64,000 bases of DNA, taken from the NCBI GenBank assembly GCA_902625325.1, contig CACOAW010000002.1, positions 84,347 through 148,346 of the forward strand. The letters run 5' to 3'. Below, piece after piece: positions 1 to 64,000 of this stretch (position 1 is its first letter; each line of letters opens with the position of its first letter). Under the pieces are notes generated by a model that was not told the origin of the DNA, did not search any database, and saw nothing but the letters and a program-made list of their open reading frames with translations. Source of the stretch: an uncultured Candidatus Poseidoniales archaeon. GTDB lineage: Archaea; Thermoplasmatota; Poseidoniia; Poseidoniales; Thalassarchaeaceae. Position numbers and translations under genes: made by a program.

Positions 1-1
1 C

Positions 2-2752
2 GCCAACGAGAACCTCGGCATGGCGACAATCAGTGCCTTCGAGGACTTCCCATCGGTCATCACCGCTCTGAACAACGGAGACGTCATGTACGCAATGGGC
101 GACGCACCCGTTCTGTCCCTAGAAGGAACCCTGATGGTGACCTTCTCAGACGAGAACTTCGGGTTCGCAGTCCGCGAGACCTCTGGGGAACTCCTAGACG
201 CCCTCAACATGGCTATCGGCGCTGTAGTCGACTCAGGCGAGTACGACATAATCTACGGGGCCTCCTTCGACGGAGCAGTCACATTAGCAGACGATAGAAC
301 CTCTGACACGGCAACCGCTTACCCGGCGCCTAGCGAGGGGTCCACTCTGACTGGAGTTCTAGAGTCCGGGCAGCTGAAGGTCTGCACAGACCCGTTCTAT
401 CCTCCATTCGAGAGCTACGACGCTGACAACAACGTCGTCGGATTCGATGCAGATATGGCACACGCCGTAGTCGACGAGATTGCAGCTCACTACATGGGAA
501 CCGCGAACCCAGTGTTCGTAGCCCCAGCGGCTCCAGCGACAACCATCAAGATTGGAGCAATGTATGACTCTACAGGGGGGATCGCGAACTTCGCACCCGG
601 TTTCGATTACGCTACAGGAGCAGCAATAAACGCGCTGAACGCCATGGGAGACGACTACGTCTTCGAATTGGTTTACGGCGACACTGGATGCGACGGGACG
701 ACTGCAGGGACCTCTGCACAGAGCCTTGTTGATTCGGGAGTAGTTGCGGTTGCCGGAGCAGCATGCTCAGGCGCCTCAATCGGAGCCAACGCGGTTCTCT
801 CCGCGGCAGGAATCCCGATGATCTCCTTCGCGAGCACCTCACCAGCCCTGAGCGATGCAACCGCCTACCCACACTTCTACAGAGTGGTCCCAAGCGATGC
901 GATCCAGGGCGAGGCAATGTCTGACATGGTCGGAGCAGCTGGAGTGACCAGCCCAGCCCTACTGCACATGGTGAACGCCTATGGCGCCGGTCTCGCTGAT
1001 TCGTTCAAGGCTAACTGGGAGGCAGCTGGCAATACCATTTGCACCCAGGCCGGCTACGATGAGACCACCCTGACCGATGCGTCTAGCATCGTACAGGGAG
1101 TCATCGATGCTGGAACATGCGATTCAGTCGTGCTGATTGCGTACAATACCGATGCAGCACTAATCCTCGAGACAATGGCCGGTCTGGGAGCAACCCTCCC
1201 GGTCTTCGGCTCTGATGGATTCGCTGGAGAGGCAGCCCTGGAATCGTTCAATGCGCCTGAGGTAACCAACGGCGTTCAGAACACCAAGCCAAGGGCAGCT
1301 TCCGGAAGCGGCGACTTCGCTGCTACCTGCGCCGCTGACACAGTTTGCTCTGCTGGAATCTTCACTTCCGAGGCATACGACGCAGTAATGATGATCGGAC
1401 ACGCGGCAATGATGGAGGACGGAGCTAACATGGCAACCCACATCAACATGGTCGGTAGCGGTGACGGATATTCTGGAGCAAGCGGCAACCACGTGTTCCT
1501 GGCCAACGGAGACGTTGGCGGTTCTGGATACGATGTCTGCACATTCCACCACGTGCCAACGTTCGGCCAGTACTTCAACTGCGACAGGATGTGGACTGCG
1601 ACCGGCGGACTAGCCGACGTAGTCTTCGCAGGCACCACCGTGAAGCTTGGTTTCTTGGGTGACGCAACGAGCACCGCGATCGGCGACTTCTGGGTCCCAT
1701 TCCAGGCAGCAGCTGGAATCGGTCTTTCCCTGGCGAACACAATTGCATACAGCAATGGCGTACAGTTCGAGATAGTTTACGGGGACACGGCTTGTGACGG
1801 AACTACCGCGGCCACCGCGGCCCAATCTCTAGTCGATGCAGGAGTATGGGGAGTAGCCGGAGCAGCATGCTCAGGTGCTTCAATCGGAGCCAACGCTGTG
1901 CTATCCGCAGCAGGAATCCCAATGATTTCCTACGCCAGCACATCACCTGCACTGAGTGACGCCACCTCATACCCCGACTTCTTCAGGGTCGTCCCAAGCG
2001 ACGCTGGTCAGGGTATGGCATTGTCAGACCTGTTGACCGCAAACGGGGAGTCGACCGATGGCGTGGCGCTAATCCACATGGTTAACGCATACGGTGCAGG
2101 TCTAGCCGACTCGTTCAAGTCTAACTGGGAGGCGGCAGGGAACACCCTTTGCACTCAGGTCGGCTATGACGAGACTACCACAACGGACTACTCATCGGTA
2201 GTACAGGCAGTCACGGACAACGCGTGCACATCTGTAGTAGCGGTGTCCTACAACTCCGACGGAGGAATGATCATCGGGGAGCTGGCAGGAGCTGGGTTCA
2301 CTGGGCAAATCTACGGTACCGACGGTATCGCAGAGACTGCCATAGGGAACTACACCAGCGCAGACAACCTGAACGGCGTCATAGCGACCAAGCCCGCAGC
2401 AGCGGCAGCAAGCGAGGTCTCCCAGACCTTCGATTACCTGTGCGCTACCACGCCACCATGTGGCCAGGGTATCTTTACCGCAGAAGCGTTTGACGCTCTG
2501 ACCATGCTGGCGTTCTCCGCCTTCACCTACCTGTCCACACCAGGCATCACGCCCTCTCAGGCGATTGCAGGCACGGCAGGAGCAGGATGGAACGGTGCTT
2601 CTGGCACTATCACTTTCCTCGCAAATGGTGACACACCGGGATCCGGTTACTGCATCGGGTCTTACACGGGGTCAGTCGCAGCCGACGGCACAGAGTCTCT
2701 GTCGTTCGACTGCAACCAGCACTGGGGCGCCAACGGAATAACTGATCTCTGA
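2..2752 (+). CDS. Multi-domain extracellular solute-binding protein (5' end cut by window): family-3 (polar amino acid) SBP fragments followed by two tandem LivK/LIVBP-type (type I) binding domains
   Basis: The frame is open from nt 2. 'KVCTDPFYPPFESYDADNNVVGFDADMAHAV' looks like a family-3 SBP N-lobe. Two ~365-aa copies each carry the LIV-binding-protein core 'VYGDT.CDGTTA..AQSLVD.GV..VAGAACSGASIGANAVLSAAGIPMIS.ASTSPALSDAT.YP.F.RVVPSD'. The gene lies directly upstream of livH/M/G/F-type genes. Confidence 0.8.
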   Translation, partial: ANENLGMATISAFEDFPSVITALNNGDVMYAMGDAPVLSLEGTLMVTFSDENFGFAVRETSGELLDALNMAIGAVVDSGEYDIIYGASFDGAVTLADDRTSDTATAYPAPSEGSTLTGVLESGQLKVCTDPFYPPFESYDADNNVVGFDADMAHAVVDEIAAHYMGTANPVFVAPAAPATTIKIGAMYDSTGGIANFAPGFDYATGAAINALNAMGDDYVFELVYGDTGCDGTTAGTSAQSLVDSGVVAVAGAACSGASIGANAVLSAAGIPMISFASTSPALSDATAYPHFYRVVPSDAIQGEAMSDMVGAAGVTSPALLHMVNAYGAGLADSFKANWEAAGNTICTQAGYDETTLTDASSIVQGVIDAGTCDSVVLIAYNTDAALILETMAGLGATLPVFGSDGFAGEAALESFNAPEVTNGVQNTKPRAASGSGDFAATCAADTVCSAGIFTSEAYDAVMMIGHAAMMEDGANMATHINMVGSGDGYSGASGNHVFLANGDVGGSGYDVCTFHHVPTFGQYFNCDRMWTATGGLADVVFAGTTVKLGFLGDATSTAIGDFWVPFQAAAGIGLSLANTIAYSNGVQFEIVYGDTACDGTTAATAAQSLVDAGVWGVAGAACSGASIGANAVLSAAGIPMISYASTSPALSDATSYPDFFRVVPSDAGQGMALSDLLTANGESTDGVALIHMVNAYGAGLADSFKSNWEAAGNTLCTQVGYDETTTTDYSSVVQAVTDNACTSVVAVSYNSDGGMIIGELAGAGFTGQIYGTDGIAETAIGNYTSADNLNGVIATKPAAAAASEVSQTFDYLCATTPPCGQGIFTAEAFDALTMLAFSAFTYLSTPGITPSQAIAGTAGAGWNGASGTITFLANGDTPGSGYCIGSYTGSVAADGTESLSFDCNQHWGANGITDL

Positions 2753-2778
2753 TCAGATAGGCATTTTGTACACGTAAA

Positions 2779-2812
2779 GGCACCTTGGCGGTCTTCGGCC
2801 CGCCAAGGTGCC
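2779..2812 (+). terminator. Perfect 13-bp stem / 8-nt loop hairpin between the binding-protein gene and the permease gene (candidate intercistronic attenuator or mRNA stabiliser)
   Basis: GGCACCTTGGCGG (2779-2791) and CCGCCAAGGTGCC (2800-2812) are exact reverse complements. The hairpin starts 27 nt after the SBP stop codon. This placement is typical of ABC operons where the SBP is expressed in excess. Confidence 0.5.
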
Positions 2813-2877
2813 CCCAACAACAATGATTACTCCGACACCCCCACACATGGGAGGAAGTCAGGCCGGGGGGAAGGAAG

Positions 2878-5800
2878 ATGGAGTTAATTTCCAGTTTGAC
2901 CAATATCAAGGAAGATCATTGGGATAAACTGAACAGAGGAAGGAAGAGACTCATAATAGCGACTCTGATCATAGCGGACGCTTTCTATGGCCTCCTTAAC
3001 CAAATAAGCTCCTTGAACCTTCTCGACTACCTACTAGGCGGCAACCTCCCAAATGACATGGTATGGCTCTTACAAGTCTTCCAAGCCATCTCCTGCGGCT
3101 TCTTCTTCGTCAAGATACTCTACGATGACGCGAAGCCCAGTCTTCTACGTAGCATCGGTGTGGCCGCATCGCCCCTCTTCCTCCTTTTGATTGTGCTAAT
3201 CACTCTGGAATTCCTATTCAGTGGCCTAGAATCCACAGCAATGATCACTTTCGACTCCGTTTCCATAGGTAGGGACACGCTCACCCATTCGTCGACATAC
3301 CTCTCCATAGCGATCGGACTCACTCTAACCTACAAGGTACAGAGATATGGGAACTTTGCACAGTCAGAATTCTTCATGGTGGGGATGTTCGCTGTTTTCG
3401 TCCTCTCTTGGACCGATGCGTACTCTCCTCTGTTCGATGCACCGAAAGATGGAGTGCTGGTGTGGTCGCTGTTGTTCAGGGTTGTAGTCGCGGCATTCAT
3501 CATAACGGGAGTTTTTGGGATCATGATTGACCTGTTAGTATACCGGGGATTCAGACTCAGAAACGCGACACCTCAAGTCATGATGATAGCCTCCCTGGGT
3601 GTCGCCCTCGCACTGAGAGCGATCTTCTATCTCAGGTTCTCCTCCAAGAAGAGGCAATTCTACCCAGACCTCGACATCAGTACCCAAAGCATCCAGAAGT
3701 GGTCTCTGCCCACTAACAAACTGAGATTAATACTGGGCGACAGGTCTCTGAATGATAGTGAAGACGCCAATGGAAACGGAGTCTTTGATGTCGAAACGTA
3801 CACCCAACAGCATGTCGATCAGGGATTGCTCCCGCTAGGATCACAGATTGGGGACATAATTCCCGGAACTGGTGAGGACCTCGACGGGGATGGGAGGTTC
3901 GACAGGAACCCCGGCAAATACACGCACAACAACTGCGAGCAATCCACCGATCCAGATACAGGGGAACTTCTGTTCGACGAGGCAACCGGCGAACCCGTAC
4001 TAGAGAGGATTGTATCAGAGGGATGGAGCTACGAAAACCCAAGTTCAGGAGGTTCCAAGCCAGCCTTGGAGTTTTATGATGTTGATAACCTCGCGAGGGA
4101 CCCTATCACCAACGAACTCATGCCATGCGTAGTCGAAGCAACAAACCACTACGTCTTCTTCAAGGGGGCAGTAGCCGGGACAATATTCGCATCTGCAATA
4201 CTCCTCTACCTATTGCTGACTAAGACTCGACTTGGAATGCGAATGAGGGCGGTGGCTGACAACCCTGACCTTGCAGCGAGCAGCGGTATCAACGTCGAGA
4301 GGGTGCAGATGACTAGTGCATTTCTGTCTGCGGGAATATCCGGAATAGGCGGAGCAGTATTCGCCATGACCGTCCTTTTCAATCCGGGAACTGCATTCAA
4401 TCTTCTTCTGCCGGCATTCGCTGTGATTGTCCTAGGGACCATCGGCTCGATTCCGGGTGCCATATTCGCGTCGATAATCGTCGGACTAGTGAGAGCAGTC
4501 TCCACACCAGTACTCCAAGGAGTTGGATTCCCTCTAGACAGATCGAATTACGCCTCCCTACAAGACATAATGCCCTATGCCTTCCTTATTGCAATCCTTC
4601 TGGTGATGCCCCAGGGTATAGGGCATGCATGGGAAGAATGGAAGATAGAGAGGATGAGGAAGAAAGCCGATCCGGACCTCGACGAGACCAGGAACGCAAG
4701 AGCAGCGCTGGCTTTCCTTCCAACGGGAATCCTAGGACTGCATCACTGGCGTGGAGGGAGGGCGGATAAGGCCCAGACTTTCTCTTTGATTGCATTTACA
4801 GCATTCTTGTTCCATCGATTCTCATCGTTCATTAGCAAGGAATCTCTGGCCGACGGTAGCTGCGGTGTGGTCTGTTCTCAGCCAATAAATGAAATGGAGG
4901 CGGAACTGGCACATCTCCAACTAATCACCAAACCATCCGCAGAGCAAGCACTTCGAATCGACGAGCTTGACGCGGAAATCGCGAATTACTCGATGACAAA
5001 TCTAGAGGTCCTTACAGGGAGGGGAGATGGGACTCTATTGCTGGAGGACTCCCCCTACTTCTCAGAATCACCATCCCATCTGGACGAGTCATGGCTAAAT
5101 CTGATGCAGACTGAGATTCAGACAATGAACATAATCTCTGATACTGGAGATATAATTTGGCCGCTCATACCACTATTGCTGTGGGTATTCGCGATATTCG
5201 AGGGCATCAGAATCCTAAAGCGAGATGACTCAATAATCCTCGACTTCAACAACGATGGTTTCGTCGACGGAGAGGATATTAAATACGCCCTCGATGCAAA
5301 TAAGGATGGCGTCGTGAACATTGACGATTTCCGCTACACGCTATTACCAGATGGAGGTAAAATTAAGCACACTATCGAAGCATTAATTTTCAAAATCAAA
5401 GCCTTATTTTCTGGGATATCAGCCGCTATTTACGGTGTGAAATCTAAAATCAAGCCTATTGACGACTGGCATTCAGATGCAATTGCATCAACTAATGCAT
5501 GGATAAACCACCAGGCAACATCTGGCATTACCTGGGTCAAGGGGGGGGCATCAAACGCATCATCCAAATTGGGTTTAGGGTACTCCCCGGACGGGTATGG
5601 GAGGAAAGGTAGAGTTGGGTCTAACTTAGCCTTCCTGCTCCTTATGGTGGTGCTTCTAGCATTCCTTTGGTGGCTCCCGATCACGGGGTCCGAGACATGG
5701 AGGGCGGACAAACTGTTCCAAGTGTCTAACGTGGTTTCCACGTTATGCATATTCATCTTGATGTGCTTCTCTTTGAACCTTCATACCGGTTACACCGGGA

Positions 5801-7020
5801 TGGTGAATTTCGGGGTAATATTCTTTGTAGCAATCGGGGCAATCTTAGTCGGTATCCTTACCGCGCCAAAGGAGATGAACGGATATGGCTGGGGGACGAT
5901 TCCAGCCATAATTGCAGCCTTGGCGGTCGCTGCAGCAATTGGATGGGGACTGGCATACCCCACTGCCCGACTGAGAACAGATTACTTCGCAATCGTCACC
6001 ATTTCATTGGGTGAGATGCTCAAGTATATGATGCAAGCAGAACCCCTCCTTAGAACCGGCATAATCGTATCCGCACAGGGGATATTCAGCTATCCGAAGC
6101 CACTGTACGAGTGGTGGTTCTGTGGAAACACCAAATACGGTCCGGAAGAGGAGATTACATCTGCCGCTGGTTTGACCAACTCCTGCCAGAGTGAAATGGT
6201 CGACTCTCCGGCAATGACCATCAGCGAGCTTCTTAATCTTGGAGAGCCCGCCTCTTACTTCACCTTCCTAGCTATAATTGGTCTAATCTCGGTAATTATG
6301 ACTTGGCTACTCCTAGAGACTATTATGGCTTCTCCATGGGGCAGGATTCTAAAGGCCATCAGAGAGGATGAGGAAGTAGCACAGCACCACGGTCACAACG
6401 TCCTTACTCACAAGGCGACAAGCCTTGCGCTAGGTGCATCAATCGCGGCGCTCGCCGGTGCGCTCTGGATCTGGAAACTATCTGGCATAGAGGCCCCTTT
6501 CATGAATCCAGCAAAGTCAACCTTCCTGGTATGGGCGGCATTTGTTATTGGCGGGACTGCCAATAACAGAGGAATGGTAATCGGAGCCTTCATCATCGTG
6601 CTGATGGAGTTCGTCTTCAACGTCTTGGTTGCAGCAAGCACACCTGATCTCCCACTATACACCACGGCAGAAAAGATTGACAGGCTCTTCGCATGGTTAA
6701 TTACGGAGCAATGGGAGGCAACAAGGGTTTTCCTGTTGATACTCCTATTTGGCTTAGCAATCAGATCGAGGGCGGTTATGGAGATTGGAATCTGCGGGGC
6801 AGCTCTTTTCGCGTTCACTGCTCTAGTGATGGGGGAGAGATCGATAATCGAGGCCACCGATATTACTGGAGAGGTCTCCATCTCGGGTGCCGGAATGGCA
6901 TACGTCAAGCTCCTCTTAGTCGGTCTCCTAATGCTATTCTCCCTGAAGTACAACCCACGAGGACTTCTTCCAGAGGTCCCGAGTAGACCAGAAAGAAAGA
7001 CAAGGGGCGAAACGGAATGA
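2878..7020 (+). CDS. Fused LivH-LivM branched-chain-amino-acid-type ABC permease (1380 aa) with large non-canonical insertions
   Basis: The LivH-like half contains 'RLGMRMRAVADNPDLAASSGINVERVQMTSAFLSAGISGIGGAVFA'. The LivM-like half contains 'WGRILKAIREDEEVAQHHGHNVLTHKATSLALGASIAALAGALW'. There are many hydrophobic segments. The ATGA overlap with the following livG-type gene suggests translational coupling. Confidence 0.85.
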   Translation: MELISSLTNIKEDHWDKLNRGRKRLIIATLIIADAFYGLLNQISSLNLLDYLLGGNLPNDMVWLLQVFQAISCGFFFVKILYDDAKPSLLRSIGVAASPLFLLLIVLITLEFLFSGLESTAMITFDSVSIGRDTLTHSSTYLSIAIGLTLTYKVQRYGNFAQSEFFMVGMFAVFVLSWTDAYSPLFDAPKDGVLVWSLLFRVVVAAFIITGVFGIMIDLLVYRGFRLRNATPQVMMIASLGVALALRAIFYLRFSSKKRQFYPDLDISTQSIQKWSLPTNKLRLILGDRSLNDSEDANGNGVFDVETYTQQHVDQGLLPLGSQIGDIIPGTGEDLDGDGRFDRNPGKYTHNNCEQSTDPDTGELLFDEATGEPVLERIVSEGWSYENPSSGGSKPALEFYDVDNLARDPITNELMPCVVEATNHYVFFKGAVAGTIFASAILLYLLLTKTRLGMRMRAVADNPDLAASSGINVERVQMTSAFLSAGISGIGGAVFAMTVLFNPGTAFNLLLPAFAVIVLGTIGSIPGAIFASIIVGLVRAVSTPVLQGVGFPLDRSNYASLQDIMPYAFLIAILLVMPQGIGHAWEEWKIERMRKKADPDLDETRNARAALAFLPTGILGLHHWRGGRADKAQTFSLIAFTAFLFHRFSSFISKESLADGSCGVVCSQPINEMEAELAHLQLITKPSAEQALRIDELDAEIANYSMTNLEVLTGRGDGTLLLEDSPYFSESPSHLDESWLNLMQTEIQTMNIISDTGDIIWPLIPLLLWVFAIFEGIRILKRDDSIILDFNNDGFVDGEDIKYALDANKDGVVNIDDFRYTLLPDGGKIKHTIEALIFKIKALFSGISAAIYGVKSKIKPIDDWHSDAIASTNAWINHQATSGITWVKGGASNASSKLGLGYSPDGYGRKGRVGSNLAFLLLMVVLLAFLWWLPITGSETWRADKLFQVSNVVSTLCIFILMCFSLNLHTGYTGMVNFGVIFFVAIGAILVGILTAPKEMNGYGWGTIPAIIAALAVAAAIGWGLAYPTARLRTDYFAIVTISLGEMLKYMMQAEPLLRTGIIVSAQGIFSYPKPLYEWWFCGNTKYGPEEEITSAAGLTNSCQSEMVDSPAMTISELLNLGEPASYFTFLAIIGLISVIMTWLLLETIMASPWGRILKAIREDEEVAQHHGHNVLTHKATSLALGASIAALAGALWIWKLSGIEAPFMNPAKSTFLVWAAFVIGGTANNRGMVIGAFIIVLMEFVFNVLVAASTPDLPLYTTAEKIDRLFAWLITEQWEATRVFLLILLFGLAIRSRAVMEIGICGAALFAFTALVMGERSIIEATDITGEVSISGAGMAYVKLLLVGLLMLFSLKYNPRGLLPEVPSRPERKTRGETE

Positions 7021-7814
7021 AACCGGCATTGAATGTCATGGGACTTCGAAAGATGTTCGGTGGGCTAGTAGCAGTAGACGATGTTTCGTTCAAAGTTGAA
7101 GAAGGTGAGTTCGTTGGCCTGATAGGTCCGAATGGATGTGGTAAGTCTACAACATTCAACTGCATCAGTGGCCTTCTAGAGAAAACCGCAGGAACCGTCG
7201 AGGTTTTCGGGGAAGACGTCACAGAAATGAGGCCTGATCAGATTCAGAAAGCCGGACTGACCCGGACATTCCAACACACCCGCCTATGGCGTGAGATGAC
7301 CGTAATCGAGAACGACTTAGTCCCGCCAAGGAATCAGTTCGGCACGACAATTCTCGAGCGTGCGAGGTCTCTGTTCCTTCCATGGCGGAACCCGAAGGAG
7401 GAGGCTCGCATCGAGAGGGCATATTCTACCCTTGACCAACTCGAGGTCCCCCACATGGCACACAACCTGACAAGCGAGCTTTCCGGCGGACAGAGCAAAT
7501 TGGTCGATATTGGCAGGTCAATGATGGGTGAGCCGAAACTGCTGCTTCTGGACGAGCCTGTAGCAGGAGTTGCCGGACCCCTTGCAATGAAGATTTTTAA
7601 CAATCTCAGGAATATGGTAGATGAAACAGGGATTTCAGTCTTGATAATCGAGCACAACATGGACTTCATCCTCAGACAGGGTGTTGACCGAATCATAGTG
7701 ATGAACGAAGGGGAGGTTCTCATGCAGGGCACTCCAGACGAAGTGAAGGGGAACAGAGAGGTTATCGAGGCATATCTGGGGGCCACAGGGGAAACAATTC
7801 AGGAGGAAGAATGA
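7017..7814 (+). CDS. livG: ABC transporter ATP-binding protein, LivG type
   Basis: Walker A 'GPNGCGKST', signature 'LSGGQSKL', Walker B 'LLLLDEP', and the LivG-like C-terminus 'EVIEAYLG'. Start and stop overlap the neighbouring genes (ATGA). Confidence 0.85.
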   Translation: MKPALNVMGLRKMFGGLVAVDDVSFKVEEGEFVGLIGPNGCGKSTTFNCISGLLEKTAGTVEVFGEDVTEMRPDQIQKAGLTRTFQHTRLWREMTVIENDLVPPRNQFGTTILERARSLFLPWRNPKEEARIERAYSTLDQLEVPHMAHNLTSELSGGQSKLVDIGRSMMGEPKLLLLDEPVAGVAGPLAMKIFNNLRNMVDETGISVLIIEHNMDFILRQGVDRIIVMNEGEVLMQGTPDEVKGNREVIEAYLGATGETIQEEE

Positions 7815-8533
7815 CCAGAGTTCTAGATGTTTCAAACTTGGAAGGAGGCTATGGCTCTGTACAGATATTGTACGGGATCGACATGCATGTCGACGAGGGT
7901 GAGTTCGTGACGATAATCGGACCGAACGGATGTGGCAAGTCAACTCTAATCAAAACGATTTTTGGGATTGCTACATACTATGGGGGGGAGGTAGAATACA
8001 GGGGCCGTGATGTTTCTGGATGGCGAACAGATCAACTAGTCAATCATGGAATAGCATATGTGCCACAGGTGGACAACGTTTTCCCATCCCTCTCGGTCCT
8101 CGAGAATCTTCAGATGGGGGGGAACTCTTTGTCCAGAGGCATGCTCGGAGAGAGGGTCGATAGGTCACTGGAGATGTTCCCTGACCTTAGGAATAGGGAG
8201 TACGATCTAGCTGCCTCACTGTCGGGCGGAGAAAGGCAGATGCTGGCAATATCTAGGGCGCTAATTTCGGATCCCAAGTTTCTGCTGCTCGACGAGCCCA
8301 CGGCGGCTTTATCTCCTTTGTACCAGCAGCAGATAATACAGAGTATTGATTCCCTTAGGGACAGAGGAATCACGATACTGATAGTCGAGCAGAATGCCAG
8401 GCTTTCCCTTGCTAGGTCCGATAGGGGGTACATCATCTCCAACGGCAAGGTGGTTCACACTGGAGATGCCCAGCAAATCCTGACCGATCCGGAGATAGGG
8501 GAGTACTTCCTGGGATCCACCGAGGACCATTAG
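7811..8533 (+). CDS. livF: ABC transporter ATP-binding protein, LivF type
   Basis: 'GPNGCGKSTL', 'LSGGERQMLAISRAL', 'LLLDEPTAALSP', 'ILIVEQNA', and the LivF-like tail 'DPEIGEYFLG'. Confidence 0.85.
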   Translation: MTRVLDVSNLEGGYGSVQILYGIDMHVDEGEFVTIIGPNGCGKSTLIKTIFGIATYYGGEVEYRGRDVSGWRTDQLVNHGIAYVPQVDNVFPSLSVLENLQMGGNSLSRGMLGERVDRSLEMFPDLRNREYDLAASLSGGERQMLAISRALISDPKFLLLDEPTAALSPLYQQQIIQSIDSLRDRGITILIVEQNARLSLARSDRGYIISNGKVVHTGDAQQILTDPEIGEYFLGSTEDH

Positions 8534-8540
8534 TTACTCA

Positions 8541-10256
8541 CTAATCCATCAGAGCCTTTGCCTGCTGTGCCCACATCATCTTCGAAACCCTCCCTGGCAT
8601 CATTCCTAGCGCACCATTCACAGCCTCTGCGGTTTCCGCATCCATTCTGGAGAGTTGGTCATAGGTCCTAATGCCTAGGACTTTCAGTTTCTTCTGAGTC
8701 TCACCATCGACTCCCTTGATCTTAGTCAGATCATCCGACTTCCTGTCTCCAGCCTTACCTATCTGGGCCCATTTTATTTGAGCAGCACTCAGGTCTGCAA
8801 AGACCTCATCGCTCCCATCTTCGATAATGCTCGAAGATGCATTGTCGACCCCCTTCAACTCGAGCATCGTTGTCGCCTGCTTGGTCCAATCCATCTCAAT
8901 GATCTTCCCTGGTAGCATCTCAAGAGCGTCATTCACTTTCCCAGCATTGGTTGAATCCATTCTGGACAATTGCTTGTAGGAGAAAACACCCAAAGAGTTG
9001 AGCTTCCTCTGAGTGAACTCGTCTATCCCGTTAATCAATGTCAGATCGTCAGATAAACTTCCTCCGAACTCACCAATCTTCTCCCAATCTATTGAGGACC
9101 TTCTCTTTCCGACCCTCTCAAGAATCAGCAACTCCCTCTTCTCATCCTCTACCTCCGAAGTGATTCCCTGTACGTCCTTACCGGCGATCTCTGCCTTCAG
9201 GATTGCATCTGCCAGCTTCCTCTTTGCAGCTGAGGCTTCGGCCCTTGCCTCCTTTGCCTCCTCCTCTTCCATCTCTGCGATTAATCGGGCCTCCTCGGCC
9301 TCGGCCTCCTCTACCTCGGCCTTCTTGGTTGCCTCCTCGACCTCTGCTCTGGCTTTCACAACCTCTTGCTCAGCCTTCTGAACCGCCTCGCTCGCCTCCA
9401 TCGACTGGAGCTCTCTTTCGATTTCCTCCTCTTCCTTCTCCAGAACTAACTCTTCTAGCCGAGCTTCTTCCCTTGAGGCTTCCAGCTTCTCTTTCTTCTT
9501 AGCCATCCGTGCTTCCAGCTTCTTCATCTCGGCCTCGAGCTGCTCGATTTCTTCTTCTGAATCGCCCTCGACCTCGAGATCAGTCTCGTCCCCTGTGAAA
9601 CTCACTTCCTTCGATACTTCCTCCTGTACCTCAACCTTCTGCCCCTCGCTCGGCCTGCTAACAAATCCGTCCATGAGTTCGGATACAACTTCCTGAATAA
9701 CACTCAATGAATCCTTCATCCTATGTCCGTCATCTGTCTCGTAAAGAGTGACGTTCTCGCAGGATTCTTCGACCTTGCGCGAATAGCTAATGGGAACGAC
9801 CTCATCGAACCTTCCATGCAATATAGCGGTGGAGTGGGCAGGAATTGGCCACGACATCCTTTCTGCGGATTCCATAAATTCCCATGGAAGAACGATGTCT
9901 AATTCGAAACCAGTGTACCGCCTCTCTCCTGTGGTTTTCCAAGCACTCCTACCCGTTTCTCCCATCCCTTCCCAGTTCTCTGCAAGTCCGAATGCAGGGG
10001 CTATCAACAGTAGCCTGATGTCCTCGTTAGGCCTCATTGACGACGCGTTAGCCGCAGCCAGTCCGCCCATGGAAGAACCGACGACCAAGTCATACTCTCC
10101 TTCGTCCAAGTGTTTGATCAGAAGCTCCGTTTGACTCGCTATGCTCCATCCTAGCTCAGACATCTTCGGTGCCGTAACCTCCCATCCAAAGGCCTCCCTC
10201 ATGTAGGTGGGCTTGGATCCGGTTGGACTACCTTCGAATCCATGTGCGAAAAGCAC
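8541..10256 (-). CDS. Alpha/beta-hydrolase (YqiA-like esterase) fused to an E/K/A-rich coiled coil and two C-terminal COG3743-type HhH/H3TH modules
   Basis: The N-terminus has the 'GSSMGG' nucleophile elbow and candidate Asp ('HGRFDEVVP') and His ('DDGHRM'). The central ~175 aa are heptad-like and E/K/A-rich. Two ~75-aa modules follow, each of the form 'DDLT.I.G.D..TQ(R/K)KL..LG....(K/D)QLSRMD....A..VN.AL.M.PG....M.W..QA'. Confidence 0.6.
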   Translation of the reverse strand: MLFAHGFEGSPTGSKPTYMREAFGWEVTAPKMSELGWSIASQTELLIKHLDEGEYDLVVGSSMGGLAAANASSMRPNEDIRLLLIAPAFGLAENWEGMGETGRSAWKTTGERRYTGFELDIVLPWEFMESAERMSWPIPAHSTAILHGRFDEVVPISYSRKVEESCENVTLYETDDGHRMKDSLSVIQEVVSELMDGFVSRPSEGQKVEVQEEVSKEVSFTGDETDLEVEGDSEEEIEQLEAEMKKLEARMAKKKEKLEASREEARLEELVLEKEEEEIERELQSMEASEAVQKAEQEVVKARAEVEEATKKAEVEEAEAEEARLIAEMEEEEAKEARAEASAAKRKLADAILKAEIAGKDVQGITSEVEDEKRELLILERVGKRRSSIDWEKIGEFGGSLSDDLTLINGIDEFTQRKLNSLGVFSYKQLSRMDSTNAGKVNDALEMLPGKIIEMDWTKQATTMLELKGVDNASSSIIEDGSDEVFADLSAAQIKWAQIGKAGDRKSDDLTKIKGVDGETQKKLKVLGIRTYDQLSRMDAETAEAVNGALGMMPGRVSKMMWAQQAKALMD

Positions 10257-10264
10257 CCGCAGGA

Positions 10265-10702
10265 CTAGCCCTCCAAATCACAGAATGAGAGCCCGAAGAA
10301 ATCGCTCTCTGTGGCCTTTCTTACCATGGTTGTATCTCCCTCGTCCAATATCCTCATGTGAATCTCTGCAGTAACCTCGACGGTTGCCTCGAAGAGGTGA
10401 CCGCCCCTGACAGCATGACCGTCATCTGAGGCTACAATGTGGATGTGAGTGAAAGCCCCATCTGGGCCGGGAGCCAGGTTGCCCTGCATCGAAAGTAATT
10501 CCATCGGCTCCTCAATCTTCATCTTCTGATAAATTCCGTCAGAGTCAAGGAACCCTATTTCTGTCCCCCTGACCCTCCCTATTCCGCTGGTAATTGCTGC
10601 AGTGCTAATTCCATGATTGCTCAGACTCCTAATGGCATCATGTAACCCCTCTCCCTTGTCCAGCCTTATGATCAGGTCACGACCAAATCGTCTAAACTCC
10701 AT
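10265..10702 (-). CDS. PPC/DUF296-domain protein (PD1-like DNA-binding fold)
   Basis: 145 aa. 'GRDLIIRLDKGEGLHDAIRSL....GISTAAITSGIGRV....IGFLD' together with 'HIHIVASDDGHAVRGGHL' matches the PPC (DUF296) pattern from memory. Confidence 0.55.
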   Translation of the reverse strand: MEFRRFGRDLIIRLDKGEGLHDAIRSLSNHGISTAAITSGIGRVRGTEIGFLDSDGIYQKMKIEEPMELLSMQGNLAPGPDGAFTHIHIVASDDGHAVRGGHLFEATVEVTAEIHMRILDEGDTTMVRKATESDFFGLSFCDLEG

Positions 10703-10822
10703 GCTTGTCGATTAGGGTTCTAGACTTCAATATCACCATATCTAAATCAGTCTGGAGGACTCGCATTCTAACTTGCAGTAGAAGTAAAAAAAACTCAGAA
10801 AAGCATCCTGAAGGAGTTTCAT

Positions 10823-10845
10823 TTCTCCACTGGAAGTAGGGGGGT
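10823..10845 (+). promoter_or_regulatory. Single ORB-like (origin recognition box-like) element in the mcm upstream intergenic region
   Basis: TTCTCCACTGGAAGTAGGGGGGT contains the dyad TCCA-C-TGGA followed by a G6 string. This resembles the archaeal ORB consensus (TTCCAGTGGAAA...GGGG) as I recall it. An A8 tract lies ~35 nt upstream. Only one copy was seen. Confidence 0.3.
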
Positions 10846-10911
10846 TGGAAAAAGCAACCATACTGTTCATAGGCCGTGCCCGCAGAGTAGCAAAGCCCGG
10901 CGGAATGAAAC

Positions 10912-13098
10912 ATGACAATAGCGATTCATGATTCCCATTCTAGATGGAGAACATTCCTTGAGGACGCAAAGGAAGATGAGATAACATCAATCCTTGCCAG
11001 ACAACTTACAAACCCGGTAATGGAGATTTCTTTCCATGAACTCGAATCCTTTGATCCAGATTTCGCAGAATCAATAATCGAACATCCAGAAACAATCCTA
11101 AAATCAGGCTCTCATGTTCTGAGAGAAATTTGTCAGGAAAGAGGAGAATCAATATTTGTTGATATCAGATTGATAGAACTTCCACGAGATAGAAGAGTCG
11201 CCTTACGAGACGTTGGAAGAGATCAGATAGGAATGCTATGTAGCACTGAGGCAGTTATCACAAAGATATCCGAAATTAAACCCCGCATCCACCTCGCTAA
11301 ATTTAAGTGCGAATCCTGTGATTTTATTCAAGAGATAGAACAGAACAACGAGAGAGAACTCAAGATTCCAGTAGTCTGTCCACAAGCGACAGGTGGTTGC
11401 GGGTCGTCTACAAAGAGTGAGGGAGTTAGATTTGAACTTCAAATGGATCAATCCAGACTTGTAAATAATCAATGGATGGAGATTCAAGAACTTCCAGAGC
11501 AGGTTCCAAGCGGTGCACAGCCAGGCCGAGGCCTCCTACTGATTGAAGGTGACCAAGTAAACAAGCACCTACCAGGAGAGCGTGTTACAGCCAATGTAAT
11601 TCCAACCGTAAGATCCGAGGTGAAGAAGGGCAAGAAAACCCCCTTGTTCGATATAATTTACCAGCTTGTTAGCTCCGAGCAAGAAAGTACACCCTTCAAC
11701 GAGATTTCCATCGATGAAGAAGACATCGAGATTATTCTCTCCATTTCTAAACGTGAAGATTTACTAACACTGATGAGGGATTCAATTGCTCCTGGTATTT
11801 TCTCCGTAGGGCAAATTCCTCTCGTAAAGCGATCACTAGCTCTCCAATTGTTTGGTGGAGTTGCTAGAATTAACCCCGACAGAACTAGACTTAGGGGAGA
11901 TATTCATATTCTAATTATGGGAGATCCAGGAGTTGCAAAATCTCAGTTATTGCAGTACATGTCAAAGATTTCTCCCAGAGGTAAATTGGCATCCGGTGGG
12001 GGCGTTTCAGGTGCCGGACTCACTGCAGCAGCCGTAAAGGATGCATTCAGTGACGGACGGTTTGCATTAGAGGCTGGAATTCTACCTCTCTCAGACAGAG
12101 GTTTGGCGGCTGTTGACGAGTTCGATAAGATTTCAACAGATGATAGAAAAACCATGCATCCTGCAATGGAGCAACAACAGATCTACGTAGCAAAGGGCGG
12201 CATTACTGCCACGCTTCCTGCAAGATGCTCTGTTCTAGCGGCAGCAAATCCGAAGAAGGGACGATTTTCTACCCAATCAAATAGAACAAGATCGATTATG
12301 AAACACTACAAGGAAACAGACTTACCAGACGCTCTAGCCTCCAGATTCGATATAATTTGGATGCTTCAGGACGAAGCCAGGGTAGAGGATGACGAAAGGA
12401 TTGCCAAGCATATTCTTAGTACTAGAGCCAAAGCAGTAAGCGAGGCATTAATTGAGGAAGGACAGGAATTGAGCCCCTCTCTAGAACAGGAAGAAATGGT
12501 TATTGCTAGGGGCGTGGACAACAAGGAGTATCTCACAATTCCGTTTCTTAGAAAGTATATTGCTTACGCTAAGAGAAATATCCACCCTAATTTAGACGAT
12601 CAAGCTTCAACAAAGATCTGGGAATATTACAGAGACGCCCGACTTTCGTCTGCAACTGATGATAGGAATATGATGAATAGAGACGACAATATCAACGATG
12701 AGAAAGTAATTTCAGTAACTGCTAGAGCGTTAGAGTCTCTGATTAGGTTGACAGAAGCGCATTCTAGGATGCACCTGAGGCAAACAGCAACGACTGAGGA
12801 TGCCGATATGGCCATTGCGATTTACAAACATTGGAGAAATGAAGCCAACATCTTAGATGAAGCAGAAATGCACTCAAACGTGTCCACGAGGAATCGAAGG
12901 GACAGGGGAGCAGTAAGGGGAATAATCCGAAACTTATGTTCCGAGAGCCCAAATGGAATAACTCCTCTAGTTGACATCTATAATGACGCAGCGAAAATGA
13001 ACATAACTGAAGAATTCGTAAACGATGTTCTCGAAAAGATGACAATAAGCGGGGAATTGTTTTGTCCTGGATTGGATAAATACAGTTTTGTCCGCTGA
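10912..13098 (+). CDS. mcm: MCM replicative helicase
   Basis: Zn motif 'CESCDF....VVCPQATGGC', Walker A 'IMGDPGVAKSQLL', Walker B 'AAVDEFDK', the arginine-finger region 'SRFDIIW', and a C-terminal winged-helix-like tail. At 728 aa with no interruption of the motifs, there is no intein. Confidence 0.95.
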   Translation: MTIAIHDSHSRWRTFLEDAKEDEITSILARQLTNPVMEISFHELESFDPDFAESIIEHPETILKSGSHVLREICQERGESIFVDIRLIELPRDRRVALRDVGRDQIGMLCSTEAVITKISEIKPRIHLAKFKCESCDFIQEIEQNNERELKIPVVCPQATGGCGSSTKSEGVRFELQMDQSRLVNNQWMEIQELPEQVPSGAQPGRGLLLIEGDQVNKHLPGERVTANVIPTVRSEVKKGKKTPLFDIIYQLVSSEQESTPFNEISIDEEDIEIILSISKREDLLTLMRDSIAPGIFSVGQIPLVKRSLALQLFGGVARINPDRTRLRGDIHILIMGDPGVAKSQLLQYMSKISPRGKLASGGGVSGAGLTAAAVKDAFSDGRFALEAGILPLSDRGLAAVDEFDKISTDDRKTMHPAMEQQQIYVAKGGITATLPARCSVLAAANPKKGRFSTQSNRTRSIMKHYKETDLPDALASRFDIIWMLQDEARVEDDERIAKHILSTRAKAVSEALIEEGQELSPSLEQEEMVIARGVDNKEYLTIPFLRKYIAYAKRNIHPNLDDQASTKIWEYYRDARLSSATDDRNMMNRDDNINDEKVISVTARALESLIRLTEAHSRMHLRQTATTEDADMAIAIYKHWRNEANILDEAEMHSNVSTRNRRDRGAVRGIIRNLCSESPNGITPLVDIYNDAAKMNITEEFVNDVLEKMTISGELFCPGLDKYSFVR

Positions 13099-13102
13099 GC
13101 CT

Positions 13103-15163
13103 ATGAGTCCATTCCCCTTCCAGGTATCCAAGATGGAGCCAATAGGGGACGTAACGAATCCCGAAGATCTTGATTCAGTAGCTCTTGGATTCATGTGCGG
13201 GCTGGAGATTCATCAGCAGTTGGCTACCGACAAATTACACTCTAGAATGCCAAGCGAACTTTTCGACTACAAGTCCGAGGACATCCCTCATCACTGGCCG
13301 CGCTCCACAAGAAGGCTCCGAGCCTCTCAGGGAGAAGGAGGGAGTACAGATGTAGCCGCTAGATTCGAGCAAAGGAGGAATCGGACATTCGAGTATGTCC
13401 AATCTCCCAATGCCAGTCTCATCGAGTTGGACGAGTCGCCACCAAGAAACCATGACTCTGAGGCAGTAGATGTTGTTCTCACTATGGCCGCTCAAATGGG
13501 TGCAAAACCAATCCCAAACCTGCAAGCGATGAGGAAGACGGTAGTGGATGGCTCCAACACCAGTGGTTTCCAGAGAACAACGATTGTGGCTACTGATGGA
13601 CAAATAGAGGCCGGCTCTAGCCTGGTTGGAATCGACTTGATTTCGTTGGAGGAAGACTCTGCTCGGAAGCTCGAGACCAAGAGGAGCGATGTCGGAGAAA
13701 CTGTAGTGTACAATCTAGACAGGCTGGGCGTCCCTCTAGTGGAAGTCGCTACTGCTCCAGATGTCCGTACTCCGGAGCATGCAAAGGAGACCGCATTGGC
13801 ACTGGGCCGCCTGCTTCGTGATACTCGCAGGGTCAGGAGGGGGCTAGGGTCAATCAGACAAGACCTCAATGTCAGCATCTCTTGTGGAGATAGGGTCGAG
13901 ATCAAAGGATGTCAGGACCTAGACTGGATTCCGAGAATAATTCGATTAGAGATGGCTCGCCAACTCCATTTCTACCGTCTGGCAAATGAACTGAGAAGCG
14001 AGTTCTCCCTCCCTCCCCTTCCTCCGGATAGGGGATCTGACTCGATGCCAGTGGAGAATAGGGTAGAACTTGCCACGAAGAAGAGAATACCCTACTCTAC
14101 TTACGATGTGACAGAATTCTTCACAGAATGTGACTCAGACATGGTACAATCGTCCTTGCAGAATGGCTATTGTATCCTCGGAATATCCCTTCCAGGATTC
14201 TCAGGAAAGATCGGAAGGAAGACCACGGACGAAAAAGGCTCACAGTTGCCAAGATTGGGAAGGGAGCTAGCCAGTGCCGCCAAGCTTGCTGGGGTATCGG
14301 GAATCTTCCATTCTGACGAACTCCCCGCATACGGGATTTCTCAAACTGAGGTCAACTCGGTCAGGAGTCAACTGTCTCTTTCAGAAGACGACGCATTCGT
14401 TCTATGCATGGCTCCAAAATGGCAGTCCGAACTGGCATTAGAGGCAGTCGTTGACAGGGCACGACTGGCCTTCCACAGGATACCCAGAGAGGTGAGGAAC
14501 GTAGTGGTACGGAAGGGGAAGCCGGAAGATGGAACGACAACGGCCCTAAGGCCTCTCCCAGGAGGCGCTAGGATGTATCCCGAGACAGACATACCAGTTC
14601 TGGAAATCTCACCAGAGAGATGGGATTACATTTGCAAAAACCTTCCACTCTCCGCACAGGAAAGGAAGAATAGACTGTCAGGTCTGGGGCTATCTGAAAA
14701 TCAGGAAGAGGCGTTGCTGAACGGGGAAATCGATGACCTGCTATTTGAGGGAATCGAGGGCCCCCTTAAACTTCCAGCCAAGGCGTGGGCTAGCGCGCTT
14801 CTAGAGACTGGCACCTCCAAACCAAACTCCCTAGCTGCGTCCGTTCACCTTCGAGCGGAGGGCCTCCTGACAAGAGAGGGAGCGGAGACCCTCCTAATGG
14901 AATCAGTAGAGGGTCCAATTGAGAGAATGGTGGACTTCATGTCGTCGGAAGCCGAATCACGAGGCTTCGTTCCGGCCGATGAGTCATCTGTTGAGGATGC
15001 AGTGACCGAGGTCCTTAGCAATCGCTCCGACTTTGTAAAAGAAAAGGGAATGGGAGCAGTCGGACCACTTATGGGGATGGTGATGCAGAATCTAGGCGGT
15101 TCTGCGGATGGGAAACTTGTAAGCAAGATTCTCAGGGATAGGATTTCCGAGATGATTGAATAA
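13103..15163 (+). CDS. gatE: Glutamyl-tRNA(Gln) amidotransferase subunit E
   Basis: 'GLEIHQQL' lies near the N-terminus, followed by 'NLDRLGVPLVEVATAPD', 'GLGSIRQDLNVSI', and a GatB/YqeY-like C-terminal tail. The ATG at 13103 is 5 nt after the mcm stop. The TTG at 13088 and the ATG at 13133 are alternative starts. Confidence 0.9.
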   Translation: MSPFPFQVSKMEPIGDVTNPEDLDSVALGFMCGLEIHQQLATDKLHSRMPSELFDYKSEDIPHHWPRSTRRLRASQGEGGSTDVAARFEQRRNRTFEYVQSPNASLIELDESPPRNHDSEAVDVVLTMAAQMGAKPIPNLQAMRKTVVDGSNTSGFQRTTIVATDGQIEAGSSLVGIDLISLEEDSARKLETKRSDVGETVVYNLDRLGVPLVEVATAPDVRTPEHAKETALALGRLLRDTRRVRRGLGSIRQDLNVSISCGDRVEIKGCQDLDWIPRIIRLEMARQLHFYRLANELRSEFSLPPLPPDRGSDSMPVENRVELATKKRIPYSTYDVTEFFTECDSDMVQSSLQNGYCILGISLPGFSGKIGRKTTDEKGSQLPRLGRELASAAKLAGVSGIFHSDELPAYGISQTEVNSVRSQLSLSEDDAFVLCMAPKWQSELALEAVVDRARLAFHRIPREVRNVVVRKGKPEDGTTTALRPLPGGARMYPETDIPVLEISPERWDYICKNLPLSAQERKNRLSGLGLSENQEEALLNGEIDDLLFEGIEGPLKLPAKAWASALLETGTSKPNSLAASVHLRAEGLLTREGAETLLMESVEGPIERMVDFMSSEAESRGFVPADESSVEDAVTEVLSNRSDFVKEKGMGAVGPLMGMVMQNLGGSADGKLVSKILRDRISEMIE

Positions 15164-15176
15164 TAATCTGACTCCT

Positions 15177-15185
15177 TTAAATTAT
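15177..15185 (+). promoter_or_regulatory. TATA-box-like element upstream of 15233 gene
   Basis: TTTAAATTA lies ~50 nt upstream of the ATG, in an AT-rich spacer after the gatE stop. Confidence 0.3.
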
Positions 15186-15232
15186 GATTAGACAACTATC
15201 TTCATAGACTGAACCTATCAAGGACAAACTCC

Positions 15233-15784
15233 ATGTCTGATTGGTTGAAACCCGCTTCCGTTATAGCCCTAGTAGCACTTTTACTTCTAGCCCCGTCCAT
15301 ACAAGACAGACTAGCGGAAGAGTCGACAAGATATATCGAAGACAACGAGTCTTCCCACCACGGACTTCCATCAGAATGGGATGAGCAGCAAGTCCTCTGT
15401 GTCTATTTCCCATCGAACTCTCCGCATTCTGAATTCAACCTTGGAGTGACCATGATTGGTCCAGACGGTGAAGAGATTGGAACGAATGAGAATCTGAATA
15501 GGACCGGTGCGTGTGTCGGAGGATTTGAGGGGTACTCAAATGGATTAGACTTCATGATGGACTCAACTAGAATGGCCAATGGCCTACTATCAGTAGGATA
15601 CGAAGTCGGGCAATGGGGAGCGTTTGTTCACACGATTGGCGGGCTGAACCCGGACTCTTTGACTGGGGACTTCAATGGAGCATATTGGCACCTAGATCAC
15701 AATGGAGCTTCCTCAATGGTAGGTATAGGGGACCTGGTAATGTCCGAAGGAGATGTCATCGAATGGAGTATTGGGACATGGTAA
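15233..15784 (+). CDS. Secreted or membrane-anchored DUF4430-like (transcobalamin-C-terminal-like) protein
   Basis: There is an N-terminal hydrophobic segment 'ASVIALVALLLLAP'. The C-terminus 'GAFVHTIGGL......GAYWHLDHNGASSMVGIGDLVMSEGDVIEWSIGTW' resembles the DUF4430 pattern from memory. Confidence 0.45.
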   Translation: MSDWLKPASVIALVALLLLAPSIQDRLAEESTRYIEDNESSHHGLPSEWDEQQVLCVYFPSNSPHSEFNLGVTMIGPDGEEIGTNENLNRTGACVGGFEGYSNGLDFMMDSTRMANGLLSVGYEVGQWGAFVHTIGGLNPDSLTGDFNGAYWHLDHNGASSMVGIGDLVMSEGDVIEWSIGTW

Positions 15785-15837
15785 CTCTTGAGGAACTATG
15801 AAGAGGTGGGGTTGAGACAGAGGCTCGGGGCGGTACT

Positions 15838-16491
15838 TTGTACGACTTTCACAACGTCTATCTCACTCCGATTCAAACTCTCGCTCTGAATGTCATAGTG
15901 CTCTCTATAATCGTGCTCTCCCTAATCAGGAGCGAACGATCTCTTAGGGACCAGAGCCAATGGGGGATGCTAATCCTCCTCGCTATATTCGGAGTATCTG
16001 GAAGGATACTCATGGAACCCATTCCGAACGTTCAACCGGTCACGGTACTCGTTCTTTTGACTGGAGTGTACTTCGGAGCTTCACGGGCTCTCGCCCTAGC
16101 AGCAATCGTAGCTCTCACCTCTAATGTGATTTTCATGGGACACGGACCCTGGACGATCTTCCAAGTCGTCGGGTGGGGAGCAATAGGAATATCCGGCTCC
16201 CTTCTCTCCGACAAGCTAGTTGTCAATGAAAGACTCAGGCTAAACCGTCTCGCATTCGTGGCAGCAGCATCGGGAGTCGCTTTCAACTGGTTCGTATCCC
16301 TTAGCATCCTTCTCGATACAGGACTCTCGATGCTCGTCCCGTATCTCCTGAATGGTCTGGTTTTCGACCTTTATCACGCATTCGGAAATATACTCTTCGT
16401 CGCATGGATGGCCACTCCACTGGGAGACATAATGTCACGGCATCGGTCTTCTCAGTCAATAGAAGCGGTGAGAGACGGTGTCGCCAACTGA
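15838..16491 (+). CDS. Six-TM membrane protein, ECF-transporter S-component-like
   Basis: TTG start, ~6 hydrophobic helices, and an 'EPIPNVQPVTVLVLLTGVYFG' motif similar to S-component/DUF6580-type proteins. It sits directly after the DUF4430-like gene. Confidence 0.4.
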   Translation: MYDFHNVYLTPIQTLALNVIVLSIIVLSLIRSERSLRDQSQWGMLILLAIFGVSGRILMEPIPNVQPVTVLVLLTGVYFGASRALALAAIVALTSNVIFMGHGPWTIFQVVGWGAIGISGSLLSDKLVVNERLRLNRLAFVAAASGVAFNWFVSLSILLDTGLSMLVPYLLNGLVFDLYHAFGNILFVAWMATPLGDIMSRHRSSQSIEAVRDGVAN

Positions 16492-16501
16492 CGAATTAAC
16501 A

Positions 16502-16846
16502 ATGGTCCTTGTTACCAGGCAGGACTTGCAACTATCCAAGGGAAAACTAGCCGCACAATGTGCGCACGCATCCGCAGAGTGTGTCCTTTCTGCTAAGAGG
16601 AGCGACCCCCGGGGTCTGGATCAGTATCTAAGAAGAGGGGCTAGAAAGATCGTGTGCAAGGTCCCCGATTTGGTTTCGCTGCGGCAAGTCCACTCGAGGG
16701 CTAAGAAGGCGGGATTGGTATGCCAACTAGTCACTGATGCAGGGCATACGGAAATCCCTCCCGGAACTGAGACGGTGGTTGGGATAGGGCCAGGACCGAG
16801 GGGCGAGATAGACAAGATTACTGGACAACTATCCCTAGTTGGTTGA
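16502..16846 (+). CDS. pth2: Peptidyl-tRNA hydrolase, archaeal/eukaryotic type (Pth2)
   Basis: 'MVLVTRQDLQLSKGKLAAQCAHAS' and 'TDAGHTEIPPGTETVVGIGP' are classic PTH2 motifs. The ATG at 16502 follows the upstream stop at 16489-16491. Confidence 0.9.
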   Translation: MVLVTRQDLQLSKGKLAAQCAHASAECVLSAKRSDPRGLDQYLRRGARKIVCKVPDLVSLRQVHSRAKKAGLVCQLVTDAGHTEIPPGTETVVGIGPGPRGEIDKITGQLSLVG

Positions 16847-16915
16847 CTCGGGTTTTGGTCCCCCTGTCCAGAACTTGGTAAGAAGAGTCTTGAATCTAGT
16901 CCCTCTGCGAGGTGT

Positions 16916-17440
16916 GTGGTTACCCAGGCCCCCTTATCAGAACAGTCGAGGTACACACTTCTGTCCCAGTGTGAGTCCCTTAGGGACCTCACAGAATGGC
17001 TGGATGGAATCGACAGGAGGCCCGGTCTCGATGAGCTAGATGCTCGACTCTCTTCATTGGAAGTAAACGTCGATGCTCTGGAGGATTGTATAGGGTATTC
17101 CGAGGATGGGTACCAGAGGAATGTAATCAAGAAGAATGAGCACTACGAACTTGTGGCCATATGCTGGACACCAGGTCAGGATACGCCCATACACGATCAT
17201 ACTGGTAGCGACTGCGCATTCCTGATCGTCTCTGGAGTGTCTACGGAGACAGTGTACGAGACTAATGAGAAAGGTTTGGCCTACCCAGTATCAGACAGGA
17301 GATACGTCCCAGGAGAGGTTTGTGCAGCAGAGGAGCCCGATATCCACAGAGTTTCAAACAACGAAAGAACTAACCTGATTAATTTGCATGTCTATACCCC
17401 GCCTCTTAGCGAATTCAAGATATATGCTCCAGCCGAGTGA
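16916..17440 (+). CDS. Cysteine dioxygenase type I (cupin)
   Basis: 'TPIHDHTGSDCAFLIVSG' closely matches the mammalian CDO 'IHDHTDSHCFLKLLQG' metal-binding strand. 'NLHVYTPPL' matches the CDO 'SLHLYSPPF' motif. GTG start; there is no in-frame ATG before the cupin core. Confidence 0.75.
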   Translation: MVTQAPLSEQSRYTLLSQCESLRDLTEWLDGIDRRPGLDELDARLSSLEVNVDALEDCIGYSEDGYQRNVIKKNEHYELVAICWTPGQDTPIHDHTGSDCAFLIVSGVSTETVYETNEKGLAYPVSDRRYVPGEVCAAEEPDIHRVSNNERTNLINLHVYTPPLSEFKIYAPAE

Positions 17441-18982
17441 CTAGCGGCCTCTCTCTGCCATCAGCTGGACGGATTGCTGCACCCACATCATCTTGGTAAC
17501 TCTTCCAGGTGTGAACTCCAAGGCATCATTGACGACCTCGGCCGTCACCGGGTCCATTTTGGAAATCTGATCGAAGGTGTGGATTCCAAGAACGTTAAGC
17601 TTCTTTTGCGAGAATTCATCCAGGCCCTGTATTCGAGTCAAATCGTCTGGCCTCTGTCCCTCTGCTTCCCCGATCTGGGCCCAGTTGATCTGAACAGCCT
17701 TGAGGCTGACCCTCTCTAGGATCAACTCTTCTCTTTCCATCAGGTTAGCCTTGAGCTTCAACTCTTCATGGGCTGCTTCCCTCTCGGCCTTCATCGCAGC
17801 TGTCTCGACCCCGACAAGAGCCTCTTCCTTTCCTTTCATCTCGCTCTGGATTTTCTCTATCTCCTGCTCGACCTCCTCAGCCTTCTTCGCTGTCTCCGAC
17901 TTGAATTTGTGACTGTCCTCTATCTCCTGTTGGACCTTGATCTTCTGTGCTTCGGCCTTCTTTGCCTCTTCCTCCACTCTCGCTATTTCCTTCTGCTTGG
18001 CCTTGACTTCCTTCTCCAAGGACTTGGCAGCTGCCATCTCCGTCTTCATCTGATCCTTGACGTCCTTCAGAGCATCTTTCGCTTCCTCGGCCTCTGCCTT
18101 CGAAGCCTCCAGGGCCTCCTGCTTCTTGGCCATGGTACTCTCCATCTTCGACTCTGCTAGCTCACGCTTTGCACGGAACTCCTCGAGCTGCTGTTCCGCC
18201 TTCGACTTCGCCTTGCCAGAAGCCTTGATTTGCTTCTCTGCCACTTTTCTCTCCATCTCGGCCTTCTTCAGCTCCGCCTCAGCCTTTGCTGCAGCCTTTC
18301 CTTCCTTAGCGACCTCTGCTCCGAGCTTCTTAGCCTCGGCCATAGCGTCCTTGGCTTCCTTCCCGAACTCCTTTGCAGCAGAGGTCTCAGACTTTATTTT
18401 CTCCTTTAGATCGGCTTCCTTGGCCTTAAGCTCCTCTGGGGAAAGCTTGGCGGAACTCTTCAGATCATCTAGGGCTTTCTTTGCAGCCGCGGCCTGTTTC
18501 TCTGCCGCCTTCCTCCCGGCCTCGGCCTTCTTCGCCTCGACCTCTGCCTTAGCAACTGCCTTCGCCTCCTTCGCGGCCTTTTTCGCATCTCCCATTTGCG
18601 CCTTCTTAGCAGCCTCCAACTCTTTCTTAGCTGCTGCAGCCTCTGCCTTAGCCTCTGCCTCCTTGGCTTTCGCCTCTGCTGGATCCGGTGTCCTCTTCGC
18701 CTTCTTCTTGGTCTCTGGTTCGGGCTCCGGCTCTGGTTCGGGCTCCGGCTCCGATGACTTCTTGGTCACCTTTCCATACTTCTTCTGTAGTCCCTTGACC
18801 ATAGTTCCATAGTTGCCTTCGAACTTTTTGAGTAGCTTCGGGATATTCGCGATTTGTTTCGAACGTTCAGGCTCCTCCAAGAATTGAGTATACGTCGCCT
18901 TGGCCAGCTTGGCTGCCTGTTGCGCGGTTGGTCCTGTCGCCACAGCGCTTTGAGGAAATCCATCACTTAAGGATTTGACCAA
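17441..18982 (-). CDS. K/A/E-rich coiled-coil protein with (EP)6 linker and one C-terminal COG3743-type HhH/H3TH module (paralog of 8541-10256 C-terminus)
   Basis: The C-terminus 'INWAQIGEAEGQRPDDLTRIQGLDEFSQKKLNVLGIHTFDQISKMDPVTAEVVNDALEFTPGRVTKMMWVQQSVQLM' aligns with both modules of the 571-aa protein. About 330 aa are alanine/lysine/glutamate heptad-like sequence. Confidence 0.6.
   Translation of the reverse strand: MVKSLSDGFPQSAVATGPTAQQAAKLAKATYTQFLEEPERSKQIANIPKLLKKFEGNYGTMVKGLQKKYGKVTKKSSEPEPEPEPEPEPETKKKAKRTPDPAEAKAKEAEAKAEAAAAKKELEAAKKAQMGDAKKAAKEAKAVAKAEVEAKKAEAGRKAAEKQAAAAKKALDDLKSSAKLSPEELKAKEADLKEKIKSETSAAKEFGKEAKDAMAEAKKLGAEVAKEGKAAAKAEAELKKAEMERKVAEKQIKASGKAKSKAEQQLEEFRAKRELAESKMESTMAKKQEALEASKAEAEEAKDALKDVKDQMKTEMAAAKSLEKEVKAKQKEIARVEEEAKKAEAQKIKVQQEIEDSHKFKSETAKKAEEVEQEIEKIQSEMKGKEEALVGVETAAMKAEREAAHEELKLKANLMEREELILERVSLKAVQINWAQIGEAEGQRPDDLTRIQGLDEFSQKKLNVLGIHTFDQISKMDPVTAEVVNDALEFTPGRVTKMMWVQQSVQLMAERGR
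18714..18749. repeat. Perfect 18-bp tandem duplication (TCTGGTTCGGGCTCCGGC x2) encoding the (EP)n linker
   Basis: Read directly: 18714-18731 is identical to 18732-18749. On the minus strand it encodes EPEPEPEPEPEP. Confidence 0.9.
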
Positions 18983-18984
18983 AT

Positions 18985-20244
18985 TTAGAGTTCAATCTCT
19001 TTCCTGTAATCATCGAAAACTCCTCGGAATAATTCGATGTCTGAATCAAAGGTTTCAGGTAGTAGCGGACCGAAAGAAAATCGGAAGAACCGAGAATAAG
19101 GCGACTCATAACTCGGGTCTTTCGAATGTGGACGTGCCATGTCGCAGTCAGTAGCGCATAGTATTGCAGCGCCGTGCTTGAACAATCGTTTGTTTAATTC
19201 GGAACTTGTCATACCCTCAGGAAGCTCTAGCCAGTGGTAGAAACCACCATCGCCAGTGTAAACCCCAAGCCCCATTTCCTCGAATGCCTCGCCATACCTT
19301 CCTCTTTGCCAGTTGTAATGCTCCTCCACTGCCTTCCTAGCCTTCTCGACTCTACTGGGCTCTAGGAGTTTGACCGCGTAGTGTTGGGAAGGATGACTGA
19401 CTCCACCCATGCCGAAGCTGGAAAAGTTGGACAGGGTCTCGATGTTCCTCTTACTAGAGACGATCCATCCAATTCTGATTCCTGGAGACTGCAATCCCTT
19501 TGTACAGGCCCCTGCGATGAACACGTTACTGTTGTCAAGATCCTCTATGAACTGAATTCCACTCACCGAAGGCGAGTGAAACATCTCATATGCCTCATCC
19601 AGAAGTATACCGTTTTTGGGACCCTCCGCCAATCTAATCAGATCCCGCAACTCATCCCCCCACCTTGTCTGACCGGAAGGGTTCTGGGGATTCGAGATAA
19701 TTGGCATCAGGCTTGTCTTTGCATTCAGACCGGATCTATCGAAGTACTCCTCGTTGCTGGGATGGAAACCGTTCTCCTTGGTGAACGGGACAATTTGGAA
19801 GTCCGTATCTGTCTGCTCCAAGATATCCAGATAGGCCGGCCACTCAATGTTGCCAATCCTTACCTTTACGTGATCTTTGAGGAATGCCAGAACAGTGAAT
19901 ATCCCTGGCCTACCTCCAGCGAACACCATAACATTCTCGGGCTCTACTTTCGATCCGTATTGGTCGTTGTAGTACCCCGAAATAGCTTCTCGCAAGTCCG
20001 GATGGCCCCACGCCTTCGGATAGAAGCGATCCTCCCAAGTGACATCCACACTGTCCGGTAGTGGGGGGCCTCCGAATTTCTCCAGAGGGGTGGTGAGTGG
20101 GAATCCCTGAGACCATGGATGAGTGCCCTTTTCTCCCATGAAACTGCCGAATGAATCTCTGAAGGCGTAGAGGGTCTCATAGATTCCCATTGGTGGGCAG
20201 TTGTCAGAAAGGAACGACTCAACAGGCACCCCACTATCCGGCAT
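18985..20244 (-). CDS. PLP-dependent aminotransferase, class I/II
   Basis: 'ISNPQNPSGQ' matches the NPxNPTG-type motif. 'AGACTKGLQSPGIRIGW' carries the PLP lysine followed by the GxRxGW motif. Confidence 0.8.
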   Translation of the reverse strand: MPDSGVPVESFLSDNCPPMGIYETLYAFRDSFGSFMGEKGTHPWSQGFPLTTPLEKFGGPPLPDSVDVTWEDRFYPKAWGHPDLREAISGYYNDQYGSKVEPENVMVFAGGRPGIFTVLAFLKDHVKVRIGNIEWPAYLDILEQTDTDFQIVPFTKENGFHPSNEEYFDRSGLNAKTSLMPIISNPQNPSGQTRWGDELRDLIRLAEGPKNGILLDEAYEMFHSPSVSGIQFIEDLDNSNVFIAGACTKGLQSPGIRIGWIVSSKRNIETLSNFSSFGMGGVSHPSQHYAVKLLEPSRVEKARKAVEEHYNWQRGRYGEAFEEMGLGVYTGDGGFYHWLELPEGMTSSELNKRLFKHGAAILCATDCDMARPHSKDPSYESPYSRFFRFSFGPLLPETFDSDIELFRGVFDDYRKEIEL

Positions 20245-20343
20245 GACTGTCCGTGGAGTATGTCACAAATTAGTTTGACCATCAAGAGGGGGTGTTCCAA
20301 ATGACGAAAAAACCGTTAATACAACCATTCTACTTCGACAGCC

Positions 20344-23300
20344 ATGAGCAACCGCATTGAACACAACAGGACTCCAGCACTAACCATTGCCATTCTATTT
20401 CTGGGCATGGCATTGTCCGTGGGATTACACCAACAAAGTGGGGAAATACTCGACAATGAGCCAACCTCAATGGAGACCCATTCTGGGCTTAATATGCCGG
20501 GTTCTACGGTAGGATCAATATACTCTCTAACCGCACTGGGAGCGTCCCATGGCTATACCTGCGCTGTCTTAGACAACAACGAAATGAAATGCTGGGGGAA
20601 GGCAGAAAACGGATCACTAGGGAATGGTGATGATAGCCAAAATCAGTATACTCCGGTAGGGGTAAATGAACTGAACTCGGGTACTTGTTGTTTTTCCGAT
20701 ATCGAGGAGACGAGCCCAGACGGGGACCACTCTTGCGCTCTCTCCGATGGTTCAGTCTACTGTTGGGGCCTAGACACGGCCGGACAAATAGGGCATGGCC
20801 ATCTGAGTTGTGTCGGTAATGGATACTGCGTTAACCCACACGGTCCATCGGTTTTGAATAGAAACATCGTGACCTTCACAACCGGCCTTAGACACACATG
20901 CGCGATAGCAGACGACTCGACCGCATGGTGCTGGGGAGAGAACGACTTTGGACAACTCGGAGTTGGCGACAATGACGACAGGAACGCTCCGACCCAGGTC
21001 TTGTTGCCAGCTGGAACGACACCAATCTCGATTAACGCAGGTGGGCATACCACATGCGTCATCTTGGACAACGGAACTGGCCTTTGCTGGGGCAAGAGCG
21101 ATTACGGACATCTCGGAGACGGAACTTACAACAACAGGAATGAGCCAACTGCAATCTCAATACTCCCTTCGAACAGGTCACTGGTCGCAATGGATTTGGG
21201 TGCTGGCCACGCATGCGGAATCCTGGACGACGGCACGGCTCACTGTTGGGGCAACGGCACCTTCTCCTCTGGAGAGTCCGGAGGTCGGTTGGGCGACGGC
21301 TCCAACGAGAGCTCCAGGTTCCCTCGAAGTGTCTCACTTCCGTCTGGAAGAAACGCTATTTCGATAGACGTGGGCGTCGATCACACATGCGCAATACTGG
21401 ATGACAGCAGTGCAGTCTGCTGGGGCCTGAACGAAGAGGGACAGCTTGGCGATGGTACCACTTCCAACAGTACGACGCCGGTCAACGTATCCCTTCCGCT
21501 CGGCTTGACCTTTGGGGAGATCTCGGCAGGGCTGTCTCACACGTGCGCAGTGGCAACAAATGGCTCCGTTTACTGCTGGGGGGATCATGAGGAAGGGGCT
21601 CTGGGTCTGGGGGAGGATGTGGATAGCGATGTCCCAGCCTACGTCGACTTGGGTACAGATAGACACGCTCTGATGAGCGAACGGGATAACGACGATGATG
21701 GCATTGTGAACATCCTTGACCCGTTCCCCGACGGATGCCCCTCAGGACATTACGCAACGAACGGCACTTGTGAATTGGTCGAGCCAGGCCACTACACAAA
21801 CGACCTACCGCCATATGAGCGATTCACCTGTCAACCAGGAACCTACCAACCGAGTTACGGCCAGCTGGATTGCATAGACGCAAGTCCCGGTCACTACGTA
21901 ACCGAACCTGCCTCTGCATCTCAAATCCCGTGTGCAGTAGGAAGCTACCAACCGGACTCAGGCGAGCTATCTTGTATCCAATCCGATCCAGGTAACTACG
22001 TCTCAGATGAAGGTTCGATACGCCAAAATCAGTGCTCTCTAGGAACCTATCAACCATCTTCAGGGGCAGCAGATTGCATAGACGCAAGTCCCGGATACTA
22101 CGTTAACGACTTCGCGTCGGAAGAACAGACCCCCTGCGCAGCAGGAACGTACCAGATTCTGTCGGGAGCAACCTCGTGTTTCCAAGCCGGACCGGGATTC
22201 CACGTCCCATCAGAGGGATCGGACTCCCAGCAGCAATGCCAACCGGGAACATTCTCCTCCCAGCAGGGGCAGGCAGACTGCACCGAAGCCTCACCAGGGT
22301 ATTTCGTAGTTGGTGTGCAGCAAAACTCACAATCCGCATGTCAGCCGGGCGAGTTCCAAGATACACCAGGGCAGACCTCCTGCCTTTCAACCACTCCCGG
22401 GCACTACACAGACTCGGAGGGCTCGGCAGAGCAGACCCAGTGTCCCGCTGGAACCTACCAACCCGACTCAGGACAGACATTCTGCATAGAAGCAGAACCA
22501 GGATTCTACTCCGATTTAGGCTCTACATCGCAGATCCAATGCCAGAACGGCACATACTCATCTGAGCCAGGGCAGGGGTCCTGCACCCCATCAGAGCCTG
22601 GGTTCTTCGTGGACCTGGACGGAGCCACTGGGCCGACTCCATGCCCTCCTGGACAGTTCCAGTCGGAATCAGGGTCATCCGGATGCGAGACGCCTCCCCC
22701 GGGCCAGATAGCCAGTCCGGACGGATCGGCCACGGTTGCATGCCCAGCTGGAAAGTACCAGCCCGGTGACCAGTCGATTTGCGTGGACGCTTCTCCCGGA
22801 TACTTCGTCAATGAAACTGGATCTTCATCCCAGAGCCCGTGTTCGCCTGGCACATATCAACCAGATTCGGGACAATCATCGTGCCTACCCGCAAATCCCG
22901 GCAACTTCATCGACACTCCAGGGTCATCAAGCCAGACACCATGCCCAACTGGTCAGTTCCAGTCTTTCGGTGGCCAGCAATCATGCACTCCTGCCATGGC
23001 AGGTCATCATGTACCTGAAGAGGGGGCGATGTCCCAAACCTCGTGCAAGGCAGGTAATTACCAGCCGGACGAGGGCATGGAAAGCTGCATACCATCAGAC
23101 CCTGGTTACTTCGTTCCTTCATCAGGCGCGATATCCCAGAGTCCCTGTCAACCCGGTAACTACCAGTCAGAGGGAGGTAAGGCAGGGTGCCTACCTGCCG
23201 ATCCCGGGAACTACGTCTCTCAAGCCGCATCAACTGAGCAGACCAAGTGCCCTTCTGGACAAGAGCAGGAGCTCAGTGGCCAGGCTTCATGCATCGATGT

Positions 23301-23460
23301 TGAGAGGCCCCTGTGGATGTCGATATTGATGTTCGGAGTTCCAGCCATACTGGCAGGAACCATGGCAATCCTCTACATATCCAATAAGAAGAGTGCCGGT
23401 CCAAGAGGCAAAGGAAAGTCATACATGTACTCCGAGGACATAAGAAAGAAGCAGCCCTAG
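20344..23460 (+). CDS. Large surface protein: N-terminal signal/anchor, 7-blade RCC1-like beta-propeller, ~16 Cys-rich GCC2/GCC3 (ephrin-receptor-like) repeats, C-terminal TM anchor
   Basis: There are seven 'CWG....G.LG.G' units, then a repeated 'C..G.YQ...G...C....PG.(Y/F)V...GS..Q..C' unit. An N-terminal hydrophobic segment 'ALTIAILFLGMALSV' is present, as is a C-terminal TM 'WMSILMFGVPAILAGTMAILYI' followed by a basic tail. Confidence 0.8.
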   Translation: MSNRIEHNRTPALTIAILFLGMALSVGLHQQSGEILDNEPTSMETHSGLNMPGSTVGSIYSLTALGASHGYTCAVLDNNEMKCWGKAENGSLGNGDDSQNQYTPVGVNELNSGTCCFSDIEETSPDGDHSCALSDGSVYCWGLDTAGQIGHGHLSCVGNGYCVNPHGPSVLNRNIVTFTTGLRHTCAIADDSTAWCWGENDFGQLGVGDNDDRNAPTQVLLPAGTTPISINAGGHTTCVILDNGTGLCWGKSDYGHLGDGTYNNRNEPTAISILPSNRSLVAMDLGAGHACGILDDGTAHCWGNGTFSSGESGGRLGDGSNESSRFPRSVSLPSGRNAISIDVGVDHTCAILDDSSAVCWGLNEEGQLGDGTTSNSTTPVNVSLPLGLTFGEISAGLSHTCAVATNGSVYCWGDHEEGALGLGEDVDSDVPAYVDLGTDRHALMSERDNDDDGIVNILDPFPDGCPSGHYATNGTCELVEPGHYTNDLPPYERFTCQPGTYQPSYGQLDCIDASPGHYVTEPASASQIPCAVGSYQPDSGELSCIQSDPGNYVSDEGSIRQNQCSLGTYQPSSGAADCIDASPGYYVNDFASEEQTPCAAGTYQILSGATSCFQAGPGFHVPSEGSDSQQQCQPGTFSSQQGQADCTEASPGYFVVGVQQNSQSACQPGEFQDTPGQTSCLSTTPGHYTDSEGSAEQTQCPAGTYQPDSGQTFCIEAEPGFYSDLGSTSQIQCQNGTYSSEPGQGSCTPSEPGFFVDLDGATGPTPCPPGQFQSESGSSGCETPPPGQIASPDGSATVACPAGKYQPGDQSICVDASPGYFVNETGSSSQSPCSPGTYQPDSGQSSCLPANPGNFIDTPGSSSQTPCPTGQFQSFGGQQSCTPAMAGHHVPEEGAMSQTSCKAGNYQPDEGMESCIPSDPGYFVPSSGAISQSPCQPGNYQSEGGKAGCLPADPGNYVSQAASTEQTKCPSGQEQELSGQASCIDVERPLWMSILMFGVPAILAGTMAILYISNKKSAGPRGKGKSYMYSEDIRKKQP
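20521..21655 (+). repeat. Seven RCC1 repeats (protein-level)
   Basis: CWGKAENGSLGNG, CWGLDTAGQIGHG, CWGENDFGQLGVG, CWGKSDYGHLGDG, CWGNG...GGRLGDG, CWGLNEEGQLGDG, CWGDHEEGALGLG. Confidence 0.8.
21736..23292 (+). repeat. ~16 tandem ~32-aa Cys-rich repeats (GCC2/GCC3-like)
   Basis: The first Cys codon is at 21736 and the last at 23290-23292. The spacing of C/PG/Y(F)/Q residues is regular throughout. Confidence 0.75.
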
Positions 23461-23502
23461 CGCATCGCACCAGTTATGTGAGGACATCCATCAGAGGGAG
23501 AC

Positions 23503-24549
23503 ATGAGGGACTACCCAGGTGACAGAGTTGACCTCCGAAGCGACACGGTGACACAGCCAACCCCTCCGATGAGGGAGGCGATGGCAGGAGCCAGAGTGGG
23601 GGACGATGTATGGGGGGACGACCCCACAGTGATCCAACTTCAAGAGATGGTGGCTGAAATGCTCGGAAAGGAGGAATCTTTGTTCGTTCCTTCCGGTACA
23701 ATGTCCAATACGATTGCGATTAAAAGTCAGACAAACCACGGTGATGAGATAGTTACACATCGCAATAGCCACATCTACCTTTGGGAATCCGGAGCATATG
23801 CGTCCGTAGCAGGCTGCTCTATCGCGTTTGTCGATGGACGATTGGGCCAGATGAGTGCGGAAGGAGTCGAAAGTGCCATCAGGAAGACGGCTGGAAGCAA
23901 CTATCACTTCCCCGACTGCAAGTTAGTTTGTGTAGAAAATACCGCCAACGTAGGAGGTGGTTCAATCTACAATCAGGATACCTTGGATGGGATCTGTCAT
24001 GTCGCCCACGAAAACGACTGTAGAGCCCACCTAGATGGTGCCAGGCTTTTCAATGCCGTAATAGGCAGTGGGACGGACCCAGATCGCATGGTCAGGGACT
24101 TCGATACCATCTCGGTTTGCCTGTCAAAGGGACTAGGGGCCCCAGTGGGATCTGTTCTCGTCGGTGACGCGGATACAATCACCCGATCTCGTAGGTGGAG
24201 GAAGACCTTCGGAGGCGGGATGCGGCAATCCGGAATACTGGCCGCAGCTGGCATCTATGCTCTAGAAAACAACATCGAACGACTTTCCGAGGACCATATG
24301 CGGGCCTCTAGGCTCGCTGAATCTATCAATGCGATGGACTCCTTCTCCGTAGAACTGGAGGGAGTCCAATCGAATATGGTCTACGTGCAGTGTATTGAAG
24401 AGAGCGCCAGTGAAGTGGCCAGGAGGCTCGCCGAACTAGGAGTAGATGTGAGCGTGGAGACAGACTCCATAGTGAGGGCTGTAGCTCATCTCCATATCAC
24501 TGATGGGGACATAGACACAGCCGTAGAGGCCTTCGAGAAATCACAATAA
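23503..24549 (+). CDS. ltaE: Low-specificity L-threonine aldolase
   Basis: '[34 protein letters not shown]', 'PSGTMSN', and the PLP-lysine context '[14 protein letters not shown]'. Confidence 0.85.
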
Positions 24550-24587
24550 CCCGTAACCGTTCAATAACCCCCCCTAGTCGAGTAGTC

Positions 24588-25610
24588 ATGAGGCGCCTCT
24601 GGGCACTAGTCCTGGTTGCACTCATCGTAATCCCGATGCAATCCTCTGCGGCTACGGAAAGCCTCTGGGACGATGCAAGGATAACTGGTGAGATAGGGGC
24701 CAGATATGGCACCATCGGAGGGATCTCGATCGAATTGTCCAATACGACCTATGAGGAATCCACATCTGGAATAATGGATCTGCCGAGCATAGTGGAGGTC
24801 TACACAGCCACATGGTGTTCCAACTGCATCAAGACCGAACAGGCCCTTGATGATGCGATCGGAGACCTCGACGTCACCAGGATACACTATCACAGACACC
24901 TCTACGAGACTCTGGACCCATTCGGAAGCAACTCCACCGACTCTAGATGGGTGAAAACCTACGGGGCTGGGTCCCTTCTTTCCACCGAGAGGTCAATGAC
25001 CGCATCAGACGGGGGGGTGGTGAAGATTCCCGGAACAGAAAGATCCGCTCCAAGCAAAGTCTTCGACGGAGAGAGGATGTACACAGGAATCAGCACAAAA
25101 TCAAACAGTCTGCTGACTGACTACTCTACCGCACTGGCATTGGGCTCGAGCCACCCCTTCTCATCAAATGGCTCAATCTCCCTAGAAGTGTCCGCTTCCA
25201 TGGCCATGCCAGCCAACGATAAGGGTGGGAACCATTCTGGAGAGATTCTGGACTACAACTTCCAGTGGGACATAAGCCTCTGGTCGGAGGAAGACTACCC
25301 ATGGGAGCTGAACACCTGGCTGATGTTCGTGGAAGATGTCGCATACCACCCAGAGGGAAGCAACGGGAAGGCGAACTACACTAATGTCCTTCATGAGGCT
25401 GTCAACGTGGGCACACGCCATTCAGGATCCTTCGCATTCGAGCCCCCCGAGCCATGGGATGGCGACGATATGTCCGTTGTCCTGATCGTAGACTGGGAAT
25501 CTCTAGATGCTTCCAATAGTTCGAATCCCATCCCGGCGCCGGGATTGACTACTCTTCTGTGCATGCTTGCCGCCTTGGTCCCTAGACGCCAAGAAGAATC
25601 CCGGTCGTAG
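24588..25610 (+). CDS. Exported thioredoxin-fold-like protein with single WCxxC motif and C-terminal hydrophobic anchor
   Basis: N-terminal signal 'LWALVLVALIVIPMQSSA', then 'EVYTATWCSNCIKTEQALDD', and the C-terminal 'PAPGLTTLLCMLAALVPRRQEE'. Confidence 0.4.
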   Translation: MRRLWALVLVALIVIPMQSSAATESLWDDARITGEIGARYGTIGGISIELSNTTYEESTSGIMDLPSIVEVYTATWCSNCIKTEQALDDAIGDLDVTRIHYHRHLYETLDPFGSNSTDSRWVKTYGAGSLLSTERSMTASDGGVVKIPGTERSAPSKVFDGERMYTGISTKSNSLLTDYSTALALGSSHPFSSNGSISLEVSASMAMPANDKGGNHSGEILDYNFQWDISLWSEEDYPWELNTWLMFVEDVAYHPEGSNGKANYTNVLHEAVNVGTRHSGSFAFEPPEPWDGDDMSVVLIVDWESLDASNSSNPIPAPGLTTLLCMLAALVPRRQEESRS

Positions 25611-25630
25611 ACCTTTGCCCAATCAGTGGG

Positions 25631-28600
25631 TTGAATAACCACCGCCGAGCATGCCCAACGCTCGGAGATGACGATTTGCCAACAACGGAACACTCTGTGA
25701 CTATCGAGGAGGTCCCACCTGGGGGGATACCGGACTGGTTGAAACAACACATCCGACTTCAGTCCCTAGGAAAACCTAGCAATGACTCAAACCGCCATGG
25801 GAGAATTCTCATTATTTACCCAACAGAGAAATCCAAGAGACAAGCACTGTCATCAACAGACCTCAGAGGAGCCATAGATCGTACCCTCCATCACACCATG
25901 GATTCCCTGATTTCTTCACTGGTCGCAGATCTGAGGCTACCTCGAGTAATCTCCAACCAAGGTCCACTCAGTGCCATCATTCACACCGAGTGTCAGAAGG
26001 AGTCCTCGAGGCTGGGATTCCCGATGATCAACCCGCTACCAGAGATGAAGTGGGGCAAGGGCAAGACAGAGGCACTAGCAAACCTCCATCACCACCTTTC
26101 CAGGGAGTTGGTAGCTGAGAGGTGGGAAGGACCCGGTATACCCACATTCAGGAGGGTAATCACCAGACTCGAGGAGAAACTTCGATTCACACACCCGGAC
26201 ATGGTATGCGAACGGATCATCGATGCTCTGAAGGATGGAAGAATACCATTCACCATTTCGGATATAGACGGCATAATTATGCTCGATCACTCGCCGTCGA
26301 TGTACAAATCTCACACCCAGATTCTCCTGTCCCTTTCGAAGATAAGACCGATACATCAGCTTACATATCCCGGAAACTTTCGCATAGGTCACCATGGCCA
26401 TATGCTATTGGATCAACACCCAATAAGGGTCCCGGATGGCCTTCCCGATTGGGTACCCTCCCAGAGAACCCATCTTCGAGGCCCAACCACATCCGTGAAT
26501 AGGATTCTGCTTGACAGAGAGGCACACTCCTTCGAGGCAACAGCACGTATCGTCGCCGACAGACTAAGCAGAGAGGAATCCGAGATAATCATCGTAGACC
26601 CCGCCTTGGAGAACAACAGGCGAAAGTGGGAGCAAATTCTGGGTGATATCGGTATCACCATCGACAGGGGGTGGGCAAAACCATCGTCCCATTCCATCGG
26701 GCATTGGCTTCTGTTCCTGGCGAAATTGGGCCACGGAGCCGATGCTTTTTCCCTCAGTAGTCTCAGGTCGTTATCCCTTCAGACCTCAATCGTGCCATTT
26801 GGGGAGCTAGCGGAACACCCATTTGATCCCGAAATCTCCTGTTTGGCAGACTCGGAATTACTCACCAAGATGGCCAGGAACGAGCATGTCCTAGGCGGAC
26901 CCGGGGCCCTCTCTAAATGGGTGGAAACCCTCTCCAGACCTCCAAAACACGAAAGAGACGGACCGAGAAAAGAAGCCGCACAATGGTGGCTTATGAGCCT
27001 CGCAGCTTCCATAAGGCCGCTACTAAGAGAGCCTGACCGGAAATTAGTTGCAAACCTGACTGAAGTTGTTGGATGCCATTCAGGAGCCAAACTCCCGCTT
27101 CCGGATGCCCCGCAGGATGGAGATGAGTGGTTACAAAGAACGCTATCCCTAATTGATATTCCAGCCCATATGGACCGATTCTCGGGCAGGGGCCTATCCC
27201 CAGCGGCGGTAATCGAAGCCCTGTCTAAAGAGAGAGATACCTTGAGGGCGATGCAGAGACAGTCAGGTCATGCGCCTCCAAAACTAGGTTGGGATTGGGT
27301 GGAGGAACTCCATTTTATAGCGGACCAGACCAAAGCCAGGACCGGTGGTTCCAATTTTACGTGTGGAATTTCGGTGTTGACTCCTGATGAAGCCTTGGGT
27401 TGTTCAGCGGATTTAGTGGTGCTATCAAACTTATCTAGCTCATCATGGGAATTGAGAGTACCAAAGGTGCCCTTCGTTGGTGAGGATGAACGACACGCAC
27501 TTGGAATACTCAGACCAGACGCTACAATCAGAAACGCCAGACATAATCTACTTCACTTATTGAACTGCTCATCGGAGGCATTCGTCCTTGACCCGACCGC
27601 TGACGAAACCTCTCCACCTGCTGCGCCGATAAGGGAGTGGGCCGAGGATTTTGAGGCAAGAGGATTGGATAGCCAAACGTACGAAACCTCAGAGTGGACA
27701 TATTCCCCAAGACGCCTCAGGCAGGTTGACGGACTCAGAATAAGACAAGGCAAGCCCCCAAATCAATCTCCAATCAACCCCAGCGCGGTATCAATACCCC
27801 TTGACCAAATCCTCCAAAGGGACCGTGAGAGGAGACAACCGTTCATGCCTTCCAATGACGGATACCTGCCCGAGGAAAACATTCAGCACCTACTCTCCAT
27901 CGAGAAGTTCAAACTTCACGGCAAGGCACCACCAGGGATAGAAAATCCCAGAAACAACGTCAGATGGCCGGTGGTGGGAGCAACAATAAACGGAAAGAGA
28001 ACTCCTTCGATTGACCCCAGGCCCTTCTCACCAATGGCTACAGGTGTACGCGTTAGTGATTCCAGAAACGGGCACTCCGGGGAGACGGCTCAGGAGATAC
28101 CGGTCTGGTCCCCGACTCGACTCCAGACTTGGTCAAGATGTCCGAGAATGGGATGGCTGAAAAGAGAATTAGGCGCTGAAAGAGAGGACCTACAATCAGA
28201 GGACATAGACAATAGGACGTATGGGGAACTGCTTCACAGTGTTCATCACGACATAGTCACGCAGGTCTTGGGGTTCGGGACCAGCGAAGAAAGGGCGCAT
28301 GACGGTGGCAAGGGTCACATCAGCGTCCAAAGATCGGGTTTGGATCAAACCGAGATCATGCGAATCGCCCTAGAGTCTCTGGACTCCCTAGCTCCTTGGT
28401 TAGAAAGAACTGACGCCGTCTCGACTCAAAGACTCAGATCTCTGACTGGCATGGACAGGAATGAGTGGAACAGCTGGATAGCAGACCCAAAACCAATCCT
28501 CCCTAGGGGGAGGATTGGGGGCCTGGTAACGGCGGAGCTTGAGATCGGCGATTCCGCTCCCATCTCTATAGAATGGAGAGTCAGAAAGGGTGCCTTGGAC

Positions 28601-29242
28601 TACATCCAAATCAATCCAACTCCTGAGATATTAGAAAGGAATGAATCTGATCCAATCAGAGTCAGGGGATGGATAGACAGGGTGGATGTACTCCCAATGG
28701 ATTTGGACTCACAGGTCTGGGTGGATAATGAAGGGAGCGAAACGGTAGCACCGATCAGAATCAAGGGTTCCGGCTGGAAACCAAAACGGCTGATTGCAAT
28801 CAGAGACCTGAAGACATCTGAGACTAACTCCCAAAGGAACAGACACTATCAGGGCCTTCTCGAAGAGCTTCAACTTGCGGTTTATGCCAGGGCATGGGAG
28901 GAAGCCCACCCTGGAGACCTAGTAGTAGCAACCGGAATTTCGGTAATCGGACCCAAATCAAACCACTTTTTGGAGGTGTCTCAGATGCTCGAATCTTCTC
29001 AATCAGGAATCAACATCGGTACGAAAACTACGGTCACGTCCTATCTCCACAGATTCGCGGATGAGGACGAGGATGCTGACTCCGATCATTTTAGAGCATG
29101 GTTAGCCCAACGACTTTCTGTAGCAATGGGAGTAGCTAACAATGCCAAGAAGGGTAAGGTGACCCCAACCCCATCCTCCAGAGTGTGTAGTTATTGCCCC
29201 GTGGGGGAGTTCTGCGATGTTAGGATGGGGGGGTCTTTCTGA
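25631..29242 (+). CDS. addB: AddB/RexB-like helicase-nuclease subunit (RecB-family nuclease with Fe-S staple cysteines)
   Basis: PD-(D/E)XK core 'IAIRDLKTSE' and 'QLAVYARAW'. Cys in 'WSRCPRMGW' (28139-28141) plus 'CSYCPVGEFC' (C-x2-C-x5-C, 29186-29215) matches the AddB 4Fe-4S arrangement. It lies immediately upstream of an AddA-type gene. The start is uncertain (TTG 25631 or GTG 25697). Confidence 0.75.
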   Translation: MNNHRRACPTLGDDDLPTTEHSVTIEEVPPGGIPDWLKQHIRLQSLGKPSNDSNRHGRILIIYPTEKSKRQALSSTDLRGAIDRTLHHTMDSLISSLVADLRLPRVISNQGPLSAIIHTECQKESSRLGFPMINPLPEMKWGKGKTEALANLHHHLSRELVAERWEGPGIPTFRRVITRLEEKLRFTHPDMVCERIIDALKDGRIPFTISDIDGIIMLDHSPSMYKSHTQILLSLSKIRPIHQLTYPGNFRIGHHGHMLLDQHPIRVPDGLPDWVPSQRTHLRGPTTSVNRILLDREAHSFEATARIVADRLSREESEIIIVDPALENNRRKWEQILGDIGITIDRGWAKPSSHSIGHWLLFLAKLGHGADAFSLSSLRSLSLQTSIVPFGELAEHPFDPEISCLADSELLTKMARNEHVLGGPGALSKWVETLSRPPKHERDGPRKEAAQWWLMSLAASIRPLLREPDRKLVANLTEVVGCHSGAKLPLPDAPQDGDEWLQRTLSLIDIPAHMDRFSGRGLSPAAVIEALSKERDTLRAMQRQSGHAPPKLGWDWVEELHFIADQTKARTGGSNFTCGISVLTPDEALGCSADLVVLSNLSSSSWELRVPKVPFVGEDERHALGILRPDATIRNARHNLLHLLNCSSEAFVLDPTADETSPPAAPIREWAEDFEARGLDSQTYETSEWTYSPRRLRQVDGLRIRQGKPPNQSPINPSAVSIPLDQILQRDRERRQPFMPSNDGYLPEENIQHLLSIEKFKLHGKAPPGIENPRNNVRWPVVGATINGKRTPSIDPRPFSPMATGVRVSDSRNGHSGETAQEIPVWSPTRLQTWSRCPRMGWLKRELGAEREDLQSEDIDNRTYGELLHSVHHDIVTQVLGFGTSEERAHDGGKGHISVQRSGLDQTEIMRIALESLDSLAPWLERTDAVSTQRLRSLTGMDRNEWNSWIADPKPILPRGRIGGLVTAELEIGDSAPISIEWRVRKGALDYIQINPTPEILERNESDPIRVRGWIDRVDVLPMDLDSQVWVDNEGSETVAPIRIKGSGWKPKRLIAIRDLKTSETNSQRNRHYQGLLEELQLAVYARAWEEAHPGDLVVATGISVIGPKSNHFLEVSQMLESSQSGINIGTKTTVTSYLHRFADEDEDADSDHFRAWLAQRLSVAMGVANNAKKGKVTPTPSSRVCSYCPVGEFCDVRMGGSF

Positions 29243-32200
29243 TTCGCCTAAATACAGCCCAGCGTCTGGCTCTGAATCTTGATTCACACATCGTAATTGA
29301 CGCTGGTGCAGGAACCGGAAAGACAAGCACCATCGTTGATAGGGTTATTGAGCACTATTTAGCGAGTGACCAGAGAGCGACGAGAATCCTACCAAAACCG
29401 TCTAGGGCATCAAATATTGGAGAGGGAATGGTTACCGCACCCGCTTCCGAGAGAACCAATCTGCAGGATTGGGACGGCCTATTGCCGAGCGAGGTAGTCC
29501 TGCTAACTTTCACCAACAGAGCAGCCGACGAGATGAAGGACAGGCTCCGACGCACAATCTCGAGGGTAAGGCCCGGCCCTCTCGGAGACGACGGGGAACA
29601 TCGCTACGATCCCCGCATAAAGAGCCAAGGATTCATCGAGCAACTCCTTACTCTGCTAGAAGACGCTCCTATCGGTACGATAGACTCTTTCCTGTCTCAG
29701 TTAGTTTCTCCCTACAGGGGGAAACTTGGAAACGTCCTCAGCAAGGAGAACATATCTGACTCCGCGAGAGCAATAATGGTGGAGCAGGCCCTCAAGACGA
29801 TATGGAGGCTGCCAAAAAACAGATCCAAAATCGGGGACGCGGTTGACGCTGGTATACCCGCACACATTGCTTCCGATGTCCTCTCGGCGAGAGACCGTGT
29901 CGCTCAGCACTATTCTGGTAGAACTTCCGCTTCCAGAGTGCTGAGATCTCTGGTAGGGAAGTCAGTGTTCGTGGAAGAGTCATCACGCAAAATAATGGAT
30001 GAGAACGGTGACGTGGATAGAAATAGACTGCTCGCTATGATCATGTCATCGATAGAAGATACACAAATCAATGAGCAAGCCGATAGAGTAGCCACAACCG
30101 TCGGAGAAATCTTTGACACAATCAAGGAATGCATCCAGACCCCGTCCTCATCCGGCTGGGCACCAGAAACCAGGATGGCCTGCCTGGAAGAACTCGTCAG
30201 AAAGGGGCCCCCTACGGATACTTGGGAAAAGCTCTGCTGGATGGGGCACCTGCTTACATGTACTGTTAGCCAATCAAGCCTGATGACAAAGGAAATGAAA
30301 CACTTCCCGGGAATGAAATTGCCATCTGATGAGTGGGATGCTGGAATTAAAAGCTATGCTGAGATAAAAGATCCAAACCTCAAGGCACTGTACAAAACCA
30401 ATGTGAGAGGGAAAGCAACAGAGTTGTCTTCTATATGGTCAGATGAGTTGGGAAGCATAGTACTACATTTCGTGAGGATTGCCTTGCTGCTGGGGGAATC
30501 AAAACCTCCTCACGTCCCTGATGGGTGGTCAAAGCCGACCGTTAAACTTCCCGCAGAACTTCCAGATAGACTCGAAAAGCCTAACAAGACCCACCATTTC
30601 AGTCTCGAAGCCGAAATCCAGAATCTAAACGACCTCCACCTTTTACACCTGGGATTTCAGGGCGTTATGAAGAACCTAAAGCTACGGGACGATGTCCACG
30701 ATTTCGATGATATCCAGAGACTAGCTGGAGATTTGCTGCTCGCGAATTGCCCAGAGGTTTGCCGGACCTTCTACCATCCCAGTGTCCAACAGGCTTTGGA
30801 CTCGATTGACCAAGAACGTCCTTGGAGGGATGATCATGTGCATAGAGCGCTGAAAGCCCTTTCCGTTTTGGAAGAAAACCCCGAGCTTGCTGGTGAGGCA
30901 GCATCGAGACTGGTAGCAATGCGGGCCGATATCGAAAGTAGACACCTTTTGTTAGGCCAAATCAGAAGGAGATTCAGGGCATTCATTATCGACGAGGCTC
31001 AGGACAACTCGCCACTGCAATGGAGACTCCTATCACGTCTCTGGGGACCCAGGGAATTAAGGGATGAGGATGCTCCTAGGCCGGACACACCATGGGAACC
31101 AACTGTATGTTATGTTGGAGACGTAAAACAAAGCATCTATGCCTTTAGGCAGGCGGAAGTGACAGGGTTCCTAGACTTCGCAAAGTCTCTGAGGGCAGTA
31201 AACATTCACGAATTCTCCAGTGTATCGGAACTAACCAGAAAACCATCACTCAGGAAGGAAACTCACAGCAGAGATCCCAGGAACGACCATCATTCCTCTA
31301 TAGCCAGGGCCACCGAGCACATGGAGCGGGGTGGCAGGGATTTGGTGCCTTGGATTCCATTCGATGCAACCGACTGGGACCTTCCAGCCCCAACCTCAGA
31401 GGAGGTAAAGGCCCGTAAAGAAGGGATGATATCTCTGAAGGTAAATTACCGCTCTTCTGGAGGACTATTGGGGGTTATGAACGAATGGTGGGAAGACGTC
31501 TTCTCCGAAAGGCATAGGACATTTCCAAACGCTGACTTCTATGCATCCCCCCAGACACTGCACTCATTCCCCGAAAAGCGAGATATCCCCGGACTAATAG
31601 AGTGGATTTGCCCTCCAGACTCTGAGAATTCATCAGACCCACCAACTGATCTGGAGATGCATTTGGACCCCTTCGGACCAGGTAACACCGACCGGTTAGA
31701 GAGGCAGGCTACGTTAATCGCAATGAGGGTCAGGAGCCTCATTGAGGGGAGCCCCGTAAGGGTCAGGTCATCCTCTGGAGAGTGGAAAGAGGCAGATTCG
31801 TCAGAACCCGTCCGTCCAAGTGACATAACAATTCTATTGCCCAACAGGGTAAATCTCAGGGACGTGATTGTCAGGAATCTGCAAGATTTAGACGTTCCAT
31901 ACCAGGTAGACCGGGAGGGAAGTCTGATGGAACGCCCAGCAGTGTCGGCCTTAGAGGGCCTAATTCAATTCGTAGCTAGGCCACATTCTCGTTATTATGC
32001 CACATGGGTCGCGCGCTCCCCGCTGATCGGAATGAGTGACGGACAACTACAGAGGTACCTTTCGTCATCAGACGATGGCGAGGACCTCCTCTCGATCATG
32101 ATCTCCCACTGCGATAGTGAGAGGCAGAGATCGTTAGTCTCTCGGTGGCGCGAACTCTCATCTTCCTCCCTGCTGGGGGAACTTCTCCAGGACACAATAG

Positions 32201-34161
32201 ACCGCTCAGACCTCCTTATCGCACTTCCTGACGAGGTGTCTCGCCAGGACGCGGAGCAATTCTGCGATCTATTCAGTGAATTGTCAAATCAGGTAGGGGG
32301 GGATCCCATAGTCCTAGCAGACTGTCTTAGAGACCTCAGAGAAAACCCCTCCCAATCGATAGAAGCATCCACGGTCCCGCAAGGCGATGCTGTCAGGGTA
32401 ATGACTATTCACAGTTCCAAGGGGCTTGAGGCAAAGGTGGTCGTTCTTGCTGACCTATTCTCCTCTAGACAGACCAATATGAGAAATGAGCAGAATAGCC
32501 GGTTGATAGTCGGACCCGAGATGTATGCTGGCCACCCGAAGCCATGGCCAATGGGGAAGGCACCGATGTCAGCGCTCTGGGAACACGCATCCTTACTTCA
32601 CAGAGCAAGGAAGAATGCTGAGGCTAGGAGACTGTTGTACGTAGCAGCCACGAGAGCAGAGGAGCGGCTAATCATAGCCGGATCGCCCACAGGGACGATT
32701 TGGATAGATGGAGAGGGGTTAACATTTCCATGGACTTACGACAAGTCAGCACCCCAACTCGGGCAGATGTGGTTAGAGTCCCTCAGAGCTGGGTCATTGC
32801 GGAGGGGGGAAGAGGGTTCCCCTTGGCTGAGTCAGACCGATATGGGGTCCGAACCAGTCCTTGAGAGCAGAGGTAGCAGAACCTTATGCCCCGCAGCGAT
32901 CATGGACAATGGGTACCTAGGGTTCAGGAAAAAGACGGGCATCAAAATTCTACATCACCCAGAGTGTTTTACCGATACTGGAACGGGCGGAAGCCAGATT
33001 ACCACGCCGCTTCAGAGAATCAGAATAATCGACGAATCATCTCGGAGCGATCCAACGAACGGTGCCGAATCTCCCTCACTCAAGCCAATTCGATACTCCA
33101 CGACAGTGAAGGCGAATCCCAGCAAGCTCCCGTCCTACTACGATTGCCCGAGGTGCCAATGGATGGAGTTGAGGGCAGGTTTGGAATCAACAGGGGCCGT
33201 CAGAAACGATGAGGCTGAGGATCATACAGGACAACCCCTGTCGGTGGATCCTGCAACATTCGGGAACGTTTTCCACAGGATCGTCGAGATTGGAATCGGG
33301 AACCCTGGACCAATGCAGAATGGCCCAACCACTCCTCTCCCAAGGTCATGGACCACTCCCACGGAGGATAAAATCAACGACAAAGAGACACATCAAATCG
33401 CATTCAGAGAATTACTCCCACCGGGAGCCGACCTCTCAAGGGTTGCAGAGGCCGTTTCAATCATGGCCCGCAGAGTCTCTGAAGGGAAATTGGGGGCCAT
33501 GGTCACAGGTCAGGAGGTGGATGGGAGAAGGGTAGAGGGTCTGAGAACTGAGATGCCATTCCAAATATCCATCCCCACACAATTTGAATCTGTGACGCGG
33601 AGTAAGTGGACACCAGATGGTGATGAAGTGCTTATCTCATTCGATTCCACTAGAATCGAGCTAAGCGGAATCATAGACTTGGTTGTATGCACTCAGAGCG
33701 ATGACGGGGCCCCAGCAATCCGGGCCATTGACCTGAAAACTACGGATGCAAGCTCCCTACTTGGAGACTGGGAAAGTGGGCTTCTGGACTCTCTAGATGA
33801 TGACTCAATCGGGCCCTCTTGTCAGGCTGAGGAATCCCTGCTAAACAAGCACAGGCTGCAGATGGCTCTCTACCATCTAGCATTGGAAGAGTCGGAGTCG
33901 GACAAGGAGCGCGAGGGACTACCTAGGCGGAAGGTCCTCCCTCCGGCGATACTAGTTGGGGTTTCTGGAAGGCTAGTGGAGTATCCCTCCGAGACCCTCG
34001 AAAAGGCCAAGAAGGACCTGGAGAAGACGCTTGCTCTGACTGCTAGGATGTCATTAGCCTCAGAGTTCCCCTTATCCGTCGTAGAGAAGGACTACGAGGA
34101 TCGGATTTCGAAGTGCAGGAACTGTTCGATTTCAGAGGAAATCGAGTCGAAGAGTCCATGA
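29239..34161 (+). CDS. addA: AddA/RexA-like SF1 (UvrD/PcrA-type) helicase with C-terminal RecB nuclease; the start codon is unresolved (first canonical start is 29428, downstream of the Walker A box)
   Basis: Motif I 'DAGAGTGKT' (29299-29325), Ia 'TFTNRAADEM', II 'IIDEAQDNS' (DEAQD 30991-31005), III 'VGDVKQSIYAFRQA', IV 'VNYRSS', V 'MTIHSSKGLEAKVV', VI 'LLYVAATRAEERL'. The nuclease region carries 'IRAIDLKTTD' (DLK 33730-33738) and 'QMALYHLAL'. The frame is open from 29224. The start given here is the CTG at 29239 and is tentative. Confidence 0.8.
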   Translation: MIRLNTAQRLALNLDSHIVIDAGAGTGKTSTIVDRVIEHYLASDQRATRILPKPSRASNIGEGMVTAPASERTNLQDWDGLLPSEVVLLTFTNRAADEMKDRLRRTISRVRPGPLGDDGEHRYDPRIKSQGFIEQLLTLLEDAPIGTIDSFLSQLVSPYRGKLGNVLSKENISDSARAIMVEQALKTIWRLPKNRSKIGDAVDAGIPAHIASDVLSARDRVAQHYSGRTSASRVLRSLVGKSVFVEESSRKIMDENGDVDRNRLLAMIMSSIEDTQINEQADRVATTVGEIFDTIKECIQTPSSSGWAPETRMACLEELVRKGPPTDTWEKLCWMGHLLTCTVSQSSLMTKEMKHFPGMKLPSDEWDAGIKSYAEIKDPNLKALYKTNVRGKATELSSIWSDELGSIVLHFVRIALLLGESKPPHVPDGWSKPTVKLPAELPDRLEKPNKTHHFSLEAEIQNLNDLHLLHLGFQGVMKNLKLRDDVHDFDDIQRLAGDLLLANCPEVCRTFYHPSVQQALDSIDQERPWRDDHVHRALKALSVLEENPELAGEAASRLVAMRADIESRHLLLGQIRRRFRAFIIDEAQDNSPLQWRLLSRLWGPRELRDEDAPRPDTPWEPTVCYVGDVKQSIYAFRQAEVTGFLDFAKSLRAVNIHEFSSVSELTRKPSLRKETHSRDPRNDHHSSIARATEHMERGGRDLVPWIPFDATDWDLPAPTSEEVKARKEGMISLKVNYRSSGGLLGVMNEWWEDVFSERHRTFPNADFYASPQTLHSFPEKRDIPGLIEWICPPDSENSSDPPTDLEMHLDPFGPGNTDRLERQATLIAMRVRSLIEGSPVRVRSSSGEWKEADSSEPVRPSDITILLPNRVNLRDVIVRNLQDLDVPYQVDREGSLMERPAVSALEGLIQFVARPHSRYYATWVARSPLIGMSDGQLQRYLSSSDDGEDLLSIMISHCDSERQRSLVSRWRELSSSSLLGELLQDTIDRSDLLIALPDEVSRQDAEQFCDLFSELSNQVGGDPIVLADCLRDLRENPSQSIEASTVPQGDAVRVMTIHSSKGLEAKVVVLADLFSSRQTNMRNEQNSRLIVGPEMYAGHPKPWPMGKAPMSALWEHASLLHRARKNAEARRLLYVAATRAEERLIIAGSPTGTIWIDGEGLTFPWTYDKSAPQLGQMWLESLRAGSLRRGEEGSPWLSQTDMGSEPVLESRGSRTLCPAAIMDNGYLGFRKKTGIKILHHPECFTDTGTGGSQITTPLQRIRIIDESSRSDPTNGAESPSLKPIRYSTTVKANPSKLPSYYDCPRCQWMELRAGLESTGAVRNDEAEDHTGQPLSVDPATFGNVFHRIVEIGIGNPGPMQNGPTTPLPRSWTTPTEDKINDKETHQIAFRELLPPGADLSRVAEAVSIMARRVSEGKLGAMVTGQEVDGRRVEGLRTEMPFQISIPTQFESVTRSKWTPDGDEVLISFDSTRIELSGIIDLVVCTQSDDGAPAIRAIDLKTTDASSLLGDWESGLLDSLDDDSIGPSCQAEESLLNKHRLQMALYHLALEESESDKEREGLPRRKVLPPAILVGVSGRLVEYPSETLEKAKKDLEKTLALTARMSLASEFPLSVVEKDYEDRISKCRNCSISEEIESKSP

Positions 34162-34183
34162 GTGAACACTCAGGGTTAGGACC

Positions 34184-35602
34184 ATGACGCTTGACCTAGG
34201 ACGACTGATGGATAGGAGTGAAGAGATATGGGAGTCCTCCATTTTGCCTAGTCTGTCCGATTTCATCGGGATAAAGGCCCTATCTCCCCTATTCGAGCCC
34301 AACTGGGCCGAGATGGGTGAGCTGGATGCCACAATCGAACTATTCTGCGAGTGGCTGGACGATCAGGGAATAGAGGGAATTTCGTACGAGAAGCATAGGA
34401 TAGGAGAACTATCACCCGTACTAATTGTCACAATAGAGGGAACCGGCCCGGGCGAGGTGATATTCTACTCCCACCTGGACAAGCAGCCGTCAAAGCCAGA
34501 ACTGTGGTCAGAAGGTCTACACCCACTGAAAGCAGTTAGGAGGGATCCATGGCTCTATGGCAGAGGCTCCGTTGACGATGGGTATGGGGGATACCTTTGC
34601 GCCACATCTGTAAGGCTCCTGCAAGAAGCAGGCGCCCCTCATCCCCGTTGTACCATGATTATCGAGACGTGCGAGGAATCCGGATCATTCGACCTCCCGT
34701 CCTACCTGGAGGCACTTTCCGACAGACTTGGAAATCCGGACATGGTGGTCGTTTTGGACAGCGGGGGTCCCGATTATGACCATATTTGGATGACAGAGGC
34801 TCTTCGTGGGCTTGTCTCCGGGACTCTATCCGTGAAGGTATCTCACGAGGGAATTCACTCAGGAAACTCGGGGGGCTCAATCCCATCTTCTTTCAGGATC
34901 CAGCGGATTCTACTGGACAGAGTGGAGGACTCGTCCTCAGGAAAGGTCACAATCCCGGAGATGCACGTGGAAATCCCCGAAGAAGTCAGGGAGAACGCAA
35001 TCTCTCTCAGGGATATAGTAGGAGACAGCATATGGGAGCAGTTCCCAACGGTGGACACTCTCAGAAAGGCCTCCGAAACTACGGAGGACATGATAGTGGC
35101 CATGAACTGGGAGCCTACCCTGTCCATCATCGGAGCAGACGGAATTCCTTCGGTGCAGGACGCGGGAAACGTCCTCCGAACGAACACAGACCTGAAACTA
35201 AGCTTCAGGATACCCCCTGGGGTCGATTCGGAGTATGCTACAGCTCGTGCAAAGGAAATCCTGGAGAAGGACCCCCCATATGGGGCAGAGGTCACATTCA
35301 CTCCTGACTCATGTTCCGACGGTTTCCATGCACCGCCACTAGACGGACCGATCTCAGAAGCCATTAACGCGGCATCGATGGAGTTGACAGGGCTGCCCCC
35401 ACTGGCAACATGGACAGGGGGTACGATTCCCTTCATGGCGATGATGCAGGGCAAATACCCAGAAGCCATGTTTCTGTGCACTGGTACTTCGGGACCAGGG
35501 AACAATGCCCATGGGCCAGACGAGAAACTGCACATCCCCTCATCCAAGAGGCTGACAGTCGCTCTATCGGCAACAATAGCAGCAATTACTGAAAACCTCT
35601 GA
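34184..35602 (+). CDS. M20-family metallopeptidase (dipeptidase/CNDP-like)
   Basis: 'FYSHLDKQP', 'PWLYGRGSVDDGYG', 'ETCEESGS', and a dimerisation-domain-sized middle region. Confidence 0.75.
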   Translation: MTLDLGRLMDRSEEIWESSILPSLSDFIGIKALSPLFEPNWAEMGELDATIELFCEWLDDQGIEGISYEKHRIGELSPVLIVTIEGTGPGEVIFYSHLDKQPSKPELWSEGLHPLKAVRRDPWLYGRGSVDDGYGGYLCATSVRLLQEAGAPHPRCTMIIETCEESGSFDLPSYLEALSDRLGNPDMVVVLDSGGPDYDHIWMTEALRGLVSGTLSVKVSHEGIHSGNSGGSIPSSFRIQRILLDRVEDSSSGKVTIPEMHVEIPEEVRENAISLRDIVGDSIWEQFPTVDTLRKASETTEDMIVAMNWEPTLSIIGADGIPSVQDAGNVLRTNTDLKLSFRIPPGVDSEYATARAKEILEKDPPYGAEVTFTPDSCSDGFHAPPLDGPISEAINAASMELTGLPPLATWTGGTIPFMAMMQGKYPEAMFLCTGTSGPGNNAHGPDEKLHIPSSKRLTVALSATIAAITENL

Positions 35603-35668
35603 TTTGCCCTAACTCACCAATCCTGTTGCCGCCGAGGTTATATCGGGGGCACCTTCGGACTCCGGAAG

Positions 35669-36304
35669 ATGATGGACCAAGACGACTCTGCAGGAGCCGA
35701 TCCTCAACAGACAATCCGAGACCTCGAACAGCAGGCTGGGAAGGACAAGGAGGCATTGGACAAACTTCTCGTTGCTTACCAGGCCCAGGAGGCTGACATC
35801 GCAGAGATGAAGGCCCAAGTTGAGACCTTGAACCGCGAACTAATCGACAAGGAGACCGAGAAGGAGGGAATCAACAACCTCCTCAGCAACCTCCGAAGGC
35901 AGAAGGACGAGATGGAAGTGGAACTCGCGAAGGCCAACACAAAGATCCCATTCTTAGAGAGCAAACTCGACAAGACCGAGGAGATGCTGGAGAGGGAGAA
36001 GGCAAGACTCGGCCAGGTACTCACCGTCGCAGAGGAGATTGACGAGTCCAATCAAGCCGCTCAAGCTGAGCTAGCAGCCAGGGACGACTGGTACGTACAG
36101 CACATGCAATTGTTCGAAGACCTCAGTGATGCGATTCAGACACGTCACGACATGATTGACAGGGCCATTTCAACCGCCAAGGAGATCCAGTCCAAGCAGG
36201 AATCATTCCAAGAGCAGAAGCAGGCAGTGATAGAGGAAATCAAGGAGATGTCCACCGAAGAAGGACCAACAGAGGAAGACGACTCCAAAACAGAAAAAGA
36301 GTAG
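35669..36304 (+). CDS. Acidic coiled-coil protein, function unknown
   Basis: 211 aa with strongly heptad-like E/K/L/Q content and no recognisable catalytic motif. Confidence 0.5.
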   Translation: MMDQDDSAGADPQQTIRDLEQQAGKDKEALDKLLVAYQAQEADIAEMKAQVETLNRELIDKETEKEGINNLLSNLRRQKDEMEVELAKANTKIPFLESKLDKTEEMLEREKARLGQVLTVAEEIDESNQAAQAELAARDDWYVQHMQLFEDLSDAIQTRHDMIDRAISTAKEIQSKQESFQEQKQAVIEEIKEMSTEEGPTEEDDSKTEKE

Positions 36305-36308
36305 CGAT

Positions 36309-37016
36309 TCACTCCCCTGTCTTCTTTATGAATCTCGCAGGAATCCCTCCCCAGACTTCTCCTGCTGGTATCTCGGTCCACTTTGGAACGACAGCTCTGG
36401 AAGCCACAACAGCGCCATCACCTATCGTACACCCAGGCTGCACAATACTGCCTCCGCCAATTAGGGCGCCATCACCTATCCTCACTGGTGCGAGTACTAT
36501 CTCCCCGCTCTCAACTAGGTGAGCATTAATCGTAGCATCCCCACCCACGACTACGTTATCTCCGATGGTAACCATGGATGCGTCATTAATCATCATCGAA
36601 TTTAGTTGGGCGCCTCTCCCAATCTTAGCACCCATCATCCGGTAATACAAATTTGCAAGGAAGGAGGGTACTACGAGGCCTAGGAAAATCTGAGCGACCC
36701 TGTGAGACACCAATGAGAATGCCCATTGAATTGTAATGAAGGATCTCAGAGAATACCTCCCCTCTTCCTTCCTGATTCTGAACAGGCCCCCCATTAGTCC
36801 GCATATGAGTAATAGTACGACTCCCCAAATGATGTAACCTAGGCCCAAACCGACACAGATTCCAAGTGCCTCAACCAGTCCTCCCTTCCCTTCTGTCATC
36901 GACGTCAAATCGGTGAATAGCAGATACGAGGGAACCATAGCCAAACCGATGATAACCCCAAAGAGCGCCATCACAAGAACTGAGAGCACATTCTGAACCA
37001 GTTCGAAATTCTTCAT
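36309..37016 (-). CDS. Membrane-anchored hexapeptide-repeat (left-handed beta-helix) acyltransferase-like protein
   Basis: 3-4 N-terminal hydrophobic helices are followed by 'GAKIGRGAQL..MMINDASMVTIGDNVVVGGDATINAHL....IVLAPVRIGDGALIGGGSIVQPGCTIGDGAVVASRAVV'. The ATG at 37016 lies 1 nt after the upstream MFS stop. The longer ORF to 37091 would overlap the MFS gene. Confidence 0.7.
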   Translation of the reverse strand: MKNFELVQNVLSVLVMALFGVIIGLAMVPSYLLFTDLTSMTEGKGGLVEALGICVGLGLGYIIWGVVLLLICGLMGGLFRIRKEEGRYSLRSFITIQWAFSLVSHRVAQIFLGLVVPSFLANLYYRMMGAKIGRGAQLNSMMINDASMVTIGDNVVVGGDATINAHLVESGEIVLAPVRIGDGALIGGGSIVQPGCTIGDGAVVASRAVVPKWTEIPAGEVWGGIPARFIKKTGE

Positions 37017-37017
37017 T

Positions 37018-38829
37018 CTACTCCTCCTCGGAGTACAATCCGGCATCAATATCTGCCTGTCTAGCAACCCTTTTTCCTTCCTCAACGTCAATTAACGGGA
37101 AAAGAAGCATCCCCAAGACGAGTATCATTAGCAGCACCATAATCCCAAACCTCGTGTCGAAAGCAGCAGAGAAAAATGCGAAAATGAACGGACCAATCAC
37201 TGCAGCAGCCTTGCCCATGAAGCCAAAGAAGCCGAAGAACTCAGTAGTCCTCGACTTTGGAACAAGATATGCGAACAGACTCCTGGCCTGTGCCCCCGCA
37301 GAGCCCTGGACGAACCCAACCAAGGTCCCCAGGAGTATCCATTGTAACGTTACTCCGAAGTTTAGAGGGCCCCAGAAGTTGTCTCTCAGGAAATTAGGCC
37401 ACCAGTCAATAGGCCCTCCTTCGATAATTGTGATGTGATTGTGCCCAACTGAGTGGTAACCATCTAGGATTCCACCCTTGAATGAGAATGACCACCTGTG
37501 ATCGAGCATTTCGTGCATTTCAGACTCAAGAAGCATCGCCTCATCAACCGATATCCTCGTTCTCTCTACGTCAGAATCAGACCAAACGTCACCATCCAAG
37601 GCTCCTTCAATCATGTAATGCAGGAAGGCGTTCCTGAACTCCTCATCGCCTAATCCAGACTTGCTAACCCAACCCTTCACTCCTCTTTCATGAAGGGTGG
37701 AGAGGACGTATTCATCAGATTCAGAATCGTAATCGTACCTGAAGTCGAACCTATCGTGGTCATCCTCCAGGTCAAGCGGTGCGAACCCAGTTGCAAGGAT
37801 TAGAACAACCATGTAGACACCGATAGATCCCCCGAGAACTGACTTTGCGCCGTATCTTGCAGCCAACATCCCCCCTACTACTGACATCGGGATGGCAATT
37901 ATGTTGGCCAGAAGAATAAGAACGAAATTCATCAATACCGGCAGTCGCAGATCATTTTCAGCGAATGAAGTCGCAACTCCTCCAACAGTGTGGAGAACGT
38001 CATAGAACAGAAGGTAAGATACCAGGTAAATTACTAAAATTCTGTATTTCTTTAACTCCCTAAAAGTACTCCTGACTTCGTTAAGCCCATCACCAACAGC
38101 CTCCATAATAGAACCATAAGACCTCTCATTTGCGATTTTCGGCTCCGGAGTGTTCCTAAAGAATGGTAGACCAAAACCAAGCCACCAGAGAGAAGTGGTC
38201 ACGAATGCGAAGGTCAGTGTCCATGGTCCGTAAGCATCCGTTAGTCCGAACGCACCCGTCACCAAGACGACTAGGTGCAATATCAGAATTAGAGACCCAC
38301 CAGCGAAGCCATAGGCATATCCCCAGCTCGATACCTTCTCCATCTGGTTTTGTTCAGCTAGATATGGCATGAATGCGTAGTATATCGTGTTACCACCAGC
38401 CATCCCTATCTGGCCCATTAGGAAGCAGAAAGCCAGAAGTCTATAGGCAGAATTAGCATCCAAGTGGGGTGCAACTCCCATGAATGCAGTGAACACGACT
38501 CCTAATAACGTGTAGATCCACACTATCTTCTTCTTGATTCTGATCCTATCTGCAATGGCTCCGAGAATGGGACTGGAAATAGCGACAAAAACCATGGACA
38601 AACCAAGTATTGCTGCATAGAAAGACGTCCCAGTGACATTGAATCCTACGATTTCGGACGAGCCCCCCGTTGCTAGATTGAAGTACCTCGTAATTAGTTG
38701 GCCGCCAAGTACAGTCCCAACTGTCAATGCGAATGCTTGGTTAGCCCAATCGTACCAGTACCAACTCGTCAGAGCCCTGTTGTCATCTTCATTCATCCCG
38801 TCAATTTTTCCTCCTAATGAAAACGCCAT
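37018..38829 (-). CDS. MFS transporter, UMF1/Atg22-like family, with ~130-aa hydrophilic insertion
   Basis: 'TSWYWYDWANQAF' is the UMF1 N-terminal signature, and there are ~12 hydrophobic helices. I placed the start at Met54 of the ORF (38829). The full ORF to 38988 would overlap the divergent gene starting at 38942. Confidence 0.7.
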   Translation of the reverse strand: MAFSLGGKIDGMNEDDNRALTSWYWYDWANQAFALTVGTVLGGQLITRYFNLATGGSSEIVGFNVTGTSFYAAILGLSMVFVAISSPILGAIADRIRIKKKIVWIYTLLGVVFTAFMGVAPHLDANSAYRLLAFCFLMGQIGMAGGNTIYYAFMPYLAEQNQMEKVSSWGYAYGFAGGSLILILHLVVLVTGAFGLTDAYGPWTLTFAFVTTSLWWLGFGLPFFRNTPEPKIANERSYGSIMEAVGDGLNEVRSTFRELKKYRILVIYLVSYLLFYDVLHTVGGVATSFAENDLRLPVLMNFVLILLANIIAIPMSVVGGMLAARYGAKSVLGGSIGVYMVVLILATGFAPLDLEDDHDRFDFRYDYDSESDEYVLSTLHERGVKGWVSKSGLGDEEFRNAFLHYMIEGALDGDVWSDSDVERTRISVDEAMLLESEMHEMLDHRWSFSFKGGILDGYHSVGHNHITIIEGGPIDWWPNFLRDNFWGPLNFGVTLQWILLGTLVGFVQGSAGAQARSLFAYLVPKSRTTEFFGFFGFMGKAAAVIGPFIFAFFSAAFDTRFGIMVLLMILVLGMLLFPLIDVEEGKRVARQADIDAGLYSEEE

Positions 38830-38941
38830 CTTATCACCATTATTGTCCACAGCATTTAGACGTTTAGTGTATTCTCCAACATCTAGTGTTAAACACTTCT
38901 GAAACACGTCAATATCAAGAGCAGGACATGGAACGGGCATC

Positions 38942-40075
38942 ATGGCCAATGCATGCGGAGTGCTGGGAAATGGCTCCAAGGCCGTCAAGGTCCATCATCT
39001 AATCAAGGCTCCAGAGAATACCCCTGAGTCTGTTTCATTCCGTGAGTCTTGGGATGCAAGTAAGCCAGTCACTGTCTACAAGACTCCCGAGAATCTACCC
39101 GATGGCACGCCGTGTATAGCAGCTACAGTGATACTGAGATCAAAGGGTTGTGCTTGGTGGTGGAAGTCAGGTTGCACATTCTGTGGCTACTTCAATGACG
39201 TCAGAGACAATGTGTCCGCAGAAGATATGTTTTCTCAGTGGGAATTTGCTAAGAAAACTACGAATCAATTTGAAGACTGCGGAATGGTCAAGGTCTACAC
39301 CTCGGGAACCTTCTTCGAAGATCGAGAGAACTCTCCCGAGTGGCAGGACCTTGTTCTGCGAGAAACTGCCCAGATGGGACTACATCTAGTAGTCGAAGCA
39401 CAGGCTCAGATGTGTACTCCCGAGAAGATATCATGGGTCGCAGAGAGGCATCCCGATTGTACTGTGGCAATTGGACTAGAAGCCTTTGACGACAGAGTCC
39501 TTCGTTTCCATGTCAACAAGGGTTTCACTACGAAGCAATGGCATTCAGCGGTCCAAATGCTTCGGGACAACAACTTGCGCGTGAAGACATACCTTCTGTT
39601 CAAGCCACCCTTTATGTCCGAGGGCGACGCACTTGTGCATACGACCTCCTGGCTCACCAAAGTGGCTCCATATTCTGACGAAGTCTCAGTCAACCCAATG
39701 AACATCCAGAAGAATACGATTGTCGATAGACTGTTCAGAAACAAGGAGTACAGACCTCCCTGGCTATGGTCGTTGGTTGAGATGATCTTGAGGTCGCACG
39801 AGCATCTTGGAGATGACTCTTGTAGGATTATCGTCCACCCCACGGCAGGTGGAAAGATTCGTGGAGCTCACAATTGCGGGGAATGTGACAATGAGGTCGT
39901 AGCAGCTATAGAGAGATACTCAGTATCCGGGGATACTGAGGAATTCAGCCACCTTGAATGCTCATGTAAGTCACATTGGAGAGCAGAAATAGAGAATGAT
40001 AACAGCTTCCCTATACCTCTTGGCTTTGGAACGTTCCGTAGAGGAAACCCGACAGACATTGTTCGTGCCCCTTAA
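38942..40075 (+). CDS. Radical-SAM protein, TIGR01210/COG1244 family (archaeosine-synthesis RaSEA-like)
   Basis: 'VILRSKGCAWWWKSGCTFCGYFND' resembles the family's 'LRT.GC.....C.MCGY' cluster motif from memory. A C-terminal 'CGECD' motif is also present. Confidence 0.5.
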   Translation: MANACGVLGNGSKAVKVHHLIKAPENTPESVSFRESWDASKPVTVYKTPENLPDGTPCIAATVILRSKGCAWWWKSGCTFCGYFNDVRDNVSAEDMFSQWEFAKKTTNQFEDCGMVKVYTSGTFFEDRENSPEWQDLVLRETAQMGLHLVVEAQAQMCTPEKISWVAERHPDCTVAIGLEAFDDRVLRFHVNKGFTTKQWHSAVQMLRDNNLRVKTYLLFKPPFMSEGDALVHTTSWLTKVAPYSDEVSVNPMNIQKNTIVDRLFRNKEYRPPWLWSLVEMILRSHEHLGDDSCRIIVHPTAGGKIRGAHNCGECDNEVVAAIERYSVSGDTEEFSHLECSCKSHWRAEIENDNSFPIPLGFGTFRRGNPTDIVRAP

Positions 40076-40160
40076 CGCCGTTGACTAGCTGTGTACGCCC
40101 AACGCTTAAGGGCAAATCTCCGGTGGTTAATGACGAATCGTGAGATTCCGGGGTGATTGA

Positions 40161-40439
40161 TTGTCCGATGAGGAATCAACTTTGATTGGTGAGTTCTTGC
40201 AAGGCGAGGGAGAACCATCGTCGTCATGGGTAATGCTGGTGATGGGTTTTGTCTCCACAATAGTGTTCCTGGTCCTGTATGGAATACTCTTCCCTTCCAG
40301 TGACCTTCCAGTAATTTCTAGCGTTCTTCCCGTCTTCGATGGGGTTTTCGACTCAGGAATATGGTTCTTCATCCTAGGGGCCATGATTGGTATTTTTGCA
40401 ATATTGGGGACAATGCTAACCGAGGCAACCAGTGAGTGA
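40161..40439 (+). CDS. Small two-to-three-helix membrane protein
   Basis: 92 aa with a TTG start and hydrophobic stretches 'WVMLVMGFVSTIVFLVLYGILF' and 'IWFFILGAMIGIFAILG'. It lies immediately upstream (9 nt) of the large membrane-protein gene. Confidence 0.4.
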   Translation: MSDEESTLIGEFLQGEGEPSSSWVMLVMGFVSTIVFLVLYGILFPSSDLPVISSVLPVFDGVFDSGIWFFILGAMIGIFAILGTMLTEATSE

Positions 40440-40448
40440 GGCAATCAT

Positions 40449-42110
40449 ATGGGGCTAATCACTGTAATGGTTACCTTCTGGCTGATAACCCTGGTTGTCT
40501 TCATCCTGGTAAACAGGGGAATATGGGTATTCACAGATGTCTCGAAGAGTATGAGTCTGTTCATGCTCGAGAAGGCACTTGGCCCGCCCATAGACTTCGT
40601 AGACGGAAAAAAGGGCTCAGCATCCACCACTTGGATATTGCAAGGAGCCCTCTGGATAATCCCCGCCTCATTGGTTACATTCTGCGGACTTTGGCTTTCA
40701 CACGACCCCCTAGCTCTTCACAGCCTAACAGCATGGGGGCTGAATCCGGTATCGACATCCTTGACGACATCGGGAATACTCATTGCAGTATACGGGTCGA
40801 TGGGGATGCTCCTAATCGGCTCCTCGATGCATATAGTACCAGAATTAGGCGCAACCTCTCTGGCTACGGAGAAGAATGCAACCCTAATGTCGTTTGTTTG
40901 GACGATAGCAGTGATTGTGATGTTCATCGGCGCAAACAAGCCTGAAATCGCCGGCGTCTCTGTAATGCCGATAGCTACCATACTCACCAACCTAGTACTT
41001 ATTGCTGTAATTGTCAATATGCTACTTACCGCTGCGTCTAGGACCAGGAAGATGCCCCTGCCTGCCTGGATGATGATTATTGGAATGATCTCAGCACCAA
41101 TCTCCATACTATCCCTAGCGCTCACGGGTTATCTTGATTCAGGATCAGGTCAATGGCTGGCCACTAGGTTCAGCGGGACCTCATTCTTCCTAATGGTATC
41201 TGGAGCGATTCTCTATGGTTCTTCAAGAGGTAGTGGAAACCCACTTTGGTCAAGATCTCTGGCAGCAGTTACCATGGCCGGTGCTATCATCTCGATCAAT
41301 CCAGCTGGTCTTATCGAAGGCGACATTGCTTCCGACTTCCTTGGAATCGAGACTGCAACCTTCGATCCAACTAGAAACGATATCGTAGCAGGATCTTTCC
41401 TGCTGGCACTTTCACTCATACCGATTATCGCCCTTTCTGCCAACGTTCTAGCGACAATGAGGGGGGATGACGTGTTTATGGAGAACCCCGACTCTCCTGG
41501 AATGCCAGAAATCAATCTAGCTGCGTTCATGGCCGTACCCATTGCTATCGGAGGCCTATTTGTCCACACTGACTACATCACAGGAACCAATGAACTAACG
41601 GGAATTCATACTTCTCTGGTTCTTCTGGGTCTTTGGGTTGTCTTCATCCCCGCCTCACTGGGCTCTGCTCTATCCATTTTCCCTGAGGTTTCAGGAAGAA
41701 ACATGCTTTCCATTAATCGTTCCAGATGGGCATTCTGGTTGATGTCCGGGGGGGCTTTCTCGGGGCTAGTCTTCACAATGATGGCTGATTTTTCCGACAT
41801 GGCACTTATTGAAGCAGCAGTCGAGGAAGAAAACTCGACTGCGAATAGGATTCGCGTTCTTGGATCCGTCCTTTTCTACGGCACGGTCATCGGTTCAGTT
41901 TACCACTCATTGAACATGATTAGCGGGACATTCAGAGGGCCCCTGGTTAGCGAGGAGCAAAACATCTCGTCAACGTCAATTTCCAGCCCTTATATGCTAA
42001 CAAAGGAGACTACGGTCAGGAAGATTCTAGCCCAGAGGGAGGGGAAACTAGACACAGTAGTGGTACCGGAATCCAGCACCGAGCTCCCAGGTAGCGCTAC
42101 AGAGATTTGA
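40449..42110 (+). CDS. Polytopic (>=12 TM) integral membrane protein, unknown function
   Basis: 553 aa with hydrophobic helices throughout and a hydrophilic C-terminal tail. I recognised no transporter signature. Confidence 0.6.
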   Translation: MGLITVMVTFWLITLVVFILVNRGIWVFTDVSKSMSLFMLEKALGPPIDFVDGKKGSASTTWILQGALWIIPASLVTFCGLWLSHDPLALHSLTAWGLNPVSTSLTTSGILIAVYGSMGMLLIGSSMHIVPELGATSLATEKNATLMSFVWTIAVIVMFIGANKPEIAGVSVMPIATILTNLVLIAVIVNMLLTAASRTRKMPLPAWMMIIGMISAPISILSLALTGYLDSGSGQWLATRFSGTSFFLMVSGAILYGSSRGSGNPLWSRSLAAVTMAGAIISINPAGLIEGDIASDFLGIETATFDPTRNDIVAGSFLLALSLIPIIALSANVLATMRGDDVFMENPDSPGMPEINLAAFMAVPIAIGGLFVHTDYITGTNELTGIHTSLVLLGLWVVFIPASLGSALSIFPEVSGRNMLSINRSRWAFWLMSGGAFSGLVFTMMADFSDMALIEAAVEEENSTANRIRVLGSVLFYGTVIGSVYHSLNMISGTFRGPLVSEEQNISSTSISSPYMLTKETTVRKILAQREGKLDTVVVPESSTELPGSATEI

Positions 42111-42160
42111 TTTGACCACATAGCCCATGGGTCAATAGCCACTGCCTCCATCGGGATATC

Positions 42161-43444
42161 ATGAGAATAGGATTGGTAGGGAAGCCCAATGTGGGGAAAT
42201 CGACAACCTTCTCAGCATTGACTGAGATGCCGGTTGATATCGCAAACTACCCGTTTACGACAATAGAACCTAATGTTGGAGTCACTTGGATACCGCTTCC
42301 AAGCCCTTGTGCCTGTTCAGAGCTACGTGAAAAAAGGGAATCTTCCGGCCGTCTGGATCCCTATGGGCCAGATGATGATAGGGGGGGCAGCATATGCTCG
42401 CCCAACACCGGTTCATGTTCCGGATTCAAGAGGTTGGTTCCAGTGACCCTGGTCGATGTAGCCGGTTTGGTTCCTGGGGCTCACGAGGGAAGGGGCAGGG
42501 GGAACCAATTTCTCTCAGATCTCTCCAGGTGTGACGCCCTAATCCAGGTCGTCGACGTATCCGGAACAACTGACTTAGAGGGAAATCCGGTAGGTTCGGG
42601 TGGCTCGGAGCCGATTGAAGAGCATCGCTTCCTCCTGTCTGAGCTGGACTCGTGGATCATGGGCATAATAGGGAATGGATGGGAAAGAGTCTCGAGAAGG
42701 GCCCAAGCAGAAGGAAGGAGAGCCGTACAAGAGCACTTGATGGACAGATTGACTGGAATCGGGGCCAAGGACATTCATATTTCTGCGGGCATCTCATACG
42801 TGCAGAGGGAATACCCGGATTCACAAGACATCTCATCATGGGGGGATGACCAACTAAGGACAATCGCTTCATCAATCCGGAAGAGCATGTTCCCGATATC
42901 TATTGCAGCAAACAAGGCAGACAATCTGATTCACAATTGTAGAGAGTTAGAGTCGGAAATCGAGTCCTCTGGAGGGAGGGTTATTTTCACCAGCGCTGAG
43001 GCCGAGCTGGCTCTTCGTAGAGCTTCTTCTTCTGGAATGATAATCTACCAACCAGGAGACTCTGACTTCAGCCTAACAGAAGCGGGCGAGGATATGCTCT
43101 CAGAAAGGCAGAGAGAAGCACTGGGGTCAATCTCCGATTCTATTTCTTCTTGGAGAGGTGGCGGTCTAGTTGGCCTTCTTTCTGACATGGTCTTCAGACA
43201 ACTGTCAAGAGTTGTATGTTACCCTGTTCAGGATGAGACTCATTGGGTGGACGGAGACGGAAAATCCCTGCCTGACGCTATCCTAGTTCCCACTGGAACC
43301 ACCTCTAAGGGACTCGCGTACCAAGTGCATTCTGATCTAGGGGAAGGATTCGTGAGGGCCATAGATGCGAGAACTGGAAGAGTGATTGGAGCTGATCACG
43401 AACTTTCTGACGGGGACGTGGTCTCCATCCTAGCAAAGATCTAG
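42161..43444 (+). CDS. Obg-like P-loop GTPase/ATPase (YchF/OLA1-DRG clade) with C-terminal TGS-like domain
   Basis: G1 'GLVGKPNVGKST', G2 region 'ANYPFTTIEPNVG', G3 'LVDVAGLV', G4 'AANKAD', and the TGS-like end 'LAYQVHSDLGEGFVRAIDARTGRVIGADHELSDGDVVSI'. Confidence 0.8.
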   Translation: MRIGLVGKPNVGKSTTFSALTEMPVDIANYPFTTIEPNVGVTWIPLPSPCACSELREKRESSGRLDPYGPDDDRGGSICSPNTGSCSGFKRLVPVTLVDVAGLVPGAHEGRGRGNQFLSDLSRCDALIQVVDVSGTTDLEGNPVGSGGSEPIEEHRFLLSELDSWIMGIIGNGWERVSRRAQAEGRRAVQEHLMDRLTGIGAKDIHISAGISYVQREYPDSQDISSWGDDQLRTIASSIRKSMFPISIAANKADNLIHNCRELESEIESSGGRVIFTSAEAELALRRASSSGMIIYQPGDSDFSLTEAGEDMLSERQREALGSISDSISSWRGGGLVGLLSDMVFRQLSRVVCYPVQDETHWVDGDGKSLPDAILVPTGTTSKGLAYQVHSDLGEGFVRAIDARTGRVIGADHELSDGDVVSILAKI

Positions 43445-44178
43445 TCCTGAGTTGAGACTTCGGATAGCTCAATTATCAAATCGTAGCTCACAGCGGTCCA
43501 ACTGATATCGAAATCCTCATCGTCGTCAATCGCTTCCCCCGCTATCGGGACTGGGACTGCTTCAATATCAGCAGTGATAGTGGCTATCCACGCTCCTCTG
43601 CCCCTGCCTCCATCGTTCCAAAACTCTCTGATTTCTTTCTCGGTCATATTCTGCTCCGAGTAACTCTCGCCAGTATAGCCCTGTGTGACGTCCCACCTCA
43701 TCGTGAATCCACCATTTCCTCCTCCAGAGCAGGCTCCATCTGCAGTCTGGTCATCAACTCCCTCAATTTCACTTAGATCGCTCTCTCCATCAACGGTGTC
43801 CGTGAACCCTGGTCCGGCTTCGTCGTTATCGAAGCATGATATCTCTAGTTGCACGTATCCTATGCTTAGTTCCGTCTCAATCATCAAGTCGAAGAATGAG
43901 TCGTGACTCTGCCCATCGCCTAGAGTGACTGACTCCGTCAGCGTCGTCGAGACTTCCTCGAAACTGACCTGCAGAGAACCCGAAAGACCTGAGGATCCGC
44001 CACCCCCAAGCTCATCGTCTATCAGAGAAGGCAGAGCCTCGAAGTATATCGGAAATGCAACGAGGAATACCACGGTTCCAGCCAGGGTCTTTACCTTCTG
44101 AGGGGTATCTACCAGGTCTTGAAAGTCCATGCCGCTTCGCTTGTCGCTCTCTGGCCTCCCTATCAATTTCTCTCCCAA
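43441..44178 (-). CDS. N-terminally anchored, very acidic extracytoplasmic protein, unknown function
   Basis: One hydrophobic helix 'LAGTVVFLVAFPIYF' is followed by a D/E/G/T-rich domain. The gene overlaps the convergent GTPase stop by 4 nt. Confidence 0.45.
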   Translation of the reverse strand: MGEKLIGRPESDKRSGMDFQDLVDTPQKVKTLAGTVVFLVAFPIYFEALPSLIDDELGGGGSSGLSGSLQVSFEEVSTTLTESVTLGDGQSHDSFFDLMIETELSIGYVQLEISCFDNDEAGPGFTDTVDGESDLSEIEGVDDQTADGACSGGGNGGFTMRWDVTQGYTGESYSEQNMTEKEIREFWNDGGRGRGAWIATITADIEAVPVPIAGEAIDDDEDFDISWTAVSYDLIIELSEVSTQD

Positions 44179-44202
44179 TGTGAATCATTGTGGTGTCAAT
44201 CA

Positions 44203-44697
44203 TCAGTCTTGAAGTCCCTTCCAGTCCCCTATATCAATGCCCTCTTTGGAAAAGATCTTCCTGGACTTTCTGAATTCTGGAAGGAGATAACCTATTATCG
44301 ATCTCTCCATGAAAGTCCACCTCCATGGACACCTTGGCAGTTTTGTTGTCCATTGATTCAGGAATTCTTTCCAACCCTCATCAAATTCCTCTGGAATTCT
44401 GAAGGTCACGAAGGACAGCCTTCCAGATGACCCGGGGACGTAGCTCCAAGATCTGATCTCCAGTCCCTTGGCATCACCATCTGTAACCTTCAGACCGAGA
44501 ACCCTAGCTCTCTTCGCTATTGGAACAATAATTGCCCAACGGTGAACCAAGGTTGAGTCTTGAAATCGATTCATTTCCCATCCGCGACTCTCGCCAATTA
44601 TCCTCATGGCCCTGATGGCTTCGGTGGGCACTATGCTGACGGGAATCTCCAGCATCCGCTCCATTGGCATTGGGATACCCTCGAGGCCCTCGCCCAT
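44203..44697 (-). CDS. Hypothetical protein (164 aa)
   Basis: An intact ORF directly downstream of rpl12, in the same orientation. No motif recognised. Confidence 0.4.
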   Translation of the reverse strand: MGEGLEGIPMPMERMLEIPVSIVPTEAIRAMRIIGESRGWEMNRFQDSTLVHRWAIIVPIAKRARVLGLKVTDGDAKGLEIRSWSYVPGSSGRLSFVTFRIPEEFDEGWKEFLNQWTTKLPRCPWRWTFMERSIIGYLLPEFRKSRKIFSKEGIDIGDWKGLQD

Positions 44698-44731
44698 AGC
44701 GGCTTCGCGTTAATTCGTTCCAATCGTTGCT

Positions 44732-45046
44732 TCAGCCGAATAGGGAGCCAAGACCTTCGAAACCGCCCGCCTCTTCCTCGGGCTCCTCTGCCGCCTCTTC
44801 CTCAGCGGGAGCAGCCTCAGCGGCAGCTCCACCGGAAGAAGCAGCAGGAGCAGCCGAAGCCACTGGGGCGGCGACCGCGGTCGCCATGGCCTCATCGATG
44901 TCAACGGAGCCTAGAGAGGCTACTAGGGCCTTCACACGAGCCCCATCAGCCTCGACTCCTGCAGCCTTCAGCACTGAGCCGACGGCCTTGTCATCGATGT
45001 CCTTTCCTGCAGAATGCAACAACATTGCAGCATACACATATTCCAT
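44732..45046 (-). CDS. rpl12: Ribosomal stalk protein P1 (aL12)
   Basis: '[42 protein letters not shown]', an Ala/Glu-rich hinge, and the terminal '[10 protein letters not shown]'. An AGGTGA Shine-Dalgarno-like sequence precedes this ATG. An upstream ATG at 45067 (ATGA overlap with the P0 stop) is an alternative start. Confidence 0.9.
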
Positions 45047-45063
45047 TTCATTCACCTTTTCAT

Positions 45064-46077
45064 TCATCCGAAGAGATCGCCGAGTCCACCGAACCCAGCA
45101 TCCTCTTCCTCCTCTTCCTCTTCGACTTCGGCCTCTTCGACCTCTTCCGAACTTGCTGCCTCGGAGGGGGCAGCTTCAGCACTTTGAGACGCTGCTCCTA
45201 GAGCAGCTTGCAACTCTTCATCAAGAGCTGAGGAATCTAATTGTCCTGCTAGGGAAAGAGCACGAGCACGCGCTTGGGATAGTATGGAAGCAGCAGTAGC
45301 ATCGTTCAACACCCCTGCCTCAATAGCAACAGATAGTGCCTCTGAAGAGGCCTTTGAGATGAGGTTTGGAGTTGTAATGGAGGAGAACCACTTGATGTTG
45401 CATGCCAGATTGAAAGCACCAGAAGTCCCTACCACTATGTCGTTACGGAGTCCGTCCGTGTCTAGGTCCAAGTCAGATGACTGGAAAATATGCCCTTCTT
45501 CAATTGCTCCAGTTAGTATAAGTCCAATCTCAATGGGATTGACTCCCAGCTTAGCAAGCATTATCCCCAAGTCTGCCGATATCTCCTCCCCCTTGGAGAA
45601 AGTCGTCTCTCTCTGGATGGCAACCTTGCCCTTGTCGATCTTGGCTGGTATGCCCACTGCATTGAACTCTCCCACAATTGGGCCTGGACCGAACTCTGTC
45701 GGGCCTGCAGGAATCGTCACGTCATCCGGGAAAGTCTCTCCAGCCTTTGCAGCCCTGCCTTGACGGGTCTTCTCCAGTTCGGCGAAAATCTCGAAGGCAT
45801 TCATTGAGTTGCTATGGACCACGCAAGGAATGTGAGCTCCCTCCAGCAGGGCGTCTATTTCCTCCTGAGGCCTTCCAGCGTTTGACCATGCTATCCTCAT
45901 TAGCGATTTCTTGGCCATTGTGATGCTCATTCTACCTCGAAGGGTGTTCCGCATATCGATCATATTGCTCGCAGGCACACCGGACACATCGACAACTGCT
46001 ACCACTCCGTCACTGCCGAAGATTTCAGTTAGTTGTGAAACTCGATCTTTCTTCCATCCCGCTACCTTAGGAATCAA
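45064..46077 (-). CDS. rpl10: Ribosomal stalk protein P0 (uL10)
   Basis: '[18 protein letters not shown]' at the N-terminus and an acidic tail ending '[18 protein letters not shown]'. The TTG start overlaps the rpl1 stop (TTGA). Confidence 0.9.
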
Positions 46078-46718
46078 AGTATCACCTCCACCCTAATCGA
46101 TGGCCCCATAGAGGTCTTAACGAAACACGAACGGATATTCCCTGCACCCCTCTCAAGCTTGCCCGTCACTCTTTCCCAGACGGCCACTGCGTTGGAGGTC
46201 AAGTCATCGATACCCTGTTCTCTAGATCCCACTGCGGTGTGGAATGTCACTCTGTCCCTCGAACGAACGATCGCTGTATCCTTCAGTCCCGTCGCAAGAG
46301 CGGACGGATCCAGGGTAGGGGGGACCGGTCTTGGCATCTTTCCTCTAGGTCCCAGAACTCCTCCGAGGAATCTCCCTACAGTACCCATGTGCGGAATTTC
46401 CGATAGAAAGAAGTCATACTCCTTTGCTATCTTTCTGGCCCTCTGACGATTTCCACCTAAGTCCTCGATGGTGGTGGGATCGATTACTTCCAGACCCCCA
46501 GCCTTCGCCTTTGCTGCCATCTCGCCACCGGCGAACATCGCGATTTTCACTGGCTTTCCCCTTCCAGATGGAAGCCTGACCTCTTCCTGGATTCTATTTG
46601 TTGGGATTTTCAGATCAACGTCCTTGATAGTGAAAGAAATCTCGATAGATTCCACGAAGCCCCTCTCTGGTGCTTCGTCAATTGCTCTCTGAATCGCTGT
46701 TTGCAGATTTTCCTTCAT
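46074..46718 (-). CDS. rpl1: Ribosomal protein uL1
   Basis: 'FVESIEISFTIKDVDLK', 'LPSGRGKPVKIAMFA', and its position between rpl11 and rpl10. The ATG at 46718 is preceded by GGTGA. A GTG at 46727 is an alternative start. Confidence 0.9.
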   Translation of the reverse strand: MKENLQTAIQRAIDEAPERGFVESIEISFTIKDVDLKIPTNRIQEEVRLPSGRGKPVKIAMFAGGEMAAKAKAGGLEVIDPTTIEDLGGNRQRARKIAKEYDFFLSEIPHMGTVGRFLGGVLGPRGKMPRPVPPTLDPSALATGLKDTAIVRSRDRVTFHTAVGSREQGIDDLTSNAVAVWERVTGKLERGAGNIRSCFVKTSMGPSIRVEVIL

Positions 46719-46774
46719 TTTTCTCACCTCTGCGGTCCACGAGGCTATTCACCTCTCCCGCAACTCGTGTGAAT

Positions 46775-47140
46775 CTAGCTGAAATGCTCGCTAAACTCCC
46801 CCTCGCTCATTGCGTTTAGTGCCACTTTCGGCTCCATTCCTTCGACTCTGACTCTCATAGCGACGCACGTTCCCATTACTTCTCGGCAGCGCGCGTAGAG
46901 CGACTTCCCTGTCAATCGGTCCTTCTGTTCCTCGGCTATGCCCTTAATTTGGTCCATAGTCAGATTCTCAGTTGAATCCTCCCATGACCCGTTGCACTTA
47001 TTCTTCCCGAGAGCCTGAACGACTTTGTGAGGGGTCTCGTTGCGTGCTGACATGAAAATGACCTCCTTTCGCGGGACTCGCGGACCTGCTCTCCCTATTT
47101 GATAATGATGTACTCTCAGAAAATCGTTATTTCGAGTCAC
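46775..47140 (-). CDS. rpl11: Ribosomal protein uL11 with intact C-terminal (rRNA-binding) domain but internally deleted N-terminal domain
   Basis: 'LTMDQIKGIAEEQKDRL', 'REVMGTCVAMRVRVEGMEPKVALNAMSEGEFSEHF' and 'LGKNKCNGS' align with the archaeal L11 C-terminal domain. Only 34 aa precede the 'ETP' hinge, against ~70 in canonical L11. The GTG start overlaps the spt5 stop (GTGA). Confidence 0.75.
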   Translation of the reverse strand: MTRNNDFLRVHHYQIGRAGPRVPRKEVIFMSARNETPHKVVQALGKNKCNGSWEDSTENLTMDQIKGIAEEQKDRLTGKSLYARCREVMGTCVAMRVRVEGMEPKVALNAMSEGEFSEHFS

Positions 47141-48003
47141 TCCACTCTCTGAGTAACCCTGACTTGGTCTGCCCGAACAGTGAGTGCAACGGGTACTGCT
47201 GCCTCGAATAACTCAACTGTCACCTCTTCCTTGGTCTCTGCAACTCTGGTTACTCTCGCAGCCTGGCCCCTGAATGCTCCACCAGATATCTCGACAATAC
47301 AACCTTCTTCTATTCCGGAGGTCGCAGCCTTGGGTTCCAAGTAAGGAAGAACGTCCTCAAGAGGTGCCTCTCCATCCAGAACCTTGCTGCAATTCTTCAG
47401 GGGGGTGACTCCAACGCCAACTCTTCCGATCAGTTTCTGCACATGGTGCATAGCAGTGGCTTCGACGAAGATGAAACCCTTCATGTAGTGCGGACTGAGA
47501 ACTCCGAAGATTTTGTCCTGGATATCCTTGAGTGAACCAGTTCCAGACAATCTGGCACGTATCTCTCCTGCTACATTCTGCTCTTGACCGATCGAGGTCT
47601 TCAGGATATACAGGTAAGAGGCAACGTCGCCATACATCTCTCTCAGCTGCGGAGTCGCGTAGTCCTTGGTCTGAATTGCACCGGGATCTATCCACTCGCT
47701 ATTCTTGTACAGGGCTCCAGGACTAATCTCTGCCTCTTCTGTAATGAACAGAATAGGAGTGACGTCATTTAATCGATTTCCGTAAGCAAGTCCGCGTGCC
47801 ATGTCTGAGCGGACCAATTGCAGACTCTCCGAAGGAATCCCAGTGCACTCAGTAATCCTTGCAACTACTGAATCATGGTCGTTAGGATCTCCTATGCCGT
47901 GAATTCCATCCCATGCACCGGGAAAGTCAGAAACCTCATCAGAGCGCTGCATCAGAAGCACCTTCTCCCCGCTTCGAAGATATACAGTATATGCCTCTGA
48001 CAT
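47137..48003 (-). CDS. spt5: Transcription elongation factor Spt5 (NGN+KOW) fused to an N-terminal degenerate Nudix-like domain
   Basis: The Spt5 part contains 'LYILKTSIGQEQNVAGEIRARL', 'LSPHYMKGFIFVEA', and the KOW 'EEGCIVEISGGAFRGQAARVTRVAETKEEVTVEL'. The N-terminal ~120 aa contain 'KVLLMQRSDEVSDFPGAWDGIHG' and 'ARITECTGI', which look like a Nudix fold with the REUxEE box degraded. It is a single uninterrupted ORF. Confidence 0.8.
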   Translation of the reverse strand: MSEAYTVYLRSGEKVLLMQRSDEVSDFPGAWDGIHGIGDPNDHDSVVARITECTGIPSESLQLVRSDMARGLAYGNRLNDVTPILFITEEAEISPGALYKNSEWIDPGAIQTKDYATPQLREMYGDVASYLYILKTSIGQEQNVAGEIRARLSGTGSLKDIQDKIFGVLSPHYMKGFIFVEATAMHHVQKLIGRVGVGVTPLKNCSKVLDGEAPLEDVLPYLEPKAATSGIEEGCIVEISGGAFRGQAARVTRVAETKEEVTVELFEAAVPVALTVRADQVRVTQRVE

Positions 48004-48012
48004 TTTACCGCC

Positions 48013-48294
48013 TCACCCTATCAGCCATTGGAAGAACGGCGGGAAAACATTGACCATCAGAGCTAGGATCACGAAGCCTATCGCCCCCAACACAAACATT
48101 CCAATTCCACAAACGATTACAGTTTGCCGGAACTCTTGCTTAGAAGGCTTCTTGGCCATCTTCAGGATTCTAGCGTAGGAACCGGTCTGTAGTCCCTTGA
48201 CGCGCCCCTCGATCTCGTCCTGCCAGGACTGAGCCATCTCTTCGATAGGGCCCACCTTAGAGTTCTCAACCGCCATGCTAACACCTAGAAGCAT
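48013..48294 (-). CDS. secE: Protein translocase subunit SecE/Sec61-gamma
   Basis: 'ILKMAKKPSKQEFRQTVIVCGIGMFVLGAIGFVILAL' is the typical amphipathic segment plus single TM. It sits in the conserved position upstream of spt5. An alternative ATG is at 48276. Confidence 0.8.
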   Translation of the reverse strand: MLLGVSMAVENSKVGPIEEMAQSWQDEIEGRVKGLQTGSYARILKMAKKPSKQEFRQTVIVCGIGMFVLGAIGFVILALMVNVFPPFFQWLIG

Positions 48295-48367
48295 TCAGCC
48301 GACCTACAGATTCCATTTAAGGACAACGGGAAGCAATCACACTTCATCAATTCGAATTCTGATAGTG

Positions 48368-49519
48368 CTAACTCACGAACTCTACCGTTCTATTTCTCAT
48401 GTTCCTCATCTGAGTGTGTAGGGAAGCACCGTGAATCTGTTCGCTCTTCACTCCCGTCAAGACGAGAAGTACTCTGATATCGCTACCCATTGATTCGTCT
48501 GTAGTTACCCCCCAAATCATTCTCGCATACGGATTGATGCTCTCTCGGATTATCTTGGCGCACTGCTCCGCTTCTCCGAGTGTCAGACCCGGTCCACCTA
48601 CCACATTGACTAGAGCTCCTCTGGCATCTGAAATATCAATATCAAGAAGAGGAGATTGTAGTGCCTCCATGGTTGCTTTCTCGGCTCCTTCTTCTACCGA
48701 AGCTTCTCCGAGTCCAATCATCGCCACTCCTCCACCGTTCTCCATTACTGAGCGTAGGTCTTGGAAGTCGAGGTTGACGACTCCTTCCTTGGCGATCATT
48801 TCAGAGACGCCAGATATGCTCCTCATAAGGAGCTCATCTGCAACCCTGAATGCTGCATCCAGAGGGAGATCCCTCACTCCCTCGACTTCGAGCAGTCTTT
48901 CGTTTGGAAGAACTATCACAGTATCGCATACTTCCCTTAGCCTCTCTAGACCCCATTCCGCATTCTGTCTACGTACGGCGCCTTCTGATACGAAGGGGTA
49001 GCTAACTACTGCAATAGTCAGAGCTTCGGATGCTTTTGCGAGCCTGGCGACGACATGGGCACTGCCTGTCCCAGTGCCGCCACCCAGACCCGCGGTGATG
49101 AATGCCAAATCGCACTCCTCAACCTCTGTTTTCAGCACACGCTCTGACTCGTACGCTGCCTGCTCTCCCTTTTCTGGATCGCCCCCCGCCCCCCTGCCTC
49201 GGGCGGACCGACCAATCAGTACCTTGTTCTCGACATTCACCCTCAACAGATGTTGAGCATCGGTGTTAACTGCCATCCCCTTGACATATTCATCATCGAA
49301 CAGGCCCTCTTGCTCTAATCGGGCAACCGTGTTTGATCCACACCCGCCGCAACCAAAGACCCTAATCTTCGGTTGTAGCGATTTCAGAAGTTTCTCGAGG
49401 TCTGGGACTTCCTCGACTTCGGGCACTGTCGATGACTGTGGCTCGTCATCATGGAGCTCTAGAACTCTCTCAATCAGGTGCTTCACGGAAGTTAGGGGCG
49501 TTGAATAGAGGATAACCAT
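48368..49519 (-). CDS. ftsZ: Cell division GTPase FtsZ
   Basis: 'IRVFGCGGCGSNTV', 'NTDAQHL', 'ITAGLGGGTGTGSAHVVARLAK', 'VVSYPFVSEG'. Confidence 0.95.
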   Translation of the reverse strand: MVILYSTPLTSVKHLIERVLELHDDEPQSSTVPEVEEVPDLEKLLKSLQPKIRVFGCGGCGSNTVARLEQEGLFDDEYVKGMAVNTDAQHLLRVNVENKVLIGRSARGRGAGGDPEKGEQAAYESERVLKTEVEECDLAFITAGLGGGTGTGSAHVVARLAKASEALTIAVVSYPFVSEGAVRRQNAEWGLERLREVCDTVIVLPNERLLEVEGVRDLPLDAAFRVADELLMRSISGVSEMIAKEGVVNLDFQDLRSVMENGGGVAMIGLGEASVEEGAEKATMEALQSPLLDIDISDARGALVNVVGGPGLTLGEAEQCAKIIRESINPYARMIWGVTTDESMGSDIRVLLVLTGVKSEQIHGASLHTQMRNMRNRTVEFVS

Positions 49520-49574
49520 TGCCCCATTGTATATCGATTAGACAAGCGTTTTTGCGCCTTAGTCTTGATGCCAC

Positions 49575-50252
49575 TCAAGCCAGTAGCCCGCTTCTCGTTT
49601 TGACGAATCTGACAAGGAATGTGTATACTCCGCCCCAAGCTGAAATACCCAAAGCGATAGTCATGCCGTTCAACTCACTGTTCCCCAGTAGCGCCCATTC
49701 TCCTAACCAGTGGAGATCGGACATTTCTATTCCTGCTACTCCCCAGTGCGCCTGCCATGCGGTCAGAACCAGTGCAACTAGAGTTAGCACCATCCTGTCG
49801 GCTCTCGAGAATCCCCCATAAATTCTGTCTAGACCGACCGATTGAGCCTGAGTGCCCATGTAAGAACCGAATAGGGTGAGGAGGCCAGCCAGATATCCAG
49901 AGCTGACATTGTCTACGAATTCTGCATTCATTCCTATTGCAACTAGAATTCCAACATCCACTACCCTGTCAATAGTGTGGTCGAGAAAGTCTCCATATGG
50001 ACCATCAGTTCCTTGGTGCCTTGCCAGGGCTCCGTCTAATCCGTCTAAAACTCCGGCGACTAGAATTACAACCACACCTCCAACAATTAAGATTGCTCCA
50101 TTGGTGTCATTCCCTGCGGTCATAAGCAGATAGAATGCCAAAATAGACAGGATGAGGCTGGTCCAAGTAAGTAGACTAGGGTCGACGCCCTCCATTCTGT
50201 AAACAAGTGGATTGATCGCTTTCGTCCATCTCTCCCTCATCTTCTCGAACAT
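49575..50252 (-). CDS. CDP-alcohol phosphatidyltransferase family protein (archaeal polar-lipid head-group synthase)
   Basis: 'DGLDGALARHQGTDGPYGDFLDHTIDRVVD' matches the D-G-x2-A-R-x8-G-x3-D-x3-D signature. The protein has multiple TM helices. Confidence 0.85.
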   Translation of the reverse strand: MFEKMRERWTKAINPLVYRMEGVDPSLLTWTSLILSILAFYLLMTAGNDTNGAILIVGGVVVILVAGVLDGLDGALARHQGTDGPYGDFLDHTIDRVVDVGILVAIGMNAEFVDNVSSGYLAGLLTLFGSYMGTQAQSVGLDRIYGGFSRADRMVLTLVALVLTAWQAHWGVAGIEMSDLHWLGEWALLGNSELNGMTIALGISAWGGVYTFLVRFVKTRSGLLA

Positions 50253-50253
50253 T

Positions 50254-50796
50254 CTAAACCTCTCCTCTCTCTATCCAGTCGATTAGTCTGAGTGGCCTTC
50301 TCGGCTTGAAGTCATCTGCTACCCAATCCATAATTCCCTGAAACACTGTTTCCACTCCATCTGACGAAGTGTCAAACTCTATTGCCGGAACAGCATCATC
50401 CATCTCGGCCCAAGCCGATCCAAGTATCTCCCAGTCAACATTGCCTGAGATTTTTTGTTCCGGGTACGATCTTCCAGTCAACCTCTTGCTGAGAACAGAT
50501 GGACTGCATCTAAGAACAACAACGCAGTCAACCGGTAGTAGGTGAGATAGATGACTGTCAATAACGATTGATATGATCGGATCATTTTTCCATTCAGAAT
50601 GAATCTGAACGTTCAACTCGTCAATATCGATAGGCCTTGCGCCATCCTCTGAGTCAACATCATCAATACAACCAAGCCTCTCTGCAATGTCCTGCACCCT
50701 TTCGACCTGATAACCAACATCAGCTAGTAGTGATGCGATAGTGGTCTTTCCAACTCCCGGAGTTCCCGTAAGTGCCAACCTAAAGCACCTATCCAT
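50254..50796 (-). CDS. Adenylate kinase isoenzyme-6/Fap7-like NTPase
   Basis: 'LALTGTPGVGKTTIASLLA', 'VIDSHLSHLLP.DCVVVLRCSPSVLSKRL..RSYPEQKISGNVDWEILG'. I placed the start at the ATG at 50796. The ORF is open to 50823. Confidence 0.75.
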   Translation of the reverse strand: MDRCFRLALTGTPGVGKTTIASLLADVGYQVERVQDIAERLGCIDDVDSEDGARPIDIDELNVQIHSEWKNDPIISIVIDSHLSHLLPVDCVVVLRCSPSVLSKRLTGRSYPEQKISGNVDWEILGSAWAEMDDAVPAIEFDTSSDGVETVFQGIMDWVADDFKPRRPLRLIDWIERGEV

Positions 50797-50878
50797 GTAC
50801 GCATCGAGTAGTCCGAACGACAAGAATACTCCGTGCCGAATCGCAACATTGACCTAGAAAACTACCGTCCCTGCAAAT

Positions 50879-52003
50879 ATGGGAGAGTCAGTTAGCTGGT
50901 TGAAGGCAATGGACCCGAGGGAAACAAAGCTGAACATACTACTACTCGCACTACCGATAACTCTCTACTTCAACTACGTGGATCAGAACCACTCCATGGC
51001 ATTCTTCTCTTCTCTGATAGCAATTATGCCCCTGGCATTCCTCATGGGTAGAGCAACAGAGGAAATAGCATTGAGGACAACTGAATCCCTTGGTGGATTG
51101 CTGAATGCTACATTCGGAAACGCTGCAGAACTCATTATCGCGGTCCTCCTTATCTTGGAGGCATCCAGAGTTGCTGACCCAGAAACACAATCCTTCTTCA
51201 TCCAACTTGTCCAAGCCAGCCTGATTGGGAGTATCCTCGGAAACCTCCTGCTGGTAATGGGACTTGCATTCGTATGGGGTGGAATCCATCATTCAGAACA
51301 GAAATATTCCGACACACAAGTTAGCTCCAACGGCTCTCTTCTCCTCCTCTCAATGATTGTCCTGGTCATTCCGACGGTATTCCACTCTTCGGTCGGGGGT
51401 GAGGGGGTAGAATCCAGGCTTCTGGATCTAAGCCATATCGCTGCTGCGATTCTGCTCTTGGTCTATGGCCTGTTCCTGCTCTTCCAATTCCGTACCCATG
51501 TGCATCTTTTCGCTACGGACGGGTCTCACCACGAAGAACCGGAAATGACACAACGAGACTCAATCATCCTGCTGGTCGTCGCGACCGTCCTGGTATCGTG
51601 GATGGCCGAGATACTTGTTCACTCCGTCGAGTATGCTGCAGAAGACTTCGGGCTTCCCCACCTTTTCATCGGCGTCATACTTCTCCCGCTGTTCGGAAAC
51701 GCTGCAGAGCACTTTACCGCAGTCACAGTCGCTGGTAAGGACAAGATGGACCTTTCCTTCGCGATTTCTATGGGATCCTCGACCCAGATTGCTGTTTTTA
51801 TCGCTCCCCTGATGGTAATCATCGCATGGGCACTCGGTGTTCCACTGACCTTCGAGTTTGGCACTCTAGAGACAGTCTCGGCCTTCCTAGCGGTCCTAAT
51901 CGTCAACTCGATCGCAGCAGATGGGAAATCTAACTGGTTGGAAGGGGCCATGCTCCTATCATCATACGCGGTACTCGCTGCAGCGTTCCTGTTCCACCCT
52001 TGA
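50879..52003 (+). CDS. Ca2+/H+ antiporter (CaCA/CAX family)
   Basis: Two alpha-repeat signatures, 'GNAAELIIAV' and 'GNAAEHFTAV', and ~11 TM helices. Confidence 0.85.
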   Translation: MGESVSWLKAMDPRETKLNILLLALPITLYFNYVDQNHSMAFFSSLIAIMPLAFLMGRATEEIALRTTESLGGLLNATFGNAAELIIAVLLILEASRVADPETQSFFIQLVQASLIGSILGNLLLVMGLAFVWGGIHHSEQKYSDTQVSSNGSLLLLSMIVLVIPTVFHSSVGGEGVESRLLDLSHIAAAILLLVYGLFLLFQFRTHVHLFATDGSHHEEPEMTQRDSIILLVVATVLVSWMAEILVHSVEYAAEDFGLPHLFIGVILLPLFGNAAEHFTAVTVAGKDKMDLSFAISMGSSTQIAVFIAPLMVIIAWALGVPLTFEFGTLETVSAFLAVLIVNSIAADGKSNWLEGAMLLSSYAVLAAAFLFHP

Positions 52004-52004
52004 G

Positions 52005-53270
52005 TCAAACGTCCTGGTAGTACTCGGTCACGGATTCTTCCAATTCCTCGGTAACCACATCCTCGTTTAGAGTCAAAGTCCTTCCATCCCTCCTGACCGC
52101 TTCTCCCTCTACGAATACGTCCAGGACCTTAGCTCCAGAGTAGATTAGATTGGATAGCAACCTCCTCCCGTCCCTGCCAAATGGCCTCATTCTGATGTCC
52201 GATAGGTCCCATGTAACCCAGTCCTGTGACCCCTTTGTTGCCAAATCCCAGGTCTGTTCGGGTCCGAGAATCCTAGCATCCCAGTGATCGTGCCTCTGTA
52301 CGAGGCTGGCAGCCTTGGCCTCGGCTCTCAGATCCAGTGAATTATTGCTTGCTGAACCATCGGTTCCAAGCCTAACGTCTACTCCAGCCTCCTTCATCGC
52401 GGGATACGACATGGTACCTCCGCATGCCAACTTCTGATTCGAGGTCGGACAGTGGACAGCGTGAGCCCCGTGCCCGGCAAGAATCCTCATCTCTTTCTTG
52501 GTGACCCAACCGCAATGGGCGCAAACCGTGCCTCCGCTCTCTGCGTCCTGGAAGTAGTCAAGAGAGTCAAGATACTCAATGGGGTACATGCCGTGTTTGG
52601 CATGACAGTCGGCCACTTCCTTCCTGGTCTCAGAAGTATGTATGTGCAACAGTGATCCTGTCTTTTTCGCTAGCTCTGAGCCCTTGCGAAGTATCTCCTC
52701 GTCACAGACGTAAACTGAGTGTGTGCCTATTCCGTACTCGATTCTGCCAGGACGAGGGGAAGGTTCGGTGATCAGACTCTCCATGTGGCGCAAAGCATCT
52801 CCGGAGCCCGGCTTGAAGTTGGGTGTCAAACCATCAGTAATTGGCCCGCATAGCGTTGCCCTGACACCTGTTTCTGCTAGTGTCTCACCGACGGTCTGAG
52901 TGTAGTAGTACATGTCGCAAGCATAGGTTGTACCGGTTGCGATCATCTCTGCAGCAGCAGCCCTTGTTCCGATTTCCACCAGCTCACTCGTGAGTCTTTT
53001 CTCGACGGGAAATATCGCTGTTTCCAACCACTCCATGAGGGGCAAACCCTCTCCCATTCCTCGATTGAGAATCATCCCGAGGTGCGTGTGCCAGTTCTGC
53101 AATGAGCGGGTTATCAAGCGATTCTTCCCATTGATAGCCTCGATTACGTCCTCGTCGCCTTTGCTATCTGACACAGATCCATCGCTGTGTAGCAGGAAGT
53201 CCCCTCTGTTGGCGGAACCATCCTCTCCAATTAACCACGTATTCGTGATTCTCCTAGTGCCGGATTCCAT
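52005..53270 (-). CDS. mtaD: Amidohydrolase, MTA/SAH (or 5'-deoxyadenosine) deaminase-like
   Basis: 'NWHTHLGM' (HxH), 'LHIHTSET', 'CAHCGW', 'LGTDGSASNNSLDL'. The ATG at 53270 avoids overlap with the upstream FAH gene. The ORF is open to 53306. Confidence 0.7.
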   Translation of the reverse strand: MESGTRRITNTWLIGEDGSANRGDFLLHSDGSVSDSKGDEDVIEAINGKNRLITRSLQNWHTHLGMILNRGMGEGLPLMEWLETAIFPVEKRLTSELVEIGTRAAAAEMIATGTTYACDMYYYTQTVGETLAETGVRATLCGPITDGLTPNFKPGSGDALRHMESLITEPSPRPGRIEYGIGTHSVYVCDEEILRKGSELAKKTGSLLHIHTSETRKEVADCHAKHGMYPIEYLDSLDYFQDAESGGTVCAHCGWVTKKEMRILAGHGAHAVHCPTSNQKLACGGTMSYPAMKEAGVDVRLGTDGSASNNSLDLRAEAKAASLVQRHDHWDARILGPEQTWDLATKGSQDWVTWDLSDIRMRPFGRDGRRLLSNLIYSGAKVLDVFVEGEAVRRDGRTLTLNEDVVTEELEESVTEYYQDV

Positions 53271-53289
53271 CTTAGCACTCCTGAAATCC

Positions 53290-53889
53290 CTATTCGCATA
53301 CTGCATTCAGTACGCTGATTCTCTCTCCTTCACAATTGTCCATCCAGGCATTCACTGAATCGCCCGGGCTCATTGGCCCAACTCCCTTCGGAGTCCCCGT
53401 CCATACCAGATCCCCCGACTCTAGGTCGTACCAGTTGTTGAGATGTTCCAACAAGGATTCAACCGAGTGAACCATGGTCTCTGTTGAGGCTAGTTGCCTA
53501 GTTTCCCCGTTCAATGACAGGCCTATCTCCATCGGCCTTTCGTCCCAGTCAGTCCAGGTTCCAAGTACTCCAGACCCTCTGAAACCCTTTCCCTCGAGCC
53601 AGGGCCACCCCTCCCTCTTTGCCATGGTCTGGCGGGTCCTGTTGGTCGTGTCAATCCCCACACACATCTGTGCTGGAGTGAGATCCTCTCCCAACCTGAA
53701 GACCATCTCAACTTCATGGTCTACGTGCTCATCCGGCCTAAGAAGAGTCACAACATTCTCTCCAGCTTCAGTCGCCTCTACCATCGCGGAGGGGGGCATC
53801 AGGAAGAACCTCGGATAGTCAGTCACGTCCCCTAGTATTTCCTTCGCATGTCCAGCATAGTTTCTGAAAACGGCCCAGCCAACTCCCAT
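53290..53889 (-). CDS. Fumarylacetoacetate hydrolase (FAH) family protein
   Basis: 'FRNYAGHAKE', 'HEVEMVFRLG', 'GIDTTNRTRQ', 'KGFRGSGVLG', 'GDLVWTGTPKGVGPMSPGD'. I placed the start at Met18 of the ORF. The ORF is open to 53940. Confidence 0.75.
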   Translation of the reverse strand: MGVGWAVFRNYAGHAKEILGDVTDYPRFFLMPPSAMVEATEAGENVVTLLRPDEHVDHEVEMVFRLGEDLTPAQMCVGIDTTNRTRQTMAKREGWPWLEGKGFRGSGVLGTWTDWDERPMEIGLSLNGETRQLASTETMVHSVESLLEHLNNWYDLESGDLVWTGTPKGVGPMSPGDSVNAWMDNCEGERISVLNAVCE

Positions 53890-53978
53890 GGTTGTTCTAG
53901 TCAGGCACCAATGATTAGCCAATCGGTGCGTTCTCCTCACTCATCAGGTTGAAGGACGATGCCTTGCTGACAACTGGC

Positions 53979-54935
53979 ATGACGGGGGATCCATACAGAA
54001 CACTCGATGTGTCCAAGGATGCTTCTGATGCAGAGATAAAGAGGGCTTACAGGAAGCTAGCCCGACAGTATCACCCCGATAGAAATCCCGGAGATGCTGC
54101 AGCAGAAGAGAGGTTCAAGTCCATTCAGTCTGCATACGAAAAGATTGGGACCGCGGAAGGAAGAAGCGAGTATGACCAGCAGAGGAGGATGGAAGAGATG
54201 TTCCAGGGTGGTAGAACGCGCTCCCCGTTCGGAGGAGGCGTGGATTTAGGTGATATTTTCTCTCAGTTTATGGGTGGCAGGGGAGCCCAACAGCCCAGTT
54301 CAGGATTCAGTTTCGATAGCTCGAACCGGGGCCCTAGAGAACCAAAGAAGACTATCAAGGGAGCAGACATCGAGGCCGGTTTGGACATCAAATTGGAACA
54401 GGCTTTGACAGGAACCGAGGTCAAATTCAGCCATAGGAGGATGCGGAGGTGCTCGGATTGCGATGGTTCCAGCTTCGGCACTTCCAGAAGATGCTCAACG
54501 TGCGGAGGAACGGGGATTCAGACAAAGGGGAGCACCATTACCGTCAAGGTTCCGAAGGGCGCTGAGCATGGCCACCAACTGCGCCTCAAGGGAATGGGTC
54601 ATGAGCACCCAGAGGGAGAGTCAGGGGACCTCCTGATTACAGTGCGCCTGGATGCTGAGGAGGGTCGGCGATGGGAGGATGGACGTTTGATCCAAGAAGT
54701 TCGAATTCCATACTCCATGCTATCATTGGGGGGGAAAGTCAGAATCACCACTCCTTCTGGGAAGAGGCTCCAGATCGAGATCCCGAAGGGGACGAAAATA
54801 GGGGACAGGAGACGTTTGCAGGGGCACGGCCATGCCGGTGGCGCACTCGACGTGGAGTTCACTCTCTCCGAGCCAGAGGAACTGTCTGAGTCGCAGGTCG
54901 AGGCACTCAACAGCCTCAGAGATGCAGGACTGTAG
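53979..54935 (+). CDS. dnaJ: DnaJ-class co-chaperone with reduced (two-motif) zinc-finger region
   Basis: J domain 'DPYRTLDVSKDASDAEIKRAYRKLARQYHPDRNPGD', a G/F-like stretch, 'CSDCDGSS' and 'CSTCGGTG', and C-terminal beta-domains. Confidence 0.8.
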   Translation: MTGDPYRTLDVSKDASDAEIKRAYRKLARQYHPDRNPGDAAAEERFKSIQSAYEKIGTAEGRSEYDQQRRMEEMFQGGRTRSPFGGGVDLGDIFSQFMGGRGAQQPSSGFSFDSSNRGPREPKKTIKGADIEAGLDIKLEQALTGTEVKFSHRRMRRCSDCDGSSFGTSRRCSTCGGTGIQTKGSTITVKVPKGAEHGHQLRLKGMGHEHPEGESGDLLITVRLDAEEGRRWEDGRLIQEVRIPYSMLSLGGKVRITTPSGKRLQIEIPKGTKIGDRRRLQGHGHAGGALDVEFTLSEPEELSESQVEALNSLRDAGL

Positions 54936-54975
54936 AGATACAATCAGTCAAATAAAGAGATTCTCGGGGTGTTGC

Positions 54976-57900
54976 ATGAGAAGTTTCGAAGGCCTAGCGG
55001 ACTATCTCATTCCTAGAAGGAAAAAGGTACACTTCCTAGTTTTGGTAGTCTCGGTTCTCATGATTCCCGGAATCATTGCCTCCTTCGAACCGATAGACAT
55101 TGAGTCCTACGACATGGAATCACCTGAACTGGAAGCGAATCAGGTCCTACGAGACGAGTTCACTGCCGCTGGCAACATCTGGGGCTTCGGGATCTTTGTC
55201 AGGGACCCAGCGTACGTAGGCGATCCTGACTCGGATGTCGACATGATCGCGGAGTACCCCGGAGTTGGAGGGGGAGTCACGGATCCCCGAGGTGGAATCC
55301 TGAACCTCACTGTCCTGAGAGAAATAGACACTGATGCTGACACTCTTCGCTCTAGCGAGATCTCCCAGTTCTACCTCCCCCTGGCCTCTGAGATATCGGG
55401 TGATCCCACCTTCGGGATACTGGACCTTGCAACAGAGTTCAGGACTTTCATGGCGAACGAGTCCTCACTGACGAAACCCAGGATAGACCCATACAAGCTG
55501 TCTGCAACCCTGGACATCGAGGCATCCACGGATCCGGCCCCGACGAATTGGAGCGATTGCGGAGAGTTGGAGTGTCTGACCTTCGATGATCCAAACCTAA
55601 CCCAGGACCACATAGACCTAGCCGCACATAGAATGGCCAACAACAGCAACGGAGCATTCCTGAGATTCCTATCCAATGACAGGGCTTTCCTACCAGATGA
55701 GGATGGATTGGTCGTAGGGCCAGTAGGACATCGAATCTCCGAGAACGGGTCACTTGTTTCAGACAACTGGGAAAGGGGACGCTGGTCGGCGTCAGCCGCA
55801 TGGCTGATCGTGAACTTCGATCGCGATGAGATGCAGAGGAACGGCTGGACCTTCACTTGGAAGAACGCAACCTCGCAGTTCGGATACGAGAGGAATGGGC
55901 TGGAGTTAGAGACCGACCCCGTACGGAACTCGGTAGAATTCTGCAGGGAGAGGGAGGCACAAGGTCAGAAGCTCTGCTCTGTCGAGTGGCTGTACCTCTC
56001 TCTCGAGGAGGACCTACGCGAGTCCGACGATTCGATCGTATCCCTGATGTTCGCTGAGGCAATCAACGTAGAAATCAACCGAGAGCTCCTCTCCAGCGCT
56101 CACCTGCTCCTCCTGATGGGAGTAGCGATCCTAGTCCTGCTCTGGGCCAGCCTCAGGAGGGTGTCAGATGTGGCGATAGTTGGTACAAGCCTGGCTCTGT
56201 CTTTGGTGTGGATGTACGGACTGATCGGCTGGGCGATAGTCCTAGGCAAGGCCACTGGATACGAGTTCATTTTCAGGTCCCAGTTCTCCAACCTGCTTCC
56301 CATACTGATACTGGCTTTGGAAATCGACGACAGCCTACACAGCCTTCACAGGTACAAGGAGGAACGCAGAGGTGGGGCTTCCTCGGAACAAGCAGTGCAC
56401 AAGGCGATCAGCAAGGTCGGCCTGGCCATCATGCTCACTTCGGTAACTACGATCGTGGCTTTCATGGCTAACATGACCTCAAGCATAGCCGCCCTCAGGT
56501 CTTTCGGGATAGAGGCGGGAATCGGGGTGTTTTGCGCCTTCTTCCTCACCGGGCTCTGGGTGCCCCTTACCAGGCTCGACATCGACAACTGGCTGGAGTC
56601 CAAGGGAAGGCTGGACGAAGAGCCACTCGATGTGGTGCACATGATACCGAGCTCCTGGCTGTCCAACCTAGCCTCCCAGTCAGCCAGATTCGCTCCCGTG
56701 GTCCTCCTTGCCTCACTGTTGCTCACTGTGCTGGCTGCCCCGATCATGCTCTCGCTGGAGGGGGACTTCCAGGTGGAGGACTTCGTGGAGGCGGACTCCG
56801 ACCTGGCAGTGGGGGTTGGCATGATCAACGACCGCTTCAGCGATGAGGGCGAGCCTGCTTACGTGCTGGTCGAGGGCAACATCACCAACCCGATGGTGAT
56901 CCAAGCGATAGAGGATGTCAGGAGGAACATGAACTCACATGGGCCCGACGACCCCGACCAGATTTCCAGGATGCCGAACGGGGACGTGGAGCTCCTAGGG
57001 GTGGACCTGCTGCTCTGGTACACCAGGGCGGCGATGGCATGGAACCAGACCCAGTTCGAGGAGGCGGGTTGGGACTTCGGGTCCGCGGACGGGGGTATCG
57101 GGTGCGAGACCGTGAACATCCCCAACAGGGAGATGGACTTCATCTACGTCCCGATAGTCGACGACAGCAAGTGCCTCTCATTCCTCTACGGGTTCATGCT
57201 GACCAGGGGGGTCCCGGCCAGCGGGGGATACCCCTCCCTATCGCCCAGCATAGTGGGCGAGTTCCTGCAGGTGGAGGGCGACCTGGACTTCGACAATCCA
57301 TGGCTGACCGAATCCGGAGACGCGGCGAGGTACCCACGGACTGCGATGAGGTACGGAATCTCCAGCCCCGAGCAGTTCTCCCTGGTAGAGCCCGCACTGG
57401 AGCAGTTGGAGGGCGACCTGTCTCCCCTCCAGAACCTCTCAACAACCCCCAATCGCGTCAGGGGCGACCTGGAGGCGACCTTCCTCGACGCAGAGAAGCC
57501 CGTGTCCTGGGCAATCCCTACGGGAGAGCCGGTGATCCGCTTCGTCGCTGCCGACTCTATGCAGGACGACCTCCAGGAAACCCTGCTTCTGGGGCTGGTC
57601 TTCTGCATTATGGCCCTCTGGTGGGGCTTCCGCGAGGAGTCCCCGCTCTCCGAGAGACTGGCTGAGCTCTCGCAGAACAAGGTTCCTACCGCATCGAAAA
57701 TCGCGATAAATTCGGTTCTGATGGCCTCGATAACCTACTTGCTCGCAGGGCCGAACTACGCTTTCGCATTCGGGCTAATAGCAGTGGGTTGCTCGTTGGT
57801 CTGGGGCACCAGGCCCCTCCTGCTGGCCACCATCACCTCAGCACCGATCTTCCTGATGATCGTGTGGCTCTATGCCATCGTGGGCCTTACCGGCTACGGG

Positions 57901-58236
57901 CTCAACATGGTCACCGTTTCTATTGCCGCGATCTCCCTGGGCGTGGGCATCGACTACGTGATCCACGTCATCGAGCGGTTCCGAGAGGAGATGGAGAAGG
58001 GAGTCGGGACGATGAAGTCGATCGAGGCGGTCGGCGGGGCGTCCGGCATCGCTCTGTTCGGGTCGGCGGTCTCCGACACAACCGGGTTCGTGATAATCAA
58101 TCAGTCAGAGATGGGCTTCTTCTCCACCTTCGGGTTGTTCTGCGCTGTGATGATCGGCCTGTCCCTGATCGCCAGCCTGATACTGGCACCAGCAGCGCTC
58201 AGGCTCGCTTACCCAGAGAGCCCGACCAGCTCATGA
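54976..58236 (+). CDS. RND-superfamily exporter (MMPL/HAE3-like, two 6-TM bundles with large extracytoplasmic loops)
   Basis: 'LPILILALEIDDSLHSLHRYKEERRGG' and 'ISLGVGIDYVIHVIERFREEMEKG' are the duplicated SSD/MMPL-type TM4 motifs. The ATG at 54976 is the first start after the dnaJ stop. Confidence 0.8.
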   Translation: MRSFEGLADYLIPRRKKVHFLVLVVSVLMIPGIIASFEPIDIESYDMESPELEANQVLRDEFTAAGNIWGFGIFVRDPAYVGDPDSDVDMIAEYPGVGGGVTDPRGGILNLTVLREIDTDADTLRSSEISQFYLPLASEISGDPTFGILDLATEFRTFMANESSLTKPRIDPYKLSATLDIEASTDPAPTNWSDCGELECLTFDDPNLTQDHIDLAAHRMANNSNGAFLRFLSNDRAFLPDEDGLVVGPVGHRISENGSLVSDNWERGRWSASAAWLIVNFDRDEMQRNGWTFTWKNATSQFGYERNGLELETDPVRNSVEFCREREAQGQKLCSVEWLYLSLEEDLRESDDSIVSLMFAEAINVEINRELLSSAHLLLLMGVAILVLLWASLRRVSDVAIVGTSLALSLVWMYGLIGWAIVLGKATGYEFIFRSQFSNLLPILILALEIDDSLHSLHRYKEERRGGASSEQAVHKAISKVGLAIMLTSVTTIVAFMANMTSSIAALRSFGIEAGIGVFCAFFLTGLWVPLTRLDIDNWLESKGRLDEEPLDVVHMIPSSWLSNLASQSARFAPVVLLASLLLTVLAAPIMLSLEGDFQVEDFVEADSDLAVGVGMINDRFSDEGEPAYVLVEGNITNPMVIQAIEDVRRNMNSHGPDDPDQISRMPNGDVELLGVDLLLWYTRAAMAWNQTQFEEAGWDFGSADGGIGCETVNIPNREMDFIYVPIVDDSKCLSFLYGFMLTRGVPASGGYPSLSPSIVGEFLQVEGDLDFDNPWLTESGDAARYPRTAMRYGISSPEQFSLVEPALEQLEGDLSPLQNLSTTPNRVRGDLEATFLDAEKPVSWAIPTGEPVIRFVAADSMQDDLQETLLLGLVFCIMALWWGFREESPLSERLAELSQNKVPTASKIAINSVLMASITYLLAGPNYAFAFGLIAVGCSLVWGTRPLLLATITSAPIFLMIVWLYAIVGLTGYGLNMVTVSIAAISLGVGIDYVIHVIERFREEMEKGVGTMKSIEAVGGASGIALFGSAVSDTTGFVIINQSEMGFFSTFGLFCAVMIGLSLIASLILAPAALRLAYPESPTSS

Positions 58237-58319
58237 GCGCTAGGGGCAGACTTCTACTCGGACGACCAGCTAGGTCACTTCTGACAAGTATTCAATATCA
58301 TTGACTCCCTAGTGAGACC

Positions 58320-58487
58320 ATGACATACAGGGCCTGCGGTAGCTGCTTCAGCATGGACGTCTACCCGTACTTAGGCTTCGAGACAGGTCGGAAGTACCAG
58401 TGCAAGGCCTGCGGCATGATATCCCCATTTGTAGTCGAATTCGAGACATTGGAGGCGCTCAAGGCGTTCAAGGAGGCCTCGAAGTAG
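58320..58487 (+). CDS. Small (55 aa) zinc-ribbon protein; too short for the supplied ORF track
   Basis: My own translation is MTYRACGSCFSMDVYPYLGFETGRKYQCKACGMISPFVVEFETLEALKAFKEASK*. It has two CxxC pairs spaced for a zinc ribbon and fills an otherwise empty gap. Confidence 0.5.
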   Translation: MTYRACGSCFSMDVYPYLGFETGRKYQCKACGMISPFVVEFETLEALKAFKEASK

Positions 58488-58500
58488 TCCTAGGTGAGGC

Positions 58501-59160
58501 CTAGTTTGCGAGTCTCCTAGCGCACTCCTCCAGGCTCTCTCCCTCATTCCTGAGATTTCTGATGTAGTTGGGGATTGACGATTTGGAAAGCTCCAGATCA
58601 CGCAAATCTCCGATCCACTCCAATTCCGTCGAGGACTTTTCGGCGTCTTCTAGGAATTCATGCACGCTCCAAACTGAGCACCCCGACCCGTCGTCACTCT
58701 GCACTTGCTTGAACCACGGAATTTCCTCAGATTCTCTACTCAAATCTTGTCTTTGCACGAATCTCACGATACAGTCTTCCTTGACGTAATTCCATCCCGC
58801 TTCCTCAAGCCAACCCTCGGCGGTCGTATCTTCGGCGCCGTGCTGGAACCAAACGAGTGCGGGTGAGTCGTAGTTTGTGACCAGAAGCCTCTTGACAGCC
58901 TCACGCGCTCTCTCGGGTGCTAGAAATAGAACGACAACCTCCGGGAAAACCCCGTCTTCGATCCTCGGTCTTATCGGAAACCCAACGATGCTGGCACCTG
59001 CATCTCTGGGATGTATGGGAACCGGGTTCCACCCCCTCTCAGACAGATCCGAAATCGCCGTGTTTGCTGGTTTTTCCGTGTTCATCCCTGCTCCGAGGAC
59101 ATGCACGAACTTGGTTTGTGAGATCAATTCCCTCAGTTGCTCAGAATCTCTCATCCTCAT
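58501..59160 (-). CDS. CoA-binding (CoA_binding_2/YccU-like) domain protein with extra C-terminal domain
   Basis: 'FVHVLGAGMNTEKPANTAISDLSERGWNPVPIHPR' and 'EVVVLFLAPERAREAV' fit the Rossmann-like CoA-binding domain. Candidate starts are ATG 59160, ATG 59154 and TTG 59166. Confidence 0.55.
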   Translation of the reverse strand: MRMRDSEQLRELISQTKFVHVLGAGMNTEKPANTAISDLSERGWNPVPIHPRDAGASIVGFPIRPRIEDGVFPEVVVLFLAPERAREAVKRLLVTNYDSPALVWFQHGAEDTTAEGWLEEAGWNYVKEDCIVRFVQRQDLSRESEEIPWFKQVQSDDGSGCSVWSVHEFLEDAEKSSTELEWIGDLRDLELSKSSIPNYIRNLRNEGESLEECARRLAN

Positions 59161-59188
59161 GCTCAACGCGATGATTAGCAGTAGGGAA

Positions 59189-59198
59189 TTTATTTAAT
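59189..59198 (-). promoter_or_regulatory. TATA-box-like element (TTAAATAAA on minus strand) ~30-35 nt upstream of the CoA-binding gene start
   Basis: The intergenic spacer is AT-rich, and the distance suits a short-leader or leaderless archaeal mRNA. Confidence 0.35.
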
Positions 59199-59201
59199 TC
59201 T

Positions 59202-59226
59202 GTATTGAAAATATAGAATTCAATAC
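59202..59226 (-). terminator. 8-bp stem hairpin (GTATTGAA / TTCAATAC) with T-rich loop just downstream of the HDAC-like gene
   Basis: Read directly. On the minus strand the loop reads TTCTATATT. It lies ~20 nt after the TAA stop at 59247-59249. Confidence 0.35.
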
Positions 59227-59246
59227 CTTTGTGATGTGTCCGAAAT

Positions 59247-60194
59247 TTAGTGGGGGCCGTACAGGGCATTTGACTCGGCAGCCGCCATAAACAAGTCGTG
59301 GAAGGCATCGACGGTATGCTCGATAGGGTCGGAGTAGCCACCGCCCATGAAGAGAACACATGGTATCCTGCGGTCCAGAGATGAGAACACCATGCCATTT
59401 CTGATTCTCATGCCATCCTGGGACACATCCAGATTCCCGAGCGCGTCATATTCGAGTGCATCAACCCCGGCTTGGAATAGGAGAATCTCAGGGGAGAAAT
59501 CTTCGATGATGGCTAGAGATTCTTTCACGGCAAGAAGGTAGCCCTCGTCCCCTGTGCCGTTTGGCAGCGGAAAATCGTGGTCACTTTTTGCCTTCCTGAA
59601 TGGGAAGTTCTTCTCACCGTGAACTGAAATGGTAATGATTCCTTCCTCACCCTCCAGTATGGTAGCAGTCCCGTCTCCTTGGTGCACATCGAGGTCCAGT
59701 ACGGCGATTCTCTCGTATGCGTGCTTGTCTCTGGCCAGCAACGCGCATATCGCAAGGTCGTTGAAAACGCAGTACCCCGATCCGAATGATCTGTGAGAAT
59801 GGTGGGTCCCTCCCGCCAAGTTGGCCGCCACCCCTCCGAAGCGAGTGACGTGCGCGAGGGCTTCCACTGCCCCTCCGATAATCCTCATTGTACGAGGCAC
59901 GAAAGCATCGGTCCAAGGCTCCAGTCCTATTCTCCTTATTTCCTTGGGATTTAGGGAACTACTCAGGAATCTTTCCACGTAATCCTGCTCGTGAGCTATC
60001 AGGAGTGTGTCCTTGTCGACAGGTTCGGGACTCAGGATTTGGATTAGTCCCGTTCCAAGTAGGTCATCGAGCCTCTCCCTGAGCAGTATGTAGCGATCCC
60101 TAGGGAATCTCGCAGACGTGTCAATGCCCTCCGTGTAGGTCTCATGGTACCATACCGGCATTGGTCGCATGGCAGAAACCCCCGAATAGGACAT
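59247..60194 (-). CDS. Histone deacetylase-family amidohydrolase (AcuC/acetylpolyamine amidohydrolase-like)
   Basis: 'GGTHHSHRSFGSGYCVFNDLAI', 'VLDLDVHQGDGT', 'GGGY'. Confidence 0.85.
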   Translation of the reverse strand: MSYSGVSAMRPMPVWYHETYTEGIDTSARFPRDRYILLRERLDDLLGTGLIQILSPEPVDKDTLLIAHEQDYVERFLSSSLNPKEIRRIGLEPWTDAFVPRTMRIIGGAVEALAHVTRFGGVAANLAGGTHHSHRSFGSGYCVFNDLAICALLARDKHAYERIAVLDLDVHQGDGTATILEGEEGIITISVHGEKNFPFRKAKSDHDFPLPNGTGDEGYLLAVKESLAIIEDFSPEILLFQAGVDALEYDALGNLDVSQDGMRIRNGMVFSSLDRRIPCVLFMGGGYSDPIEHTVDAFHDLFMAAAESNALYGPH

Positions 60195-60302
60195 AGGAGT
60201 GTTTCGGTCTCCCGTCTCGCTGCATCTTCCCGGATGACCACAATCTCAGCAGACTCCTTAGAACGGGTCTATTGATGTCCGGTACAAATGGGTCTTGTGC
60301 TT

Positions 60303-61685
60303 TCACCACAGGCCCAATGTGTCCTGTAGAGCAGTTTCCAAATCAGGGTGAAGGAACTCATAGCCTTCCTCCAGCAGCCTGTTGGGGAGCACCTTCTGAC
60401 TTTCCAGGGTAAGCTTAACCCCCATCTCTCCGAATAGTATCTTAATCACGAAACCGGGCAAGGGGGCAAATGCAGGCCTTCTCAGGACTCTGCCCAACGT
60501 CTTGGCGAAACCCTTCTGCCTGACCGGGTTTGGCGCGGTCAGGTTGTATACTCCCTTGGAACCGTTTTCCATCAGCAGGTGGTGGATGGCGTATATCTCA
60601 TCGTCGAGGGATATCCACGACATCCACTGCTTTCCATTGCCCATTGGTCCCCCGGCTCCCATCTTGAATGGCAGCAGCATCTTCCCCAGAGCGCCACCAG
60701 TTCCAGAGAGGACTATGCCAGACCTGAGGTACACGTGCCTGACTTCGTCGGGTAGGTTTGCGGATGCATCTTCCCAATCCGAGCAGACCTCCGGGAGGAA
60801 GCCCTCGCCGATCGCGCTCTCCTCAGTCAGCTCCTCGTCTCCGCGGTCCCCATACCAGCCGATAGCGCTGGCCACGATGAAGACCTCCGGCTTCTTCTTC
60901 ATCTTCGCTATTGCCTCCGAAAGCAGGGCAGTGCTATCCACTCTGGAGTTCCGGATGGCGCTCTTCCTCTTCTTGCTCCATCTCTTGTCACCAATCCCCT
61001 CTCCTCCGAGGTGGATGATGGAGTCGAAGCCCTCGAGGATTCCTCCATCCAGTTGTCCTACTGCCGGATCCCAGAAGAGCTCCTTCTTACCCTCTTGGGG
61101 GCTCCTTCTAACTAGCCTCCAGACCTCGTGGCCCCCAGTGTCTAGGAAGGCAACCAGCTGGGTGCCAATCATACCGGACGAACCGGCCACAAGGATCTTC
61201 CTTCGTGGAGAGTCGCCGAACTTTGAATGATGAGCCATGTCTCTCTTGAGGCGCAGCTCTCTGGCAGTGAACATCTGGGAAAGGCGCCTTCTGACAAGCC
61301 TCCCTCCCAGAACCCTGTCAGCCAGGTTTCCCAGAGGTCCGAAGGGGACTTGATAGCTGACCTCGTCCACGACTCTGGTCACGCCTCCCTCTTCTATGAG
61401 GTGGTGATCATGGTTCCATGACCAGAATGGCCCCTTTACCATGGTGTCAGAGAAGAAATGGGGCGGTTTGTACCCGGTGTGCTCGGCTACCCAAGTCATC
61501 TTGATCGGTCCCATGGGGAACCTGAACACTCTCTGGGATCCAACTTCCAACGAGTCATCGGCCCTGACCTCCTCGGCGACCTCCCATGGAGGCATCAGTC
61601 TGCGGAAGGACCCCTCGTGCTCGAACCATGCGAACGTCGACTCAGCGTCGGCATCCACCTCCGTCACGTGCTTGTATTGGTACAT
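60303..61685 (-). CDS. SRPBCC (START/cyclase-like) domain fused to TIGR01777/YfcH-type NAD-dependent epimerase-like SDR (DUF1731 C-terminus)
   Basis: Rossmann motif 'ILVAGSSGMIGTQLVAFL', and a C-terminal 'VLPNRLLEEGYEFLHPDLETALQD' typical of DUF1731. The N-terminal ~150 aa are SRPBCC-like. Confidence 0.7.
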   Translation of the reverse strand: MYQYKHVTEVDADAESTFAWFEHEGSFRRLMPPWEVAEEVRADDSLEVGSQRVFRFPMGPIKMTWVAEHTGYKPPHFFSDTMVKGPFWSWNHDHHLIEEGGVTRVVDEVSYQVPFGPLGNLADRVLGGRLVRRRLSQMFTARELRLKRDMAHHSKFGDSPRRKILVAGSSGMIGTQLVAFLDTGGHEVWRLVRRSPQEGKKELFWDPAVGQLDGGILEGFDSIIHLGGEGIGDKRWSKKRKSAIRNSRVDSTALLSEAIAKMKKKPEVFIVASAIGWYGDRGDEELTEESAIGEGFLPEVCSDWEDASANLPDEVRHVYLRSGIVLSGTGGALGKMLLPFKMGAGGPMGNGKQWMSWISLDDEIYAIHHLLMENGSKGVYNLTAPNPVRQKGFAKTLGRVLRRPAFAPLPGFVIKILFGEMGVKLTLESQKVLPNRLLEEGYEFLHPDLETALQDTLGLW

Positions 61686-61744
61686 GAATAAAAACCTCAA
61701 ATCTTTCTTATTTCATATGTTGTTTGATATCGGCCCTTCCTGCA

Positions 61745-62317
61745 CTAATCAAGGCTGGATTTCCATTTCCCCAATGAGGCCTCCTGGAAGTCCTCCCTTG
61801 TCAGTCGGTACCCCCAGTGTTGCAGAGACTGCCTGACGACCGGACTGATGGATTCGTCATCATAGTCACCGCCCTTCGCGATTATTCTGTTAATGAGATG
61901 GTTCCTGAACCTCCCCCTTGGACCTGCGAATGCCTTCCACCTCTTGACCTGCCGGGGGTCATCCTCTGATCTCCTACCCTTGTAGAATCTGCAATACCAT
62001 TGCACCCATCCGTAGGGATCCTGTTCGACTATCCAGCCTTTCTCTTCCCACATGTCAAGAGTAGTCCCGCACTTCACCTTGTACCGATTCCTGTTCTTGT
62101 CATACTTGTCGCTGGTGAGTAAGCTCTCGTCTAATCCATCCCACCAGTCATCGAATTCCAAGTGCTCGTTTCTAAGGTCCATCGAGGCCACGGAGGAATA
62201 AATCGGCCTCCAGTAGAACCCCCCAAAGCTACCCTCCGAGAATATCTCTCTCGGAGTCATGTTCGGCTGGAATTCTGGCCAGTCTTCGAATGAAATAACG
62301 TCGCCTATGGACCTCAT
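61745..62317 (-). CDS. Conserved-looking Trp-rich hypothetical protein
   Basis: 'GSFGGFYWRPIYS', 'KGWIVEQDPYGWVQWYCRFYKGRRSEDDPRQVKRWKAFAGPRGRF'. I cannot name the family. Confidence 0.5.
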   Translation of the reverse strand: MRSIGDVISFEDWPEFQPNMTPREIFSEGSFGGFYWRPIYSSVASMDLRNEHLEFDDWWDGLDESLLTSDKYDKNRNRYKVKCGTTLDMWEEKGWIVEQDPYGWVQWYCRFYKGRRSEDDPRQVKRWKAFAGPRGRFRNHLINRIIAKGGDYDDESISPVVRQSLQHWGYRLTREDFQEASLGKWKSSLD

Positions 62318-62377
62318 AAGGCAACCCACTAGGATGAGGTAGATTTTCTTTATGATGAGGCAAATGCATCATATCTT

Positions 62378-62740
62378 ATGCTCCCGCCCTCGTCACTCGT
62401 ACTGGCAGGTGCTGGAATGTCCCGAGAACTACTTGTGGAACTGGATAGGAAGGATGAGTACTGCATCATGAGGTTTGCTGATGGGGAGTCTTTTCGATTG
62501 GGCTATCTGAAAATACGCTCTCATTGCCAATGTGCGAAATGCAAGCCCAGACAGGAAAACGAACAGAGGAGAATAGAATTCGAGCAGGAGATAATGAGGC
62601 TCAGGTTGGAGAAGCCGAAGGCGAGTCCCGTAGGTCATTACGGAATCCAACTCGAGTGGCCAACAGGTTGCTCGAGCGGAATCCACTCTTTCTCCCACCT
62701 CAGAGAGGTTTGTGAGGAGCACGGAACAAAGTACGAATAG
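62378..62740 (+). CDS. DUF971 (gamma-butyrobetaine-hydroxylase N-terminal-like) protein
   Basis: 'FADGESFRLGYLKIRSHCQCAKC' and 'GHYGIQLEWPTGCSSGIHSFSHLREVC' fit the DUF971 pattern. Confidence 0.65.
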   Translation: MLPPSSLVLAGAGMSRELLVELDRKDEYCIMRFADGESFRLGYLKIRSHCQCAKCKPRQENEQRRIEFEQEIMRLRLEKPKASPVGHYGIQLEWPTGCSSGIHSFSHLREVCEEHGTKYE

Positions 62741-62824
62741 TCCAATACGAACACTCAAATCCTCGATTCCCCGCCGAGCCACATCGAGGTGACCGGTCTT
62801 CCCGGCCTCTTCGGTGGGGATAAC

Positions 62825-64000
62825 ATGGAAGATAGAGAACCGGAGGATTCTGGCCCAAAGCTGGATGAAGAGGACGAGTGGCAGCTCTATGCTTCAGCCG
62901 GTTACGCCTCATTCGAGTCGGAGAACGAGAACGAGGACACTCAGACCGAACTGGAACAGGAAGAAATCTGGTTCGACGGCGATGATTTCGACTTTGAAGG
63001 AAGCACGGTGAACTGGGACTCCCCGCCATGCCCAGCCCCACTCGGGATTGCTCATGTGATCAAGATAGGCGTCTGCAACCATTGCCTGGCTAGAGTCTCT
63101 GGTAAGCTGATCAGAGGGGATTCCTCAGAGGCTGGCGCCTCAATTAGGGAAGAGGCATACTCCAGAGACAATGAACTGGAATCAAAGATAGCCCAGGACT
63201 ACTGCCCTCTATGTGAGAATCTGTTCGATGACATCGAGAATATCGTGGACAGGGTACTAGGGGAGCTCTCAGAGACCGAATTCAAGACCATGCAGTTCGG
63301 AATCCATCTCCCGAAGGATCTTGTCCAAGAAGAGGACAGAATCAGGAGCAAATACGGCGCCCAGGGTTCTTACCACCTCAAAGGAGCAATCGTCGAGGCA
63401 ATTCATGCGAGGATAGGAGAGTTGGATAAAACAATCGAGTTTGTCAAGGAGAAGCCAGATGTCATGGTTCTCGTAGACGGCCTTACCCTGAGGGTAGATG
63501 TGGATGTGAGGCCTATTTTCCTTTACGGAAGGTACAGGAAGGTCATTCGTGGAATCCCTCAGACACGCTGGCCATGCAGGGCCTGCCGAGGGAGAAAAGG
63601 AGGCTGCGAATCTTGCGAGGGAACCGGGCTACAATACGTTGACTCCGTACAGGACCTAATCGGGGAACCGATCAGGGAGGCCCTGGGAGCCGAGGACACC
63701 TCATTCCATGGGATGGGCAGGGAAGACATCGATGTCCGCTGCCTTGGATCGGGAAGGCCATTCGTAATGGAGATAAAACGCCCGCTCAGAAGAAACCTCC
63801 CAACAAAGGATTTGATGGACATGGTCCAAACTCACGCCTCGGGCAAGGTCGAGGTAGACGAGTTGATTTGGTGTACTAGAAAGAAGGTCAACGAGGTCAA
63901 GCAGTCCAGGTCCGAAAAGACATACACGATTCGATTCAGGGCAGAAGGAATCGATGACGAGAAAAAAGCAGAGGAGGGAATACTCTCCCTATCTGGACAA
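62825..64000 (+). CDS. pus10: tRNA pseudouridine synthase Pus10 (3' end beyond window)
   Basis: My own translation gives 'VCNHCLARVSG', 'YCPLCENLF', 'RWPCRACRGRKGGCESCEGTG', and 'FHGMGREDIDVRCLGSGRPFVMEIKRP'. The ORF has no stop before nt 64000. A GTG at 62789 is an alternative start. It is absent from the ORF track because it is open-ended. Confidence 0.85.
   Translation, partial: MEDREPEDSGPKLDEEDEWQLYASAGYASFESENENEDTQTELEQEEIWFDGDDFDFEGSTVNWDSPPCPAPLGIAHVIKIGVCNHCLARVSGKLIRGDSSEAGASIREEAYSRDNELESKIAQDYCPLCENLFDDIENIVDRVLGELSETEFKTMQFGIHLPKDLVQEEDRIRSKYGAQGSYHLKGAIVEAIHARIGELDKTIEFVKEKPDVMVLVDGLTLRVDVDVRPIFLYGRYRKVIRGIPQTRWPCRACRGRKGGCESCEGTGLQYVDSVQDLIGEPIREALGAEDTSFHGMGREDIDVRCLGSGRPFVMEIKRPLRRNLPTKDLMDMVQTHASGKVEVDELIWCTRKKVNEVKQSRSEKTYTIRFRAEGIDDEKKAEEGILSLSGQ

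Follow-up and report, generated by a model that had tools for sequence, protein, structure and literature searches.

Gene organization at the locus

Two adjacent genes on the + strand of an archaeal contig encode the putative subunits of a helicase-nuclease. They lie in the window, the 64,000-nucleotide stretch of DNA that was analyzed, from a member of the Poseidoniales (Marine Group II, MGII), the most abundant planktonic archaeal order. The first gene (25631..29242, +), delimited by its open reading frame, specifies an AddB-like protein of 1203 aa if read from TTG 25631 or 1181 aa if read from GTG 25697; the start is uncertain, GTG 25697 being the one called in the database copy (P0001). 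Its AF2 model resembles AddB over the full length. The second gene (29239..34161, +), defined by its open frame, the starts of its homologues, and Pfam and NCBIfam matches, specifies an AddA-like protein of ~1640 aa.

The AddA-like gene has a non-canonical start, either CTG 29239, which overlaps the TGA of the upstream gene, or ATT 29242. The frame is open from 29224 and is devoid of ATG, GTG or TTG before 29428, the ATG at which the mechanical ORF begins. Since the Walker A motif (29302-29325) lies upstream of this ATG in the same frame, the start is placed near 29239-29242 and not at 29428; homologues begin at the codon equivalent to 29239/29242. Gene callers shorten the motor subunit in Poseidoniales and drop its Walker A. 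To account for the missing start codon, a -1 frameshift at the G-run 29227-29233 that would fuse B to A was also examined; it was rejected because the run is interrupted in a related contig (L083), in which the CTGATT junction is kept.

The pair is flanked by threonine aldolase and M20 peptidase genes. The original prediction had described the flanks as archaeal informational genes. This holds for the window, which carries MCM and GatE at 10.9-15.2 kb and L10, L1, Spt5 and FtsZ at 45-49.5 kb, but the immediate neighbors are metabolic. No tRNA or Rfam matches were found in the window. The closest characterized relatives of both proteins are bacterial, as would be expected if a bacterial fragment had been misjoined or misbinned with archaeal DNA. 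This reading is refuted on several grounds: i) MCM, GatE, L10P, L1, Spt5-NGN and FtsZ stand on both sides of the pair in one contiguous window; ii) the GC content is ordinary and uniform across the region; iii) the same arrangement recurs in 80 independent assemblies, including contigs of 1.6-3.0 Mb and AG-xxx isolates, which we take to be single-cell genomes; and iv) an independent Tara scaffold matches the locus, both junctions included, at 99-100% identity.

The AddB-like subunit

The only Pfam family found in the AddB-like protein is PDDEXK_1 (E 1.6e-16, aa 1054-1196), part of a RecB/Cas4-type nuclease with a four-cysteine "staple" (28130..29215, +). The elements follow each other in the order C837 (in CPR), IDRVD, RDLKT, QLAxY and C1186-x2-C1189-x5-C1195, and can be read on the + strand as WSRCPRMGW (28130-28156), IAIRDLKTSE (28793-28822), QLAVYARAW (28871-28897) and CSYCPVGEFC (29186-29215). 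A total of 133 full-length homologues were found. The catalytic residues and the cysteines show little or no variation in sets of 19, 24 and 66 sequences; in the 66-sequence set, which reaches down to 25% identity, three of the staple cysteines are invariant and the fourth is present in at least 90%. The AddB staple layout originally proposed, a single Cys upstream plus C-x2-C-x5-C, is thus a conserved property of the family. The four-cysteine module presumably binds an Fe-S cluster.

The remainder of the protein has neither a Walker A nor a helicase-family match, whether by Pfam, NCBIfam or the homologue alignment. The position equivalent to Walker A, "RILIIYPTEKSKR" (25802..25840, +), has the strand-loop-helix of a P-loop (strand 37-41 and helix 44-53 of the AF2 model in P0001 numbering) but is degenerate; it reads IIYPTEKSKR, without GK[ST]. 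The lack of GxxxxGK[ST] noticed in the original prediction therefore extends to the family, no Walker A being present in any of the homologues aligned.

From an alignment of 66 sequences, some of them at 25-35% identity, AF2 gave a model with a pLDDT of 88.9 and a pTM of 0.78. When searched against the PDB with Foldseek, its top five matches are the AddB chains 4ceh_B, 4cei_B, 3u4q_B, 4cej_B and 3u44_B (E 1e-20 to 5e-20), with TM scores of 0.55-0.58 on either normalization over the full length. Weaker matches are AdnA (TM 0.41-0.54, E 1.5e-14) and RecC (TM 0.41-0.45, E 1.9e-12), and the UvrD/PcrA match is confined to the helicase part. Only the AddB chains exceed TM 0.5 on both normalizations. 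A first model from 24 close homologues had a pLDDT of 62 and gave the same ranking of structural matches.

Profiles of 19 and 66 sequences of the AddB-like family missed AddB, AdnA and RecC alike in the PDB, and a search with the most divergent member (P0276) returned only itself. With hhalign, the match to the B-type subunit of a Thermus plasmid was not significant, though colinear, and the haloarchaeal plasmid B subunit aligned over the nuclease domain alone (Prob 96, E 2e-9). Since the profiles find no AddB, it is the predicted structure that relates the N-terminal two-thirds to AddB; according to it, the AddB-like subunit would combine inactivated SF1 helicase-like domains with an overall AddB fold.

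The AddA-like subunit

The AddA-like protein consists of an SF1A UvrD-type helicase core (29302..32658, +) followed by a RecB-type nuclease (33142..34125, +). All the helicase motifs are located on the + strand and are invariant in 18 homologues: motif I AGAGTGKT, the Walker A (29302-29325); motif Ia (29500-29535); motif II IIDEAQD (30985-31005); motif III VGDVKQSIYAFRQA (31114-31155); motif IV NYRSS (31444-31458); motif V HSSKGLE (32410-32430); and motif VI YVAATRA (32638-32658). The Pfam families that had been suggested as a check, UvrD-helicase (2.6e-32), UvrD_C (6e-14) and PDDEXK_1 (3.1e-10), all match this protein, as does AAA_19 (6.6e-12).

The nuclease is recognized by GIIDLVV, IDLKT and QMALY, with IDLKTTD at 33727-33747 (+) and QMALYHL at 33859-33879 (+). 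Its catalytic residues D1479, D1497, K1499, Q1540 and Y1544 are invariant in the homologues. The second protein is therefore, as first described, a full SF1 helicase with its own RecB nuclease, and the motif strings originally quoted for the two proteins are all present. This nuclease also has cysteines in a 2+2 layout, CPRC (33145-33156) and CRNC (34114-34125). Across lineages, the four cysteines of the AddA-like nuclease are kept in three alternative layouts.

Family assignment

Among proteins of known structure, the best sequence match of the AddA-like subunit is AddA (3u44_A, 3.8e-10), RecB being next. The best NCBIfam model is addA_alphas (1e-43), and recB and addA_Gpos also match. The scores are far below the cut-offs, 150 bits against 861 for addA_alphas and 127 against 708 for addA_Gpos, and none of the addB models matches the AddB-like protein at E<=0.1. 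The TIGRFAM addA/addB models, which the original prediction had suggested as a check, thus do not admit the pair. It is a divergent AddAB-type family that falls outside AddAB by curated sequence criteria, and the curated addA/addB models overlook the Poseidoniales family entirely.

Could the enzyme be of the AdnAB type, with two motor-like subunits, or of the RecBC(D) type? The predicted fold of the AddB-like subunit also matches AdnA (E 1.5e-14) and RecC (E 1.9e-12) significantly, and the recB model scores about the same as addA_Gpos for the AddA-like subunit. Mycobacterial AdnAB (PDB 6PPR, 7SJR, 9NP6) pairs two helicase-nuclease-like subunits in a heterodimer and gives the second-best structural match of B. 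According to the available part of PMC8789073, the non-lead subunit AdnA keeps a nucleotide-binding motor-like domain and carries the Fe-S cluster, which sits at the fork; the same part describes no cluster in the lead motor AdnB, whereas the archaeal A keeps four cysteines. AdnA binds nucleotide, unlike the archaeal B, which lacks Walker A and matches no helicase family. The AddB chains are the best matches and stand alone above TM 0.5 on both normalizations. RecBCD has three subunits including the SF1B helicase RecD, and no recD-like third gene is adjacent to the archaeal pair in the window or among the called genes of two further loci (L081 and L084). The nuclease-like domain of RecC is catalytically dead; the intact nuclease site and four cysteines of the archaeal B argue against a RecC-type subunit. 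An AdnAB- or RecBC(D)-type enzyme is thus considered very unlikely, and the AddAB type is preferred.

Distribution and conservation

The pair is present in 344 species genomes; the best 80 of these are all Poseidoniales. B and A are strictly paired, being adjacent, in that order and co-oriented in 80 of 80 loci, where the TGA of B mostly overlaps the ATG of A, and the flanks are conserved in 67-76 of the 80. The synteny MCM-GatE ... B-A-M20 extends to a distant relative with a 3.0 Mb, 71% GC sequence, whose B subunit is just 27% identical. Both genes are under purifying selection (dN/dS 0.09-0.12). A search of IMG/VR found no relatives of the pair in viral contigs, which argues that it is not mobile. 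The original suggestion that the system is domesticated and not freshly acquired agrees with the synteny across Poseidoniales and in the 71% GC relative, the ordinary GC and a dN/dS of ~0.1. Throughout the order the pair sits at the same, conserved place in the chromosome; it was fixed anciently and is not a recent acquisition.

The genes most probably encode an AddAB-type heterodimeric helicase-nuclease, inherited vertically in Marine Group II as a core function (probability about 0.8). The two-subunit, two-nuclease, one-motor AddAB design recognized in the original prediction gains weight from the predicted AddB fold, a motor that matches AddA best, and the 80/80 adjacency. An AddAB-type machine, until now annotated generically, would thus be a fixed core gene pair of Poseidoniales.

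Comparison with known systems

Bacillus subtilis AddAB (PDB 3U44, 3U4Q, 4CEH, 4CEI, 4CEJ) and the archaeal pair share the gene order B then A. In both, the A subunit joins a UvrD-type SF1A motor to a RecB nuclease; the B subunit joins a dead helicase-like scaffold, predicted in the archaeal case, to a RecB nuclease whose staple consists of a single Cys upstream and a C-x2-C-x5-C. Over its full length, the archaeal B matches B. subtilis AddB better than any other structure (TM 0.55-0.58), though with an identity of just ~11-12% in the structural alignment. The B. subtilis subunit carries an N-terminal Walker A, unlike the archaeal one. The archaeal A is ~400 aa longer than B. subtilis AddA, and its nuclease, too, has four conserved cysteines. 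The host recombinase also differs: bacterial AddAB partners RecA, whereas the archaeal pair would face RadA.

Plasmid-borne pairs occur in haloarchaeal hosts, namely Halobacterium salinarum (pKBTZ03_58), Halapricum desulfuricans (pHSR-Est01) and Haloterrigena salifodinae (pHTS96). In these, the gene for a PD-(D/E)XK protein of ~1060-1070 aa overlaps the next gene, which encodes a UvrD-helicase protein of ~1210-1240 aa. In a small comparison panel, the MGII profiles match the H. salinarum pair, the one examined residue by residue, better than any other (~23-26% identity). The B of that pair has no Walker A and has the C-x2-C-x5-C, but its A nuclease has no terminal cysteine cluster, unlike the MGII A. 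The haloarchaeal pairs are accessory, whereas the MGII pair occupies a core chromosomal locus. AddAB-like pairs in archaea are therefore not unprecedented, given these plasmids and a transfer of addAB into archaea for which PMC2887965 cites Cromie 2009. The literature search found nothing linking MGII/Poseidoniales with AddAB, RecB or Rad50, and the pair is not listed in the main text and four supplementary files of Deschamps 2014, as far as these were accessible.

A pair on plasmid 2 of Deinococcus deserti (WP_012695219 and split UvrD/PD-(D/E)XK genes) has four-cysteine motifs in both the B and A nucleases, as in the archaeal pair, and its B lacks Walker A. The double-cluster layout thus exists in bacteria, but this pair resides on a plasmid, encodes far shorter proteins and has an A gene that is split in the record. 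Walker A is missing from all the B-type subunits compared, those of the Thermus plasmid, Deinococcus and the haloarchaea. The Thermus comparator, being plasmid-borne, is treated as an AddAB-like pair and not as the experimentally studied chromosomal addAB of strain HB27.

The UvrD-Cas4 fusions, reported from bacteria and mesophilic archaea, join a UvrD-type SF1 helicase to a Cas4-like, cysteine-bearing PD-(D/E)XK nuclease (Hudaiberdiev et al. 2017, PMC5704561). Each is encoded by one gene, which stands by itself or beside type III restriction-modification or Dcm/Vsr genes, unlike the Poseidoniales pair with its obligate second subunit of (predicted) AddB fold and its housekeeping, syntenic context.

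Such helicase-nucleases are known from defense contexts (PMC5704561), and the pair might primarily be an antiviral or anti-plasmid system that destroys invading linear DNA instead of serving recombinational repair. The AddA-like subunit matches Gabija GajB models in PADLOC (best 4.4e-19), though this is generic UvrD-core similarity, weaker than the addA/recB matches. The similar haloarchaeal plasmid pairs adjoin integrase and restriction genes; next to the Poseidoniales pair, however, there are no restriction-modification, Dcm or other defense genes in the window. In this genome the core of the cassette has been swapped for a divergent allele with unchanged flanks, a pattern common for genes in viral conflict. 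The locus is nevertheless no variable defense island, being fixed and syntenic between threonine aldolase and M20 peptidase in 80/80 genomes, and dN/dS is as low as in the housekeeping neighbors. Thermus AddAB limits transformation (PMC11143384), but RecBCD and AddAB normally degrade foreign DNA as a side-activity, which is compatible with a repair enzyme. A primary defense function is considered unlikely, and the core AddAB-type enzyme remains the favored reading.

Proposed mechanism

Taking B. subtilis AddAB as a model, we infer that the two proteins form a heterodimer that would bind a double-stranded DNA end. The single active SF1A motor, that of the AddA-like subunit, would move 3'->5' and unwind the duplex, and the AddA-like nuclease would cut the 3'-terminated strand. 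Cleavage of the 5'-terminated strand would fall to the AddB-like nuclease, kept at the fork by a four-cysteine module that is presumably of the Fe-S type, and the dead helicase-like domains of the same subunit may read along the 3' strand in search of a Chi-like regulatory sequence. RadA, the recombinase of archaea, would then take over the 3' single-stranded tail so formed. Linear foreign DNA that is unprotected would be degraded by this activity as well, as happens in bacteria.

Long-range end resection that yields a 3' tail for RadA is also the presumed job of HerA-NurA and Mre11-Rad50. HerA-NurA, a hexameric FtsK-like translocase with the NurA nuclease, is unrelated to the AddAB-like proteins; it has been described mainly in thermophiles and is absent from Haloferax volcanii (PMC7776575). 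How mesophilic archaea without HerA-NurA resect DNA ends over long distances is poorly understood, and the Poseidoniales pair offers a concrete and testable candidate. It also records that a repair machine was acquired long ago from another domain of life; this machine would now have to cooperate with archaeal RadA and SSB/RPA. As a tentative extension, and a rather doubtful one, long-range resection in MGII may have been handed over to AddAB feeding RadA, possibly with a Chi-like sequence of its own, replacing or sidelining HerA-NurA in a hybrid recombination route, with the cassette being exchanged between species as a unit. On this view B, A and any Chi sequence would have to match each other, so the cassette would be expected to move as a unit, as in the window.

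An imported allele in this genome

Sliding identity delimits a recombinant tract at 26350..33600, the core of the two-gene cassette. The nucleotide identity to the closest genomes falls to ~75% in the tract, compared to ~94% in the flanks, and the tract is nearer to the L083 lineage (87% identity). Faster protein evolution or positive selection was rejected as the cause of the low identity: dN/dS is similar to that of the flanks, and dS is five-fold higher (~1.2 in the tract versus 0.16-0.38 in the flanks). The imported allele spans ~7 kb, and among the related genomes that of the window is the only outlier at the tract.

An AddAB-type gene pair and its domain content

Two long co-oriented open reading frames fill the region 25631-34161 (forward strand). 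The first (25631-29242, forward strand) encodes an AddB-like protein, the B subunit, of 1203 aa from TTG 25631, or 1181 aa from GTG 25697, the start used in the identical database protein P0001. Pfam detects only a C-terminal PDDEXK_1 (E 1.6e-16) in it. The protein has neither a Walker A motif nor a helicase-family match; the original prediction had likewise seen no canonical GxxxxGK[ST] in its N-terminal region. The second frame, also on the forward strand, encodes the AddA-like A subunit. It was listed from ATG 29428, but no stop interrupts the frame from 29224 onwards, and a perfect Walker A (AGAGTGKT, 29302-29325) lies upstream of the listed ATG. Extended to 29239, the product is ~1640 aa and matches UvrD-helicase (2.6e-32), UvrD_C (6e-14), AAA_19 and a C-terminal PDDEXK_1 (3.1e-10). 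Because the motif strings first quoted were all found, each at its expected position, the observation is confirmed with the start of gene 2 corrected.

The best curated models for the A subunit are addA_alphas (1e-43), recB (6e-37) and addA_Gpos (8e-37), all far below their curated cut-offs. Of the profiles proposed for checking the assignment, UvrD-helicase, UvrD_C and PDDEXK_1 thus match, but addA falls short of its cut-off and addB finds nothing; the curated models fail because of the extreme divergence of the pair. When the A subunit was compared by sequence with solved structures, B. subtilis AddA, which is ~400 aa shorter, came first (3.8e-10) and RecB next. Across 18 homologues, none of the helicase motifs varies, nor does the nuclease triad.

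A single active motor and two intact nucleases, a partner whose helicase is dead and which carries a cysteine staple, and the B-then-A gene order add up to the AddAB design, as had been proposed. The first interpretation is essentially right: the machine is of a known type, and the pair represents a new archaeal variant of it that has diverged strongly.

Structure of the B subunit

Outside its nuclease domain, the B subunit is undetectable by sequence methods. The addB models do not match it, B-family profiles found no relative in the PDB, and when 1.84 billion representatives were searched exhaustively by HMM, there were only 259 matches, essentially the B family itself. Structure prediction was therefore used. 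A first model, built on 24 close homologues, was of low quality (pLDDT 62), though AddB chains nonetheless ranked top. A second, from a 66-sequence alignment reaching down to 25% identity, was confident (pLDDT 88.9, pTM 0.78). With this model, five B. subtilis AddB chains lead the Foldseek search of the PDB (E 1e-20 to 5e-20), with TM 0.55-0.58 over the full length on both normalisations. AdnA (TM 0.41-0.54) and then RecC (0.41-0.45) match more weakly, and the match to UvrD, PcrA and Rep is limited to the helicase-like part.

Where a P-loop would be expected, there is a strand-loop-helix reading IIYPTEKSKR, so the helicase-like scaffold is dead, as it is in RecC. IDRVD, RDLKT and QLAxY are preserved in the nuclease domain, whose cysteines, C837 followed by C1186-x2-C1189-x5-C1195, have the AddB/Cas4 "staple" layout; three of the four are invariant among the 66 sequences and the fourth is present in at least 90%. 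The pair does not qualify as an AdnAB or RecBCD type, to which the next structural matches (AdnA and RecC) belong, because its defining features differ: a nucleotide-binding site is missing from the B subunit, the nuclease of that subunit is intact, and recD is not adjacent.

Between the scaffold and the nuclease lies a family-specific, strongly conserved motif block (window ~27700-28100, B aa ~690-825; LQRDRERRQP, RWPVVG, IDPRP, DSRHGH). The second model folds this block with confidence, and no counterpart in AddB was recognised.

Genomic context and conservation

The window encodes MCM (10912-13098), GatE (13088-15163), FtsZ, an Obg-like GTPase, ribosomal proteins L10P and L1, and Spt5-NGN, and the whole region has a uniform GC content. 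MCM, GatE, FtsZ, L10P, L1 and Spt5-NGN, with the even GC, mark the contig as archaeal. The pair is immediately bordered by genes for a threonine-aldolase-like lyase, a signal-peptide-like protein to which no function is assigned, an M20 peptidase and a coiled-coil protein. These flanks, initially described as archaeal informational genes, are housekeeping genes.

Marine metagenomes are the source of the homologues of both proteins; one of the A subunit is labelled Candidatus Thalassarchaeaceae and one of the B subunit Euryarchaeota archaeon. When one genome per prokaryotic species was scanned, 344 genomes contained a relative of the B protein. The best 80 of these are all Poseidoniales (Marine Group II, MGII); they include a 1.6 Mb contig and AG-xxx isolates taken to be single-cell genomes. 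The A gene directly follows the B gene in all of these 80 loci, and the flanking genes are kept in 67-76 of them. Over the entire locus, the window and a Tara scaffold share 99-100% identity. A chimeric or mis-binned bacterial fragment, the origin that could have undone the first reading, was considered and is excluded by the conserved synteny in the 80 loci and by the Tara scaffold. Both genes are under purifying selection (dN/dS 0.09-0.12). The analysis shows the parts list, its conservation, the purifying selection and the fixation of the pair.

A distant relative, L081 (ENA ERZ26167216 contig, 3,002,195 bp, 71% GC), has a B subunit only 27% and a GatE 48% identical, and the same layout as the window: MCM-GatE upstream, then B, A and M20. 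A word-indexed search of a 5.8-billion-protein collection found no other relative of its B protein at E <= 1e-10. Such divergence with an unchanged layout places the pair before the Poseidoniales radiation, in keeping with the early view that it is domesticated rather than freshly acquired.

In a small panel of plasmid records, MGII profiles matched haloarchaeal plasmid pairs best, then a Deinococcus deserti pair and a Thermus plasmid pair, each time through the B-type and never the A-type subunit. The haloarchaeal pairs, with overlapping B and A genes in that order, lie on plasmids of three genera, Halobacterium, Halapricum and Haloterrigena (L087 1568-8502; L088 599-7493; L089 641-7457). Each consists of a PD-(D/E)XK protein of ~1060-1070 aa and a UvrD-helicase protein of ~1210-1240 aa, annotated generically as "PD-(D/E)XK nuclease family protein" and "UvrD-helicase domain-containing protein". 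The Halapricum pair is flanked by a "DNA repair exonuclease" and a metallophosphoesterase. There is thus precedent for AddAB-like pairs in archaea, and Reuter et al. 2010 (PMC2887965) cite Cromie 2009 when noting that addAB may have moved "even into the archaea". One distinctive feature here is a core gene pair at a fixed chromosomal position throughout an abundant archaeal order. A search of a literature library found no paper tying MGII/Poseidoniales to AddAB, RecB, UvrD or Rad50.

Proposed mechanism

The mechanism is drawn from the literature and established knowledge of B. subtilis AddAB. By this analogy, a duplex end would be bound by the heterodimer; 3'->5' translocation and unwinding would be powered by the SF1A motor of the AddA-like subunit, and the two nucleases would cleave one strand each. 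The 3' strand would be inspected for a regulatory sequence by the AddB-like scaffold, and the remaining 3' tail would be passed to the recombinase, in this host RadA. Complex formation, polarity, metal binding, Chi control and coupling to RadA are predicted parts of this scheme.

Degradation of foreign DNA is a normal side-activity of such enzymes, and UvrD-Cas4 fusions of mesophilic archaea, which are single genes, occur in defence contexts (Hudaiberdiev et al. 2017, PMC5704561). A purely defensive role for the pair is nevertheless unlikely: its context is syntenic and housekeeping, defence neighbours are absent, the PADLOC similarity is only generic, and the pair is absent from viral contigs. 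The importance of the pair hinges on whether this AddAB-type enzyme is the main end-resection route in Poseidoniales.

Variation within the pair and other loci

The A nuclease also carries a four-cysteine site (33145-33156 and 34114-34125). B. subtilis AddA is not known to have such a site, and the Thermus and Halobacterium salinarum plasmid A subunits of the panel lack it; the Deinococcus deserti plasmid pair has the double-cysteine layout, which therefore also exists in bacteria. For AdnAB, PMC8789073 describes the cluster in the non-lead subunit AdnA. The homologue alignment keeps exactly four cysteines in three layouts: one plus C-x2-C-x9-C in most lineages, one plus C-x-C-x2-C in some, and two plus two (CPRC ... 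C-x2-C) in the window clade. One predicted metal ligand, originally in the C-terminal tail, appears to have relocated to the N-terminal motif in a compensatory manner.

A canonical A-gene start precedes Walker A in 71 of the best 80 loci, mostly an ATG overlapping the B stop ("cTGATG"). ATG stands where the window has ATT in 62 loci; one codon earlier, where the window has CTG, four others have ATG, GTG or TTG, the start (ATGA, GTGA or TTGA) of some sister lineages. In the window, no ATG, GTG or TTG occurs from the in-frame stop (TAG 29221-29223) to Walker A, and the same holds for the eight species genomes closest to it, the Tara copy and L083, a related Poseidoniales lineage. Among the window and these eight genomes the junction is CTG ATT or CTG ATC, and the Tara copy and L083 share the window's junction. 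Lacking a canonical start, the gene is cut by gene callers by 62 residues and loses Walker A (database protein P0121, 1577 aa). The residues upstream of the listed start are presumably translated, since they are conserved at the protein level. Initiation is likely at CUG or AUU through termination-reinitiation coupling with the upstream gene.

The flanks are 91-95% identical in nucleotides to the closest genomes (dS 0.16-0.38). The tract ~26350-33600 is only ~75% identical (dS ~1.2) with dN/dS unchanged, and both breakpoints fall inside the two genes. The window is the only outlier in this tract among related genomes, and the tract core is closer to L083 (87%). Taken together, the low identity, high dS, unchanged dN/dS and closeness to L083 indicate homologous recombination with another species of Poseidoniales, which overwrote the core of the cassette. 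A comparable "overwrite" was inferred for proteorhodopsin by Rinke et al. (PMC6461757).

Elsewhere, a 1038 aa protein (20344-23460) with RCC1 and ephrin-receptor-like repeats and a hypervariable stretch looks like a fast-diverging surface protein: at 20.5-22 kb the nucleotide identity to the related locus L001 is 69-80%, against ~94% around it, and protein identity is 41-86% across close genomes. At 20-7020, an ABC transporter for branched-chain amino acids has components of unusual size, with a substrate-binding protein of 910 aa (ANF_receptor/Peripla_BP_6) and a permease of 1380 aa with BPD_transp_2 domains, which suggests fused or duplicated modules.

Follow-up and report, generated by a model that had tools for sequence, protein, structure and literature searches.

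Results and Discussion

The AddA-like protein encoded in the window, a stretch of 64,000 nucleotides from an uncultivated archaeon of Marine Group II (Ca. Thalassarchaeaceae), is preceded by no canonical start codon at the place where its homologues begin. The arrangement of the junction with the upstream addB-like gene, read together with its orthologues, argues that AddA synthesis probably begins at ATT 29242 or CTG 29239, with the help of a Shine-Dalgarno element and in coupling to the termination of addB. The run of seven G residues at this junction is most likely the ribosome-binding site with one base changed, and its register with the addB frame appears to be a by-product and not a recoding signal.

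Structure of the addB-addA junction

All features described here are located on the plus strand. The longest open reading frame of the addB-like gene spans positions 25631-29242, and database gene calls place its start at about 25697, 22 codons after the start of that frame. Its 3' end reads ...GTT AGG ATG GGG GGG TCT TTC TGA, and the TGA stop codon (29240-29242) overlaps the position of the addA start by one base, as TGATT in the window and as TGATG in most orthologues. The addA-like frame is closed upstream by a TAG (29221-29223), which arises at the synonymous site of an addB Val codon (GTT AGG) and is found 9 codons upstream of the asparagine codon of LNTAQ, that is, 6 codons upstream of ATT 29242. 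From 29224 the frame is open and reads DGGVFLIRLNTAQRLALNLDSHIVIDAGAGTGKT, with the Walker A box AGAGTGKT at 29302-29325. In this frame ATG 29428 is the earliest of the codons ATG, GTG and TTG, and it comes after the box. The 61 AddA N-terminal codons before any canonical start (29245-29427) thus include this box. The rest of the gene, which gene finders call from the internal ATG (29428-34161), encodes a UvrD-like helicase and a C-terminal PD-(D/E)XK nuclease.

The G7 run (29227-29233) occupies the site at which the Shine-Dalgarno element of addA, GGAGG(GG), is conserved. Parsed in the addB frame it is G_GGG_GGG, in the X_XXY_YYZ register, and a -1 slip on it enters the addA frame at GTC 29233. 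Two candidate near-cognate start codons follow: CTG (29239-29241), which immediately precedes the ancestral start codon and follows the core equivalent to GGAGG at a distance of 7 nt, and ATT (29242-29244), at the same place as the ATG of 49 orthologous junctions. Elements of the GGAGG or GAGGTGA type also precede the starts of other genes in the window. Neither an Rfam search nor a tRNA scan of the 64,000 nucleotides gave a match. An earlier note on this DNA had described the G7 run, the addB stop, the opening of the addA frame, the lack of ATG, GTG or TTG in that frame until 29428 with the Walker A box upstream, and the in-register heptamer leading by a -1 slip into the addA frame; a recheck confirmed all of these statements.

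The two proteins

In Pfam searches the AddA-like protein matches UvrD-helicase (2.6e-32), UvrD_C (6e-14) and PDDEXK_1 (3.2e-10), and its best match among solved structures is Bacillus subtilis AddA (3U44_A, 3.8e-10). The entire 1,640 residues are conserved, with the helicase and nuclease domains intact. The AddB-like protein has a PDDEXK_1 match at residues 1054-1196 (1.6e-16), and its C-terminus, ...CSYCPVGEFCDVRMGGSF, carries a CxxCx5C cysteine motif shortly ahead of the stop codon, predicted to be of the iron-sulfur type. Pfam and solved-structure searches with this protein found no helicase-type family match and no solved relative. Both proteins share features with AddAB of B. subtilis (PDB 3U44 and 3U4Q) and with RecB-family helicase-nucleases: a UvrD-type SF1 helicase with a C-terminal PD-(D/E)XK nuclease in the AddA-like protein, and likewise a C-terminal PD-(D/E)XK nuclease and the CxxCx5C cysteines in the AddB-like protein. 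However, the resemblance is very remote, and the host here is archaeal. By comparison, the AddA-like protein has about 400 extra residues, and in the AddB-like protein no helicase-like domain is detectable, whereas AddB has an inactive one at its N-terminus. The addA and addB names used in the earlier note agree with the domain architecture but fail at the level of curated equivalogs (TIGR02784/TIGR02785), where the addA_alphas score is 149.9 bits, below the cut-off of 860.75. Judged by sequence, both proteins are distant AddAB-like proteins and not equivalogs, and AddAB-like is the best name for them. A literature search found no paper joining AddAB with Marine Group II.

Comparison of orthologous junctions

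The junction was compared at the DNA level in a set of 88, of which 80 came from a metagenome scan with the N-terminal alignment. A scan of a genome collection with the full-length AddA alignment gave at least six Marine Group II loci among the 80 matches listed, the others being distant bacterial AddA or RecB proteins. The addB stop is at the same place in 88 of the 88 junctions, and stop and addA start overlap by 1 or 4 nt. The overlap takes the form TGATG or TAATG in 49 junctions, ATGA in 10 and TGATT, TGATC or TGATA in 28; the remaining one (L127), which is TGATG by eye and was misparsed by the script, is counted apart from the 49. Most orthologues begin MRLNTAQRLALNLDSHIVIDAGAGTGKT, with the methionine aligned with ATT 29242 of the window, and a few begin MIRLN, with the methionine on the CTG of the window.

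A Shine-Dalgarno element (GGAGG, GAGGTGATCC, GAGGTGAT(CC) or the G-rich variant of the window's group) is located 6-10 nt upstream in all junctions except the misparsed L127 and L149. The GGAGG, which is GGGGG in the window and in L164, lies 10 nt upstream of the ATT/ATC/ATA position. The upstream motif varies in form yet stays complementary to a 16S 3' end, which argues that it is a Shine-Dalgarno element and does not reflect only constraint on the AddB peptide. The G7 run itself is GGAGGGG with a single A-to-G change, by which the addB codon GAG becomes GGG, and its predicted pairing with the archaeal anti-Shine-Dalgarno sequence, assumed here and not taken from this genome, is nearly unchanged. 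The run of seven occurs only in the window and in three near-identical contigs, which belong to its own strain population. GGGGGCG is the sequence in the nearest relative, L164 (89% at the amino acid level), and the 23 other junctions without ATG have GGAGGG followed by G, T, A or C. The comparison of orthologous junctions, proposed in the earlier note as a check, therefore gave a conserved non-AUG start without a homopolymer, an outcome that the note itself had named as evidence against a frameshift.

Relatives in which the addB codons are GTC AGG have CAG in place of the TAG of the window, so that gene callers stretch the addA calls of such relatives to an upstream ATG or TTG. These starts (calls beginning MQRQDGG...) were considered and set aside as the conserved start: they lie in the addB cysteine-motif codons without a Shine-Dalgarno element, and they are cut off by the TAG in the window and in about half of the clade.

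A clade without the canonical start codon

ATT, ATC or ATA occupies the ancestral ATG position in 28 of the 28 junctions of the window's clade. In a neighbor-joining tree of 76 sequences and 480 residues, the 24 junctions of this type that were included form a single clade with a bootstrap of 100/100. The identity of full-length AddA proteins to that of the window extends down to about 63%, which indicates that the non-AUG state is old and stable. At least 13 junctions of the clade have an in-frame stop 9 codons upstream and no ATG, GTG or TTG before the Walker A box, so that only non-canonical starts remain in them. In most of the 28, the window included (ATT 29242, CTG 29239), a canonical restart codon is missing at the overlap. 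The codon at the position of CTG 29239 is ATG in L003, L100 and L102 and TTG in L095 and L099; one subclade (bootstrap 100/100) has a new ATG one codon upstream, as ATGATA or ATGATC, and TTGATC is found at two loci. On the aligned sequences, the new ATG of the subclade and the TTGATC of the two loci look like compensation for a weak start.

Alternative readings of the junction

An AddA protein that starts at ATG 29428 would be a helicase without motif I; alternatively, the gene might be in decay. The internal ATG is preceded by GGAGAGGGA, and most database calls of the closest relatives begin there. However, the 61 upstream codons (29245-29427) behave as coding sequence. Among 19 clade members pS is 0.67 and pN is 0.046 in the addA frame, giving a pN/pS of 0.068, and the values for the other two frames are 2.8 and 3.5; the protein is almost invariant while synonymous sites are near saturation. 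Such strong purifying selection (pN/pS 0.07) indicates that these codons are translated. In addition, the methionine at 29428 is replaced by L, V or T in relatives, several of which have no ATG at that position, and conservation of the full-length protein with both of its domains speaks against decay. A start at 29428, or a decaying gene, is therefore very improbable.

The earlier note had put forward as its main proposal a programmed -1 frameshift on G_GGG_GGG (29227-29233) that joins AddB to AddA in a polypeptide of about 2,800 residues and would be the main source of AddA containing the Walker A box. The heptamer is indeed in register, the slip enters the addA frame between the TAG at 29221-29223 and the TGA at 29240-29242, and the run is present in four assemblies. 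However, the heptamer is limited to the strain population of the window: the nearest relative has G_GGG_GCG, the other relatives without a canonical start have G_GAG_GG followed by G, T, A or C and then varied codons, and no slippery tetramer or heptamer is shared in the sole stretch where a shift could work. The fold of 29234-29333 is not significant (MFE z -1.72; 12 of 200 shuffles as good), its predicted helix directly abuts the run, leaving no spacer, and alifold gives 15 relatives a consensus fold of -3.98 kcal/mol with 0 covarying pairs. No fusion was found among the 120 listed of 316 homologues, a comparison that bears on fused ORFs only, and the longest has 1,682 residues. Runs of G7 are no commoner in the window than expected by chance (11, as compared with 15.3 +/- 5.0 in shuffles). 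The lowest frameshifting measured in E. coli, 0.018%, was that of G_GG.G_GG.U, and G_GG.G_GG.N is absent from the efficient motifs of the same study (PMC4066793). With heptamer, downstream structure and fused protein all unconserved or absent in the comparison, the proposal of a programmed frameshift is difficult to sustain and we consider it highly unlikely. Incidental slippage on the run, by a ribosomal -1 shift or by insertion of one G by RNA polymerase, would add a little AddB-AddA fusion to the product of normal initiation. The geometry permits it, and with a stimulator present most heptamers slip measurably more than background in E. coli (PMC4066793). However, no stimulator was found downstream, G-rich A-site motifs are poor, and the run is strain-specific, so that any slippage product is unlikely to be selected for; this possibility is rather unlikely, though less so than a programmed shift. 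It is compatible with initiation at a non-AUG codon. A slip on the shifty stop T_TTC_TGA was also considered as a conserved mechanism and rejected, the base before TTC being C, A or T in relatives.

Homopolymers are error-prone on some sequencing platforms, and a G8 run would fuse the two frames, so that the G7 run could be an error of length hiding either a fusion or a normal start. This alternative, also raised in the earlier note, was refuted. Three more assemblies, from different samples and separated from the window by 37-110 SNPs over 7-8.5 kb, all have G7. Frame relation and stop position are unchanged in 83 other junctions, in which the stretch is no homopolymer but the seven bases GGAGGxx or a related Shine-Dalgarno form. 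No run length yields a canonical start. Four assemblies with G7, together with the same frame in orthologues without a homopolymer, exclude such an error for all practical purposes.

Proposed initiation mechanism

Initiation at CTG 29239 or ATT 29242 had been listed in the earlier note as the last of its alternatives, and it is the one that the geometry of the orthologues supports. The addB and addA genes would form a translationally coupled, overlapping pair. At the ancestral junction, a Shine-Dalgarno element within addB, at its 3' end, would have preceded a TGATG with stop and start sharing one base. In the lineage of the window the ATG would have changed to ATT, ATC or ATA, which has been retained since, and this loss and retention make it most likely that AddA starts with initiator tRNA on a near-cognate codon. 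Either AUU 29242, which keeps the ancestral position, or its neighbor CUG 29239 would serve as the start codon. The initiating ribosomes may be held by the Shine-Dalgarno element or may come directly from addB termination (termination-reinitiation), and the product would begin M(I)RLNTAQ..., like its orthologues, with the Walker A box retained.

The sequences show the geometry of the junction and its conservation, the translation of the codons before 29428 and the lack of conserved frameshift signals. The choice between AUU and CUG, like the dependence of initiation on addB termination, is something that we infer. Conservation of the CTG is uninformative because the Phe and stop codons of addB (TTC TGA) force it, and the two codons are indistinguishable by sequence. 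The synonymous-looking turnover of ATT, ATC and ATA is also what one would see if the codon were just read as isoleucine, for example after a CUG start. No internal promoter, terminator or opposite-strand gene was found at the junction, where the minus strand has short ORFs only; the promoter scan is uninformative for archaea because it is of the bacterial type, and by eye no TATA-like box was seen 25-30 nt upstream of 29239.

In the systems where they have been tested, near-cognate codons are weak starts. To our knowledge, initiation at codons other than AUG, GUG or UUG has no documented case in these archaea. A review of archaeal initiation mentions only these three. In E. coli, AUA, AUC, AUU and CUG are the four near-cognate codons that initiate at 1-2% of AUG, and infC and pcnB have AUU starts (Hecht et al., 10.1101/063800). 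As in those two genes, the near-cognate codon of the window is found at the AUG position of homologues, is conserved in relatives and has a Shine-Dalgarno element upstream. However, the host is archaeal, the codon overlaps the upstream stop, its third base drifts among U, C and A, and there is no sign of autoregulation of the infC type.

Overlapping TGATG and ATGA pairs show strict termination-reinitiation coupling in Haloferax volcanii and E. coli (Huber et al. 2019, PMC6728339). The pair in the window, a putative case of such coupling, is also co-directional and encodes two subunits of one complex, shares one base between stop and start, has its Shine-Dalgarno element inside the upstream gene, and keeps this overlap architecture in every one of the 88 junctions examined. 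It differs in that the restart codon of the clade is AUU, AUC or AUA (or the adjacent CUG) and not AUG, GUG or UUG. The likeness to the X_XXY_YYZ sites of dnaX and of IS911/IS3 orfAB is limited to a heptamer of one repeated base that keeps the 0-frame register shortly before the upstream ORF ends, the downstream ORF being in the -1 frame. Unlike those systems, the window has no stimulatory structure and no known fused homologue, its heptamer is not conserved and belongs to the poor G-rich A-site class, and the run coincides with the Shine-Dalgarno element of the downstream gene. G-rich tetramers such as G_GG.G (with a following G) were judged to act probably as a Shine-Dalgarno sequence for low-level initiation at a -1-frame AUA 7 nt downstream, and not in frameshifting (Sharma et al. 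2014, PMC4066793).

A stricter form of the proposal may be put forward tentatively, at somewhat less than even chances. The sole source of AddA would be ribosomes that, fresh from completing AddB, restart at UGAUH on AUU, AUC or AUA or on the CUG beside it; an abundant Marine Group IIb clade would long have lived without a canonical start for AddA, and the G7 run of the window strain might leak a trace of AddB-AddA fusion. If this is true, coupling would be obligatory, with the output of AddA tied to that of AddB, and the junction would be a natural, conserved case of near-cognate reinitiation in archaea.

Significance

The mechanism is ordinary; the start codon is unusual and conserved. Gene finders give at least five different wrong N-termini for this abundant helicase of ocean archaea, four of them truncated (two without the ATP-binding loop) and one extended into addB, and such errors across the clade imply many mis-started catalogue entries, which the alignment-based start at 29239/29242 corrects. 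The junction is also a caution that an in-register homopolymer between genes can be a mere variant of a Shine-Dalgarno element. For the biology of these archaea, it offers a clean natural case of a UGAUG coupling junction that is without its AUG and still functional across a deep clade. This loss, together with the ATG re-created at the neighboring codon in one subclade, provides a convenient test of start-codon relaxation under termination-coupled reinitiation in archaea.

Results

The addB-like gene occupies positions 25631..29242 on the forward strand, ending GTT AGG ATG GGG GGG TCT TTC TGA. The addA-like frame on the same strand is open from 29224, directly after TAG 29221-29223, and encodes DGGVFLIRLNTAQRLALNLDSHIVIDAGAGTGKT. 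Its Walker A box (29302-29325) lies upstream of the first canonical start: no ATG, GTG or TTG occurs in this frame before ATG 29428, which is 62 codons 3' of ATT 29242. A run of seven G residues (29227-29233, forward strand) falls in the register G_GGG_GGG. Re-checking confirmed the earlier note in the position and register of the run, the opening of the addA frame and the late ATG. Runs of seven G are not rare in the window (11 against 15.3 +/- 5.0 expected); besides the run at the junction, the window has one run of eight G (5541-5548) and nine of seven, nearly all on the forward strand. A second G-rich, Shine-Dalgarno-like stretch, GGGGGAG, is found at 29203-29209, preceding the G7 run by 17 nt. 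Relatives carry GAGAGAA or similar there, so this stretch is also specific to the lineage of the window. The opposite strand at the junction holds nothing relevant. No terminator was found at the junction, and no promoter in a scan of bacterial type, the host being archaeal.

The AddA-like protein is a UvrD helicase with UvrD_C and PDDEXK_1 domains. The AddB-like protein has PDDEXK_1 at its C-terminus, with a cysteine motif CxxCx5C at the end, and no helicase-like domain or Walker A box by Pfam. Since the former scores far under the AddA equivalog thresholds, its closest solved relative is B. subtilis AddA, and no solved relative of the latter was found, 'AddAB-like' is a fair name for the pair. 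Towards the C-terminus of the AddA-like protein, its nuclease region has four cysteines that are invariant in 28 diverse orthologues: C1308, C1489, C1631 and C1634, numbered from 29224 (codons 33145-33147, 33688-33690, 34114-34116 and 34123-34125). Their conservation hints at an iron-sulfur cluster in this nuclease as well. B. subtilis AddA is not known to contain such a cluster. All homologues listed (best 120 of 316) belong to Marine Group II archaea (Poseidoniales), and one carries the name Candidatus Thalassarchaeaceae. The start of the AddB-like protein is ambiguous, at TTG 25631 or, in database calls, at about 25697. A 340-residue ORF without a Pfam match (24588-25610) lies immediately upstream. 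Further upstream lie an ORF (20344-23457) whose 1,038-residue product has ephrin-receptor-like domains and RCC1-like repeats and, after it, a gene for a beta-eliminating lyase (23503-24546). The gene downstream of addA encodes an M20 peptidase (34184-35599). The 64-kb window contains no tRNA gene and no Rfam family at the gathering threshold.

The junction was compared in 88 loci, all anchored on the asparagine codon of LNTAQ: the window, 4 genome and 79 metagenome loci among the matches listed, three contigs encoding a protein identical to that of the window, and one contig of the nearest distinct relative. The architecture is uniform, with a constant position of the addB stop and a constant relative frame of addA. 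T(G/A)ATG, with one base common to stop and start, is present in 49 junctions; one more locus (L127), misparsed by the script, has TGATG by eye. Ten junctions have ATGA, and the remaining 28 have TGATT, TGATC or TGATA. Nearly all carry a Shine-Dalgarno (SD) element upstream of the overlap, mostly GGAGG at 10 nt, with AGGAGG, GAGGTGAT or GAGGTGATCC in distant junctions. The form varies and complementarity to a 16S rRNA 3' end is retained, which marks the element as a ribosome-binding site and not merely a constraint of the AddB peptide. Similar elements precede other genes in the window.

The 28 junctions with ATT, ATC or ATA form one clade (bootstrap 100/100) in a neighbor-joining tree of 76 sequences and 480 amino acids, in which 24 of them were included. 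Across this clade the full-length AddA identity to the window drops to about 63%; the absence of a canonical start is clade-wide and old. In at least 13 of these junctions the frame is closed by a stop 9 codons before the anchor and contains no ATG, GTG or TTG ahead of the Walker A box, so that no canonical option is left. For the 61 codons from the overlap to the first canonical start, pS is 0.67, pN 0.046 and pN/pS 0.068 in the addA frame, versus pN/pS of 2.8 and 3.5 in the other two frames. By this substitution pattern the 61 codons are clearly translated. In a subclade of three loci (L003, L100 and L102; bootstrap 100/100) a new ATG one codon upstream (ATGATA/ATGATC) gives an ATGA overlap and replaces the C-terminal Phe of AddB by Leu. 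In two further loci, L095 and L099, the sequence is TTGATC, the TTG having arisen via a synonymous TTC-to-TTT change. Both changes look like compensation for a weak start, a reading in line with the purifying selection reported for prokaryotic AUG starts (PMC5622118).

Discussion

The G7 run is located at the position of the SD element, which in the clade of the window reads ATGGAGGGGTC or nearly so. One A-to-G change (Glu to Gly in addB) has produced ATGGGGGGGTC in the window and the three near-identical contigs; in L164, the nearest distinct relative with 89% protein identity, the stretch reads ATGGGGGCGTC. The earlier note had considered a one-base homopolymer error. This is refuted: the three contigs come from separate samples and show 37-110 substitutions relative to the window in 7-8.5 kb, so the run is real, and the identical seven-base spacing in all non-homopolymer orthologues excludes an error in run length. 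The predicted pairing with an assumed archaeal anti-SD sequence is -13.8 kcal/mol for the window versus -14.7 kcal/mol for GGAGGGG. In one metagenome contig with a canonical TGATG junction (L103, CEOQ01167537.1), GAGGGGGG (G6) occupies the SD position; G-rich variants of the element thus arose more than once.

The main proposal of the earlier note, a -1 slip on G_GGG_GGG fusing AddB to AddA, agrees with the register of the run and is not supported by the comparison. Only the stretch from TAG to TGA, about 15 nt, permits a working shift into the addA frame, and within it no slippery tetramer or heptamer is common to the clade without a canonical start. The downstream fold in the window begins right after the run; it lacks significance (z -1.72) and conservation, and covarying pairs are absent. 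No AddB-AddA fusion is present among the best 120 of 316 homologues, the longest having 1,682 residues. A systematic study in E. coli measured its lowest frameshifting, 0.018%, on G_GG.G_GG.U, and considered that G-rich tetramers such as G_GG.G with a following G probably served as SD sequences for weak initiation at a -1-frame AUA 7 nt downstream (PMC4066793), an arrangement to which the window junction is closely similar. Trace incidental slippage may occur on G7 in this one strain, and nothing suggests selection for it. A near-cognate start overlapping the addB stop, a minor alternative in the earlier note, is the best explanation, with ATT, ATC or ATA standing clade-wide where the orthologues have ATG and with the upstream codons conserved.

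Initiation of AddA would then be assisted by the SD element, coupled to addB termination, and made at a near-cognate codon. The candidates are AUU 29242, at the ancestral position and 10 nt from the SD core, and CUG 29239, 7 nt from it. Most of the best 120 of 316 homologues start MRLNTAQRLALNLDSHIVIDAGAGTGKT, with Met aligned to ATT 29242; a few start MIRLNTAQ, placing Met on CTG 29239. Measurable initiation from AUA, AUC, AUU and CUG has been found in E. coli (10.1101/063800), and TGATG and ATGA overlaps show strict termination-reinitiation coupling in an archaeon and E. coli (PMC6728339; review PMC12548453). The choice between AUU and CUG, an obligatory coupling and the amount of AddA can only be inferred. 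In a single-sequence fold, UCUUUCUG (29234-29241), which spans the addB stop and the candidate CUG, pairs with CGGAAAGA (about 29315-29323) among the codons of the Walker A box. Such pairing could hide the start as long as addB is untranslated, but it is neither significant nor conserved.

Public AddA calls in the clade of the window (entries P0001-P0036; region 29224-29430) have at least five different N-termini, incoherent even between closest relatives: MVTAPASER..., which begins at an internal Met, MDRVIEHYL..., MIDAGAGTGKT..., MALNLDSH... and an extended MQRQDGGVILIRLN... (MQRQDGG...). All seem to be artefacts caused by the lack of a canonical start, and such incoherence is the pattern expected when the true start is invisible to gene finders. 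The clusters holding mis-started calls have well over a thousand member sequences together. The conserved non-canonical start thus leads to systematic mis-annotation, and its presence at a coupling junction in uncultivated archaea is of modest interest.
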